Shown here: piece by piece, positions 1 through 64,000 of the stretch
How positions within the stretch are numbered: position 1 is the stretch's first letter
How the letters are laid out: the number at the start of each line of letters is the position of its first letter
From: Isurus oxyrinchus
Lineage: Eukaryota
Length of the DNA: 64,000 nt
Assembly: GCA_026770705.1 (NCBI GenBank)
Contig: JANJGN010000022.1
Span: forward strand, 3,038,001 to 3,102,000
Reading direction: 5' to 3'
Notes under the pieces: model-generated
Told to the model about the DNA's origin: nothing
Databases searched by the model: none
The model's input: only the letters and a program-made list of their open reading frames with translations
Program-made: the position numbers and the translations under genes

Positions 1-1140
1 GAAATTTCTCCAATAGTTTCCCTATCACTAACGTGAGACTCAATGGTCTGTAGTTTCCTGACTTATCTCTACAACCCTTCTTAAATAGCGGAACCACATT
101 AGCTGTTCTCCAGTCCTCTGGCACCTCCCCTGTGGCCAGCGAGGAATTAAAAATTTGGGTCAGAGCCCCTGCGATCTCCTCCCTTGCCTCCCTCAGCAGT
201 CTGGGACACAAATCATCCAGACCTGGATATTTGTCCACTTTTAAGCCTGCCAACACCTCCAATACTTTGTCACTCCCTATATCAATTTGCTTATGAACCT
301 CGGTCTCTCTCCCTGAGTTTGATACCTTCATCCTCATTCTCTTGGGTGAAGATGGACATGAAGTATTCATTCAACACTCTAGCGATATCCTCTGGCTCCA
401 CCCATAGATTGTCCCCTTGGTCCCTTATGGGCCCTACTCTTTCCCTGGTTATCCTCTTCCCATTGATATACTTATAGAATATCTTGGGATTTTCCCCACT
501 TTTACCAGCCAGAGCTTTCTCATATCCCCTCTTTATACTTGCCTTTATTAGTCGAGGTATTGAATACAAGAGCAGGGTGGTTATGTTGGAGCTGTATAAA
601 ACGCTAATTAGGCTACAGCTGGATTACTTTGTGCAGTTCTGGTCGCCACACTATAGAAAGGAGGTGATTGCACTGGAGAGGGTGCAGAGGAGATTCACCT
701 GGGCTGGAGAGTTTCAGCTATGAAGAGAGACTGGATAGGCTGGGGTTGTTTTCCTTAGAGCAGGGAAGGCTGAGGGGGGACCTAATAGAGGGGTACAAAA
801 TTATGAGGGGCATAGATAGGAAGAAACTTTTCCCATTAGTGGAGGGGTCAATAACCAGGGGGCATAGATTTAAGGTAAGGGGCAGGAGATTGAGGCATTA
901 TGAGGAAATTTTTTTTTCACACAGCAAGTGTGGGGGGCATCTGGAACTCACTGCCTGAGAGGGTGGTAGAGGTGAGAACCCTCAACATTTAAGAAGTATT
1001 TAGATGAACATTTGAAACACTCCCATAGCATGCAAGGCTACGGGCCAAGTGCTGGAAAATGGGATTAGAGTAGTTAGGGACTTGGTAGCCAGGGCATACA
1101 CGATGGGTCGAAGGACCTCTTTCCATGCTATAAACTCTGA
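1..1140. mobile_element. CR1-type LINE remnant: minus-strand ORF2 piece (1-~535) joined to a plus-strand ORF2 3' end (~535-1140)
   Basis: Minus ORF NPKIFYKYINGKRITRERVGP; plus ORFs GIEYKSRVVMLELYKTLIR and [23 protein letters not shown], typical of CR1 ORF2. Confidence 0.85.
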
Positions 1141-1652
1141 CACTATATGTCACAAGCTCTTCGAGAGGTGAATAAGAGGGGGCTCCTCCCTCTTCAATCC
1201 TTCTCATCCTGTCCTGAAAGCACTGACCTCTGTGGTGTGTCAAATAACCTCTAGCATTGTGCCAAGTAGCAGTGTGTGAATGCTTTTCTGATTAGTGACT
1301 CCCTTGGTTGAGCATTTTTCTGGTCCTAGCTTGTGTTTCCTGGAATAAATAAATGTAATTTCCATCAGGAGCTGATTGAGCAATTGGAATAAGTTAGTCT
1401 GTGGGCACAGACCTTGATCACCCAGGACTACGGAGAGCTGGTTAGCTTGAAGACACTATTGGATTTTTAAAAAATTCTTGGAGACTTTAGCAACATTCAT
1501 GGACTGTTGTGTATTTTCTGAGCAGCTTTGACTGCTGGAGTGAAGAATAACCTGATGGGACTGATTTATTTGGAATGTATTTTGGGATGGGGAATAGTTT
1601 GTGAATGTTGTAAAAGAGAATATGTTAACTGAAATGTGTCTTGTATTTCCAG

Positions 1653-1719
1653 GTATGTAAATATTTCTTGTGTGGATTCTGTCCAGCCGAGTTATTCACT
1701 AATACACGCTCTGATCTGG
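1653..1719 (+). CDS. LUC7L3: LUC7-like 3 exon 2 (VCKYFLCGFCPAELFTNTRSDLG, first zinc finger)
   Basis: ttccag| acceptor, G|gtaaga donor, 67 nt; peptide matches LUC7L3 as I recall it. Confidence 0.95.
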
Positions 1720-4700
1720 GTAAGAATGCTTCATTTTTAGTGACTATTTCACAATCATCCTGTGGTTCAATGTCTTATAGTTACACTGGGGAAATAATCA
1801 TATGTGGCTTGTCTGTCGTTTAAAACTTGCCAGGAACCTGGTGAGGAGTTGGTGAAGGTGCTGCAGTGGGGACCTGTCCCTGTAGTTAAAGCAGGGGCAA
1901 CCCTTCCCATTGTCCTTGCTAACTATCCTGTGATTCCTGATTGGTGTGTGTGGTGTTCTCTGAAGATGCGGTAAGGCTTGGCAGTGATTTCCACCCCCAC
2001 ATGGGAATAGTCTGCTGTATACTGTGGTGGACCAGCATTTGGCGGGAGATGGTGAGGAGTTGCCAGAACCCCAGGAAAAGAGCGAGAAGGGAATCATTGA
2101 GTGAAGAGCTGATCCTAGTCAGAATCAGCACCTTCAGGAGAAAGTTTATAAAAATGATGCCATTGTTGTGTAAGATGTATTCACTGATTCAGCTGCTGTT
2201 GTGACTGGGCAGCAGTTAATGTATGAATGTGGTTGGTGCCGACGGCTAATGGATTGCTGATCTTAAATGTGGATATCATTGTGCAGTGAGTGTTCAAAAC
2301 CTGTGGCTTAATATTGTGACTTCTGTGAGAAAGATGAGGAGCTCCCTCTGGTTGTGTATGACATTGTGTCAATTCTGTCAGGATACACAAAAGGTTAAAA
2401 AGCAGCTTCACTTTCACAGGAAAGAAATGTTTGTAATTTGATCCAATAATTGTAATCAGGAGTTTGTGAGGGTTTAGAAAGAAGAGTCAAGCATGTGGGG
2501 AATTGAGACAGAGTGCAAATGTCAGGAGAAGCAGAGTTAGAGGCCAGGATATTTAGACCAGGAGCGGCAAACAATTCGGTCCCTGTTTATAGTCCCAGAT
2601 TCTGTCCTTATTTTAGTTTTCATTATCACTACTTATTCTTCACATTTATAATTGAAATTTCTAATGTCATGCTATAAGTACACCCTTTTAAGGGTGGAGT
2701 AACAAGTTACAGAGGCTGCTAACTTCAGAAATACAGATGTCAGGTGTCATGGTAGAAATGATTAGGATGTCTGTGCAAGCCTAAGACTTATGTGCTGTTG
2801 CAATATCGATAGATCCGTGCACCAGCCATTACCATTCTCTATTCACTCCAGCAGCTGAGATTAATTGTTAAAAGATTTATGTCACACCAAGTTCTGTTCA
2901 TCTATCACCCCGATGTTCATTGTCCTACATTGGCAACATCTTGATTTTAAAATTCTCATTCTTGTTTTCAGATCTCTCCATGGCCTACCCCTCACTATCC
3001 CTGTAATCTCCTCAAGCCTCACAACCCTCCAAGATATCTGCGGTCTACTTCTGGCCTGTTATGTGTCCCTGATGTTATTGCTCCACCATTGGCAGCCATG
3101 TTTGTTGCTTACACCCAAGTTCTAGAATTCCCTCCCTACACTTCTCCATCTATTTTGCACTTAAGACCTACCTCTTTGACCAAGCTATTGGCCATCTGAT
3201 CTGTTATCTCCCTATGTGGCTCAGTGTCATATTTAGTTTTATAATGCTTCTATGAAGCATCTTGTAATGTTTCATCATAGTAAAGGCGCTTTATATGTAT
3301 AAGTTGTATCATTCCTATCCATTTGTTTTACCATGTTCTGTACAGCCTCAAACTAATCATACCAATTGAAAATAGGTTAAGGCTCAACATCGAACCAGTC
3401 AGCCAGTGAAAATTGAAGAGAGTTTGCTGTTTCATCATTGGGCGCAAGAAATAAAGATTGATTTGTATTTATATAGCACCTTTCACAACCGGTGAAGTAC
3501 AATTAAAGTGCAGTCAGCTAATTTGTGTACAAGAAGACCTCACAGACAGCATTGTGATAAATGACCACAGTCTGCTTTAGTCTCAGTTTTAGAATAAATA
3601 TTTGTTCAGGACACCCTGGAGATTGCCCCTGTTTTCTTTGAATGGTGGCCGTGGGATCTTTGATGTCCACTGGAAAGGTTTAACATTTCTTCTGAAAGCA
3701 CTCCTTCGGTGCTGCGCTGGTTGTGCTGGCCTGTATAATAGGCTCAGGTATCAGGAGTGGGACTTGAACCCTCGACTGTCTGTCCCCGGAGTGACTGCTA
3801 CCCCCAAAGGCAGGGCTAATGACTCAAATTTATCTTTGTATCTGTGTGAGGCAGTCTCTCTCTCTGGGAGAATGAAGATTCACTTTAGAGCAAGCTGAAC
3901 TTCAAAAAGTGACCAGGAGATGTGCAAAACAAGCGCTGTCCTTGTAAGCCATGGCTGTTTCACTCTGCTTTGGGTTGGGGCAAGACGCTGATTTTATCTG
4001 TGACGATGAGGAGCTCTGATTCTCTGTCACTGTGATTTCATCTTTCCAACTGTCTTTTCAAATCGAACTCTGGTGGCAATCCTCTCTTATTCTGTGATTA
4101 GAGCAGTAGGAAGCATTATGTCTATGGACCTTTGCCTCCCTGGTTGAGTTAATGAGACTTCTGTTATTTCAGACTGTGGCTGTCTCTTAATTAAACCTGG
4201 TTATGAAACCGGCCAATTGAGGTCTAGCTAATAACCAAAGATAGTATTGGAAGTGTTTCTTGTTCAATCCAATTAATAAATAGCTGGACTGGAACAGAAA
4301 CAGGAACTTTCAGTAACTCCCAGAAATAATGTAACTGGTCCCATTTCTCAACTCATTCAGTTTAATGCTAGTATATCATCTTGGCTCATAATTTGCCTGT
4401 AATAGAAATAAACACTTGCATTAATATCACATTTTCCATGATCTCTGCGTTCCAAAGTGCTTTAGAGTTAATGAAGAATTTTTGAAGTGTAGTCACTGCT
4501 GTAATGTAGGAAATATGGCCATCAATTGCGCACAGCAAGCTCCCACAAGCAGTAATGTGGAAATAATCAGAGTCTCTTTCTAATGCTGGTTGAAGGATAA
4601 GGGTTGACCAAGTCACTGTCGAGAACTTCGCTGATTGTCTAATCTTTTCATCTGAGAGAACAAACGGCTTTATTTAGTTCTGGTATTTGTTGCACATGTG

Positions 4701-6020
4701 GGATTATTAATGACAACTGACAGACAATAACCAGAGTCTCAGATCTGACAGATCAGTGATGAAGATGTGCTTGGTGCACTCTCACATTGAGCTGTGTAAA
4801 GATTCGAGTTAAAAAGCTCCCTGCGTGTGGTGTGTGTGTCCCAGTGATCATGCACTGGTCTGCATTTAAATCTGTGGGGTTTGTGGAGTCATTAATCAAT
4901 TGCTCATTTAACTTAGCAGATTTGGTCTCAGCATTACAAGTCATAGGATACTGTGGGGAATAAAGATCAAGTGTGGTGGGAGCAGAGCTCCAGTAGCTTC
5001 ATTCTCTGCATCACTGAAATTGCTGTTTGTTATTATCTGTCTGGTCTGTAGGTAACTTATAGATGAAAATTTATTACAGGACTCTACTGCAGTAATGTGG
5101 CTTCTTGTTTCACTCAAAGATGTTGGGAACTAGCACCATGCATGTGTTATGAGGACAGAGGTTGGACTCCAATCACCTCAGGACTGTACAGCATTACAGT
5201 ACAGGAAGGGGCCATTGAGCCAGGCCTTTGCTAAATTAATTCAGAATAATCCCACTGCCCGATTTTCACTATCATCTTATAATTGCCCTGCTTCAATTGT
5301 CTATACACTACCGTTAAGAGGTCCAGTGGACTCTCCCTCACATATACCTAATGGCAAAGCATATAAACTGTGTAAAGAAATTGTTCTGTCTTTTCTCCTC
5401 ACTTGGGTTTTCATCACTGACTGTCCAACCAACCAGTCTTTTAAACATAACTTTTGTTTGTGTAGCATCTTTAGTAAAATATTGCAAGGCGTTTCACAGG
5501 AGCAAGTAAAATCTGACCTCACTACGTGGAGATAATAAGAATTTGGTCAGAGATAGGTTTGTGTTAAGCTTGATGATTAAATCTCCTCTTCATCACTGCC
5601 CCAGTAGGAACAGTCCCGGTCCCTTGGGTCGCCCCTTATAAATGTATTTTCCATCCATGCCATCTTTCTGGTGAATCTACACTTAACACTCTTCTTGACT
5701 GTGCACACAATCTTTAACTGACTGAGGCAAATGTTTTATATAAATTCATCATTGTTTCCTCACACTGAAACTCTTACTCATGAAACCAAATTGCTATTGA
5801 CCTTTTTTGGCTTCCTCTACCTCAACTTGTGCTTCTAAGGAATTACGGTTTTGAAACAATCTTTGTTTGGAAGTGTTGTTTGAGATAAAGTATGGAGCCA
5901 CAACCTGGACTTGATGGGTGTTGTGCTGAGTGACCTGTCATGGGACTTGGGGTGAAATGGGGGCTGCTTGGTCATGGCAGATACCATTTGAGATGCTGAT
6001 TTTTGTTTTTGCTCTTTTAG

Positions 6021-6060
6021 GTCCCTGTGAAAAGATTCACGATGACAACCTGCGGAAATA
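6021..6060 (+). CDS. LUC7L3: LUC7L3 exon 3 (GPCEKIHDDNLRK)
   Basis: ttttag| acceptor, |gtaagt donor, 40 nt, phase 1 to 2. Confidence 0.95.
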
Positions 6061-6141
6061 GTAAGTTTCTCGTTTTCTGGTTTCTGTGACCTCTTCCACT
6101 GTTTGGAGCTGCCAAGTGACCTTTTCCACTTCCTCCCACAG

Positions 6142-6289
6142 TTATGAGAAGAGCTCTCGTTTTATGAAAGTGGGCTACGAGAAAGATTTCCTGCGTTACC
6201 TGCAAAACCTGATGGCTGATGTGGAGCGGCGGATCCGTCGAGGTCACGCTCGGTTGGCACTGTCCCAGAACACGACAACAGGAACGGCG
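6142..6289 (+). CDS. LUC7L3: LUC7L3 exon 4 (YEKSSRFMKVGYEKDFLRYLQ...HARLALSQNTTTGTA)
   Basis: cccacag| acceptor, |gtaagt donor, 148 nt, frame continuous. Confidence 0.95.
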
Positions 6290-6464
6290 GTAAGTGCCAG
6301 GGGCTGGGCATTGATTCTCTGAGAACAACAGCTGAACCTTCCCAAATGCTAACCTTAAGCTCAGCTCGATTGTACAGGCCCACAGCTAAGCTTACTTGCT
6401 GGGTGTGTGCACTGTGGGTGATTTGTTGAAAGTGAATAATGTTGGGGGGGGATGTGTGTGTAAT

Positions 6465-6810
6465 GGGTGCAGGGAGAGGGGTGGGTGTGGTGATGGGCAC
6501 GGTGATGGGTGGCGGGGAGGGGGGTGGGTGCGATGATGGGTGGCGGGGAGGGGGTGGGTGCGGTGATGGATGACAGGGAGGGGGGTGGGTGTCGGGAGGG
6601 GGTGGGTGCGGTGATGGGTGACGGAGGGGGGTGGGTGTCGGGAGGGGGGTGGGTGCGGTGATGGGTGGCGGGGAGGGGGGTGGGTGCGGTGATGGGTGGC
6701 GGGGAGGTGGGGTGGGTGCGGTGATGGGTGGCGGGGAGGGGGGTGGGTGCGGTGATGGGTGACGGGGAGGGGGTGGGTGCGGTGATGGGTGGCGGGGAGG
6801 GGGTGGGTGT
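6465..6810 (+). repeat. G-rich minisatellite (~30 bp, GGTGGGTGCGGTGATGGGTGGCGGGGAGGG-like) in LUC7L3 intron 4
   Basis: Directly visible tandem units; explains the Pro-rich ORF 6162-7163. Confidence 0.9.
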
Positions 6811-6886
6811 AATGTGGAGTTTGTGCTGGCTAGCTGCTGGATTAACAACAGCTGTTTGAGTTGCGCATTTTGTTTCTCTTCTACAG

Positions 6887-6961
6887 ACTGGGGGGCCTGT
6901 GAGTAAGAACGAAGAGAAAGGTCAGGTTCTAACAGAGAAAATTGAAGAACTCCTGGAACAG
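6887..6961 (+). CDS. LUC7L3: LUC7L3 exon 5 (TGGPVSKNEEKGQVLTEKIEELLEQ)
   Basis: ctacag| acceptor, CAG|gtaagg donor, 75 nt. Confidence 0.93.
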
Positions 6962-7389
6962 GTAAGGGCTGAGGACATATCTGCTTGGAAAGAGGGTCAT
7001 TTTTAAGATTTCCAGAACTTTCTTCCTGATGTGTCAGTCCGGCTGTTTGCCAGGAAATTGAACCAGACTTCCTATTGTAATCATCCCTGTCTGGGCAGTC
7101 CCAGGTATACTGGCTCTGATATCTGCCAATCACCAGTACCATGCTGGCCCTGAAACTTGACACTGAATAAAGATAGGAAGCTTTGGGCTGATTTTCCCAT
7201 CAGACATTGGAAGGTGCCTTGCTGTGATGAAGCCATCGAGATCACAGAGGTTAAGAATAACTGGAAATTTAGCGTGGTCAATATGTGAGACTGTGCTGAG
7301 GAGGTTTTCCCAATAGGTTGGGTGTTTTATTGTCCACATGCACCCACGCGTCCGCCTGTTCTGTGTGCGCATGCGTGCATCCACAGTGA

Positions 7390-7795
7390 CTCTGGGTAAC
7401 AAATCCCATTCCAGAGACTTGAATACAAAAATTCCAGCTGATACTTCAGTGCAGTACTGAAGGAGTGCTGCACTATCAGAGGTGTTGGCTTTCAGATGAC
7501 GTATTAAAGCAAGGCTCTGCATGCCCCCTCAGGTGGATGTAAAAGATCCAATGGCCACTATTTTGAGAAAGAGCTGGGGATTTCTCCTCAGTCATTTGAC
7601 CAAAATTTAACCCTCAATCAACATCGCAAAAAAAGATGATTTGCTGATTATTGCATTGCTGTTTGTGGGATCTTGCTGTTTGCAAATTGGCTGCCACGTT
7701 TCCTACATTACAACAGTGACTATGCTTCAAAGCACTTCGTTGGCTGTAAAACACTTGAGGCATTCTGAGAAGATGAAAGGTGCTATAACAGTGCA
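7390..7795 (+). mobile_element. Deu-domain SINE (SacSINE1/AmnSINE1-like). Related copies near 3440-3780 (-), 4400-4640 (-), 19100-19490 (+), 31970-32100 (+), 35900-36060 (-)
   Basis: Core TTGCTGTTTGTGGGATCTTGCTG..CAAATTGGCTGCC..TTTCCTACATTACAACAGTGAC recurs across the window; family name from memory. Confidence 0.65.
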
Positions 7796-7814
7796 ATTTC
7801 TATTTTGTTTTCAG

Positions 7815-7919
7815 ATTGAGGAACTGGGTTCTGAGGGGAAGGTGGAAGAGGCCCAGGGAATGATGAAACTTGTTGAACAACTGAAAGATGAGCGAGAGCA
7901 GCTGCGATCTGCCAGCTCG
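7815..7919 (+). CDS. LUC7L3: LUC7L3 exon 6 (IEELGSEGKVEEAQGMMKLVEQLKDEREQLRSASS)
   Basis: tttcag| acceptor, |gtgagt donor, 105 nt. Confidence 0.95.
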
Positions 7920-8002
7920 GTGAGTCTTAATAGGCTTTGACTTTTCTTATTTCACGTGGTTAGAAGCGTCTATCTATATGTTTCTTTTAAATGATTCTGC
8001 AG

Positions 8003-8164
8003 ACCATTGAGAGCTTTGCGGCCCAGGAGAAGCAGATGGAGGTGTGTGAAGTATGCGGTGCCTTCCTCATTGTGGGAGATGCGCAGTCCAGGGTTGATGA
8101 CCACTTAATGGGGAAGCAGCACATGGGATACGCGAAGATCAAAGCAACAGTGGAGGAACTGAAG
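8003..8164 (+). CDS. LUC7L3: LUC7L3 exon 7 (second zinc finger, MEVCEVCGAFLIVGDAQSRVDDHLMGKQH)
   Basis: ctgcag| acceptor, AAG|gttagt donor, 162 nt. Confidence 0.96.
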
Positions 8165-8339
8165 GTTAGTGCAGAGCTTATATGTCCCAGTGGCACTGAG
8201 CTCAGGTTAGACCCCATCTGGAGTAACTACGTTCAGTTCTGGGCACTGCACCTCAGGAAGGATAAATTGGTCTTAGGGATGCTGATTCACCTGAATAATA
8301 ACAGGGCTAGAAGGATTTAACCATGAAGTTGTAGAGATT

Positions 8340-9055
8340 AGACTGCAAGGCCAGCATTTAATCCTCATCCTTGCTCTTGAGAAGGTTGTGGTGAACTGCC
8401 ACTTTAATGGAGATATGGTTCCAAGTCAGGATGTGTGGCTTGGAAGGGAACTTGCAGGTGGTGGTGTTCCCATGTATCTGCTGCTCTTGTTTTTCTCAGT
8501 GGTAGAGACCACGGGTTTAGAAGGTGCTGTTGAAGGAGGTTCGGTAGGTTGCTTAAGTGCATTGTGTAGATGGAACACACTGTTGCCACTGTGAAGGATT
8601 GAATGTCTAAGGTGGTGGATGCACTGCCAATCAAGCAGGGCTGATTTGTCCTGAATGATGTTGAGCTTCTTGAGTGTTGTGGGAGCTGCATTCATCCAGG
8701 CAAGTGGGGAGAATTCCATCACACTCCTGACTTGTTCCTTGCAGATGGTGGACAGGCTTTGGGGAGTCAGGAGGTGAGTTACTCACTGTACGATTCCTAG
8801 CCTCTGACCTGCAGTTCAGTTTCTGGTCAATGGTAACTCCCAGGATGTTGCTAATGGGGGATTCAGTGATGGTAATGCCATTGAATGTCATGGGGTGATG
8901 GTTAGATTCTCTCTTCTTAGAGATGGTCATTACCTGACATTTAAGTGGCAAATAACATTCACGCCGCACATCAGCCCAAACCTGAATGTTGTCTAGGTCT
9001 TGCTGCGTATGGACATGGACTGCTTCAGTATCTGAGGAGTTGTAAATGAAATGAA
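8340..9055 (-). mobile_element. CR1/L2-clade LINE 3' fragment
   Basis: [25 protein letters not shown] and QQDLDNIQVWAD; same family recurs at 21180-22400, 29500-30180 and 43900-46040. Confidence 0.8.
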
Positions 9056-9302
9056 GCATTGTGAGAGAGAAAAGCAGAGTTAACATTTTGTGTCCATATG
9101 ACTCTTCAGAGCTCTGAAGAAGAGTCATACGGATTCGACATGTTAATTCTGTTTTTCTCACCACAGATGCTATTAGACCTGAGTTTTTCCAGCATTTTCT
9201 GTTTTTGTTTCAGATTTCCAACAACTGCAGCATTTTGCTTTTATCTAAGCATTGAGACACAGGTCTGTGGCCCTGCGTATTTAGTGTTTTATTTCTGTCC
9301 AG

Positions 9303-9580
9303 GAGAAGGTTCGGAAGAAGACCGAAGAGCCAGAACGTGATGACAAATTAAAACGTGAGAGAGAAGAAAGGGAGCTGGAACGAGAGCGAGAGCGGGAGGA
9401 GCGAGAGAAGAAACGGCGGCGGGAAGAGGAAGAGAAGGAGCGGGAGCGAGAGGCGCGGCGGAGGAGGAGCCACTCGCGGAGCCGGCATTCCCATTCCAGT
9501 CGGACGTCCGACAGGAGGCGAAGCAGGTCGCGAGAGCGCAGGCGGTCACGCAGTAAGGAACGGGAAAAGAAACGGAGCAG
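9303..9580 (+). CDS. LUC7L3: LUC7L3 exon 8 (EKVRKKTEEPERDDKLKRE..., RE/RS-rich)
   Basis: gtccag| acceptor, AG|gtatgg donor, 278 nt, phase 0 to 2. Confidence 0.93.
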
Positions 9581-10375
9581 GTATGGAATTGTAGCCCTAG
9601 GGGACAGCTTAGAATTATAAAAAAATTACAGTGAACAGAAATTGGCCCTTCAGATCAATTGCTGCATGCCATTGTTAATGGCCCCACAAACCCCCTCTCT
9701 CAATTCATCTCCTTGTGTTTTTACATAGTCTCCCCACAAATGCATTTATGATATTTGCCCCAGCCACTCCTTGTGGTATTGCATTCTATTGTAGCACTAA
9801 CTGAAGTCCTCATAACTGAGTGATGGGAAGCTGTAGCCTGCGTTTCTCGCTCCCTGAAGGTGGTAGTTCACATGGTTGTGTGCCGCAGTTATTCTGCAGT
9901 GTCGTCTCCAAATGCCCTTGCTTGACATGTGAGCCTAAATAAGCAGCAAGTGCCTGTTGTTTAACCTTGGGTGCTATTGCATCCGTTCTTGCCTCTGCTT
10001 GGCATTGCACTCATAAGCAGGAGCTATTGACCAACCAGGATGTTTAGTGTTGTCTTTATGGAGCGTCTGTGTGCCATGTAACTCCAGTTTTCAGCAGCTT
10101 GTATCCAGTCATGCAGTTACTGGTGAACAGCGTTCCCTCTAAGGCCAGGCAAAGTCAATCAAGTACCACGCACATCCTGATGGTTAAATGCCCATGAGCA
10201 AGGGAAAGGTAGACTCCCCGTGACAGGAACGGAATGGATGAGAGTCATTCATTTGTGTCAGTTCATAGAGCCCAAAGCTATGTTAACACTTGTCTTTCCT
10301 GCCGCCTGCTCACTGCTTCCCTCCACAGCCCACCAAATCTAAGCTCTTCTCACTCTCCTGCATCCTTTCTCACAG

Positions 10376-10426
10376 CAGTGGTTCTGGAGAGGGAAGCAGT
10401 GAGCAGGAGGGCTGGGGAAAAGAACG
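10376..10426 (+). CDS. LUC7L3: Candidate LUC7L3 cassette exon (SGSGEGSSEQEGWGKER)
   Basis: Long pyrimidine tract, cacag|CAG acceptor, CG|gtgagc donor; 51 nt, phase 2-2, open in the frame of exons 8/9. Confidence 0.55.
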
Positions 10427-10987
10427 GTGAGCGGGAGGGAAGATGAAAGAGTTAAAGACTTATGGGCCAGTTAATATCACTAATGTAATCATTCTATTAC
10501 AGCTGGTTTTGTGGAATTCTAAAAGGAAGATTGATCCCAAAGACATTTGACACATTAAAAGCACATGGGCATTTCGAGGGAGTTTGTGAAAAGTTTTGGA
10601 TTCCTAACTCAGACCTTCAAATAATAATGCAGAGGTTCTTGAGGTTATGGGACATTTTAAACTGTGTATACTTCCAAATGCTATCTCTCTCCAATTCACT
10701 TTTGTACGCATTGAGAGAGAGTTTATTTAAAAATGATGAACTAGTATATTATTTCACAGTTGCAATTTGTAATTGGTCTTATCTCCTCCGTGTTAATTTT
10801 TATTTGATAATTGTTCCCTATGAAACAGCTTGGGACATTTTACTGGTGCTATATAAATACAAGTTGCTGTTTCATGTTGAGATTATTAGCTCTTGCTCCA
10901 TTCTTGGATCAGTTTTATTGGTTCTGTTAGATCTGTTAAGTGTTGTATCGTTTTTCAAGTGTGTACTGCAATTTTGATTTTTAAAAG

Positions 10988-11154
10988 GGGTGAGGATTGC
11001 CGAAGCAGAGACCGGTCTGAGAGGAGCAGGGACCGATTGGAAAGGAAACACAGGTCCCGGAGTCGAGATCAGCGCAGGTCACGAAGTCGGGATGTCAGGT
11101 CACACAAGCACAGAAGCAGGAGCAGGGAAAAAGAGAGGAGGTCAAAGGACAAAG
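10988..11154 (+). CDS. LUC7L3: LUC7L3 exon 9 (RS domain, GEDCRSRDRSERSRDRLERKHRSRSRD...SKDK)
   Basis: tttttaaaag| acceptor, AAG|gtacag donor, 167 nt, phase 2 to 1. Confidence 0.88.
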
Positions 11155-12551
11155 GTACAGAGATGTGGGATCTGCTTGGCTGTGGTTTTTTTCGGTGTTA
11201 TATATCCAACAGCTTCTTGGCTGCTTCAGTGATTTCTTACACTCGTATTGCCCGAGCCTTCTCTCTCTGCATGGAGCCTGTTATGTTGGGGTGTTTTGTG
11301 CTGCTACAGAGCTGGAGCTGTTGTTTACAAACTAAATCTGCAGCAGCAGTGTTTCCACACGCATTACTGAATAACCCAGGCTGTGTGAGAATGACCTGTG
11401 CATCTGGCAGACTCCTAGTCCCAACCGTGGTCTCTACTGGGACAGACAATCTTGGTGCCTCCTCCTTCCCACATTAAATATCAAAGCTGCTTAGTCCTGA
11501 TATGACAATAGTCCCCCTCTTACCAAAGATGAGCATACTCTGGCCAACTGGCCTATGAGCACGTTCTCGACTCCAAATACTTACCCCAATTCCCTAGTTA
11601 CACTGAAAGGCAATGATTGGCAAATGGGGAAACTCACCGTGAATCACTGCTGTGAATTGACCGTTTCTTTCACAATTAACATTGAATCCTGAAAGAGGCC
11701 TAGAGGAAGTCTGAATCATTCTGAAGCTGTTAACCTTCACTGCAGTACAGAACCTTTCCAGCAGCTGCTGCAGCTCTGTTGTTCTTTAATGACTGAGTTC
11801 AGTACTAAATTTGGGGCGCTGTCTGCCATTTGCTCTGCATCTCTCATTCATTCATCCTGGCACATTGGCAACTGAAAGTTGCCCAGTTAAGCTTTCTGGC
11901 AGAATGAGAGTATATCAGACAAAGACTTTGTTGGGCTGAGCTGAGCTGCGATGCTTCCCACGAGAGGACAGCCTGCATCCTCCAAGGTCACTGTTGATGA
12001 AGGAGAACTGATATCTGTGGAGCACACTCCTCAGCAGAACAAGAGGAAACTGAAGGAAAACTGCTAAAATACTCTCAAAGGAGAGTTATTCAAACAGGTG
12101 GCTGAAGCTGTAACTTTGTCAAGTCACAGCCTAGAGTAATTGTAGTTTAAAAGCTGAGTCATAAAATCATAGACTGATACAGCAAAAAATGATGCCAGTC
12201 TTTCCATTGTGCCTTTGTTGGCTCTGACAGATTTATCCCATCAGTCCCACTCCCCCTGCTCTTTCCCCACAGATCTGCAAACTACTTCCCTCCAAGTATT
12301 TACCAGTTCTCTATTGAAAGCTATGATTGAATTTGCTTCCACCGCCCTTTCAGGCACCGCATTCCAGATCACAACTCAGATGTGTTTAAAAATTCATTTT
12401 CCTCATCTCTCTGGTTCTTTTGCCCATTACCTTAAATCTGTGTCCGCTGGTTACTGAGCCTCCTGCCACCTCCACTTCAGCTTTATCTATTCGAAGGCGA
12501 GCAGTCCCACCCTCTCCAGTCAGTCTATGTTGACACTTGTCTGTCTTGCAG

Positions 12552-12718
12552 AAAGGAGAGACTCTGATGAAATGATGAAAAGCAGTCGGAAGCCCAGTCA
12601 GACAGACAGAGTGAGTGCAGAGGCTCGGGCAGATCCCATGGAGGTGGACACCACTAAAAGCGAGGTCAATGGGAGAGACGAAGACCTAAAATCTGAAGGT
12701 GACACTCAGTCCAATTAA
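12552..12718 (+). CDS. LUC7L3: LUC7L3 exon 10, C-terminus ...SEVNGRDEDLKSEGDTQSN-stop
   Basis: ttgcag| acceptor; ends in KSEGDTQSN, the LUC7L3 C-terminus; TAA at 12716-12718. Confidence 0.95.
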
Positions 12719-12818
12719 AACTGATCTGATTTGACCTCAGATCAGACCAAGGTAAGTGTGGCTTTTGCATTCCTCAGTTAGGGTTTGCCCTTTGTTTTTG
12801 TTTGGTTCGCTTTAGCAG

Positions 12819-12953
12819 TGCAGTGTAAGTATTGCAACAGAGAAGATGGAGACCTACAAAAGCACGCGAAGGTATACTTATAAAACGGCGAGCGACGACG
12901 ACAGACTAGTCTTGACAGTAAGAGAGACAAAATATGCATCTGGGAGACACTAG
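12819..12953 (+). CDS. LUC7L3: Alternative LUC7L3 3' exon, giving C-terminus VQCKYCNREDGDLQKHAKVYL-stop if the internal donor at 12698/12699 is used
   Basis: tttagcag| NAGNAG acceptor, TAA at 12881-12883, TAG|gtactt donor; resembles the mammalian alternative KSE|VQRKY isoform (from memory). Confidence 0.6.
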   Translation, partial: CSVSIATEKMETYKSTRRYTYKTASDDDRLVLTVRETKYASGRH

Positions 12954-14619
12954 GTACTTTACTTTACCTCTGCATATTATATATAATGTACTGAAACCTG
13001 GTCCTCATTTCTGTTCCTTTGTGGATCTAGTGAATGGCAATGAATGGGTTTGTGTTTTAAAAGTAACTTTAAGAAAACTGTGAATTTTTGGGGAATTGAT
13101 TGGACTGTGTGGGGTTGGTTGGTTGTTGTGAACTGTTATCAGTTGATAAGTTTAGAATTCATTAACTAGGTGGAGAATGGTTTTTTCCTGTTTCTGTGAC
13201 TGCATCTAAGGCATATTTGAAAAGATTTTTTTTAGTTTTAACAAATCTCTGTTAATGTCACGGATGTTGTAGATTTTTTGTTTTTTTTTTTTGTTTTTTT
13301 TTAAAAAACTGCCTTGCACTCTAATGGAGTCTTTCTGTAACTCGAGCCGGTAGCTTGGATTGCTGGAAGTGTAGGGTTTATGACTAAGTGAACCTGAGAA
13401 CCCATATCTCACACTGCGCTGGTCTTGTGAGCCGCCCATGAAAGCAAATTAAAAATCAAGGAATCAGTGAATGAATTGCAGGTACTCATGCCAGGTACAC
13501 TCCTTTCTCTACACACCTCCGTGTTTGAATGCTTTTGCCTGTTTTTTAAAAATAAATCTTTATCTTTTTTAAAGCTTGCTATTTCATATTGTATTTGCTG
13601 ATCATGTTTAACACAGGATTTAAATATTCGTTTCCTGTCACCGTAATTTTTTTTTTGAAATTGTGGAATTGTTTCTGTGCAGATGTGTTACAGAATTCTC
13701 TTCAAACTACAGGGGATGGAAGGGAATTTTCAAGAATTAACTTTACTTTTCACATAAATTTAAAACAAACCAAAAGCTGTAGCAGCCTCCTGTTTCCGTG
13801 CAGTACATTACAGGCCCTAGCACAGAGGTACGACTTGCGAGTTCTTTGCCCCTCCGTCCTCCTTCCTTGCCCTCCCATCCCATGTCCAGTGAGCTCTTGA
13901 CCGATGGTGCCCTGCCATGGCTGATGAAATTGTTTTTGTTAATTATTAAATTTTAAAAAAAAGATTTAAATGACAGTGACTTTGGTTACAACTGAGAAAA
14001 GGAATTGTCAATATTAATTCTTTGCTTGTGACCAGCTTCTTCCTGATGGTGGGTCAACTAAAGTTTATTGTAAATCTGTGAGGCTTTTGAAGTAGCAGCT
14101 TGAAAACGTGAACATTGTAATTCACCAGGTGTTTATAGCACACATGCATAGTGACAGGTCAGTACCCCACCCTACCAGGTGAGTCTACTTATTAGCAGCC
14201 CTGGTTACTGTCGAACACAGCACCCTCTCTATATCCCTTTAACCTGTTTGATTTCATCCTTCTCCAATACCAATTCTACCTCCCATTACACCGTCCAGTT
14301 AATAAATGAGCCCAGTGTCCTGGTTTCATTAGTCTTCCTGGTAACCCTGTTACAGCTGTTGAGCCCCCTCCATAAAGAAACATTTCTTGCCACCTACCTA
14401 ACTCACTACCTGGCCCCCTCCTGTATCTGATAATGTTGCACATTGACTTTCTCTGTTTCGTAGAGTATCTTCCCCGGTTTTGCAGTTCTTCAGTTTTTAA
14501 AAAAAAAGCTGCTGATCCCCAGCCTATGAATTCCGTTCTCTCTCTGGGCTTTTTCTTTCTTGCACTCACCTATCCAGGGACAGAGAGATCTGGGGTATAT
14601 ATGTGAAAAATCATTGAAG

Positions 14620-15022
14620 GTGGTTTAAAAAGGATCTTGAGCTTTATAAATAGGAGGATAGAATACGAAAGAAAGGGGGTTATGGTGAACCTTAATGACA
14701 CACTGGTCTGGCCCCAACTCAAATATTGTGTCCAATTCTGGGCAGCAGACTTAAAAGATGTGAAGACATTAGAGAGGTTGCAGAAAAGATTCACTGGAAT
14801 GGTTCCAGGGTTGAGGGTATGTGGATTGATTGGAGAAGCTGGAGCAGATTTGATAGAGGTTCAAAATCATGAAGGGTCCAGACAGTAGATAAATACTTGG
14901 AGAAAAAAGAATTGCAGGACCATAGGGAAATGGTGCAGCAGTTACACTAGCTAGATTGCAGTTTCAGAGAGCTGACCTGGACTCAATGGATCGAATGGCC
15001 TCCTGTGCTGTAACCATTCTAT
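14620..15022 (+). mobile_element. Degenerate CR1 LINE 3' fragment
   Basis: SFINRRIEYERK...PQLKYCVQFWA...LERLQKRFTGMVPGL. Confidence 0.75.
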
Positions 15023-15531
15023 GTACATCACCCCTAGGCAGCACACGCTGTACGTGTGGTGACATTGCAGCACTGTGCTGCTTCGCGATGACTGCAGAGG
15101 GACTCCAACTCAATCCCTTGAACAAAGATCAGCCTTTATAGGAGACCTGCAGGAAAGTGCAAGTTGTAGCAGTAAAGCTCGCCTATAATGCTCAACATAA
15201 TTCATCAATGAATCATGAGCTCTAATCTAACTTTTGGGATTCCTGCACCACCCTGTTAAAAATAGACAGCCTGTGATATCAGTGATAACGTCACCAAGCT
15301 AAGTCACAAATTTCTCCCCTCCCTCCTCAGTCTTTCCTCCTGCATGAGTCTGCTTAGACCCACCCACTCACTCATGTACGTCATATCTTCAAGCTCTTTA
15401 ACTGCCTAGGAACATTCTATTTTCAGAACATTAGCAATGCAAGTTGTTGTTTAGCCTCTACTCCTTTTGTGTTGATGTTAAAATTCAATTCAGAACTATC
15501 CTCTCATCCTCCTGAGAACAGCCTTAACTCA

Positions 15532-17162
15532 GCGTTAGGGCCAGCTAGCCCCACTCTGGCTGGGCGTTAGGGCCAGCTAGCCCCACTCTGGCTGGGCGTT
15601 AGGGCCAGCTAGCCCCACTCTGGCTGGGCGTTAGGGCCAGCTAGCCCCACTCTGGCTGGGCGTTAGGGCCAGCTAGCCCCACTCTGGCTGGGCGTTAGGG
15701 CCAGCTAGCCCCACTCTGGCTGAGCGTTAGCGCAAGCTAGCCCCACTCTGGCTGGGCGTTAGAGCCAGCTAGCCCCACTCTGGCTGGGCATTAGGGCCAG
15801 CTAGCCCCACTCTGGCTGGGCACTAGAGCCAGCTAGCCCCACTCTGGCTGGGCACTAGGGCCAGCTAGCCCCACTCTGGCTGGGCGTTAGAGCCAGCTAG
15901 CCCCACTCTGGCTGGGCGTTAGGGCCAGCTAGCCCCACTCTGGCTGGACACTAGAGCCAGCTAGCTCCACTCTGGCTGGGCGCTAGGGCCAGCTAGCCCC
16001 ACTCTGGCTGGGCGTTAGAGCCAGCTAGCCCCACTCTGGCTGGGCGTTAGAGCCAGCTAGCCCCACTCTGGCTGGGCGTTAGAGCCAGCTAGCCCCACTC
16101 TGGCTGGGCGTTAGAGCCAGCTAGCCCCACTCTGGCTGGGCGTTAGAGCCAGCTAGCCCCACTCTGGCTGGGCGTTAGAGCCAGCTAGCCCCACTCTGGC
16201 TGGGCGTTAGAGCCAGCTAGCCCCACTCTGGCTGGGCGTTAGAGCCAGCTAGCCCCACTCTGGCTGGGCGTTAGAGCCAGCTAGCCCCACTCTGGCTGGG
16301 CGTTAGAGCCAGCTAGCCCCACTCTGGCTGTGCGTTAGGGCCAGCTAGCCCCACTCTAGCTGTGCGTTAGGGCCAGCTAGCCCCACTCTGGCTGGGCGTT
16401 AGAGCCAGCTAGCCCCACTCTGGCTGGGCGTTAGAGCCAGCTAGCCCCACTCTGGCTGTGCGTTAGGGCCAGCTAGCCCCACTCTGGCTGTGCGTTAGGG
16501 CCAGCTAGCCCCACTCTGGCTGGGCGTTAGGGCCAGCTAGCCCCACTCTGGCTGGGCGCTAGGGCCAGCTAGCCCCACTCTGGCTGGGCGCTAGGGCCAG
16601 CTAGCCCCACTCTGGCTGGGCGCTAGGGCCAGCTAGCCCCACTCTGGCTGGGCGCTAGGGCCAGCTAGCCCCACTCTGGCTGGGCGTTAGGGCCAGCTAG
16701 CCCCACTCTGGCTGGGCGTTAGGGCCAGCAAGCCCCACTCTGGCTGGGCGTTAGAGCCAGCTAGCCCCACTCTGGCTGGGCGTTAGAGCCAGCTAGCCCC
16801 ACTCTGGCTGGGCGTTAGAGCCAGCTAGCCCCACTCTGGCTGGGCGTTAGTGCCAGCTAGCCCCACTCTGGCTGGGCGTTAGGGCCAGCTAGCCCCACTC
16901 TGGCTGGGCGTTAGGGCCAGCTAGCCCCACTCTGGCTGGGCGTTAGGGCCAGCTAGCCCCACTCTGGCTGGGCGTTAGGGCCAGCTAGCCCCACTCTGGC
17001 TGGGCGTTAGGGCCAGCTAGCCCCACTCTGGCTGGGCGTTAGAGCCAGCTAGCCCCACTCTGGCTGGGCGTTAGGGCCAGCTAGCCCCACTCTGGCTGTG
17101 CGTCAGGGCCAGCTAGCCCCACTCTGGCTGGGCGTAAGGGCCAGCTAGCCCCACTCTGGCCC
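15532..17162 (+). repeat. 32-bp GC-rich minisatellite, ~51 copies (GCGTTAG[G/A]GCCAGCTAGCCCCACTCTGGCTGG)
   Basis: Period 32 read directly (e.g. 15533 to 15565). Confidence 0.97.
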
Positions 17163-18269
17163 AGAGCGCACACTCCTGTTTTGTTGAAAGCAAAGCAGTG
17201 ACTGTTAATCATTGGGACATCCTGAGGTTGTATTGGGCAGGTGACCATAATTGTGATTTCACAGGTGATTCTCATTTTAATGATAAATTTGATTATAAAT
17301 AATTTGGGAAAGTGGAATTATCCTTTGTGATTTTTGTTTTGCAATATGGACCCAGTAACTCCTGTAGATTCCCCAATGCGGACAGCACTTTGTTTGAACA
17401 GATATTTAACAAGTCACAGGGGAGGGAGGAAAGTTCTTGTAATAATCAATTAATAAATATGGTTTTCTTTACTGTTTAGCAGGAACAGTTCAGGATTGAT
17501 AAAGGGGTTTGAGGCTTTCAATGATGTCAATGGGACATAGGGAAATGAATTGCTCCTTTAAAATGGAGGAATCAACACTGGAGGGCGGGGAATCCACGAT
17601 CGAAATTGAATCCAGGGAAGGTGGGAGGAATCCATAATGTCTTTGAATTCCGGCTTGATGGACCAAGTGACTGTTTCTCACTCCACACTTCTTAATTCGC
17701 ATGTTGCCTTTACGTATCCACAAGGGATAGTGTTTAGTAGTTGTAAACGAGTGAAGCATTCTTTAAAGCGAAAATTAAACTGAGGCTGCTGAAGAAGTTG
17801 CAATTAAGCATTAACTAGTTTGCTCAAGGCAACAGTGCACATCAAGGAGAGCTTTCCAGTAAAGAATTAATATTGACCAACTGGAAGGTAAAATGTTTTT
17901 ATGAAATGTAAAGTCACTGCCCTTGACCCTTTTTATGTTGTGTGATAAATCGGTTGACAACTCTGTATGCTGTCTGTCATTACAGATGGGGAGATTACAG
18001 TAAATCACTACTTAAGGATACAGTAGAGGTGGGCTGTTTACACTCTGAGAAAGGGTTTCCTTTTCTAGGTTAGAGCTGTAGCCAGTCGTTAGCAGAAACC
18101 CCAGAAGACAAGTGCTCTCTGTAGGGCAGTAGGAAGTCTTCAAGAGGTACTTTCCTTTTGCCTTTTTCTTAAAAAGAAAATAAATGGCTGTGTATGTAAT
18201 GGTGAGCAAGTTTGTGCATTCATTTACACTGATACTAATTGCATGTTGTCGAATGTTTAATTTCTATAG

Positions 18270-18900
18270 GCATGGCCATTTTGAAGATGTCAAGGAATCC
18301 CAGTGAAGATTTGACTGCCCAACCTGAAGTCTCTGCCCAGTTAAAACAAGGTGAAAGAAAACAGTAGTGGTGTAGGGAGAGGGAGAGAGAGAGTGAGAGG
18401 AATTGTAATTTTTAAGCAAAAAAAAAATACAAATTCATTTCAGGACTTTTATGTATGATTAGCTGCCCAAAGGAGTTCCCATTTCTTGTGCTTGCAATAC
18501 TCTTTTTCACTAACAGTGAACTCGAGTCCTGTTTTTTTCACAAGTGTGTCAGACTAAAGTGAGCAGTGCCCGAACCATGTGACCTGCAAATGTGTACCCG
18601 AAGGTTTTCCTTGACGTTTAAATTTCGTAGCAAACTGCTATCTGTAAATACACAGGCCGCTAAGTTGTATAGAGCTGTTTTGATTAAGAGGCTGATTTTT
18701 ACCATTGCTCCTGTGGCCACAATCTTTTTTTTTTGGTTTTTGTAGTGCTAGGCTGCCTGCCTCTTTCTTGGTTTCCCATCCAGCCGCGAGGACAAGTGTT
18801 GAGAATTTTTCCCTGCCCTGCTGTTCCTGTATTTTGAAAATGGTTGCTGTAATTTGCAAATTTTAGTGTTGAGTATGAATAAATCTTTTTTTCAGTAAAT
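18270..18900 (+). other. LUC7L3: Probable distal 3'-UTR terminal exon of LUC7L3 with poly(A) signal
   Basis: tttctatag| acceptor at 18269, AATAAA at 18878-18883 followed by T-rich sequence; segment TTAAAACAAGGTGAAAGAAA..TAGTGG resembles the mammalian distal UTR exon (from memory). Confidence 0.55.
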
Positions 18901-19669
18901 TTTCCACTCTGCCTTGTATTTAATTTATATTTTGGTTCGAGTTTTCAAGTGCAGGGGAGGGACTCTGGGCTCTGCTCTACAGCATGTCAACACTTCTCTC
19001 TGACTGACTGTTGGGCTACAGCACTCCTCCCCTTTCTCCCCTAATGTGTTCGACCCAGCTGTAGAGATGGAGCCTCCATGCTGCAGCCTGGCTGACAAGC
19101 AATGCATTGGATCCAGAAGATTGTAGGTTTAAGACCCATGCTGGAGACTTGAGCAGATAATGAAGGCTGCTGCTGGGTGGTACTGGGGAATACTAATATA
19201 TGCAGATCTGTTGAATTGCTGATGAGGCATTAAACCAGTGCCCTATCTGCCCTCTGGATGTATGCACTACTTTGAAGAAGAGTTGAGTGTTCTCCCCAGT
19301 GCCCTGCCCATTATTTATTCCTCATCATCACTGAACCAGGTTAATTGGTCGTTTATTTAATTGTTGTTTATGGATCCTTGCTGTGTGGAATTTGGTTGCC
19401 TGTTTTAATAGTGACTACTTCATTGGCTGCAAAGTACTTTAGGACTTAAAGGTTGTCAAAGGTGCTATATAAATGCAAGTTCTTGTGTGCTGAGGTATTG
19501 CCTACTTAACTAGTTGAGTCCTGGTGAGAGAGGATCTGTGAGCAAACAATTTCTAGGAGTGAACTGGCCTGTTTCTCAATTTTTACCAAGTTGCTGCAGG
19601 TAGGTTAAGGACCTCTGACCTCTGCTTGAGACAAGTTCATGGACACTGCATGTTTAGCAAAAGTCTTGT

Positions 19670-19675
19670 TTTATT
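19670..19675 (-). terminator. Poly(A) signal (AATAAA) of ABCC3
   Basis: TTTATT on the + strand about 320 nt past the ABCC3 stop. Confidence 0.6.
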
Positions 19676-19992
19676 GAAACAAACTCCTGCCTGGATCATT
19701 TTCCTATGGTCATAGCTCATACTTATATATTTACAAAAAAAAACAAACACCTGCACTTAAATGCTTAACATATAAATACATCAAGTACAAAAATAGAATG
19801 CTGTTCAGTGATTTTACAAAAAAAAACCTGCCTGTTTTTGTCTCCTGAGTGGGAACAGATTCTCTTTGGATTTAAATTGGAAACATTAGGTCTGAGGCTC
19901 TGCAAGTTTAAGAGAAGTCACGGTGCAAGGGATCTGGAAATGTACAGGTGCAGTACAGTGCCCAGGGTTTCCACCATCTGGAATGGTTTGGG

Positions 19993-20101
19993 TTATGCTA
20001 GGCCAGCATCTTTAACCATGCTGTAGAAGATTCCCTTCTGCGCAATGAGGTTGCTAGGTGTATCAAACTCTGCTATCCTCCCCTTTTCCAGTACCAACAC
20101 C
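19993..20101 (-). CDS. ABCC3: ABCC3/MRP3 last exon (31): VLVLEKGRIAEFDTPSNLIAQKGIFYSMVKDAGLA-stop
   Basis: cag| acceptor, TAA; DAGLA C-terminus and linkage to LUC7L3 favour ABCC3 over ABCC1. Confidence 0.92.
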
Positions 20102-20281
20102 CTGCCAGAGAAAAGAAGTGTTAATGCAAAGATCATTAAACAGACTCTTCCAGGGCTCCCCATTAGCAGTGATCCATCCCCACGTTACTGATTTAAATGG
20201 TCACACTGTCAATGGTACCAGGTCTCTTCCCTGATACTAAACCCTCCCCCAACCCTGCTCCTGGGCTATAATCACTCCTTA

Positions 20282-20527
<246 letters not shown>

Positions 20528-21179
20528 TTAAGATTGCCACTCTCTCCATGCTGAAGGGTGCTCTCTGCTCTTGGTTTCCATAATCTAATCCAAGTGGTCA
20601 CCTTCATGTCTGAGCACAGTGTGTTGGTGGGGGAGTCAGCCCAGTCTGGACCTGAATCTGAACCAACCCACACGAGCTCTTCCAGCTAGAGTCACTGGAC
20701 AAAAGATCAGAAGGAACTTGCACTCCCCTGAGGCTAAGTCTGGCTCAAATGATGTCCCTGAAGACACTGCACATCTTGGGCGTTTTATTCTGTGTCCTGT
20801 CAATTGTTCCTGAGCAGGTGCAATACGGGTTAATTTTTGTTGTATTCATTCACAGGATGTGGGTGTCACTGTAAGACCAATATTTATTACCCTTGAAAAG
20901 GTAATAATGAGCCACCTTGAGTATAACTAAGTGACTTGCTAGGTTATGTCAGAGGAGTAAACCACATGGCCCCGGGTCTGGAGTCACGTGGGCAGATTTC
21001 CTTCCCTGAAGGACATGAGTGAACCAGATGGGTTTTTATGACAATCAATGATAGTTTCATGGTCATCATTACTGAGTAGCTTTTTATTTCTGGCTTTATT
21101 AATGGAATGTAAATTCTTCAGCTGCTGGGGTGTGATCAGAAATCATGTCTGACTCATCAATTCAGTAGCACAATTTTTT

Positions 21180-22400
21180 TATTCATTCATTCACGGGATG
21201 TGGGTATCACCTTCTAGACCAATGTTTAATACCCATCCCTAATTGCCCTTGAGAAGGTGGTGGTGAGCTGCCACCATGACCCGCTGCAGTCCATGTGGTG
21301 TAGGTACACCCACTGTGCTGTTAGGGAGGGAGTTCCAGGATTTTGACCCAGCAACAGGGAAGGAACGGCGATATATTTCCCAGTCAGGATGGGGAGTGAC
21401 TTGGAGGGGAACTTCCAGGTGGTGCTGTTCCCATCTGTCTGCTGTCCTTGTCCTTCTAGATGATAGAGGTCGTGGGTTTGGAAGGTGCTGCCTAAGGAGC
21501 CTTGGTGAGTTCCTGCAGTGCATCTTGTAGATGGTACACACACTGCTGCTACTGTGTGTCGGTGGTGGAAGGAGTGAATGTTTGTGGATGGGGCGCCAAT
21601 CAATCTTTGTCTTGGACGGTGTCCAGCTTCTTGTGTTGTTGGAGCTGCACTCATCCAGGCAATTCCAACTTGCGCCTTATAGATGGTGGACAGGCTTTGG
21701 GAAGTCGGGAGGTGAGTGACTTGCCACATAATTCCTAGCCTCTGACCTCTTGTAGCACAGTATTTGTATGGTTAGCCCAGTTCAGTTTCTGGTTAATGCT
21801 GAACCCCCCTCCCCCGATGTTGATAGTGGGGGATTCAGCGACGGTAATGCCATTGAATGTTAAGGGACGATGGTTAGGTTCTCTCTTGTTGGAGATGGTC
21901 ATTGCCTGGCACTTGTCAGCCCAAGCCTGGATATTGTCCAGGTCTTGCTACATTTTGGACATGGACTGCTTCAGTATCTGAGGAGTTGTGAATGGTGTTC
22001 AACATTGATGATTGCACAACGAACATCCCCACTTCTGACCTTATGCTGGAAGGAAGGCCATTGATGAAGCAGCTGAAGATGGTTGGGCTGAGGACACTAC
22101 CCTGAGGAACTCCTGCAGTGATGTCCTGGAGCTGAGATGATTGATCATCAACCACAACCATCTTTTTGCTGGGGCTGCTTGATGCCAAGCTGTTACATGC
22201 TGCTTTGATGTAAAAAGCGGTCAGAGTTCAGCTCTTTTGTCCATGTTTGAACCAAAGCTGTAATGAGGTCAGAAGCTGAGTGACCCTGGTGGAACCCAAA
22301 CTGAGCATTGGTGAGCAGGTTATTGCTAAGCAAGTGCCACTTGTTCGTCAGTAAAGTAATGGAAGGGGTCATCAACAGTGCTGTCAAGAGTAGACTGACA
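21180..22400 (-). mobile_element. CR1/L2-clade LINE, decayed RT and 3' end
   Basis: AGVPQGSVLSPTIFSCFIN and NAQFGFHQGHSASD. Confidence 0.85.
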
Positions 22401-22574
22401 GGGTAGTAATTTTCTGGGTTGGATTTGTCTTGATATCACGTGAAGTGAATTGGCAGAAGACTGGCATCTGTGACACTGGGGACTTCTGGAAGTTCAACTT
22501 CTGAAAGTTGTTGAAAATTATTTAGCCTTATCTTTTGCACTGATGTGCTGGACTCCCCCATCATTGGGGATGGG

Positions 22575-22960
22575 CTGATCTATGGGCACCCGGTGCGGAA
22601 GGGGGTCGGGAAGGAGGAGGACCATCTCGTGAACCTGCTCCTGGGCCTGGCCAAGTTGGCCATTAACAGGTCCAGGCAGCGGGCGATCCCCGCCCGATTG
22701 TTTGTCCCTCTTCCGCGGCTACGTTCGCTGCTGGATGTCCCTGGAGAGGGAGCACGCGGTGTCTGCTGGCACTCTCGAGGCCTTCCATGCTCGGTGGGCA
22801 CCGCGGGGACTGGGGTGTTTTGTTGACCCCTTTAATCACATTTTGATTTAAAGTTTGTAAGTTTCCTTTAAACTTTGTTCTTGGTTTCACAATTGACCTG
22901 AATTAGGGGCTGTGCCTGATTTATCCCGATTTTGTTGATTTGGTTTTCTTTTAAAAGATT
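22575..22960 (+). mobile_element. Tx1/L1-like LINE 3' fragment; inverted related copy at about 25920-26105
   Basis: LVNLLLGLAKLAINRSRQ followed by a T-rich 3' UTR; 22780-22880 is the reverse complement of 25985-26100. Confidence 0.6.
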
Positions 22961-23074
22961 ATCATTGGGGATGGGGATATTTGTGGAGCCCCCTCCTCCA
23001 GTGAGTTGTTTAATTGTCCACCTCCATTCCTGACTGGATATGGCAGGACTGCAGAACTTAGATCTGATCTCTTG

Positions 23075-25277
23075 GTCGTGGAGGCTGAGCGTCAACTCGC
23101 AGACACTTCCTCCTACCTCTCCTGGACCATGACCCCACCACTGAACATCAAGCCATTGTTTCCAGGACTGTCACTGACCTCATCTCCTCTGGGGATCTCC
23201 CTCCCACAGCTTCCAACCTGATAGTCGCCCAACCTTGGACGGCCCACTTCTACCTCCTACACAAAATCCACAAACAGGACTGTCCCGGCAGACCGATCGT
23301 GTCAGCCTGTTCCTGCCCCATGGAACTCATTTCTCGTTATCTTGACTCCCTTCTCTCTCCCCTTGTCCAGTCCCTTCCCACCTACATCCGTGATTCCTCT
23401 GACACCTTACGTCACATCAACACTTTCCAGTTCCCTGGTCCCAACCGCTTCCTCTTCACCATGGACGTCCAATCCCTCTACACCTCCATCCCCCACCAGG
23501 ATGGTCTGAGGGCCCTTAGCTTCTTCCTCGAACAGAGGCCCGAACAATCCCCATCCACCACTACTCTCCTCCGTCTGGCTGAACTCGTTCTCACACTGAA
23601 CAATTTCTCCTTCAACTCCTCTCACTTCCTCCAAATAAAAGGTGTGGCTATGGGTACCCGCATGGGCCCCAGCTATGCCTGTCTCTTTATGGGATATGTG
23701 GAACATTCCTTGTTCCAGTCCTACTCTGGCCCCCTTCCAGAACTTTTTCTCCGGTACATCGATGATTACTTCGGTGCTGCTTCATGCTTTCGTCGGGACT
23801 TGGAAAAATTTATTAATTTTGCTTCCAATCTCCACCCCTCCAACATTTTCACGTGGTCCATCTCTGACACTTCCCTTCCCTTCCTTGACCTCTCTGTCTC
23901 AATCTCTGGTGATAGACCATCCACCAATATCCATTACAAACCCACCGACTCCCACAGCTACCTCGACTACAGCTCCTCACACCCCGCTTCCTGTAAGGAC
24001 TCCATCCCATTCTCTCAGTTCCTTCGCCTCCGTCGCATCTGTTCCGATGATGCTACCTTCAAAAACAGTTCCTCTGACATGTCCTCCTTCTTCCTTAACC
24101 GAGGTTTTCCACCCACGGTCGTTGACAAGGCCCTCAACCGTGTCCAGCCCATCTCACGCGCATCCGCCCTCATGCCTTCTCCTCCCTCCCAGAAACATGA
24201 TAGGGTCCCCCTTGTCCTCACTTATCACCCCACCAGCCTCCGCATTCAAAGGATCATCCTCCGCCATTTCCGCCAACTCCAGCATGATGCCACCACCAAA
24301 CACATCTTCCCTTCACCCCCCAACGGCATTCCGTAGGGATCATTTCCTCCGGGACACCCTGGTCCACTCCTCCATCACCCCCTACACCTCAACCCCCACC
24401 TATGGCACCACCCCATGCCCACACAAAAGATGTAACACCTGCCCCTTCACTTCCTTTCTCCTCACCGTCCAAGGGCTCAAACACTCCTTTCAAGTGAAGC
24501 AGCATTTCACTTGCATTTCCCCCAACTTAGTCTACTGCATTCGTTGCTCCCAATGTGGTCTCCTCGACATTGGAGAGACCAAACAGAAACTGGGCGACCG
24601 CTTTGCAGAACACCTGCGGTCTGTCCGCAAGAATGACCCAAACCTCCCTGTCGCTTGCCATTTTAACACTCCACCCTGCTCTCTTGCCCACATGTCTGTC
24701 CTTGGCTTGCTGCATTGTTCCAGTGAAGCCCAACGCAAACTGGAGGAACAACACCTCATCTTCCGACTAGGCACTTTACAGCCTTCCGGACTGAATATTG
24801 AGTTTAGCAACTTTAGATCTTGAACTCCCTCCTCCATCCCCACCCCCTTTCTGTTTCTTCCAATAATTTATATAGATTTTTCTTTTCCCACCTATTTCCA
24901 TTATTTTTAAATCTTTTATGCCCCCCTACCCCCACTAGAGCTACAGCTTGAGTGCCCTACCATCCATTCTTAATTAGCACATTCGTTTAGATAATATCAC
25001 CAACTTCAACACCTGTGTTCTTTTGTCTATGACATCTTTTGATTATCTGCTCCTATCACTGCTTTCTTGTCCCTACAACAACACCCCCTGCCTCCACTTC
25101 TCTCCTCCCACCCAACCCCCCCCCCCCCAACCTTAAACCAGCTTATATTTCACCCCTCTCCTTGGATTCACTCAGTACTGCTGTAGGGTCATGAGGACTC
25201 GAAATGTCAGCTCTTTTCTTCTCCACCGGTGCTGTCAGACCTGCTGAGTTTTTCCAGGTAATTCTGTTTTTGTTTAG
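23075..25277 (+). mobile_element. Penelope-like retroelement (5'-truncated RT plus GIY-YIG endonuclease, frameshift in a C-run near 24320) with 3' terminal repeat
   Basis: RT motifs MDVQSLYTSI, GVAMGTRMGPSYA, FLRYIDD, HYKPTD; GIY-YIG region LVYCIRCSQC..DIGET...RFAEH...GLN. Confidence 0.93.
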
Positions 25278-26246
25278 ATGTTCCTAAACCCTATCTCCCT
25301 CCCACGGGCAATGTTCCTTTTAATCTTTTCTGTCCCTGTAAGGAATGAATTTTAACGTACCAATATCAAGGTGTAAACAAAAAGAAAAACTACCGTAGGT
25401 AAGGGTAAGACACAGGAAACACGAGTGCTGATATGGCTCCATGAACTGTCAGGAATGAATTTCAGCTGTTAATTCCATCTAATTAATGTCAGGCTTGGTT
25501 TTAATTTTCTGTCATGGGGAGTCTACCAGTTGTTTGGTTGTAGGTGAGATTGACAGTGGACCTCTGGTAAACCTCAGGTTGTGGGAGGCTGTATTAATTA
25601 AGTGCACAGCACTTGATGGACTGTTGCAAGGCTGCACAGGCACACAGTTTCACATGAACACTGCCCTTGGACTACCACCCAGCCATCAGGCTAATGTGAA
25701 CTAATCACTTCAGATTACTAAACCAGCAATGGGCTGAGCTGGGGGGGGAGGAGTAATGAGTCACCTGCTTCAAACTGTTGGTGTGTGGCCTGTTATTCAT
25801 GTGTAATGAAGCTCAAAGCTTGTGATGAGCCTTGGTTGAGTTGATTAGTCCCTCAAGGGTCTGTCACCCTGTAAACTGCCTGACACTGAAGAGTAACTCT
25901 TTTAGAGTTAAAACAATTATGAAATAGTAACAAAATGAAGGACAAATCAAGCACAGCCCCTAATTCAGGTCAGCTGTAAAACTAAGGACAAAGTTTAAAG
26001 GAAATTTACAAACCTTAAACCAAAATGTGATCAAAGGGGTCAATAAAACACCCCAGTCCCCGCGGTGCCCACCGAGCACGGAAGACCTGGAGAGTGCCGG
26101 CAGACACTGTGTTAAGAGTAGCCGAACATGGTGGGGGAAGACTGTGAATCAGGTTTAATCACTTTGAAGGCGTGTGTCTAACCATTAGAACCACCCCTAT
26201 TGCCCCTATTCACTGCTAATAAAGTTTATTCCTACAGCTGGGTTTA

Positions 26247-26495
<249 letters not shown>

Positions 26496-26575
26496 TCAGA
26501 CAGTCACAGCCTTTGGGATCTGTGCTGTCCTGAGTGTATCTTGTGTGATCTGAAAATGATGCTCAGTGATTGTGC

Positions 26576-26594
26576 GACTACCATCTGGTGGCCA
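26576..26594 (-). promoter_or_regulatory. Candidate CTCF site TGGCCACCAGATGGTAGTC
   Basis: Close visual match to the CTCF core consensus; no binding data. Confidence 0.35.
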
Positions 26595-26784
26595 GAATCA
26601 GTACTACATGCACCAGGAGGCTGGATCAGTGTGAAGCTGAGGCTGTTGCTCTCAGGATAAATTCAGGTCCCAGCAACCATGAACTCCCCACTTCCACCTG
26701 TTGGTGATGGGAGAGATGGTGTTCTTCTAGATCTAATGTACACATTCCAAATTAAAAGGTCTTCATTTTTTGCTTTGGCTTTTG

Positions 26785-27000
26785 GAGGGTCAGTACTGAG
26801 GGAGTGCTGCACTGTCAGAGGGGCAGTACTGAGGGAGTGCTGCACTGTCAGAGGGTCAGTACGGAGGGAGCGCCGCACTGTCAGAGGGTCAGTACGGAGG
26901 GAGCACCGCACTGTCGGAGGGGCAGTACTGAGGGAGTGCCACACTGTCAGAGGGTCAGTACGGAGGGAGCGCCGCACTGTCGGAGGGGCGGTACTGTGCA
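26785..27000 (+). repeat. 33-bp tandem repeat (CAGTACTGAGGGAGTGCTGCACTGTCAGAGGG-like), ~6 copies, apparently SINE-derived
   Basis: Visible units; one related unit lies inside the SINE at about 7450-7485. Confidence 0.85.
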
Positions 27001-27190
27001 GTCTTTTATGAGATGTTAACCAGAATCCCTGACTGCCAATTCTGGTGGATATCACAGTAATTTTGGAAGAAGTTCTCCTGATGTCCTAGCCATCATTCTT
27101 AAAGATTGGTCATTCTGTTTGTGGGAGCTTGTTGTGCACAGAATAGGCAAACACAGCAGCAGTGATGTAGCAAGTACCAACACTAGACTA

Positions 27191-27406
<216 letters not shown>

Positions 27407-29037
27407 CTATATCACACACAGTTAACAGCACAGGTGCAAGTAGTGAGTGTGCACAGTTCCAACCTGCTACCTTCACCTTGTTCCATTACCAGTCATACAG
27501 CAAGTAGTCCTCCCACGCTCTAACCAACATCACCAGATATCTGGTCTTGCCCACACTCTGTATCAACTTAACTGCCCTCAAAACCTTTATCCCTGTTGCC
27601 CTATTCTGGCCCATCAGCTAACAGACCTTTCCCCCTCGGATCAATTCTCTTTTTTACCACTTCCCTTTCAAGGATCTTGCAACACAGCTCTTTGAAAGAT
27701 CTATTCAATTAGTCCCAAACCTGCATGGGCCCAGAAAATTTTCCTTAAAATATTTATCCAATTCCCTTTTGAAGGTTCAAATCTGTTTCTTTTTAAAAAT
27801 CACCTTTCAGGCAGTGCATCCACATCATCATAACTCACCCATTGTTTCCCCTACCTGTTTAAAAAAAAAATTCTCAGTTAGGAGTCAACCACATTGCTGT
27901 GGGTCATCAGTCACATACATGTAGGCCAGACTAGGTAAAGGTGGCAGATTTCTTTCCCTAAAGGGCATTAGTGAACCATATAGGTCTTCACAACAATCGA
28001 TATTTTCACTAGCACTTTTATATTCCAGATTTATTAATTGAATTTAAATTCCAACAGCTGCTGGGGTGGGATTTAGACCCATGTCTCTAGAGCATTAGCC
28101 TGGGCCTCTGGATTACTAGTTTAGTGATATTACCACTATGTTACCATCTCCCCCTTGTACCTGATAGCTGTGCCCTCTAGTTCCTGACTGCATTGGATGG
28201 ATAGGTGCAGCAATAGGTCACCACGGCCCATCAATACCACATCTTCCTCTTTGCCCATCCTCCCCCAATGCAAATTCCAATTTCTCCTGAGGGATTTCGG
28301 AATGTGGGACAGAAATGGCCACATTTCAATATTGAATCCCTTTGGCATTTTAAACACCTCAATAAAATATTCACCTTCCAAACTCAAGTTTTTTTTTATT
28401 CGTTCATGGGATGTGGGTGCTGGTGGCTAGGCCAACATTTATTGCCCAATCCTAATTGTCCTTGTTCAGAGGGTAGTTAAGAGTCAACCACATTGCTGTG
28501 GGTCTGGAGTCACACTTAGGCCAGACCAGGTAAGGACAGCAGATTTCCTTCCCTAAAGGGCATTAGTGAACTAGATGGGTTTTTAATGACAATCAGCAAT
28601 GGTTTCAGGGTCATCAGACTTTTAATGCCAGATTTTTATTGAATTCGAATTTCACCATCTCTCGGGTACCCAGAACATTACCCTGGGTCTCTGGAATACT
28701 TGTCTGATGACAATACCACTATGTCACTGCCTCCCCCAATACAAACCAATAGATGTATTTAAGCAGTCACTGGATAAATAGACAGGAGGTAAAGGAATGG
28801 AAGGATGTGTTGATAGGGTGAGAATAAGGATAGGATGAAAGCTTTAAGGACTGTGATTTACTGTGAATTCTGTAATTCCCTGAGATCTTGAGTCTAGATC
28901 CACAGCAATGTGGTTGACTCTTAACTGCCGAGAACAAGGGTAATTAGGGATGGCAATAAATGTTGGCACAGCCAGTGATGCCCACATCCCATGAACGAAT
29001 TAAAAAACTTGAGTTTGGCATGGTTTCTTGCATCCAC

Positions 29038-29184
29038 CTTTTCTCCACCATGCACGTTCAGATGGAGGTCCTTCAGCACCAAGTCCAACCCCTCTCGATA
29101 CCGCACGCTGTATCCATTGAATTCCACGTTCCCTTCCTCCGGCCAGGACTCAGGAGGGCGGTTACTCTCAATCACCCATGGCGC
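29038..29184 (-). CDS. ABCC3: ABCC3 exon 27 (APWVIESNRPPESWPEEGNVEF...VHGGEK)
   Basis: 147 nt, tacag|...AAG|gtggat. Confidence 0.93.
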
Positions 29185-29499
29185 CTGTAATTAGACGAAG
29201 GATCAGGGTCTTTAAGGTGAACAGTATCTACATTCGGCCCCAGTCACATTTCCTGTTTAGTCCATGATGAGTTGATGGGGGAAGGAGAGGTTAATGCATT
29301 AAACCGTGAATCAGGAATCCAGTCTACACCTCATTATCCCCAAAGCTGCCTGGTCCAGTTCTCCTCCGAACTATACAGAGAATTTTGAAGTTTTCTGACA
29401 AGAATCTTGAATACTGCTCTCCAGTACAGAACGGAATCTCTCATCACCACTTCGGTCAAAATATGGGAAAAAGATAAAACTGAATTCGAGAGGTGAGTG

Positions 29500-30426
<927 letters not shown>

Positions 30427-30439
30427 TCAATACAAGCTT

Positions 30440-30945
30440 CGTGACTATAGGAAGGATGTGATTGATCTGGAGGGGGTGCAGAGGACATTCACCAGGATGT
30501 TGCCTGGGATGAAACATTTAAGTTATGACGAGAGGTTGGATAGACTTGGGTTGTTTTCACTGGAGCAGAGAAGACTGAGGTGTACAAGATTATGAGGGGC
30601 GTGGATAGGGAGCAGCTGTTCCCCTTAGTTCAAGGGTCAGTCACAAGGGGCATAAGTTCAAGGTGAGGGGCAGTAGGTTTAGGGGGGATGTGAGGAAAAA
30701 CTTTTTTACCCAGAGGGTGGTGACGGTCTGGAATGCACTGCCTGGGAGGGTGGTGGAGGCGGGTTGCCTCACATCCTTTAAAAAGTACCTGGATGAGCGC
30801 TTGGCACCTCATAACATTCAAGGCTATGGGCCAAGTGCTGGTAAATGGAATTAGGAAATAGGTCAGGTGTTTCTCACGTGTCAGTGCAGACTCGATGGGC
30901 CGAAGGGCCTCTTCTGGACTGTGAGATTCTGCGATTCTGATTCTG
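30440..30945 (+). mobile_element. CR1 LINE 3' end with ATTCT-type tail
   Basis: YRKDVIDLEGVQRTFTRMLPG and FFTQRVVTVWNALP; tail gattctgcgattctgattct. Confidence 0.85.
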
Positions 30946-32122
30946 TGACTCAGCAGTTCCTGGTGGAAAACAGCATATCTCAACTGCTCCCTGAACTCAA
31001 CCGAGTTAAAAGCCAGCTCATAACCGTGTGTGGGTGGAATGCTCTTGTTGCATAATTGTCGGATACGCTGATTGGTACAGTAATGAGTTGTACAGACTAT
31101 GGAGGTGTCAGCTTTCATCTGAGGTCTGGGCAGATTCGCTGATGATTTAGAAGGTTTCAGGAAGTCGAAGGGAACAAAGTAGATAGAAATTATTGTAAAA
31201 TCAAAATACCACGGATGCTGGAAATCTGAAATATAAGCAGAAAATACTGGAAATACTCAGCAGGTCTGGCAGCATCTGTAGAGAGAGAGAAAAACAGTAG
31301 ATGTTTCTTTAGGTTAACCTTCTAATGAAAGGTCATTGACTTAAAACAAGAAACTATTTCCGCTGGTTTAGGAAGACTAGGACTAGGGGGCAGTGTCTAA
31401 AAATTAGAACCAGCCCTTTCAGGAGTGAGATTAGGAAACACTTCTACACACAAAGGGTGGGGGAAGTTTGGAACTCTCTTCCACAAATAGCAATTGATAC
31501 TGGATCAATGTTCATTTTCAATCTGAGATTGATATATTTTGGGTAACTAAAGCTGTTAAGGAACACGAGGCAAAGCAGGTATATGGACTTCAGTCACAAA
31601 TCAGCCACAGCTTTATTGAATGGCTCAAAAGGCTAAATACACCTTCCCATTTCTATACTCTCTCTTGAATTGTGCTGTGGGATCTCTTACATACAACTGA
31701 GAGTAAAGACCAGGCCTCGGTTCAACATCTCAGCTGAAAGGCCACACCTCAGAAAAATTCCTCTAGAAGAGCAGGGGAGGTCTCCTTGGTGTCCCTCAAC
31801 CAACATCACTAAAACAGAAACAGAATTACCTGGAAAAACTCAGCAGGTCTGGCAGCATCGGCGGAGAAGAAAAGAGTTGACGTTTCGAGTCCTCATGACC
31901 CTTCGACAGAACTGTTGATTTGGATTTCCAGCATCCGCAGTTTTTTGTTTTTATCACTAAAACAGACTATCTGGCCTTATCACATTGCGGCTGTGGGATC
32001 TTACTGTGCACAATCTGGCTGCTGCATTCCCTACATTACAATTATAACTACATTTCAAAAATATTTATCTAAAATACTTAATTGGTTCTGAGGTTGTGAA
32101 AGTCAACTTCCTAAACTGTTTA

Positions 32123-32323
<201 letters not shown>

Positions 32324-33153
32324 TCAGAGTTGGAGCAGAGCCTGTACTGATTCCCCCTCTTCCCACTCCGCCCCACTACCTAAACCTGCCCCCTAACTAC
32401 CGAGACCCAACCTAACCCTCCCCCCACTGTACAAAGCGTTGGAGTTCATTTTGAGAAGGATAGAATTGACAAGGTGTTACGTTAAACTTGTATCGCACCT
32501 TGGATAGACCACACTTGGAATTCTGTGAACAAGTCTGGTTTTCATGTTATGACAAAGACGTGGGTGCTGGAGAAGGTTCAAAACAGATTCAGTAGGATGA
32601 TACCAGAACTGAGAGGTTTTACCGATCAGCTGAACAAGCTGGGGCTCTAAGGGTTAAGCAAGGGAATCAAAGACTATTGGGGTTAGATAGGAATGTGGAA
32701 ATCAAAACACAAGATTGGCCATGATCTTACTGAATAGCAGAGCAGGCTCGAGGGGCCGAATGGTCTATTCCTGTTCCTATTTCTTATGGTAGAGAAGATG
32801 TTTCCATTTGTGGGGAAGACTGTAACTAGGGATCATCAATATAAGACAGTCACTAATAAATCTAATTGGGAATTCAGGAGAAACTCCTTTACCCAGAGAG
32901 AGTGGGGAGAATGTAGAACTCACTACTATAGGAGTAGTTGAGGTGAATAATATGGATACATTTAAAGGGGAAGCTGGATTAACACAAGGGAGAAAGGAAT
33001 AAAAGGATATGCTGATAGGAAGAGATGAGGTTGGGGTGGGAGGAGGTTCCTATGGAGCATAAACACCAGCATCAACTTCATGGGCCAAATGGCCTGTTCC
33101 TGTGCAACAGGAGGATCAGGAAACCTTTACGATGTTCTTTAGTCTGTCTCTCA

Positions 33154-33432
<279 letters not shown>

Positions 33433-35494
33433 TCAAAATCATTGGTAACAATGCACCAGACAGTCTGACAAAAACAGCACAGTGACCAACAGGAGCACTG
33501 GTTACAGCAAAGACAGAGGGTCAGAGCAAAGGGTGTGTTACAGTCAGGGTGACCTTCAGCAGCCCCTCCAATGTCGGGAATTCCCCCCCCCCCCCCCCCC
33601 CCCCACGGGCTATCAGAACAGCAGTGACAGTACCTGGCGGAGGGTGCGCAGGGCAGCAGGAGGATACTGTGTGTAGGGAAGATCAGCCCAGGCCAATTCT
33701 GTGGACAGAAAAAAAAGACAGACACACACACACATACAAACTGCCAGGAGTCACTGGAAGCTGATCGGTAGCAGGATTCCTGGTCGATTTCTCCCCACAC
33801 CCATTCCAATTGTTGCCCATCTGGTTCACAAAACTGAAGTAAAGCAGCACAGCTGGAGAAGCTAGGCTCGGGGAGAGGACCATTCCGACTGGAAGCAAGA
33901 AGCCCAGAAAAGCCTGACGTTGCCAGATTAGACAGCACTTATCTGTGAGAGGCTCTCATGGACAGACTACCTTCCAAAGGGGCACCAGTGAGAAATTCCT
34001 CTCTAACTTCTGAAGCTAATCACCGAATGAGAGTTCCTGGACTCTGCTTGCTCTGGTATTGCAGGATTTCCCCACATGGCCAGAACAACAGCTTCCCTCC
34101 TATAGTCACAATGTAGAGAGCAGTCAGTCAAACTTACAACTTGAATTTATATAACACAAACACAACAATACCTGGAAAAACTCAGCAGGTCTGGCAGCAT
34201 TTGTGGAAGGGAGCACAGTTCTGTTGAAGAGTCATGCGGACTCCCTTCCACAGATGCTGCCAGTTTTTCCAGGTATTTTTGTTTTCGATTTCCAGCATCT
34301 GCAGTTTTTTGCTTTTATCATTGAATTTATACCGTGCCTTTAATGTAGGATAATGTTCCAAATAATCTGACAGGTACAATTACCAATTAGACTAGCAAGA
34401 AAAGGAGATAATGGGACAGGTGATCAAAAGCTTGATCAGGCCCAGGTTATAAGGAGTATCTTGAAGAAGAATTGATGGCATTGTCCATCAATGGTGGAGC
34501 AAATAAAATTGGTGATGCACAAGAGGCCAGAATTAGCAGAGTGCAGGTTTCTCAAGAACTGTGAGGCTGGAGGAGATTAGAGAGATAGGAAGGGGCAGGC
34601 CGTGGTTGGGGGGGGGATTTGAAAACAAGGATGAGAATTTTAAAGTGTTGTCAGGCCGGGAGCCAATGTAGGGCAGTGAGCACAGGGGGCATAGGGAATG
34701 GGACTGGTTCGAGTCTTGGTACAGAGTTTTAGATGACCTCAAGTTTACAGAATGTGGGAGATCAGCCAGGAGTGTGTTGAAATAGACGGATAAAGAAGTA
34801 ATAAAGGCACGAATGAGAGTTTCGGCAGTGAATAAGCCGAGGCAAGAGCAAATACATCCAATGTTACAAAGATGGAAATGAGCAGTCTTAGTGATGGTGC
34901 AGATGTGTGGTTGGAAACAACTTGGATCAGCAAGGGCATGAAGGGGCTGAATGGCCTCCTGTGATGTAACCATTCTATGATGTATGAAATATGGCACCAA
35001 AGTTTTTGCACACTATTCTGGGGAGGCACACCAGATGAGTGTAGGACATAGCAGAGTGAGGTTCCCTGTCTGTGTAACCACTGCCTCAGTTACTCCTCCA
35101 ATACACAGCCTACGCCACTCCCAGACACTCATCCGGAAAGGGCAGATTTTAAATCTTCTCAGTCAGGGATTTGGGGCCACTGAGTCTGCGCAGAGGTGAA
35201 TGCAAGATCGGAGAGACTCGCCCTCCCCAAGAACAGGGTTCGGATAGAGCCCGGGTATAATTAACTGTGATAGTGGGGGAGGTGAACACACACCATCTGG
35301 GGTTAATCTGGAAACTGTAGAGAGGTGGTGGGGAGTGAGCTGGAAACAGTGACCCTCTCTCATCATACACAATGCAAGATACTGTAGCAGCTTGACCTCC
35401 CTTAAAGCCACAGTTTACTTAAAACAGCTGAATTAGCCAAGTTCTCTTCGTGAGATTCCCAAATTCCACCAGCTAAGAACTCAGTCCTATTTAC

Positions 35495-35808
35495 CTGAAC
35501 CAGCCAATAGAAGAACAGCAAAGGGACAGTCACGAGGAGGAAGGCTGGACTCAATGAACAGCAAATGAGCAGGACTGTCAGTGTGTAAAAGCAGCAGCGA
35601 ATCCAAATGTCAAGTTCCTCTGGAATGCTGACATCAATCGTATCCATATCTTTACCAAAGCGATTCAGTATCCTCCCAGTGGGAGTCAATTCGAAGAAGG
35701 ACAGAGAACAACAGAGGATATGCTCAAGCATATTGAGGTGTATCAAACTTGAGGCCCTGAGCATACAGTATGCTCGGCTCAGACAGCAGGCCAATAACAT
35801 GAAGAGCC
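35495..35808 (-). CDS. ABCC3: ABCC3 exon 23 paralogue C (GLFMLLACCLSRAYC...FFELTPTGRILNRFGKDMDTIDVSIPEELDIWIRCC...FFYWLVQ)
   Basis: Pyrimidine tract, gcacag|GG acceptor, CAG|gtaaat donor; 314 nt, phase 1 to 0, no stop. Confidence 0.85.
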
Positions 35809-37062
35809 CTGTGCGAGGAGAAGAGGGAGAACAATGAAAGGATACAGAAAACACAAAGGGCACACATGTATCAGGGAGACAGAAAAAAAAAGCAAGGAAG
35901 ACTTGCATTTACATAGCGATTTTTGCAAACACAATGTCTCAAAACACTTCACAGCCAATGAAGTACTTTTTGAAATGTAGCCACTTGTAATGTAGGAACT
36001 GCAGCAGTTAATATGCACACAGCAAGCTCCCACTAAACAGCAATGTGATAATGATCAGATAATCAATTTGATTTTGAGATTTTGATTGGCAGAGTTGGTC
36101 CCAGGCTAGGGACTGAACAGCAAGTGTGAGCACACAGGTAAAGATTCAGGTGTGGAAATGGGATAATCCCATAACCCCCAATCACTCACTCCCCAACAAC
36201 ACTACCAAGACCAGCCAAGCAACAGGAACCCAACTGTTAAAGGGCCTGGGGGCTGCTCAGCCCTTACTGTTAAAACCTTGCTCCCTTCTCAGCAAGCATT
36301 CTGGAAAATACATTCCCCTTTCAGATACAGTGGGTTGATGGTGGCGAAGCGATTGGGAGAAGTGGAGAATAACTGTGTTTATAGGGTATAGGCAAGAGAG
36401 AAAAATGAATAGAGGGAGAAGGGGAGAGAGTGAGATGGAGTGAGACACGGCGATTGAGACAGAAAAAGCTTGAGCAAGGGACTTGCTTAATCCAGTTCCC
36501 CGCTAATCCTGTGTGAAACTAATTATCACTGCTGGTTTCAGTTTCCTGCAACTAGTGGTTTTGTTTCTCTAACCCACCCACACATTCACTCACCTCCAGC
36601 CTCACTGTCCTCATGAGATGAGGTTTACTCACAGTCAGGTGCCTTGTGGGTGGGTGGGGAGAAACTAACAGGGCCAGTTACTGGCACCATGTCAGACACT
36701 GGCACCAGGTCCAAAGTGCAGAGATTAACAACTTGAAAGAAAAATTAAAATGAAATTTAACAAGTGGAGCTGTGCTGACAACTGTTCAAAATAAACACAG
36801 AACTTATTTTCACTCTGAGCCTGGGATTTATTCTCTCTTCTGAAACTGATGTCTTGTGTTGGGCTCTAGTTCCATGCTGCTCTCTCTCTCACTTCAGCCC
36901 AGTATCCATTCCAAATGTTTGAGTCACCAATCCAAACTCAGCACAGGCTAGGGATGAGGTCTGGGCCTATGCTAAATTCTGTGTGTTGCAGTTACTGGAT
37001 TAACCAGCAGAGAAACTACTTCTAATGGGCAGGGTCCATTTCTCAGGAGACACCCCTAATAC

Positions 37063-37376
37063 CTGAAGGGAAAAGTACAGGCAAGCGATTGGAACAGAGG
37101 GCAGAAGACAGAGCGGAATGGAGTAAGCCAGCACCAGCACAGTGGATAAGACGTCAAAGAAGCACAGCAGCAGGTCCTCCACACACGCTGGGATCCGATC
37201 ATCAATCGTCTCCATGTCCTGTGAGAAACGGTTCAGAATTCGTCCAACTGGCGTCAGCTCAAAATAATGTGCAGGACAGCGGAGAGTTTGGTTAAGCAGG
37301 CGATCATGCAGGAGACAGGAGGCACGAATACAGCAGATTGCAAACAGCAGTTGGGACTCGGTGTAGGACAGGAAGC
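37063..37376 (-). CDS. ABCC3: ABCC3 exon 23 paralogue B (GFLSYTESQLLFAICC...YFELTPVGRILNRFSQDMETIDDRIPACVEDLLLCFF...CLYFSLQ)
   Basis: tttttgtccaacag|GC acceptor, CAG|gtatta donor; 314 nt, phase 1 to 0, no stop. Confidence 0.85.
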
Positions 37377-37494
37377 CTGTTGGACAAAAACCAGGTGTTA
37401 CTGCCCTGATGTATCACCGCAGGCTTTGAACAAGCACCAAACAAACCCAGTGTTCTCTCCTCCTAAGGGCTCAACTCTTATTTAGATGCAACTG

Positions 37495-38055
37495 GTAGAG
37501 AGAACTTTACTCTGTATCTAATCCCGTACTGTACCCGTCCTGGGAGTGTTTGATGGGGACAGTGTAGAGGGAGCTTTACTCTGTATCTAACCCCGTGCTG
37601 TACCTGTCCTGGGAGTGTTTGATGGGGACAGTGTAGAGGGAGCTTTACTCTGTATCTAACACCGTGCTGTACCTGTCCTGGGAGTGTTTGATGGGGACGG
37701 TGTAGAGGGAGCTTTACTCTGTATCTAACCCCGTGCTGTACCTGTCCTGGGAGTGTTTGATGGGGACGGTGTAGAGGGAGCTTTACTCTGTATCTAACCC
37801 TGTGCTGTACCTGTCCTGGGAGTGTTTGATGGGGACAGTGTAGAGGGAGCTTTACTCTGTATCTAACCCTGTGCTGTACCTGTCCTGGGAGTGTTTGATG
37901 GGGACGGTGTAGAGGGAGCTTTACTCTGTATCTAACCCTGTGCTGTACCTGTCCTGGGAGTGTTTGATGGGGACAGTGTAGAGGGAGCTTTACTCTGTAC
38001 CTAACCCTGTGCTGTACCTGTCCTGGGAGTATTTGATGGGGACAGTGTAGAGAGA
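37495..38055 (+). repeat. 69-bp tandem repeat (CTGTATCTAACCCCGTGCTGTACCTGTCCTGGGAGTGTTTGATGGGGACAGTGTAGAGGGAGCTTTACT), ~8 copies
   Basis: Directly visible. Confidence 0.95.
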
Positions 38056-41000
38056 ATTTTTTTTTAAAAATTCAGACTAGAGAAACAACAGTATAGGAGG
38101 CCATTCAACCCACCGGACCTGCAACAATTCTACCTCTTAAAGAAGTATCTATTTGAGTCCCATTTCCATATTCTTCTTTCTCAGGTCCTTATCAAACTCC
38201 CTTTTAAATAATTACATAGGATACACTGCCCAGAAGCAGTCCATTCAGCCCAACTAGTCTATGCTGATGTTTCTGCTCCACTTAATCCTCCTGCCATCTT
38301 TCCTCATCTAAATTTACCACCGTAAACCCTCTGTTTCCTTCGCCCTCAAATGCTTGTCTATCTTCCCCTTAAATGTATCTACACCATTTGCTTCAACCAC
38401 TCACTGTGGGAGTGAGTTCCACATTCTCACTACTCTCTGGGTAAAGAAGTTTCTCCTGAATTGCCTATTGGATCTCTTGGTGACTATCTTATATCAATGA
38501 CCTCTAGTTCTGCTCTTTCCCACAAGAAAAAACATTCTCTGTCTATCTACTCTGTCAAAACTTTCATAATTTTAAAGATCAGGTCAGCCCTCAGCCTTCT
38601 TCAAGAGAGGAGACAGCCTCTCAATCCTTTCCTGATATGTCTGGTATCATCTTAGTAAATCTTCTCTGCACCCTCTCCAGTGCCTCTAATACCCTATAAT
38701 ATGGTGACCAGAGCTGCACATGACAACTTCAGTGTCGCTGGGTCAAAATCCTGGAACTCCCTCCCTAACAGCACTGTGGGTGTACCGACACCACATGGAC
38801 TGCAGTGGTTCAAGAAGGCAGCTCACCACCCACCTTCTCAAGGGCAATTAGGGCTGGCAATAAATGCTGGCCCAGCCAGCGACACCCACATCCCATGAAG
38901 TTCTCCAAGTGCTGTCTAACCAAGGTTTGTTACAGGATTAGAATATCTTCCCTACTTTTCAATTCTGTGATCAAATCTGATCATTATCACTTTAATGCAG
39001 AAGAACATAATCTAAACTAAAAATGACTACTGTTCATGAAGAGGCTGTTTATGAATAAGCTGTTTTACAACCGATTAACACTACAAGTCCATCTGAATAT
39101 CTCATGAGAGTGAACATAAATTTAAGTTGTGCCTTTCCAACTTTTGATGTTCCAGTCTCTGCCTCAGTTGCTCCTTGTGGTAAAATTCTCTTTGTTCTGA
39201 TAAACCTTCCGAGTGAAAACATTTCTTCTAATGTTTCCTTCCTAGTGTCTCTCAGTGATAAAATCTTCAGTCTGTGGCCCCTGTAAGAGACCACATGACC
39301 TCAAATGCTCGTCTATCTTCCCCTTAAATGTAAGGAATGACCTCTTACTATTTACCCTCTCAAAACCTTTCAACAGTTTGAATACCTGCATTAGATGGGG
39401 TACGGGTTACTATGGTTCTGTTACTGGATTTGTAATCCAGAGAACATGAGTTCAAATCCCAGCATAGCAGTTAAAATAAAATCTAAAAAAAAGGCTAGTC
39501 TCAGTGACCACGAAGCTGTCAGATCATAAAAACCCAACTGGCTCATGAATGTCCTTTCGGGAAATAAACCTGTCATTCTTAGCCAGTCTCGGCCTATACA
39601 GGGATTCCAATCACATACCAACATGGTTGACTCTGAGCTGCCCTAACAAGCCACTCAGTTTCTATCGAAACCACCACCAGTGGTTTAAGAAGGTGGCTCA
39701 TCATCATCTCAGGGCAATAAAAGCTTGCCTTGCCTGTGACACTCACATCCAGAGAGCGAAATTTAAAAAGATTCTCCTTCACCTTCTCTGTTCTGCTATA
39801 CAAGTCCCAATTTTGAGTCTTTCCAATCACTAAGTTCTCTGAATTCTTTCCATTCCTCTAATATTAGGTTAGGCACCAACACGAGAACTTCCATTGTGCA
39901 TTCTTGGATCTGATTTCCAATTGGAGTAGAGGCAACTGTCTAACCTGACCCACTAGACCGGACTGGGTCGGTCCATCATTTACATCCCAACTATCTCCCA
40001 CAGGTCAGGTTACATTAGAAGTAGGAGTAGGCCCCCGAAGCTTGCTCCGCCATTCAATAAGATTATGGCTGATCTTCTTTTATAACTCCACTGTCCTATT
40101 TGATCTTCGTATCCCTCAATTCCCTCAGAATCCAAAAATCTATCAATCTCTACCTTGAATATATCCAGAGGCTGAGCATCCACAGCTCTCTGGGATAGAG
40201 AATTCCAAAGGTTCACAATCCTGTGAGCGAAGGAATTTCTTCTCATCTCAGTCTGAAATGGCAGATCTCCTATCCAGAGACTATGACCCCATGTTCTAGA
40301 CTCCAGCCAAGAAATAATCTCGTAGCATCGACCCTGTCAAACCCTCTCAGAATCTATTTCAATAAGATCACCTCTCATAGGGTGATTACCCCAGAGTGTT
40401 TGTGATGTCCATGCTCAGATGTGGGAGCCATTCCTTCACCTCCCATTTGAAACAGGAAGGATTGAAAGGCTTCCTCTACACCAATCCACTCACCAACTCT
40501 GCCTTACTTACAGGTGTCTCCCCCTGGTTTGGGATGGGGGGTGGTGGGGGGGTGGGGGTGGTGGGGGAGGTGTTTCTTCTCTGATTTTCTTCCATCAGGG
40601 CTCATTCCCCTCTCGATTTAAAAGCTCTCTGCATCACGATGTGACAGAGGCTGGAGACCTCACAGCTTATAAACCCAGAATGTCATCTGCAGACCAAATT
40701 CTTTTCAGATATCTGAGTGCAAAGGAGGCTGGTATTCTTTCACAAAACAGACCCCAATTTAACTCACCATCAGCAAACCTTTTATGTTTGGTTAAGTAAC
40801 TTGAACATTTACACATCCAGCATTGCTAAAATCTCCCAAATTCCCTGCAATTTTTTTTTTACCAATTCCCTGAATGCTCGAATACTGTTATGAAGCATTT
40901 AACCAGGGTGAAAGCTCCAAAAACCCCTGGCTCTGCCTGACAGGGACAAATGCAGTTCCCACCTGTCAGAACGTAAAGGGTTTGCTGCATAACAAATTAT

Positions 41001-41067
41001 TTCACAAAACATTTACCCAACTGAGGTGATTTTAAACAATCACCCATCCAGGAGCCATCAACATTGT

Positions 41068-43295
41068 GTGAGAGAGGGAGACAGAGACTCAGAGAGAGAG
41101 AGGGACTCAGAGAGAGAGAGAGAGAGACTCAGAGAGACAGAGAGACTCAGAGAGAGAGAGAGAGAGAGAGACTCAGAGAGACAGAGAGAGACTCAGAGAG
41201 ACAGAGAGACTCAGAGAGAGAGAGAGAGAGACTCAGAGAGACTNNNNNNNNNNNNNNNNNNNNNNNNNNNNNNNNNNNNNNNNNNNNNNNNNNNNNNNNN
41301 NNNNNNNNNNNNNNNNNNNNNNNNNNNNNNNNNNNNNNNNNNNNNNNNNNNNNNNNNNNNNNNNNNNNNNNNNNNNNNNNNNNNNNNNNNNGAGAGAGAG
41401 ACAGAGACACTCAGAGAGAGAGAGAGACTCAGAGAGAGAGAGAGAGAGAGAGACTCAGAGAGAGAGAGAGAGAGACTCAGAGAGACAGAGAGACTCAGAG
41501 AGAGAGACAGAGAGACTCAGAGAGACAGAGAGAGACTCAGAGAGACAGAGANNNNNNNNNNNNNNNNNNNNNNNNNNNNNNNNNNNNNNNNNNNNNNNNN
41601 NNNNNNNNNNNNNNNNNNNNNNNNNNNNNNNNNNNNNNNNNNNNNNNNNNNNNNNNNNNNNNNNNNNNNNNNNNNNNNNNNNNNNNNNNNNNNNNNNNNN
41701 NNNNNNNNNNNNNNNNNNNNNNNNNNNNNNNNNNNNNNNNNNNNNNNNNNNNNNNNNNNNNNNNNNNNNNNNNNNNNNNNNNNNNNNNNNNNNNNNNNNN
41801 NNNNNNNNNNNNNNNNNNNNNNNNNNNNNNNNNNNNNNNNNNNNNNNNNNNNNNNNNNNNNNNNNNNNNNNNNNNNNNNNNNNNNNNNNNNNNNNNNNNN
41901 NNNNNNNNNNNNNNNNNNNNNNNNNNNNNNNNNNNCTCAGAGAGAGAGGGAGAGAGACTCAGAGAGANNNNNNNNNNNNNNNNNNNNNNNNNNNNNNNNN
42001 NNNNNNNNNNNNNNNNNNNNNNNNNNNNNNNNNNNNNNNNNNNNNNNNNNNNNNNNNNNNNNNNNNNNNNNNNNNNNNNNNNNNNNNNNNNNNNNNNNNN
42101 NNNNNNNNNNNNNNNNNNNNNNNNNNNNNNNNNNNNNNNNNNNNNNNNNNNNNNNNNNNNNNNNNNNNNNNNNNNNNNNNNNNNNNNNNNNNNNNNNNNN
42201 NNNNNNNNNNNNNNNNNNNNNNNNNNNNNNNNNNNNNNNNNNNNNNNNNNNNNNNNNNNNNNNNNNNNNNNNNNNNNNNNNNNNNNNNNNNNNNNNNNNN
42301 NNNNNNNNNNNNNNNNNNNNNNNNNNNNNNNNNNNNNNNNNNNNNNNNNNNNNNNNNNNNNNNNNNNNNNNNNNNNNNNNNNNNNNNNNNNNNNNNNNNN
42401 NNNNNNCNNNNNNNNNNNNNNNNNNNNNNNNNNNNNNNNNNNNNNNNNNNNNNNNNNNNNNNNNNNNNNNNNNNNNNNNNNNNNNNNNNNNNNNNNNNNN
42501 NNNNNNNNNNNNNNNNNNNNNNNNNNNNNNNNNNNNNNNNNNNNNNNNNNNNNNNNNNNNNNNNNNNNNNNNNNNNNNNNNNNNNNNNNNNNNNNNNNNN
42601 NNNNNNNNNNNNNNNNNNNNNNNNNNNNNNNNNNNNNNNNNNNNNNNNNNNNNNNNNNNNNNNNNNNNNNNNNNNNNNNNNNNNNNNNNNNNNNNNNNNN
42701 NNNNNNNNNNNNNNNNNNNNNNNNNNNNNNNNNNNNNNNNNNNNNNNNNNNNNNNNNNNNNNNNNNNNNNNNNNNNNNNNNNNNNNNNNNNNNNNNNNNN
42801 NNNNNNNNNNNNNNNNNNNNNNNNNNNNNNNNNNNNNNNNNNNNNNNNNNNNNNNNNNNNNNNNNNNNNNNNNNNNNNNNNNNNNNNNNNNNNNNNNNNN
42901 NNNNNNNNNNNNNNNNNNNNNNNNNNNNNNNNNNNNNNNNNNNNNNNNNNNNNNNNNNNNNNNNNNNNNNNNNNNNNNNNNNNNNNNNNNNNNNNNNNNN
43001 NNNNNNNNNNNNNNNNNNNNNNNNNNNNNNNNNNNNNNNNNNNNNNNNNNNNNNNNNNNNNNNNNNNNNNNNNNNNNNNNNNNNNNNNNNNNNNNNNNNN
43101 NNNNNNNNNNNNNNNNNNNNNNNNNNNNNNNNNNNNNNNNNNNNNNNNNNNNNNNNNNNNNNNNNNNNNNNNNNNNNNNNNNNNNNNNNNNNNNNNNNCT
43201 CAGAGAGAGAGACTCAGAGAGAGAGACTCAGAGAGAGAGACTCAGAGAGAGAGACTCAGAGAGAGAGAGAGAGAGAGAGAGACTCAGAGAGAGAT
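41068..43295 (+). repeat. GA-rich microsatellite (GAGACTCA/GAGA) with large N gaps
   Basis: Visible; mostly unresolved assembly. Confidence 0.95.
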
Positions 43296-43899
43296 ACACG
43301 CACAGTTCACAGTTGGGCTAAAAAGGTTAAAACAGAAAGTTAGAAGGATGGGTAGCACACACTTGGGTGAAAAACACTGTTTTGTGTTTAAAAAAAGCCC
43401 TTTTGAAAATGTTGGATTAGATCAGTTTGCTGTTGGTTTCAGTAAATGGTCCTTGTTGTCACACACTGCACTGTATCCAGCCTGCACAGAGACCCAGAGT
43501 TTGCACAACACATCCTGCACTCTCTGCGCATAGGCCAGAACTTAATGCCAAGGAATTTTGGTCTAATGGCACTGCCTCTTACTCACCCCCATGCTGTGCA
43601 CAGTCCCTTCACCTAGCGCCACAGTGACTGATGTTTATGGCTCCCAATGGACCTGGCCAGTCAGAGACTTGTGCAGAGGGGCTGTAAGTGTCAGCCGAGT
43701 CCAAGCTGGAAGTCAGTGTTACCCGCACACACGCACATTCTGTGGTTCAAGGGGTTTGTGACGGGACTGATCAGTTCCCTCACAGAACTAAGACACAGCA
43801 TTAATGCCACCGGGTGAATGAATGGTGTGTTACTCTGAGCCACTCGTATCTGACACCATTGATTTTGAGAATGTCCCCAAGTGTTGCCCAGTTTTTAAA

Positions 43900-46610
43900 A
43901 ATATTTGTTTGTTGGATTTGGGCATCGCTGACTGGCCAGAATTTATTTCCCATCCCTAATTGTCCTTAAGATGGTGGTGAGCGCTTTCTTGAACCGCTGC
44001 AGTCTGTGCAGTGTAGATACACCCAAAGTGCTGCTAGGGAGGGAGTTCCAGGATTTTGATCCAATGACAGTGACAATGAAGGAACGCGATATATTACAAA
44101 TCAGGATGGTGAGTGGCTTGGCAGGAACTTCCAGGTGGTGGTGTCCCCATTATCTATTGTCCTTTTCCGTCTAGGTGGTAGAGGTCAAGGGTTTGGAAGA
44201 TGCTGTCAAAGGAGCCTTGGTGAGTTCCTGCAGTGCATCTTGTAGATGGTACACACACTGCTGCTACCTTATAGAGTCATAGAGGTTATAGCCCAGAAAA
44301 AGGCCCTTCAGCCCATCATGTCTGCGCCGGTCAAACAAGTACCTAACTATTCTAATCCCATTTTCCAGTACTAGGCCCATAGCCTTGTATGCCATGGCAT
44401 TGCAAGTGCACATCCAAATACTTCTTAAATGTTTTGAGGGTTTCTGCCTCTACCACCCTTTCAGGCAGTGAGTTCCAGATTCCCACTACCCTCTGGGTGA
44501 AAAAAATTCTTCCTCACATCCCCTCTAAACCTTCTGCCCATTACCTTTAACTTATGCCCCCTGTTTATTGACCCCCTCCACCAAGTGGAAATGTTTCTTC
44601 CTGTCTACCCTATCTATGCCCCTCATTATGTTATACACCTCAATCATGTCCCCCCTCAATCTCCTCTGCTCCAGGGAAAATAACCCCAGTCTATCCAATT
44701 TCTCCTCATAACTAAAGCCCTCCAGCCCAGTACATCAGTACAAAAGATAAGGCTGAAGCATTGGCAACAATCTTCAGCCAGAAGTGCTGAGTGGATGATC
44801 CATCTCAGCCTCCTCCGGAGGTCCCCCAGCATTACAGATGCCAGTCTTCATCCAATTTGATTCACTCCATGTGATATCAGGAAATGGCTGAAGGCACTGG
44901 ATACTGCCAAGGCTATGGGCCCTGACAATATTCCAGCAATAGTACTGAAGACTTGTGCTCCAAGAACCAGCCACACCCTAGTCAAGCTGTTCCAGTACAG
45001 CTACAGCACTGGCATCTACTCAGCAATGTGGAAAATTGCCTGGGTGTGTCCCGCCCACAAAAGCAGGACAAATCCAATCTGGCCAATTACCACCCCATTG
45101 GTCTACTCTCGATCATGAGCAAAGTGATGGAACGTGCCATCAAGCGGCACTAACTCAGCAATAACCTGCTCACTGACGCTCAGTTTAGGGTCTTCCAGGA
45201 CCACTCAGCCCCTGACCTCATTACAGCCTTTAACATGGACAAAAGAGCTGAATTGCAGAGGTGAGGTTAGTGACTGCCCTTGACCGAGTGTAGCATCAGA
45301 GAGCCCTAGCAAAACTGAAGTCAATGGGAATTGGGGAAAACTATACATTGGCTGGAGTCATACCAAGCACCAAGGAAGATGGTTGTGGTTGTTGGACGTC
45401 AGTCATCTCAGCTCCAGGACATCACTGCAGGAGTTCCTCAGGGTAGTGTCCTTGGCCCAACCATCTTCAGCTGCTTCATCAATGACCTTCCTTCCATCAT
45501 AAGGTCAGAAGTTTGGTGAAGATTGCACAATGTTCAGCAGCACTCGTGACTCCTCAGATACTGAAGCAGTTCACGTCCACATGCAGCAAGACCCGGACAA
45601 CATTCAGACTTGGGCTGATAAGTGCTAAGTAACACTGGTGCACACAAGTGTCAAGCAATGACCATACAACAAGAGCGAATCTAACCATCTTCCCTTGACA
45701 TTCAATAGCACTACCATCGCTGAATCCCTCACTATCAATATCCTGGGGATTACCATTTACCAGAAACCGAACTGGACTAGCCACATAAATACTGTGGCTA
45801 CAAGAACAGGTCAGAGGCTAGGAATTCTGTGGTGAGTAACTCACCTCGTGAGTCACCGAAACATGTCCACCATCTACAAGGCACAAGTCAGGAGTGTGAT
45901 GGAATACTCCCCACTTGCCTGGATGAGTGCAGCTCCAGCAACACTCAATAAGCTCAACACCATCCAGGACAAAGCAGCCCACTTGATTGGCACCTCATCC
46001 AACACCTTCAACATTCGCTCCCTCCACCACCAGCACACAGTATTAAAAGTAGATAAATCTCCAGGCCCGGATGAAATTCATCCCAGGCTGTTGAGTGAGG
46101 CCAGGGAGGAGATAGCAGGGGTGCTGGCAATAATTTTCTATATCTCTCTGGCCACGGGAGGAGTGCTAGAGGACTGGAGGACAGCCAATGTGGTAACGTT
46201 ATTCAAGAAAGGAGGATAGGATAAACCTGGGAACTACAGACCAGTCAGTCTAACCTCAGTGGTGAGGAAACTATTGGAAGCAATTCTGAGGGATTAATCT
46301 GTAGAATTAGTCTACACTTGGAGAGGCAGGGATTAATCAAGGACAGTCAGCATGGTTTTGTTCAGGGGAGGTTCTAATTGAATTTTTCAAAGAGGTGACC
46401 AGGTGTGTAGATGAGGGCAATGTATTTGACGTAATCTACCTGGACTTCAGCAAGGCTTCTGATAAGGTCCTGCATAGGAGACTGATGACGAAGGTAAGAG
46501 CTGATGGGATCCAAAGCAATTTGGCAAATTGGATCCAGAATTGGCTGAGTGGCAGGAAGCAGAGGGTGATGGTTCAGAGGTGTTTTTGTGACTGGATACC
46601 TGTGTCCAGT
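43900..46610. mobile_element. Nested, partly inverted CR1/L2-clade LINE fragments
   Basis: AGVPQGSVLGPTIF, KSPGPDEIHPRLL, YLDFSKASDKV. Confidence 0.85.
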
Positions 46611-46729
46611 GTGATAGGCAGAGCACCTTTTTGGCTCGATGGCAGCATCCTGTTAGTGGTGAATACCACTTGTGTTGCTACTGCATAGTAGCAGCATGAA
46701 GGGTAATCAGAGGTAGACTGGGCGCTTTT

Positions 46730-47620
46730 CAGGGCTGAAAGTGACAGCCTTAGGCCCATGAGTTTGTGTGATATACAGCACAAAATGGTCTGATCAGGGT
46801 AGCCATTATCCTGCAGGATGCCTTTGATGCCCCTATTTCAGTATCAAGCTTACATGGTGAACAAATGGTTCAGGTCCTATTAATAAGGTTGCCGATAAGA
46901 CCGATCGTATGTGTGGAACTGTTAAGAATCCCAACGCATATATTGACCAGTAAAGGTCAGCTTGTGGTAGACCGTGGTAGAGAACCCCCTGATGGATTTC
47001 TCAACTACTGCATCAAGGAAGGGGAGTTAATTTGACTGCTCCATTTCAATGGTGAATTTGAGCACAGTATAGAACCCCATTCAGACATGTAAAGAAATTA
47101 TTACATGCAGCTGTGGATTTAAATATAACAAATGTATCATATACATATCGGAAATATGCGAGGGGTAGGAAGTTAGGTGTCATTTCATTGAAGATACATT
47201 TCTCATGGAACCCAACAAAGATATTTGCGAGAGCTGGCCTAGAGGGGATCCCATGACAGCACCATCTCATTGGGCAATCATAGTGTCATGAAAACTGAAC
47301 TCAACTGCGTGAGTTGCCGAGTTCATAAGTTCAATGAATACCGATTCACACAATGGTGGTGGGTCTAGATCACCGTGATATAGTGCCGCAGCGTAAATAT
47401 CTATGTCTTCCTTAAGTGGGGACATTGGTGAATAGGCTAGCAATGTCAAATGAGCACATGGACACAGCATTGCTATCGATATGCAAGTCCTGTATGGTCT
47501 TCGCAAATGTGAAGGAATCCTTCACCCTGTATCAGGAAAACTCGCTCAAAACTGGTTGTAACAATTGGCCCAACTATTTGGCCAATTCACGTTATGCAGA
47601 ACTAGTCATGGGTAAGATGA
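46730..47620 (-). mobile_element. Decayed Penelope-like RT fragment
   Basis: LANIFVGFHE and AYFRYVYDTFVIF, in broken frames. Confidence 0.65.
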
Positions 47621-48822
47621 GTGCAAGACAGAAAGCTTCAACAAAAAAAATCTCTTTTTACAGCAATACTCGAGTATTGACTGTCAGGCTGTTGGTTGAC
47701 TAGCCCATGGGACAGCTCTCCCAATTGTGGCACAAGCCCCCAGATGTTCCCCCGCCCCCCCACCCCCTCCAAGACCAGAGCCAGTTTTCCTCATCCCAAG
47801 TTAATACAATGTATTAAATGCCATAAAACAATGTACAAAGTACAATTTCTGGAGCTAGTTTCTGCTGTTTGACTTATCTGTGACACACATGGGTGTGCGT
47901 GTTATAATCCCCATTTTACAGGACCGGGGATTAGACTTGGGGGTAGATAGATCTACATGGCTCCATTTCACCTCAGACTTACCTAATACACAAAGGGACT
48001 GTGGGCAGAAAAGAGTGTCACAGCATTAGCACCAATTCTCCAAACCACACTCATTCTGAGTGTAACTTTGCTAAAAATTCACATGCGTTGGGCCTGTGCT
48101 GTGGGGTGCTTGAGTTCTGGATGCTGATATAATGAGCATATCCCTCAGACACAGTGGCTGGGCAGAGTGAGGTAGGTGGGCGTGCAGGGGGTTCACTGTC
48201 TGGGGTATAGCCTGGCTGGAGAAGGTACATGTCATGACACCAAGCTGATTGTCAGTATGTTAAATTAACAGACAACAAAAAGAAATGTGAGATACACCAT
48301 TCCACAGCCTCACATTTTCTCCAGTTACTTCACAGCTAGAAAGTGATGGTCACATTCAGACTACAATGAGTAACTTTGTGTTGGCAGAGAATAGAAGGTG
48401 ATTCACAAACACTGACAACACCAAACCAAGCAAAATTATGCAAAAGAGAAACACAAGCAAACGTGAGGGAGCCTCAGTGTCAGCCACATTACTGAATTTG
48501 ATTTTTAGAAGAGACATGATCACATTAGTGTGTCCCTGATTGCATCTCTAATATGTTAATCCAGCTCCCCCACACTGTCATTCAGTAATCCCTCTCCCCA
48601 GAGCACCCTGTGTTACTGAGTGTATCGCTACTTATGTTAATCCGGCTCAATCATTCCCCAGAATTAGGAGTAGAGTTTGTCAATTTGAATTGGAATTCGT
48701 TGTCACTTTGAGACGCTCTGACAGTGAGGCTCCCTCTTCCAAAAAGAATAAACTTTTGGCCGTTCCATCATCCTTTGCACCAGTGTGTCCGTAAGAAAAT
48801 GGAGAGGTGACTCAGGAGATAC

Positions 48823-49134
48823 CTGTACGAAGAAGTACACAATGGCCAGTGGCACGATAAGCAGAGTGAACCACGGGGTACTGGCTGTTACTACTATCAT
48901 GGTGGATAGGGAGACAAAAAAACGTCATGAGGAACATCTGGAAAGTCAGCGGAATCACTTCATCAATCACGTTCACGTCCTTGCCGAAGCGATTGATGAT
49001 GCGTCCAATGGGTGTGGTGTCAAAGAATGCCTGCGGTGTGTGTAACTTGTTGTCCAGGAGCCGTGCGTGGAGCTGTTGAGCAGCCCCCAGGCCTCCAAAT
49101 GCCAATGTGAAGGAGGAGGTCATAACTAGGATCC
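48823..49134 (-). CDS. ABCC3: ABCC3 exon 23 paralogue A, canonical-like (GILVMTSSFTLAFGG...FFDTTPIGRIINRFGKDVNVIDEVIP...VYFFVQ); apparent +1 frameshift in an A7 run
   Basis: cacag|GG acceptor, CAG|gtatct donor; 312 nt as written, in frame at 311 nt if run 48916-48922 is A6. Confidence 0.9.
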
Positions 49135-49224
49135 CTGTGATGGAAACATAATGCAGTTCCAGAGTGGAGGTTAGCACACAGACTACACATCGCAGTCCCA
49201 GCCCCCTCCAATGCAAACCCCATC

Positions 49225-49830
49225 TTGCCCCCACCAACCTTACACCTACCCTGCCACCCCAGCCCTCCCCCACCAACCCCTCCCCGCTACCCCTCCCCCA
49301 CCAACCCCTCCCCACTACCCGTCCCCCACCATCACCGCTACCCACCCCCCACCAACCCCTCCCTGCTACCCCTCCCCCACCAACCCCTCCCCGCTACCCC
49401 TCCCCCACCATCACCCCTACCCATCCCCCAGCAATCCCTCCCCGCTACCCCTCCCCCACCATCCCCCGCCAACCCCTCCCCCACCATCCCCGCTACCCCT
49501 CCCCCACCATCCCCGCTACCCCTCCCCCCACCATCCCCGCTACCCCTCCCCCACCATCCCCGCTACCCCTCCCCCCACCATCCCCGCCAACCCCTCCCCC
49601 ACCATTCCCGCTACCCCTCCCCCACCATCCCCGCCAATCCATCCCCGCCAATCCCTCCCCCGCCAACCCCTCCCCCACCATCCCTGCCAACCCCTCCCCC
49701 ACCATCCCCGCCAACCCCTCCCCCACCATCCCCACCAATCCCTCCCCCACCATCCCCGCTACCCCTCCCCCACCATTCCCGCTACCCCTCCCCCACCATC
49801 CCCGCTACCCCTCCTCCACCATCCCCTCCT
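49225..49830 (+). repeat. C-rich ~23-bp minisatellite (CCCCGCTACCCCTCCCCCACCAT); G-rich on the ABCC3 transcript
   Basis: Visible tandem units; explains the Pro-rich ORFs. Confidence 0.92.
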
Positions 49831-50313
49831 GTGGAGTCAGTTAACCGAGGGGCGTTGAAGATGTCAGTCAACCAATTAGATAGGTGAACCTTGAAGGGAT
49901 TAACACTAGAGTCAGATTCATTGCAGTTCAGTGAAGGTATGGGCATGAACCAAAACCTTTCGCTAAAAATTGGGAAAAAGTGTTTTAAAAAAATAGTAAT
50001 TTATTTTAGCAATGTTTAGGAACCAGAATTATGATGTTCAGTTGTCAGATTCACAAACGCTGACATTTGCAGCTTAAAGCTACTGTCCAAAGCACCTTCT
50101 AGCACTGAAGTCTAGAGATTTTCGCAAATCTGTGAGGAACTCCCCCTCCCTTTAACTATTGGGTGATAAAATTATTTGTTTTACATATGCCAAACTCCCG
50201 ATTGGTGCAGACCACCCCGGCCCTGTCTATTTCACTAGCAGCAAGTTCTACCAGCTGCTAATGAGTATCTTCCCTCCTCCTGGTATGGTTTCCAGGTGTA
50301 AGTTGGGCCTTAC

Positions 50314-50521
50314 CTTGTGTGAAGCCAAGTGCCGCGTACACTCCTACCCGCATGTACGTTTGGTGCTGTGTCCCGTTGACGACAGGGTCGTTGGTCCAGG
50401 CGCTTAGCCAGAAGCTGGCACCAATCGCTGCAGCATTCTGGCAGCAGTACAGGATACAAATCACAACAGAGATGAAGGGACCGACTGCCTTCAAGTACTG
50501 CCAGAACACAATCAACTTAAC
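50314..50521 (-). CDS. ABCC3: ABCC3 exon 22 (VKLIVFWQYLKAVG...FWLSAWTNDP...RVGVYAALGFTQ; TM12 to start of TM13)
   Basis: 208 nt, ends in phase 1 (CAA G|gtaagg). Confidence 0.95.
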
Positions 50522-51387
50522 CTGCCGTGGAAACACAGGCTCAGTCACCCACCATTCTTTGGGCCAATTGCTCGTTTATGCGTATGCTCCCGCTCCCCAT
50601 CCCACCTCCTGCCAGCACGGCTGAGACCAAGCACTTACTTCCGTAATCCATTATTTTAACAGTCCCCACAGTGCTGTGTAGCTCAATCCTCACATCATTC
50701 CATGTCTCCAATCTCCAAGAAGGATACGCTGAAAGGAGGCTTGTGTAGAGCACAAACACCAGCAGTGACCAGTTGGGTCAGTTGGCCTGTTTCTGTGCTG
50801 TAGTTTCAATGTCATTTTGCTTCAATGTCACCCAGGAATAATTACCCTCACTCCTGACTTAGTTTCCTCTACTATCCTTCCATTTGAGCGATACCCACCG
50901 TTCCTTATTTTAAATATCAGGTACAGTCATTGTTCTGTTACTGCACTAATAATCCAGAAAACAAGAGTTCAAATCCCACCATTGGACTTTTGGAATATGA
51001 ATTCAGTTCTTAAAAATCTGGAAGTAATAAATATTGCTTTCAGTAGAAGTTTTTAACAAAGTTGGCAGATTGTCGTAAAAACCCACCTGATTCACTGATG
51101 TCCTTAGAGAAGGAAACCTGTTGTCCTTACCCGGTCTGGCCTGGATGTGACTCCAGACCCACAGCAATAAATGCTGGCCTTGCCAGTGATGCCCACGTCC
51201 TGAGCTGAATATGTGGAGCCTTGAGTCAGTTACTGTGGCCAGGCAATTACCCACAGACAAAGAGAGAACTCCTGAGGAAGTGCTGTGTGTCCACTACTGA
51301 CACCTCTACTCCACTGTGGGGAGCGGCATGTGAACACAGCAGCCAAGAGTGACGGGAATCAGGACTGTCTACATTGTGTGAGCTTAC

Positions 51388-51541
51388 CCTCCCGGTTTCT
51401 GCCGTCTCAGCCTGGATCAGGTCCTTTGATACATTCTTTGGCTTTGGAGCACTCTCTGCCACCTTCTTCTTCTCACTCAGGCGCTTCCTTGTGGATTTCC
51501 TTGTGGATGCCTCTCCATCGGAAGAGATCACACTGATTTGT
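51388..51541 (-). CDS. ABCC3: ABCC3 exon 21 (QISVISSDGE...DLIQAETAETGR)
   Basis: 154 nt, atcag|...AGG|gtaagc. Confidence 0.92.
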
Positions 51542-52371
51542 CTGATATCGGAGGAAGAGCAAACAGAATTAGGAAACTGTTGCCTTGGATCAGTCAGTGA
51601 GGGAACACAACAATGGCATAAATCTCAGCATGTCACAGGCTTGGTAAAGATGACAGATTTCCTTCCCTAAAAGTACATTCGTGAACCTGATGGGTTTTTA
51701 CAAAAAAAAAGATAATAATTGTCATAGTGACCATTACTGAGGCTAGCTTTATAGTCCAGATTTTATATCTAAATTCCACCAGCTGCCATAATGGGATTTG
51801 AACCCATGTCCCCACAGCATTAGCCTGGGCCTCTGGATTATTGGTCCAGTGACATTACCACTATGCCACCATTTCTCTATGCATGGCCTTAAAAGGTCCC
51901 ACAGCTCTATTTCAAAGAGCAGGGGAGTTATCCTGTATTACAGGCAACATACAACACTGAAATACAACTTCAAAAATTGCTGGGAAAACTCAGCCAGTCT
52001 GACAGCATCTGTGGAAAGACAGAGTTAACATTTTGAGTCTGACTTGTCTTCAGAACCAAAGAGAAGTAGAAATGAGGCGAAATATATACTGTTTAAGGGG
52101 TGGGACAGGTGAAGCTGGATAGAAGGCCAGTGATAGGTGGAGGCAAAGGAGAGATTGTGAAAGATGTCATAAACAAAGGTCAAAGGGGTGTTGATGGTGG
52201 TGATATTAGCTAAAGGAGGTGCTGATGGTGACATTAAGAGTAGAAAGCAGGATGAGCAAGTGACAGATGGTCCTAGTGGGGGTGGGGTGGGAACGGTGTG
52301 GGAGGAAAGATCGAAATAGGCAAAAAGGTGGGGACCAAACAATGATTGGAAATAAATTTAAAACTTTAAAC

Positions 52372-53930
52372 CATAAGACCATAAGACATAGGAGCAGAAA
52401 TTAGGCCATTCAGCCCATCGAGTCTGCTCCGCCATTCAATCATGGCTGATAAGTTTCTCAACCCCATTCTCCCACCTTCTCCCTGTAACCTTTGATCCCC
52501 TTACCAATCAAGAACCTATCTATCTCGGTCTTAAATACACTCAATGACCTGACCTCCACAGCCTTCTGTGACAATGAATTCCATAGATTCACCACTCTCT
52601 GGCTAAAGAAGTTTCTCCTCATCTCTGTTCTAAAAGGTCTTCCCTTTACTCTGAGACTGTGCCATCGGGTCCTAGTCTCTCCTACTAATGGAAACATCTT
52701 CCCCACGTCCACTCTATCCAGGTCTTTCAGTATTCTGTAAGTTTCAATCAGATCCCCCCCTCATCCTTCTAAACTCCATCGAGTATAGACCCAGAGTCCT
52801 CAAACGTTCCTCATATGTTAAGCCTTTCATTCCTGGGATCGTTCTCGTGAACCTCCTCTGGACCCTCTCCAGGGCCAGAACATCCTTCCTGAGATACGGG
52901 GCCCAAAATTGCTCACAATATTCTAAATGTGGTCTGATCAGAGCCTTATAAAGCCTCAGCAGCACATCCCTGCTTTTATATTCTAGTCCTCTTGAAATAA
53001 ATGCCAACATTGCATTTGCCTTCCTAACTACCGACTCAACCTGCAAGTTAACCTTAAGGGAATCCTGGACTAGGACTCCCAAGTCCCTTGGCACTCCAGA
53101 TTTCTGAATTCTCTCCCCATTTAGAAAATAGTCTATGCCTCTATTCTCCCTACCAAAGTGCATGACCTCACACTTGCCCATGTTGTATTCCATCTGCCGC
53201 TTCTTTGCCCATTCACCGAACCTGTCCAAATCCTTCTGCAGCCTCCCCGCCTCCTCAATAGTACCTGTCCCTCCACCTATCTTTGTATCATCTGCAAACT
53301 TAGCCAGGATGCCCTCAGTTCCTTCATCTAGATCATTAATGTATAAAGTGAAAAGTTGTGGGTCCCAACACTGACCCCTGCAGAACTCCACTAGTCACCG
53401 GCCGCCATCCTGAGAAGGACCCCCTTATCCCCACTCTCTGCCTCCTGCCAGTCAGCCAATCTTCTATCCATGCTAGTACCTTGCCTCTAACACCATGGGC
53501 TCTTATCTTACTGAGCAGCCTCCTGTGCGGGCACCTTGTCAAAGGCCTTCTGGAAGTCCAAGTAGATAACATCCATTGACTCTCCTTTGTCTAACCTACT
53601 CGTTACCTCCTCAAAGAATTCTAACAGATTTGTCAGGCATGATCTCCCCTTGATGAAACCATGCTGACTTTGCCCTATTTTACCATGCACTTCCAAGTAT
53701 TCTGAAATCTCATCCTTAATAATGGACTCTAAAATCTTACCAACGACCGAGGTCAGGCTAATTGGCCTGAAATTTCCTGTCTTTTGCCTCACTCCCTTTT
53801 TAAACAGGGGGGTTACATTAGTGATTTTCCAGCCCTCTGGGACCCTCCCTGACTCCAGTGATTCCTGAAAGATCACCAATAACGCCTCCACTATCTCTTC
53901 AGCTATCTCCTTCAGAACTCTGGGGTGTAT
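52372..53930 (-). mobile_element. Relatively intact CR1 LINE ORF2 3' half
   Basis: NFRPISLTSVVGK, YLDFQKAFDKVP, AKFADDTK, FFSQRVVNLWN; tandem TCTTATG-type tail. Confidence 0.93.
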
Positions 53931-53952
53931 TTCACCACATTTTTCCTTCTTT

Positions 53953-53991
53953 AGTTCTGAAGAAGAGTCATACAGACTTGAAACGTTAACT
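53953..53991 (+). ncRNA. Minimal type I hammerhead ribozyme motif in a Penelope-type terminal repeat
   Basis: AGTT-CTGAAGA-A-GAGTC-ataca-GACTT-GAAA-CGTT-AACT: stem I, CUGANGA core, stem II, GAAA, palindromic ACGU stem III. Confidence 0.6.
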
Positions 53992-54164
53992 CTGTCTTTC
54001 TCTCCACAGAGGCTGTCAGACCTGCTGAGTTTTTTCAGCAAGTTTTGTTTTTATTTCAGGTTTCCAGCACCAGCAGTATTTTGCTTTTATCTGAAATACA
54101 ACTGAGCCGTTTGCTCCCACAGCAGTCACTACGCTTCAAAATGACTTTATTGGCTGCAAACATA

Positions 54165-55490
54165 GGAACAGGAAGAGGCCATTTGGCCCCTTGAGTTTAC
54201 GCCATCATTCAATGCTGATCTGTGACCTAACTCCAGATACTTGCTGTCACCCCATATTAGACAAAAAAACTTATTGATTTCAGATTTATATTACCAACTG
54301 ATCTCACGTCAGTTCCCATTTGTGGAAGAGAGTTCCAAACTCCCCCCACTCTGTGTATAGAGGTGTTTCCTAATCTCACTCCTCAAAGGTCTGGTTCTAA
54401 TTTTTAGACACTGCCCCCTAGCCCTGGTCTCCCCAAGCAGTGGAAATAGTTTCTATCTATCCTATCCAATCCCATTAAAATCCTGAAAATTTCAATCAGT
54501 TCTCCCCATAACCTTCTAGTTTGTGTAATCGCTCCTTGTGATTTAACTCTCGAAGTCCAGGTTTCATTCTGGTAAATCTACACTGTGCTCCCTCTGAGGC
54601 CAATATATCCTTGCTAAGATGCCCAGAACTGCTCACAGTAACTCCAGATGTGATCTAACCAGGTCTTTGTATTGCTGAAGTATGATTCAACCTCCTTGTA
54701 TTCTAGTCTCCAGCTATAAAGGCCAGCGTTCCATTAGTCTTTTTCATTATTTTCTGTTCCTGTTTATGACTTTTTAATGATCTGTTTACCTGAACCTCTA
54801 ATTTTTTTGAACCATCCCTGTTTCTAGTTTGTCACCATTTTGAAAGTATCCTGTTCTATACTTTTCAGGTCCAAAGTGGGTGACCTCACATTTTTCAATG
54901 TTGAAATTCATTTGTCCCAGTTTTTCCCATTCACTTAATCTATCAATATCTCTATAATTCTATGCTTCCATGTACACCGCAAAGCCGCTTATCTTTGTGT
55001 CACTGGTAAATTTGGGATATGTGGCTTTTTATCCTGTTATCTAACTCATTAATAAATATGGTGAATGGTTGAGGCCCCAACACAGATCCTCATGAGCCAC
55101 CACTAATCACATCCTGCCAATTCAAGGACCTGCCTGTTATCCTACTCTCTGTCTCCTGTCATACAGCCAGTTTCCTAACCAGGTCAATAATCTGCTTTCA
55201 ATTCCATCAACTCCAACTCCAATTCTTATGAGGAACTTTATCAAATGCCTTCTGGAAGCCCACATAAATAACATCCATTAACATTCCCCTTTCATCACCT
55301 CTTCAAAAAATCATCAGGCATGACAAATCCACACTGGCTCTAATCAGCTGAAGAATTAAAGTGTTCAGTCACCCTATCCTTTCATTATAGGCTCTAGTAA
55401 TTTCCCAAAAACAGGTGGTTGGCTAACTGGTCTATAATTCCTCGTTTCCCCCTCTCACCCATCTTAAATAGGGGAATGATATGTGCAATT
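54165..55490 (-). mobile_element. Older degenerate CR1 LINE
   Basis: Nucleotide similarity along its length to 52372-53930. Confidence 0.7.
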
Positions 55491-56362
55491 TGGCTGTAAA
55501 TTGTTTTGGAATTTCTTTGAATGATTTCTTTGAAATCAAACTTCTTTGGATTGACCCAAAAACTTCACTAACTTTAGGGAAGGAAACCTGCCATCCTTAT
55601 TTGGTCTGGCTTTATATGTGATTCCAGTCCCGCACCAACATGGTCAACTTTTAAATTTAAACAGCTTACCACCACCTTTACAGGGCAACTAGGAATAGAC
55701 TATAAATGCCAGTGATGCCCACATCTCAAGCATTGACAGCAACTTATATGTATATAGCATCTTTAATGCAATAAAACATCCCAAAGCACCTCACAGGAGT
55801 ACAATAAAACAAAATGTCACTCGGAGTCACATTAGAAGACCTTAGGTCAGGCGACCAAAAGCTTGGTCAAAAAGGTAGATTTTAAGGAGTGTCTTAAAGG
55901 AGGAAAATGAAGTAAAGTGGCAGAGAGGTTTAGGGAGGAATTCCAGAGCTTGTGGCCCAGGCAACTGCAAATATTAAAACCAATGAATTCAATTTCAAAA
56001 CATATCATAAATGGATTTGAACTTATGGGTTACTGGTCATATCATCCTATACCATTCAGCCATATACAGCTGGTAGGAGTTAGTGGATTGAGATCAGGAG
56101 CAAGGGAACTGATTGATGTTTGTCCCAATTATTGCAGTTGTAGTTCTCCCTCCTGCTGCCCCCTAGCTGGATTCAACTAACTCAACACAGAACAGGATCA
56201 AAACTGGGATCTTCCTGTTCTGTGACACTCAGTACCACACCGATGAGACAATGCAGCCACTGACCTACTTGAAGGAGCTCTGGCACCAGCTTTAAGATTC
56301 TCCAGACATCAGCTGTGCAGCTCCAAGTCAATGGATAGTGTGGTACAGAACTGTAAACTCAC

Positions 56363-56468
56363 CTCATGAATTGTTTCCTTGTCTCTGCTGCTGCTGAGGG
56401 CTCATCACTCAGGTCAATGTGGTTACTGAGGGTATCCTCCCCAAGAAACTCTTGATCTTCATCCAGCA
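56363..56468 (-). CDS. ABCC3: ABCC3 exon 20 (LDEDQEFLGEDTLSNHIDLSDEPSAAETRKQFMR; NBD1-TMD2 linker)
   Basis: 106 nt, cacag|...AG|gtgagt, phase 1 to 2; EDTLSNH.DL..KQFMR is characteristic of MRP3 (from memory). Confidence 0.9.
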
Positions 56469-56855
56469 CTGTGGTACAAGGAAGCGGTTTAGTCACAATA
56501 GGAGAGAATCAGGCAGCGCTCTCCTGAGCAAGTAGTTACATGGTGTGAACATAGCAGAATCCTGTAACACTGGCCATGGAGAACCTTGCTGCAGGGACTG
56601 CATGGGGCAGTCACTTTGCTGTTGGCTGATAAGCTGGTTCAAAACTGACTAAAGATTGAAATTTCCATAGTGTGTTGATTTTGAACAGCATGAGACAGGA
56701 CAGTGGGAGAGTCACTGGTTCAGGGGAAAGTTCTGGATTAGAGAACATTTACTGGGAGACCAGCTGGTAACACTCCCTCCATCACTGAAACACAAATCAA
56801 TAGGAACACACTGCAGAGAACTGAATGCAGCCTTAGCTTGGCCTTCACTCAGCTC

Positions 56856-57445
56856 AGAAGGAGGGGGAGAGGGAGGGAGATGGAGGGTGGAGAGAGAGGG
56901 GGGGGAAGAGAGAGAGAGAGAGAGAGAGAGAGATGGGGAAGAGAGAGAGGGGGGAAAGAGAGAGGGGGGGAAGAGAGAGAGGGGGGAAAGAGAGAGGGGG
57001 GAAGAGAGAGGGGGGAAAGAGAGAGGGGGGGGAAGAGAGAGAGGGGTTGGAAGAGAGAGAGGGGGGGAAGAGAGAGAGAGAGGGGGGAGAGAGAGAGAGG
57101 GGGGAGAGAGAGAGAGAGGGGGGGAGAGAGAGGGGGGGAAGAGAGAGAGGGGGGGAAGAGAGAGAGGGGGGAAGAGAGAGAGGGGGGAAGAGAGAGAGGG
57201 GGGAAGAGAGAGAGGGGGGAAGAGAGAGAGAGGGGGGGAAGAGNNNNNNNNNNNNNNNNNNNNNNNNNNNNNNNNNNNNNNNNNNNNNNNNNNNNNNNNN
57301 NNNNNNNNNNNNNNNNNNNNNNNNNNNNNNNNNNNNNNNNNNNNNNNNNNNNNNNNNNNNNNNNNNNNNNNNNNNNNNNNNNNNNNNNNNNGAGGGGGGG
57401 GGAAGAGAGAGAGGGGGGGGAGAGAAAGAGAGAGAGCGAGAGACA
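56856..57445 (+). repeat. Purine-only GA/GGGGGGAA repeat with N gap
   Basis: Visible. Confidence 0.95.
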
Positions 57446-58932
57446 GAACCAGTGAACACCCTGACTAATGCCTTGTGTTAAGTGACCTTTAAAAGTAACA
57501 TCGTCACATAATGATTTTACTGACAATCTGGCTCTCACTAAAGTGTGGCTCAGTGGGCACTGGGAGACCTCCAGGAATGGACTTTCAGCTTGCCAAGCAG
57601 GTGATAAAGATCAGTCCTCCATCACAATAATTGCCCAGTTTTAAGTTCTGTTGAATCCCCAGCCTCCTCGTCCTCCCTGATTTCCTGCTGCTCAGCATTG
57701 TCAGCATTCAGGGGTCTGTGAACGGTTTTTGTTGTCGCTTCACAATTTGCCCTTGACCCTTTGGTGAAAATAGTTTTTTTTTGACTTTGCGCTCTCGGTA
57801 GGTAGCCTCACCTAAACAGAGCAAGTACCAGGAGCCTAACCACACCCTGGCACTTGCCAGCGTTCAAAGACCTGTGCCGTGGGTCAATGAATCTACTCAC
57901 CGAGGGAGACAAGAGTCCGAAAACTACCTCAAAACACGTGTGAAAATAACAGCACTAGGGTGACACAAGTCAAGCCTCTTTGATGCCAACGCCACACTTG
58001 CCCCGAGATCAGCACCCTGCTCACCCAGTCTGCATGGAAATCTGGACCAGGGTTCCCTCTAACTTGTCTTTGCTGTGTGTGACAGGTTTGTTATAATGTG
58101 TGGTTCCTTTAAGATTACATGCACGGATCTTAAAGGAAATGCCATTAGTATGCAGCCTAATTTTTCCCCATGTGGCATATTTCCAATTGCTATGTGGCTG
58201 AGTGCCCATGAGCTCGGGGGAACATTGACCTGGAACGAATAACTGCAGAGTCACAAACCTTTATCATCCTGAAAATCATCTGCTGCATTGGGTGGGGGTT
58301 GGGGAGGGTGAAGTGGTAGAGGGGAAGGAGAAAGGCACAAAGAGATCAGTTATAATCTGGCTGAGAGTTGAAATTTAAAGCAGCCTGCCACCTGCCTGTC
58401 TGCTCCTAAAGATGCAGCGTAGTGAGATGGGATTACCAGAAACCAGCCCCTCCCCCTGTGCACCACAATTCCTTTGATGACTGCTTTTGATCAGCTGTTC
58501 TGCCCCTCTCTTCCCACCCATCCCATTTAATCACAGAATCTTACAAAGCAGAATGAGACCATTCAGCACTGTGCTGGCTCTTTGAAAGAGCTATCCAATT
58601 AGTCCCCACTCATCTCTGCTCTTTCCACATAGGCCTGCAATTTCCTCCTTTTCAAGTAAGTTCCCCTTTTGACACGGTTACGAATGAATCTGCTTCCACT
58701 GCCCTTTCAGGCAGCGCATTTTAGATCACAACAACTCAAGTGTGGAAAAATATTCTCATTCCCACCTGTTTTTTTAAACCAATTACTAGTTACCAATGTT
58801 TCTATCACTGAAAATACTTTCTCCTTATTTACCTCATCAAAGACCTTCACGATTTTGAACACCTCTATCAAATCTCCTTTAACACCCTGCTGCAAGGAGG
58901 ACAATACCCAGTACAGCAAGTAATTGGGAAAG

Positions 58933-61900
58933 TGAAGTATAAAAAACAGAAGGTTCCTTTATTCCTTATTCTACACCAGAGGGCAATACATCCAGGACTT
59001 AGCACACCCTACTGTCAGGTTTTCTTTATATAACACTTCTTTTTAACTAAAATGTCCTTTAAAAAAAAAAGGGCATAAATGTTAAACACAAACATTACAT
59101 CTCCTCCCCCTTTAGCCAGGAACAAATCGGTCAGGCGGTTTGCAGATTCGCTTTGGTCTAGAGAAGGATGTTGGGTTAGGTGCTTGGAAATGGGAGGTTC
59201 TGCTATTCCACTTGTTTCTGTTCAGGTTCAACAGTCACAGCCACAGGTGCCACAGGTTTGTCAGTTGAGTCGAGCCGGGTTTCACCAACTGGAGCAGATG
59301 TTTCCCATAAATCTTCCACTGTAACTGGAGATCTCTGGAAATTTGGTTCCTTGGATTTGGCTTCTCTAATCTGGTCAGTGTGTCTCTTCCAGATTCCACA
59401 GGAAGATTTAACATCATAGGTCAGTGGTCCTCGACATTGATGATTCTTCCCAGGAGCCACTTTGGTGTCCCACAGTAATTTTGGACCCAAACAGACTGAT
59501 CCAGACTGAACTCATGAGCTGGTTTACTTGTGTCATGTGACCTTTTCTGATCAAGTTGCCTTGAACCAATCTTTCCTTTCAAATCCAGACACAGCAAATC
59601 CATTCTGGTCCGCAGGCGTCTTCCAAACATCAGCTCAGCAGGAGATGCGCCTGTTGCTGAATGTGCAGTGTTACAGTACATCATCAAAACATTCTTTAGG
59701 TTCAACTTCCAGTCTGTCTGCACCCTCCCCTTCACTACGGCCGTTTTGAATATCTGGACAAAGTGCTCCGCTTCATTATTTGAGGATGGGTGGTAAGGCA
59801 ATATGAGAATCTACTTGATCCCAATGTTCTTCAGGAATGTCCGAAATGATCTGAACTGTGTGCCATTGTTAGACACAACGTGCTCCAGCAATCCAAAAGC
59901 AGCGAACACATTCCGGAGGGCATCAATGGTCTTTGCTGAAGTAGTCAACTTCATGGGAACAACATGAGGTCACTTTGTGAGGGCATCCACCACAATCTGG
60001 AACGTGTGTCTGAGAAGTGGTCTAGCAACGTCCACATGAAGTCTCTGCCGTAGGTGATCAGGCCAAGCCCACTGATGTAATGGGGCAGGTGCAGGAGAAG
60101 ACTTCATTTCTTGGTATGGAAGGCAACACTGACCATACCTTTGATGTCTTTATCCAGGCGTGGCCACCATACATGTAGACGATGCTTTCATTTTGACGAT
60201 TCCCATGTGACTGAGGTGAAGTTCTTCTAACACTCATGTTTGGGATTTTGGAGGAACAACAACTCTGGTTCCCCATAACAAACAACTGTCTTGCAGAGTC
60301 AGCTCACACCTACACATGTAGTAAAGCTTAACAGAAGTGAGCGCTTGCTTGAGTTCCTTAAAACTTTCCTGACAGGCTTGTGACCAATCCCATTTTGTAT
60401 TCTTCTTCAGCAGTTTATTCGGTGGTGCTGCCTTGGTAGCCAAACTGGAAATGAACTTGCCGTAGTAATTCACAAGTCCCAAAAATGAACGAAGCTCCTT
60501 AACACTTCTGGGCTGTAGTGCATTCACTACTGCCTCCACCTTTCTGGGTGAGGTTGAGAGGCCAGTTTCATCGATCACATGTCCCAGGTATTCCACTGAG
60601 GGCTTCAGGAACGAGCATTTGGATTTCTTACAGTGGATGCCGTATTTTTCCCATCTATGTAGGACCCTTCTTAGGTTCTCTAAATGAGCTGGGAGGTTTT
60701 TCCTGGTGATGAGCATGTCGTCTTGGAAGCAGATTACACCAGGGAGGCCCTGCAGTATTTTGTCCATGGCTTGCTGGAAAAAGGCTGGTGATGACACGAT
60801 TCCAAATGGTAATTGTTTGTATTGATACAGACCTGTTTGTGTGCTGATAGTTGTATACTTCAATACTCTGCGCAATCTCAAACGCTTTCTTCAGTGTCAA
60901 CTCTTGCTCCGTTAACAATCTACACAGTTCTTTCACTTTAGTCCACAAACCAAATGAACATGCAATGCTTCTTCCAGGTAACCTTTAAAGTCACAATGTT
61001 CCTGGAATTTCCACTCAGCTGCATTTGCAAAAATGCCTGTGATAAGTCAAGCTTTGTGAATAATCCACCTCCATTCAGAGCAGCGAACAGGTCAATTTCC
61101 ATTAGCGGGTACTGATACACTTCCAGGAAAGGATTAATGATGATTTTCTAGTTACCACATATTCTGATAGACCCATCATCCTTTAATACTGGGACTTTTG
61201 GAGCTGCCCACTCTGCATAATCAGCTTCTCAATTATCTGAAAGTTTTCAGGTTGTTCTAGCTCCTGCTCGATTTTCTGTTGCATTGAGTTGGGAACTGAA
61301 CGTGGTTTGAAGAACCTTGGAGAAGCTTTGGCCTTCACAGCAAGTTTGGCTTCAATGTCTTTAATAACTCCAAGACCTTCTTTGAAGACATCAGTATGCT
61401 TGTCTAACAAGGACTGCAACATGGGGCTGCAATGCAATTTATTTTATTCCAGTCCAGCCGAATTTCTCTTATCCAGTTCCTGCCTATAAGTGATGGATGA
61501 TCTCTTTTCACAATGATAAGAGGCAACCTTGCTATTTGATCTCCATATTCAGCTTGAATGGGCATTTTTCCAAGAATATTCACAGGCTCACCAGTGTAGG
61601 TGCTAAGCTGGAGGAGGGTTTTCTCCAAAGGGTATTTCTTGAAAATTTTCTCCCATGTCTTCACTGTAACCATAAAAACAGATGCTCCAGTGTCAACCGT
61701 TTTACCATTTAAAGCAATGCCAACTTTTAGTCCTTCGTCTAGTTTCAGATCAGACTGAATGCAATACAATTGCTCTTCTGCATTGTTGCTGTTAGTTTCA
61801 CTTTCTGTCTTGTCTGGACTCACATTACTTTTGTACTTGTTTCCAAGTAATTTGTCTTTTTAAACTGCCGGTTTATTTTCAAGTGCGACTTGTCTGTGTG

Positions 61901-62873
61901 CTCCTCACGATGCCTTTTTCTTGGTGGTACTGTTTTACTGTGATCAGCCTTTGATCCACATGCACGCTGTATGTGTCCTTTTTTCCCCCATAATAGCGAC
62001 AATCAGCGGTTTTCCACTTACAGGCTTCTGCAGTATGCCCTATTCCATTACAGCGATAACATGTTTGAAGGCGAATATACTCTGACTTTACTATTTTAAC
62101 TTCAACATTGTTAGAATGCGCTTTTAAATCTCCAGCTTGTTTCTCTGCCATTTCTATGCTTTGCGCAATCTCGAACACTTCCTTCAGTGTCAACCTTTGC
62201 TCCACAAACAATCTACACTGAATTCTCTCATTTCTTAGTCCACGAACCAAGTGATCATGCAACGCTTCTTGCAGGTAACCTTCCTGTCATAATCTTCCGC
62301 TAATTTTCTCAACTCAGCCGGGAACTGGGAGATTGACATTCTCATGCTGTTCTCTTCAGTGAAACTTGAATCTCTCAATAATTGCTGGCCTGGGACTGAA
62401 GCGTTTTTTAAAAACGTCCACAAGCTCTTTAAAGCTTTTATCTGCTGGCTTGTCAGGAGCAAGGAGATTTCTCAGTAAAGTGAAATTTTTCATTCCGATG
62501 ACTGAGGCCTGCTTTTCCTTTTCAATCCCATTCACAATGAAAAACTGTTCCATTTGCTCCACATCAACTACAAAGTCCACAGTAGCTGGATCAAAAGCCT
62601 CTAATAATGATGATCCCATCCTCTTTGCCATTTGAAATGTTTTGTCACTTCTTAACAATGAAACACACACATGCATACACACACGCACCTATCTGCTTCT
62701 GAACCCCAGATTCCTGTGTAAAAAAACAGAAGGTTCCTTTATTCCTTATTCTACACCAGAGGGCAATATATCCGGGACTTAGCACACCCTACTGTCAGGT
62801 TTTTTTATATAGCACTTTTTAACTAAAATATCCTTTTACACAAAAGCATAAAACATTAAACACAAACATCACA
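58933..62873 (-). mobile_element. Decayed Ty3/Gypsy LTR retrotransposon inserted in a CR1 fragment; LTRs ~62715-62873 and 58933-59099
   Basis: ~160-bp direct repeats with TG..CA ends; PPT at 59100-59115; near-TSD GAAAG/GTAAG; gag CCHC CYRCNGIGHTAEAC, protease VDTGAS, RT FQDD, integrase PYHPSSN. Confidence 0.92.
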
Positions 62874-64000
62874 GTAAGCTAATAGAATGTTATCATTTAT
62901 TGTGACGGGAACTGATTACAAAAGTAGGGAGGTTATACTTCAGTTGTACAGGGCATCGCTGAGACCACATCTGGAGTTTTGTGCACAGTACTGGTCTCCT
63001 TATTTAAAGGACGGTGTAAATGTGTTAGAAGCAATTCTGAGAAGGTTTACTAGGCTAATGCCAGGAGTGGGCGGGTTGGCTTATGAGGAAAGGTTGGACA
63101 GGTTAGGCTTGTATCCACTGGAGTTTAGAAGAGTCAGAGATGACTTGATTGAAACACAAGAACCTGAGGGTGTTGACAGGGTAGATGCGAAAAGGTGTTT
63201 CCTCTTGTGGGAGAATCTAGAACTAGGGGTCACTGTTTAAAAATAAGGGGTCGCTCATTTAAGAGAGAGATAAGGAGAAAGTTTTTCTCTGAGGGTCATG
63301 AGTTTTTGGAATGGTCTTCCTCAAAAGGTGGTGGAAGCATAGTCTTTGAATATTTTTTAAGGTAGAGCTAGATAAATTCTTGGTTAACAAGGGGTGAAAG
63401 GTTATCGGGGTAGGCAGGAATATGGGGTTCAGGCTACGATCAGATTGGCCATTATCAAATTGAATGGCAGAGCAGGCTCAAGGGGCTGAGTAACCCACTC
63501 CTGCTCCTGAATTGTATGTTTGAATGTACATATGTATGTTCATATATCCCTGCACCCTCTCCAAGGCCTTGACATCCTTTCTAAAGTAAGAAGTCCAGAA
63601 TTGGACACTATTCAAGCTGAGCAGTGTTTTCTAAAGGTTTAGCATAATTGCCTTGTATCTGTACTCTATTCTTCCATTACTTCTATTCTAAACTTTGAAC
63701 AGTTTTGGTCCCTTTATCTAAGGAAAGATATACTGGAAGGGAGGCAGTCCAGAGAAGGTTCACTGGGTTGATCCTGGGTATGGAGGGATTTTCTTATGAG
63801 GAGAGGTTGAATCGATTGGGCCTGTACTCATTGGAGTTTAGAAGAATGAGAAGTGACCTTATTGAAACATATGAGATTCTTAGGGGTTCGACAGGGTAGA
63901 TGCTGAGAGGTTGTTTCTCCTTGTGGGAGAGTCCAGGGCCAATGGGCATAATCTCAGAGTAAGGGGTCACCCACTTAAAACTGAAATGAAGAGGAATTTC
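62874..64000 (+). mobile_element. CR1 LINE 3' fragments
   Basis: LRPHLEFCAQYWSPYLK and YEERLNRLGLYSLEFRRMR. Confidence 0.85.

What the first reader, a model, noticed from the sequence alone, without database searches (positions are those of the whole stretch)
35495..37376. Alternative exons B and C are Cys-rich and change charge at known MRP specificity positions
Seen: copy A has 0 Cys, B has 8, and C has 9 (four CC pairs). Just after the conserved ID..IP, A reads LTFQMFLMT, B reads ACVEDLLLC and C reads EELDIWIRCC. Established (recalled): in human MRP1 this TM14 stretch (D1084, E1089, K1092, S1097, N1100) influences drug selectivity. By manual alignment the K1092 position is Q in A, E in B and D in C; the E1089 position is L, A and E. 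B and C share a one-codon insertion and FELTP, so they are probably sister duplicates. Inference: the B and C isoforms may favour different substrates (cationic, metal or thiol-reactive), or be palmitoylated or redox-regulated.
Basis: partly seen in the sequence, partly recalled or inferred. Interest (0 to 1): 0.7.

Follow-up and report, generated by a model that had tools for sequence, protein, structure and literature searches.

The report
Swappable pocket exons in fish MRP3
A shark gene for the bile-salt and drug export pump MRP3 (ABCC3) carries three old, conserved versions of one exon, only one of which fits the reading frame at a time, and the two minor versions replace residues whose counterparts line the substrate pocket in mammalian pump structures, so splicing likely gives pumps with different cargo preferences.

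Summary
Observation confirmed; interpretation partly supported. A, B and C are three homologous versions of the TM13-TM15 exon of ABCC3. B and C are 314 nt. A is 311 nt once one extra T is discounted; a related species' contigs lack it. C is conserved from sharks to teleosts, B in sharks and rays. Related-species RNA contigs show U-A-D as the main path, minor use of C and one out-of-frame A-C join; spliced B was not seen.

The structurally proven contacts 1093/1097/1100 read M/T/variable in A, D/C/D in B and I/(C,T)/Y in C. The anion-binding arginines lie in shared exons, so retuning is likelier than a switch to cations.

Cys richness is real, but C's CC pairs are largely absent in teleosts, which weakens the redox, metal and palmitoylation ideas. 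FELTP is not a shared mark, and B-C sisterhood is unresolved.

Tandem MRP exons are known in invertebrates. RefSeq models hold these isoforms. I found no paper on them, but could not read one key survey.

The parts
50314..50521 (-). Shared upstream exon U (TM12 region), ends in phase 1
   Evidence: Donor read; start inferred from the frame. Its last bases continue exon A in contigs of runs X2 and X3.
48823..49134 (-). Alternative exon A, the canonical ABCC3 TM13-ICL3-TM14-TM15 exon and the main form; one extra T near 48916 in this assembly
   Evidence: 96% identical over 72 aa to basking shark ABCC3; U-A-D joins and the one-base difference.
37063..37376 (-). Alternative exon B (shark and ray): E1092, D1093, C1097, D1100 in MRP1 numbering; 8 Cys
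   Evidence: 95% to Stegostoma and 87% to Pristiophorus; also in Mobula and Rhincodon models. Spliced use not seen in the 4 runs laid.
35495..35808 (-). Alternative exon C (sharks, teleosts, partial chimaera model): E1089, D1092, I1093, R1096, C1097, Y1100; 9 Cys
   Evidence: 80-83% to three shark entries; teleost orthologues. Contigs end at its donor in X2 and X3; A-C join shown in X3.
33155..33354 (-). Shared downstream exon D (RFYVATSRQ...), starts in phase 0
   Evidence: joined to A in X2.

Best explanation
A, B and C are three ancient, homologous versions of one ABCC3 (MRP3) exon, of which only one fits the frame at a time, and B and C are minor forms that likely retune which conjugates the pump carries by rebuilding the TM14 wall of the pocket while the anion-binding arginines stay the same. 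Shown: exon anatomy, frame arithmetic, conservation, A as the main spliced path, and transcription of C. Inferred: double inclusion (A+B, A+C) makes early stops that nonsense-mediated decay removes, so exclusivity is policed after splicing. Predicted: B puts Asp at the hydrophobic contact M1093 and at the sulfate/phosphate anchor N1100, so it should handle sulfated steroids or bile-alcohol sulfates and cyclic dinucleotides worse, and may favour glutathione-assisted export of cationic amphipaths. C has Ile1093, Tyr1100 and a D1092-R1096 pair, so it should stay an anion pump with a reshaped pocket. Most Cys are likely small pocket or packing residues, not a redox or metal module.
For: Each exon is 3n+2 nt, so any two or all three break the frame (A taken at 311 nt). 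A, B and C form three starred clades with long stems and short tips. Rhincodon-Pristiophorus identity is A 89%, B 89%, C 78%; shark-eel identity of C is 56-62%. B is better conserved in its own frame than in the shifted one: 36/40 vs 28/40 for Rhincodon and 31/40 vs 26/40 for Pristiophorus. Position 1093 is M in 27 of 27 A rows, D in 5 of 5 B rows (two of them identical) and I in 16 of 17 C rows; position 1100 is D/E in 5 of 5 B and Y in 16 of 17 C. Human ABCC3 M1089 is the only one of 17 listed pocket residues inside this exon (PMC10886794, table passage). Bovine ABCC1 M1092 contacts vincristine, verapamil and estrone sulfate; S1096 and N1099 anchor the sulfate and a cyclic dinucleotide; M1093A markedly alters drug susceptibility (PMC12647609, passages). 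R579, R1193, N1241, W1242 and R1245 are kept in shared exons of shark relatives. RefSeq/UniRef models join U-C-D in Scyliorhinus canicula, Rhincodon, Chiloscyllium, Pristiophorus and two eels, and U-B-D in Pristiophorus and Mobula hypostoma. A sawshark B isoform model keeps continuous helices, with pLDDT 76-91 over the exon.
Against: No transport data exist here; the specificity step rests on homology to mammalian structures. In-frame B splicing was not seen in 4 runs, and B pieces were shallow and often ran into the intron. The only C junction whose letters I saw is the out-of-frame A-C join; U-C and C-D in X2 are inferred from contig ends. Contig depths suggest C is a small share (18.9 vs 166.9 for A in X2; 6.5 vs 170.3 in X3), and the tool warns that depth is a poor measure. 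The gene models are predictions whose read support I could not check. All 10 Logan-assembled skate-type proteins use A. Co-variation of acid 1092 with basic 1096 in other MRPs is not significant (p 0.09). The fold used an alignment dominated by other exon types, so it is a weak test.
Confidence: 0.6

Rival explanations
1. B and C change gating, ATPase coupling, trafficking or stability rather than substrate choice. The extra residue in TM13, C's conserved TM13 Arg and changes in the ICL3 coupling region do the work.
For: The exon also encodes TM13 and ICL3. C has a basic TM13 residue at about position 1037 (R in 15 of 17 rows). The lowest-confidence block of the exon in the model (76) is near the inserted residue.
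Against: The TP.GR..NRF..D core is kept in all three. The class-specific invariant residues cluster on the TM14 stripe 1089-1100, which contacts substrates.
Confidence: 0.15
2. B and C act mainly as poison exons: co-inclusion after A makes an early stop and lowers ABCC3 by nonsense-mediated decay.
For: An A-C join was seen directly. Truncated A+B and A+C models recur in sharks, a ray and teleosts. Read after A, B stops after 40 codons and C after 9.
Against: A poison exon would not need a full 104-residue membrane frame kept from sharks to teleosts. Conservation is higher in the coding frame than in the shifted frame. Full-length single-inclusion models exist.
Confidence: 0.12
3. One reading: the Cys clusters make B and C metal- or thiol-reactive, palmitoylated or redox-switched.
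For: 8 and 9 Cys against a maximum of 5 in 171 other segments. 6 of B's 8 Cys are invariant in 5 rows, and 5 of C's 9 are invariant in 7 sharks. C1097 lies at a contact position.
Against: Bony-fish C keeps only about 2 of the 9 Cys while keeping the charged motif. Cys at 1097 is common in ordinary MRPs (68 of 141). The Cys are spread over TM13, ICL3 and both ends of TM14 and do not form one motif.
Confidence: 0.1
4. B and C are decayed duplicates without function.
For: Low contig depth and no spliced B in 4 runs; long stem branches.
Against: Intact frames and splice sites; B is as conserved as A between distant sharks (89% each); C has orthologues in teleosts.
Confidence: 0.03

Closest known systems
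Drosophila MRP (CG6214) and C. elegans mrp-1 tandem exon arrays (PMC9741552 section 17; PMC4165533 passages; PMC6071210 passages)
   Same: Long MRP gene with homologous, interchangeable internal exons; arrays reported to have arisen independently in several phyla. Several unnamed models among my hits carry 2-3 diverged copies of the same TM13-TM14 stretch (P0311, P0314, P0318, P0335, P0343).
   Different: Here the gene is vertebrate ABCC3 and the unit is the whole 104-105 codon exon, 3n+2 nt; the worm exons are 156 nt (3n). Competing docker/selector RNA pairings are reported for insect MRP1; none is shown here. That the fly array covers this same stretch is recalled, not read.
Human ABCC3/MRP3 and bovine/human ABCC1/MRP1 (PDB 8hvh, 8vt4)
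   Same: Same fold and pocket. Exon A aligns without gaps and keeps M1089 (ABCC3) / M1093 (MRP1).
   Different: No B- or C-type exon appeared in the annotated frog, caecilian, lizard or coelacanth cluster members I read. B and C carry pocket residues unlike human ABCC1, ABCC2 or ABCC3.
Human ABCC9 (SUR2A/SUR2B) tandem exon substitution (named in PMC9741552)
   Same: Vertebrate ABCC gene with a homologous exon swap.
   Different: The ABCC9 swap is at the C-terminus (recalled), not in the substrate pocket.

Membership tests
ABCC3/MRP3 orthologue | Best match to ABCC3 over ABCC1 and ABCC2 for exon A and shared exons | tested here: met
   PDB searches with shark relatives rank ABCC3 first; named hits are ABCC3; separate ABCC1-like and ABCC2-like loci exist in the genome.
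ABCC3/MRP3 orthologue | Anion-binding pocket residues R1193, R1245, N1241, W1242 | tested here: met
   Present in the shared exons of a shark relative; list from PMC10886794.
ABCC3/MRP3 orthologue | ATP-driven export of glucuronide, sulfate and bile-salt conjugates | not testable with these tools
   Needs vesicle assays.
Mutually exclusive tandem homologous exons | Adjacent homologous exons, same phases, near-equal length, canonical splice sites | tested here: met
   311(+1)/314/314 nt, AG..GT, 34-43% identity.
Mutually exclusive tandem homologous exons | Each copy spliced alone between the shared flanks | tested here: inconclusive
   A shown. C inferred from contig ends and from gene models. 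B from gene models only.
Mutually exclusive tandem homologous exons | Copies are never spliced together | tested here: not met
   A-C join in run X3; A+B and A+C models are common. Exclusivity holds for the protein frame, not strictly for splicing.
Mutually exclusive tandem homologous exons | Steric exclusion by a very short intron | tested here: not met
   Introns are about 11.4 kb (A-B) and 1.25 kb (B-C), from the coordinates.
Mutually exclusive tandem homologous exons | Conserved docker/selector RNA pairings | tested here: inconclusive
   The longest inverted repeats are repeat-derived or low-complexity; no DNA of relatives was available to test conservation; parts of the A-B intron read N.
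Invertebrate MRP1 exon arrays (common descent) | B or C groups with invertebrate array copies | tested here: inconclusive
   Deep branches are unresolved on 104 columns; A+B+C as one clade is neither shown nor rejected (p 0.219).
Metal-binding or palmitoylated Cys cluster | Cys motif conserved across orthologues | tested here: not met
   For C, the pairs are lost in bony fish. For B, 6 of 8 Cys are fixed, but only 5 shark and ray rows were available.
Metal-binding or palmitoylated Cys cluster | Metal binding or S-acylation shown | not testable with these tools
   Needs biochemistry.

The most novel reading that the evidence does not exclude
B and C are survivors of an MRP exon array older than the ABCC1/ABCC3 split. 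It was kept in fish ABCC3 and lost in tetrapods. B makes an MRP3 with an acidic pocket wall (D1093 and D1100 beside R579) that rejects sulfated conjugates and exports cationic amphipaths or glutathione-metal cargo. Sharks and rays would then toggle an anion pump toward a different chemistry by splicing.
Probability: 0.15. Interest if true: 0.8.

Novelty: new member of a known kind. Interest (0 to 1): 0.5.

Why it matters
Fish Abcc3 is usually treated as one efflux pump (own knowledge). A splice form conserved from sharks to teleosts rewrites proven pocket residues, so toxicology and bile-salt work on fish Abcc3 may concern only isoform A. The three exons are a natural mutagenesis of TM14 on an identical background, which makes the long-standing question of how TM14 sets MRP selectivity directly testable. 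They also add a jawed-vertebrate case to the repeated duplication of exons in MRP genes.

Tried and rejected
No RNA holder was listed on record as RNA. Runs X2 and X3 count as RNA only because their contigs join exons. Run X1 gave no contig on A, which is uninformative. B had no spliced contig in 4 runs; contigs show presence only. The joint and loose-end tables were crowded out by repeats.

A fourth copy of the exon: none in the readable window or in two own-genome searches; stretches between A and B read N. FELTP as a shared mark: rejected. B as a recent offshoot of shark C: rejected (AU p 0.0034). B+C, A+C, A+B and A+B+C: none rejected, none shown (p 0.134, 0.398, 0.347, 0.219). Co-variation of 1092 with 1096: not significant. 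Docker/selector scan: nothing convincing. The four differences in B and C in organism B (3 change a residue, 1 is silent) are too few to test selection. AlphaFold gave no coordinates, so I could not measure cavity-facing directly; I took it from published structures.

Rows dropped: for the tree, 7 partial, misframed or duplicate rows (Smax_C, Byar_C, repP0330_C, Hoce_C, Ccar_A, Espe_A, Stig_B). The AU tests used 29 of the 65 rows. The C tallies use 17 of 20 rows. In one search one outgroup row was sorted as B and one misframed model as C.

Literature: (abcc3, fish, mutually exclusive, exon, isoform) and one search listed no paper on this array; one search found nothing on the Mrp2 R1096 effect. 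Yue et al. 2017, a survey of MRP exon arrays, and the ABCC3 structure paper were not held. I recall that Yue reports arrays in early chordates but not in later vertebrates, and I cannot exclude that it covers fish ABCC3. No supplements were read.

Full report
Anatomy. The window holds the 3' half of a minus-strand ABCC3 (MRP3) gene of a shark-type genome; exon A is 96% identical over 72 residues to basking shark ABCC3. Between a shared upstream exon U (ends 50314) and a shared downstream exon D (33354-33155) lie three homologous exons: A 49134-48823, B 37376-37063 and C 35808-35495, all AG..GT. B and C are 314 nt. A is 312 nt as assembled, with an extra T that shifts its last third. Contigs of runs X2, X3 and X10 (organism B) lack one base at 48916 and X1 gave no contig; relatives' models have the intact frame. 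An assembly slip is likely but not proven for this individual. At 311/314/314 nt each exon is 3n+2, so any two or all three break the frame. No fourth copy was found, though parts of the A-B intron read N.

Observation. B has 8 Cys and C has 9 with four CC pairs; intact A has none. Among 171 other MRP-family segments the mean is 1.65 and the maximum 5. The mapping to human MRP1 is ungapped (numbers checked against the variant table of PMC7072590, passages). At 1089/1092/1093/1096/1097/1100, A reads L/Q/M/M/T/V, B reads A/E/D/L/C/D and C reads E/D/I/R/C/Y (A from its two parts).

Conservation. C matches shark models at 80-83% and has clear orthologues in teleost models with the motif IP[DE]NIDIWMRTFWY, plus a partial chimaera model. 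B matches Stegostoma at 95% and Pristiophorus at 87% and occurs in Mobula and Rhincodon models. I found no B in bony fish, no clear C in rays, and neither in the frog, caecilian, lizard and coelacanth cluster members read. These absences are weak: 90% clusters hide isoforms, and I opened only 10 of the 120 clusters listed. A, B and C are three starred clades (100/97, 100/99, 100/99) with stems of 0.66, 1.64 and 1.41. Rhincodon-Pristiophorus identity is 89% for A, 89% for B and 78% for C. B's first 40 codons are better kept in frame than in the shifted frame (36 vs 28, and 31 vs 26 of 40). From own knowledge, the shark-teleost split is over 400 million years old.

Expression. In run X2 one contig joins U-A and runs on into D (depth 166.9; letters match with 0 mismatches). 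A second contig covers 35495-35810 (depth 18.9) and runs on 27 letters past C's donor. I infer a C-D join from that overlap length, and a U-C join from the start at the shared AG; neither set of letters was shown. In X3 the C contig (364 nt, depth 6.54) begins with the end of A, an out-of-frame A-C join. B showed only shallow pieces, some running into the intron. Public models include full U-C-D forms in Scyliorhinus canicula, Rhincodon, Chiloscyllium, Pristiophorus and two eels, full U-B-D forms in Pristiophorus and Mobula hypostoma, and many truncated A+B and A+C forms. They are predictions. So A dominates, the exons are not sterically exclusive (introns 11.4 and 1.25 kb), and frame plus decay likely enforces one copy per protein.

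Which changes matter. Human ABCC3 M1089 is the only listed pocket residue inside this exon (1 of 17; PMC10886794, table passage). Bovine M1092 is the only TM14 residue among 14 LTC4 contacts (PMC8267652, passages). In ten newer ABCC1 structures M1092 contacts vincristine, verapamil and estrone sulfate; R593/S1096/N1099/Y1242 anchor the sulfate; S1096/N1099 bind a cyclic dinucleotide; human M1093A markedly alters drug susceptibility; E1089A has little effect on vincristine; K1091 is not mentioned in the main text (PMC12647609, passages). Position 1093 is M in 27 of 27 A rows, D in 5 of 5 B rows and I in 16 of 17 C rows. Position 1097 is T in 27 of 27 A, C in 5 of 5 B, and C in 7 shark and T in 10 bony-fish-type C rows. 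Position 1100 is D/E in 5 of 5 B and Y in 16 of 17 C. C's D1092 always comes with R1096 (20 of 20), one helical turn away. An ion pair is inferred; co-variation in other MRPs is not significant (p 0.09). R579, R1193, N1241, W1242 and R1245 are in shared exons. The best reading is therefore a retuned pocket, most radical in B, and not a wholesale switch to cations. An AlphaFold model of the sawshark B isoform keeps the helices, with pLDDT 76-91 over the exon; this is a weak test.

Cysteines. Six of B's eight are invariant in 5 rows. In C, five are invariant in 7 sharks, but bony-fish-type rows keep only C1108 (10 of 10) and C1033 (9 of 10). The RCC pair is private to this species among 7 shark rows. 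Cys1097 is common in other MRPs (68 of 141). The charged motif is conserved across fish and the Cys pairs are not, so thiol chemistry is unlikely to be the reason C is kept. It stays open for B.

Sisterhood. The Leu of FELTP is absent from the 19 other C rows, and FE.TP is also in ABCC1. The shared extra codon remains the one argument. Trees do not join B and C; the AU test does not reject them as a clade (p 0.134) but rejects B inside shark C (p 0.0034). B is thus not a recent shark copy of C, and an origin before the ABCC1/ABCC3 split is not excluded.

Known kinds and novelty. Homologous exon arrays are known in fly and worm MRP genes (PMC9741552 section 17; PMC4165533 passages), and independent origins across phyla are reported at second hand (PMC6071210 passages). 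Searches listed no paper on an ABCC3 array, and the scan's own index had no ABCC3 finding. Yue et al. 2017 could not be read, so prior mention is not excluded. PMC11711199, PMC10912322, PMC3724490 and PMC2680897 were seen as passages or term counts only and add little. Verdict: a real, old, apparently undiscussed vertebrate member of a known kind, with a concrete and testable pocket hypothesis; interest 0.5.

Noticed in passing
window 48916: One extra T in a T run breaks exon A in this assembly; contigs of 3 runs from a related species lack it. An automatic gene model here could wrongly pick B or C.
   Followed up: partly
window 40531-40574 and 49264-49820: Low-complexity G-rich and C-rich arms on either side of exon A are 72-83% complementary and could loop A out; conservation untested.
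   Followed up: no
window about 37480-38070: Tandem repeat with a unit of about 69 nt (23-residue period in the translation) just upstream of B's acceptor.
   Followed up: no
P0144 (Cetorhinus), exon A: Arg at the K1092 position, alone among 27 A rows, like ABCC2 and unlike other ABCC3.
   Followed up: no
P0148, P0135, P0136 (Pristiophorus), P0127 (S. torazame), P0307 (Anguilla): Models that end exon A, B or C early, at the end of TM14 or within it, suggest internal alternative donors.
   Followed up: no
L011 (G000:C15) and L012 (G000:C17): The ABCC1-like paralogue has the matching exon with similar borders and gave one hit; the ABCC2-like paralogue has it split by an intron.
   Followed up: partly
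P0332, P0392, P0411, P0438 (unnamed representatives): Unnamed MRP exons with acids at both 1092 and 1093, like B; P0332 reads DDFLLCFF. They may be convergent or ancient B-like pocket variants.
   Followed up: partly
P0204, P0206 (Callorhinchus): The partial chimaera C lacks both D1092 and R1096 as modelled; the first residues may be a modelling artefact.
   Followed up: no
P0202 (Polypterus), P0249 (Polyodon): Nine-residue tails after A are compatible with exon C read out of frame, hinting that C is present in early ray-finned fish.
   Followed up: no
window about 9280-9630, plus strand: An Arg/Glu/Ser-rich coding-like stretch of a neighbouring gene, seen from its antisense translation; LUC7L3 is a recalled neighbour of ABCC3, not tested.
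   Followed up: no

Follow-up and report, generated by a model that had tools for sequence, protein, structure and literature searches.

A putatively ancient pair of alternative TMD2 exons and a strongly diverged third copy in the ABCC3 gene of the shark Isurus oxyrinchus

The ABCC3 (MRP3) gene of the shark Isurus oxyrinchus contains three tandem versions of one TMD2 exon, here called A, B and C. The explanation that we consider probable is that A and C form an ancient, mutually exclusive pair with A as the default and C as the minor version, that B is a diverged and little-used copy, and that a frame break found in A is an assembly slip. C would swap the TM13-loop-TM14 module in a minority of transcripts, and exclusivity would be imposed at least by the reading frame, as double or zero inclusion is expected to lead to a frame shift and thereby to decay. 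The A/C pair would have been born before the split of cartilaginous and bony fishes and would still be used by ray-finned fishes; B would be a third, strongly diverged copy, which was probably coding through most of its history.

The ABCC3 locus and its three TMD2 exons

The window, i.e., the whole 64-kb stretch of DNA that was analysed, carries the 3' part of ABCC3 on the minus strand, from residue ~876 to the end of the protein as located by tblastn. Protein searches gave matches with the name ABCC3 or canalicular multispecific organic anion transporter 2. Using two fish ABCC3 proteins as tblastn queries against the window, every other exon of this part was placed once only, with a per-exon identity to bichir ABCC3 of 46 to 91%. 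Thus, only the TMD2 exon is multiplied, which bears out the claim of an earlier, sequence-only reading of this DNA that no other ABCC3 exon in the window is duplicated. The exon numbers 22 to 24 are taken from that reading. It had also described three homologous minus-strand exons between the single-copy exons 22 and 24, and their coordinates, strand and splice sites could all be reproduced (Table 1). AG/GT splice sites are present in all three copies, and B and C have the same length and are fully open, as had been stated, with the expected frame running through 104 codons.

In one joint alignment, the amino-acid identity is 39% between A and B, 33% between A and C and 39% between B and C, with 20 columns invariant among the three copies; tblastn gives 43% for B and C over 93 residues. 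When the A, B and C peptides were compared with the whole window by tblastn, they matched just three places, and no fourth copy was found in the sequenced part: the weakest piece among the cross-matches had an E value of 0.045, the others had E <= 0.008, and the best match outside the three copies had E = 0.34. The encoded block corresponds to residues ~1025-1126 in human ABCC3 numbering. Going by Pfam coordinates and MRP topology, the block presumably runs from the end of TM13 through a cytoplasmic coupling loop and TM14 to the turn into TM15.

Table 1. Features of the ABCC3 locus in the window (slashes mark exon borders; lower case, intron)
Feature	Position	Strand	Remarks
Constant exon 22	50314..50521	-	72% identity to bichir ABCC3 residues 959-1029 (tblastn)
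Exon A	48823-49134	-	312 nt; cacag/GG...TACAG/gtatct
T7 run in exon A, one-base frame shift	48916..48922	-	frame-2 and frame-0 translations
Assembly gaps, four N runs and short islands	41244..43198		inside the intron between A and B
Exon B	37063-37376	-	314 nt, open; aacag/GC...TTCAG/gtatta
Exon C	35495-35808	-	314 nt, open; cacag/GG...TTCAG/gtaaat
Constant exon 24	33155..33354	-	starts in phase 0; acceptor cag/CGGTTC at 33354
Next constant exon after 24	32175-32300	-	joined to exon 24 in contigs of 4/4 runs

The N runs are located inside an intron and are therefore crossed by no reading frame. On the short islands between them, tblastn of the three peptides gave no exon-like match; sequence continuity over the N runs is consistent with the exon order, and a further exon copy may be hidden within them. 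The position of this scaffold gap between A and the other two copies, together with the frame break in A, could point to an assembly or haplotype artefact, to leftovers of a whole-gene duplication or to B and C belonging to another transcript. We regard this as highly improbable, since copies that share 33-43% identity are not haplotypes, the remaining exons are single-copy, and the order of A followed by C recurs in fish models. Furthermore, sister-species contigs, which are independent of the assembly, span B, C and their adjoining introns, and a C contig ends at the donor and an exon 24 contig at the acceptor, as joined exons would.

Frame arithmetic and the frame break in exon A

Exon 22 ends one base into a codon (donor CACAAG/gtaagg), and its last G is completed to a Gly codon by the two bases at the start of whichever copy follows. 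Since an exon of 3n+2 nucleotides lies between the phase-1 donor of exon 22 and the phase-0 acceptor of exon 24, the reading frame is broken by two copies or by none. This agrees with what had been claimed, as all copies have the same phase and stops are seen in frame 0, after 9 codons in C and after 40 in B. The related claim that each exon is 3n+2 long holds for B and C, whereas A would satisfy it only after correction of one base: its frame changes at the T7 run, where there is one base too many, giving 312 instead of the expected 311 nt. The A-type blocks of fishes have 103 residues, which matches 311 nt. Most likely, the break in exon A reflects a homopolymer assembly slip rather than a real lesion.

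Exons A and C in comparison with ray-finned fish and mammalian ABCC3

The gene models used for the orthology comparison were all ray-finned fish proteins. A C-type exon is present in ray-finned fish ABCC3 models in 110 of the 115 matches with E <= 1e-10. In a second protein search for the C-type exon, ray-finned fishes made up all 120 of the matches listed (of 137), bichir, reedfish and paddlefish included. The author of the sequence-only reading knew of no description of such a vertebrate switch; at the database level, a vertebrate ABCC3 exon switch is already present in the form of these fish gene models. Among 42 cluster members, 23 have the C-type and 16 the A-type, and the region is missing in three. 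Isoform pairs derived from one gene each were compared in seven ray-finned species, and all seven pairs are identical outside a block of 104 (C-type) or 103 (A-type) residues, which is swapped one-for-one. Pairs of this kind, such as those of Polypterus senegalus, Acipenser ruthenus, Esox lucius and Gadus morhua (X1/X2), concern the gene and the exon position that are also affected in the shark. In ten fish models, the two types follow each other in one protein with the A-type first, which is also the order in the window.

Window A shares 63-71% identity with 16 fish A-type exons, and window C shares 48-61% with 63 fish C-type exons. In the tree, window A is sister to the fish A-types (support 100/97) and window C to the fish C-types (support 100/100). 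Judged from these sequences, A and C are orthologous to the two exon types of ray-finned fish ABCC3. As each of them is sister to its fish counterparts, the pair would have existed before sharks and bony fishes diverged.

According to the sequence-only reading, human ABCC3 has one such TMD2 exon. The best match of window A among solved structures is ABCC3, with 65 bits compared with at most 55 for the others, and the bichir A-type reaches 131 bits with residues 1025-1126 of human ABCC3 and at most 81 bits with other ABCC chains. By these scores, exon A is the counterpart of the single mammalian ABCC3 exon, and it is presumably the default. The C-type, by contrast, has no specific counterpart among the solved mammalian ABCC chains, the bichir C-type scoring 76 bits on MRP1, 75 on ABCC2 and 72 on ABCC3. 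A specific link of B and C to ABCC2 was considered, since the window copies score best on ABCC2, but was rejected because the bichir C-type, which is better preserved, is equally distant from all three proteins. No tetrapod model with a C-type exon was among the matches listed in the protein searches, which could not demonstrate its absence.

RNA contigs

Contigs from four runs, the RNA nature of which was deduced from spliced contigs alone, were read on B, C and exons 24-25. The main mRNA is found without B and C in all four runs. Contig depth is 15-276 for exons 24-25, at most 19 for C and at most 5 for B. Contigs ending at the C donor are present in two of the runs, in which the depth of C compares with that of the main mRNA as 19 to 194 (run X2) and 6.5 to 196 (run X4). 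Record 12 of run X2 extends from 35810 to 35495 and continues with 27 letters unlike the intron, and record 25 of run X4 stops at the C donor, followed by 20 letters unlike the intron. Record 8 of run X2, the exon 24 contig, has an exact end at 33357. With CAG at the 3' end of all three copies and AG at that of exon 22, such ends fit a splice branch in an assembly of 31-letter words; we infer that the partner of the C donor is exon 24.

A spliced B contig was seen in none of the four runs, which is weak evidence of absence, as contigs drop rare forms. The B acceptor is crossed unspliced by record 7 of run X1 and record 27 of run X4, and the depth of B (0-5) equals the intron background. Of the splice junctions expected from the sequence-only reading, the one at the C donor is indicated by these contigs, and none was seen at B. 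Mutually exclusive use fared similarly: for A and C it is backed by the seven fish isoform pairs and the C-donor contigs, whereas a three-way choice lacks spliced RNA of B.

Constraint on exon C

Of the 27 universally conserved columns, 23 are retained in exon C, as are 10 of the 13 residues diagnostic of the C-type; the four conserved residues that it lost include the Pro of the R-x-P motif. C contains nine Cys and B eight, compared with fish medians of three and zero, respectively. For C, the residue losses and the richness in Cys could mean relaxed constraint. In the sister species, C has three differences in ~316 bases (T93I, R17K and one silent); intron contigs of run X2 have 26 differences in 1191 bases, a contrast that is not significant with so few changes.

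B, and perhaps shark C too, might be decaying relics of old exon duplications that no longer give rise to protein, with the C RNA being splicing noise. The Cys counts, the loss of conserved residues in both copies, the small share of C contigs relative to the main mRNA and the unseen splicing of B fit this idea. It appears quite improbable, however, as C is orthologous to an exon annotated in >100 fish models and holds most of the conserved and diagnostic residues, and as frame and splice sites are intact in both copies; the low number of differences in C relative to the intron points the same way, although not significantly.

Origin and status of exon B

An exhaustive search among 1.84 billion representatives returned no B orthologue above 51% identity, and B has no supported kin in a tree of all 150 matches; in the tree with the fish A- and C-types, its branch is long (0.91) and unplaced. 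AU tests did not place B either, with p = 0.40 for a position with the C-types, p = 0.24 for one with the A-types and p = 0.05 for one as sister to window C alone. A recent copying of C into B is therefore disfavoured, which implies that B was long kept coding. Fish ABCC3 models show two versions and nothing B-like was found among them; these versions are known from protein models rather than from loci.

The sequence-only reading had proposed a pump with three switchable modules. In such a three-way switch, B would work as a third TM13-TM14 module, used in a tissue or stage that was not sampled. Several properties of B speak for it. Its 104 open codons have the exact length of C and are flanked by intact splice sites, and B scores 50.3 bits on the Pfam ABC_membrane model, the cut-off of which is 28. 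B also holds 19 of the 27 conserved columns despite an overall identity of ~35-39%, and it is kept in the sister species with a single, conservative difference (V94I). The p-AU of 0.05 adds a long coding history. When drift to the observed divergence was simulated with substitutions only, the frame was still open in 6-17% of trials, indels not being counted. Nevertheless, a retired exon may stay open in slow genomes, since 59% of trials were stop-free at 5% divergence. In addition, B, on its long branch, has kept fewer conserved residues than A or C, an orthologue is missing from the searched representatives, and B remained unspliced at intron-level depth in runs of which two showed splicing of C. 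The proposal of a three-way switch was thus not upheld, and we consider it doubtful; that B is seldom used, or was retired not long ago, seems more likely than that it serves as a full third position of the switch. A search with the C peptide for shark transcript or model fragments (57-182 aa) yielded one match among 18 candidates, at 44% identity. The collection thus contains no shark C fragments, so that missing B fragments are uninformative on expression.

Significance and comparison with other exon switches

Part of the translocation pathway is lined by the swapped block, which also bears the loop coupling the membrane domain with the ATPase; an A/C swap would therefore be informative on what sets substrate choice. 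Kept for >400 million years, as the preferred reading of an ancient A/C pair would have it, the swap would provide a natural experiment on the substrate choice of MRP-type pumps, and an alternative exon older than the split of sharks and bony fishes bears on the gain and loss of alternative homologous exons. For annotation, the A/C pair explains fish models that wrongly hold both exons consecutively, and the third copy B of the shark lineage is flagged. It is also conceivable, though improbable, that the ancestral jawed-vertebrate ABCC3 had three interchangeable TM13-loop-TM14 exons, of which sharks use all, with B active in a tissue that was not sampled, ray-finned fishes keep two and tetrapods one. 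If this were true, ABCC3 would offer a natural series of swapped modules in an MRP pump, in which both the substrate cavity and the NBD-coupling loop vary.

Yue et al. 2017 reportedly found tandem exon duplication of MRP across many phyla, early-diverging chordates included, but not among vertebrates that diverged late, and this work may bear on the novelty of the ABCC3 switch. Literature searches listed no paper on such a switch of ABCC3 exons in sharks or fishes; ABCC events might be contained in the supplementary tables of PMC9741552 and PMC5740500. Passages of PMC9741552 and PMC6071210 describe tandem mutually exclusive exons in Drosophila MRP (CG6214), which has eight interchangeable exons, and in C. 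elegans mrp-1, and a passage of the latter paper, with reference to Yue et al. 2017, treats the MRP events as independent between phyla. Models from cockroach, beetle, mosquito and hookworm contain two to three tandem copies of the TMD2 region, which match B residues ~8-83. Among vertebrate ABCC genes, substitution of a tandem-duplicated exon is described for human ABCC9 (SUR2A/SUR2B) in a passage of PMC9741552. That swap differs from the one in shark ABCC3 in that it affects another gene and another part of the protein. We take the swapped exon of ABCC9 to be the last coding exon.

In arthropods, competing RNA pairings within introns determine which exon is chosen, whereas exclusivity in the shark could be explained by the frame rule alone. 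Complementary pairs, which are possibly repeat-derived, flank C (34555-34576 with 36590-36611, and 35321-35339 with 36185-36203), and a further pair, again possibly repeat-derived, flanks B and C together (34944-34967 with 38088-38111).

Tandem TMD2 exons of ABCC3 and their reading frame

The sequence-only reading had placed three homologous TMD2 exons (A, B and C) between the constant exons 22 and 24 of ABCC3, and this was borne out, as sequences, splice sites and phases agree. Each copy begins with G after a pyrimidine-rich tract and an AG acceptor and ends in CAG before a gt donor, and the codon at the junction with exon 22 encodes Gly in all three. Exon 22 ends one base into a codon and exon 24 starts in phase 0, so that an exon of 3n+2 nucleotides is required in between. 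B and C had been described as fully open and all copies as of this length, A after correction of a homopolymer run. This holds for B and C, whose translation is open across 104 codons in the expected frame; A is one base longer than the 311 nt implied by the 103-residue blocks encoded by the A-type exon of fishes, and its frame shifts at a T7 run. In frame 0, as read after another copy, a stop is reached after 9 codons in C and after 40 in B; thus, two copies together, or skipping, break the frame.

Positions of exons and intronic features in the window
Feature	Position	Strand	Description
Exon 22, end	50314	minus
Exon A	48823-49134	minus	312 nt; sequence and flanks read
T7 run in A	48916-48922
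Exon B	37063-37376	minus	314 nt; sequence and flanks read
Exon C	35495-35808	minus	314 nt; sequence and flanks read
Exon 24, start	33354	minus
Minisatellite	49281-49826		~550 nt, 23-nt unit, ~22 copies, 81% matches
N runs	41244-43198		A-B intron
Assembly gap	57244-57391		148 N
Pairs that would loop out C	34555-34576 / 36590-36611; 35321-35339 / 36185-36203
Pairs that would loop out B and C	34944-34967 / 38088-38111 and 38235-38251
Repeated elements	34124-34307; 37436-37600
RVT_1 fragments	23299-24333; 52747-54041; 60237-60881	+; -; -	in ABCC3 introns

When the three peptides were searched against the window by tblastn, matches were confined to the places of A, B and C, with the next one at E = 0.34. 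Amino-acid identity between the copies is 33-39% in a joint alignment, and 43% between B and C by tblastn. By tblastn, residues ~876 to the end of two fish ABCC3 proteins fall on exons between 56475 and 19999, each matched once except for the A/B/C exon with its three matches, which upholds the earlier claim that no other ABCC3 exon in the window is duplicated. The pieces align to positions ~56-158 of the 274 of the Pfam ABC_membrane profile and score 42.6 bits (first 72 residues of A), 50.3 bits (B) and 60.0 bits (C) at a cut-off of 28 bits. Since the N runs are intronic, no reading frame crosses them, and the exon order on either side fits a single gene; a further copy is possible within this gap. 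The other assembly gap interrupts an intron further upstream, close to exon 56362-56475.

Counterparts of A and C in ray-finned fishes

Among the best matches of a search with B against 1.84 billion representatives are gene models that the query matches two or three times in tandem. In one of these, from the teleost Coryphaenoides rupestris (KAG7275222.1), an A-like block is followed by a C-like block. The latter gave 115 matches at E <= 1e-10, 110 of which are ray-finned fish ABCC3 models with 67-83% identity, the remaining five being invertebrate or fungal. With the bichir C-type block as query, 137 matches were obtained, and all 120 listed come from ray-finned fishes, including reedfish and paddlefish. 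Among 42 proteins in five clusters, 23 carry the C-type and 16 the A-type, the region being absent from three. All seven isoform pairs tested (Polypterus, Erpetoichthys, Acipenser, Esox, two Gadus species and Triplophysa) are identical apart from a block of 104 versus 103 residues. Ten deposited fish ABCC3 models (P0004, P0153-P0158 and P0267-P0269 in our protein numbering) contain both blocks in a row, always in the order A, then C, that the window also has, and in some of them the intron between the two is read through; here the exon pair has led to faulty annotation.

In a maximum-likelihood tree of 67 segments, window A is sister to all fish A-types (support 100/97) and window C to all fish C-types (100/100), and both clades follow the species tree. 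Window A keeps 9 of 13 diagnostic A-type residues, and window C keeps 10 of 13 C-type residues. A and C are orthologous to fish exons annotated as one-for-one alternatives. If the window comes from a shark, the A/C pair is older than the divergence of cartilaginous from bony fishes. By bit score, the A-type is the mammalian exon, with the bichir block reaching 131 bits against human ABCC3 and at most 81 bits on other chains. No specific mammalian counterpart of the C-type was found among solved-structure chains (MRP1 76, ABCC2 75 and ABCC3 72 bits).

Drosophila MRP, with eight of them, C. elegans mrp-1 and human ABCC9 are described as containing mutually exclusive exons that arose by tandem duplication (PMC9741552, PMC6071210). 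In our analysis, cockroach, beetle, mosquito and hookworm models have tandem copies of the same region as A, B and C. The A/C pair itself is already in databases, namely in RefSeq models of ray-finned fish ABCC3, and its great age is shown here; a literature search found no paper on the fish ABCC3 exon pair.

Use of the exons in transcripts

Contigs of four sequencing runs (X1-X4) were placed on positions 32100-37600, comprising exon 25, exon 24, C and the B stretch. Contigs of all four runs contain the exon 25-exon 24 joint; the 851 bases that it bridges have GT..AG ends in minus-strand orientation, and X1-X4 are thus RNA. Contigs from one source (organism A) match the window, and those from the other (organism B) are ~2% different in introns. 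Depth is 15-276 on exons 24 and 25, at most 19 on C and at most 5 on B. With this depth, and with neither B nor C represented in the long mRNA contigs of 3427 and 4960 nt, both exons are absent from the main mRNA, in which A is presumably used.

Splicing of C at its donor was shown in two runs. X2 record 12 (343 nt, depth 18.9) covers 35810-35495 and continues for 27 letters past the C donor, and X4 record 25 reaches 35495 and then has 20 more letters. X2 record 8 ends at exactly 33357 and so takes in exon 24 and the CAG that the copies share. Because A, B and C all end in CAG, and both exon 22 and the intron finish with AG, these contig ends are as expected of an assembler using 31-letter words where 22>{A,C} and {A,C}>24 branch. 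Exon 24 is probably the partner joined to the C donor.

In the proposed working of the exon choice, A would be the default exon, C would join exons 22 and 24, and out-of-frame forms would decay. The exon modules may differ in function. In solved-structure alignments, block residue 67 corresponds to residue 1092 of bovine MRP1 and is Met in A, Asp in B and Ile in C; Met1092 of MRP1 is assumed here to line the substrate pocket.

Kinship and constraint of exon B

The earlier proposal of a three-way switch was not supported for B, which had no match above 51% identity among the 1.84 billion representatives and no spliced contig among X1-X4. Its coverage consists of low-depth contigs at intron level, and its acceptor is crossed unspliced in two of them (X1 record 7 and X4 record 27). 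B is regarded as a candidate third alternative beside the A/C pair.

In the 67-segment tree, B is unplaced on a long branch (0.91), and no supported kin was found in a tree of 165 segments. Placement with the C-types (p = 0.40) or the A-types (p = 0.24) was not rejected, and placement as sister of window C alone was borderline (p = 0.05). Among the 27 columns that are at least 90% conserved in both fish types, A keeps 26, C 23 and B 19. B contains 8 and C 9 Cys residues, the fish medians being 0 for the A-type and 3 for the C-type. In drift trials that model substitutions only, before counting indels, 17% still had an open frame when identity to the ancestor was 65%, and 6% when it was 43%; B was thus maintained as coding sequence through most of its past. 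At 5% neutral divergence, 59% of the trials were still open; B may have been retired fairly recently.

Intronic repeats

The minisatellite is located in intron 22, about 150-690 nt upstream of the A acceptor; it is C-rich on the + strand and G-rich in the pre-mRNA, with G4-G5 runs. Intronic G runs can bind splicing factors, so that the minisatellite might influence whether A is chosen. It also accounts for three long, overlapping ORFs without stops that lie at this place on the + strand.

Two stretches with very high summed contig depth (about 7e4 to 1.4e6, in all of X1-X4) and many loose ends are highly repeated transcribed elements, one of which lies just 60-220 nt upstream of the exon B acceptor. 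Complementary intronic pairs of 17-24 nt (83-88% complementary) would loop out either C alone or B together with C. The contig depth there points to repeated elements, so that the pairs may derive from repeats. Retroelement fragments with reverse-transcriptase (RVT_1) similarity also occur in the ABCC3 introns, and two of four exceeded the Pfam cut-off, scoring 69.7 and 47.6 bits.
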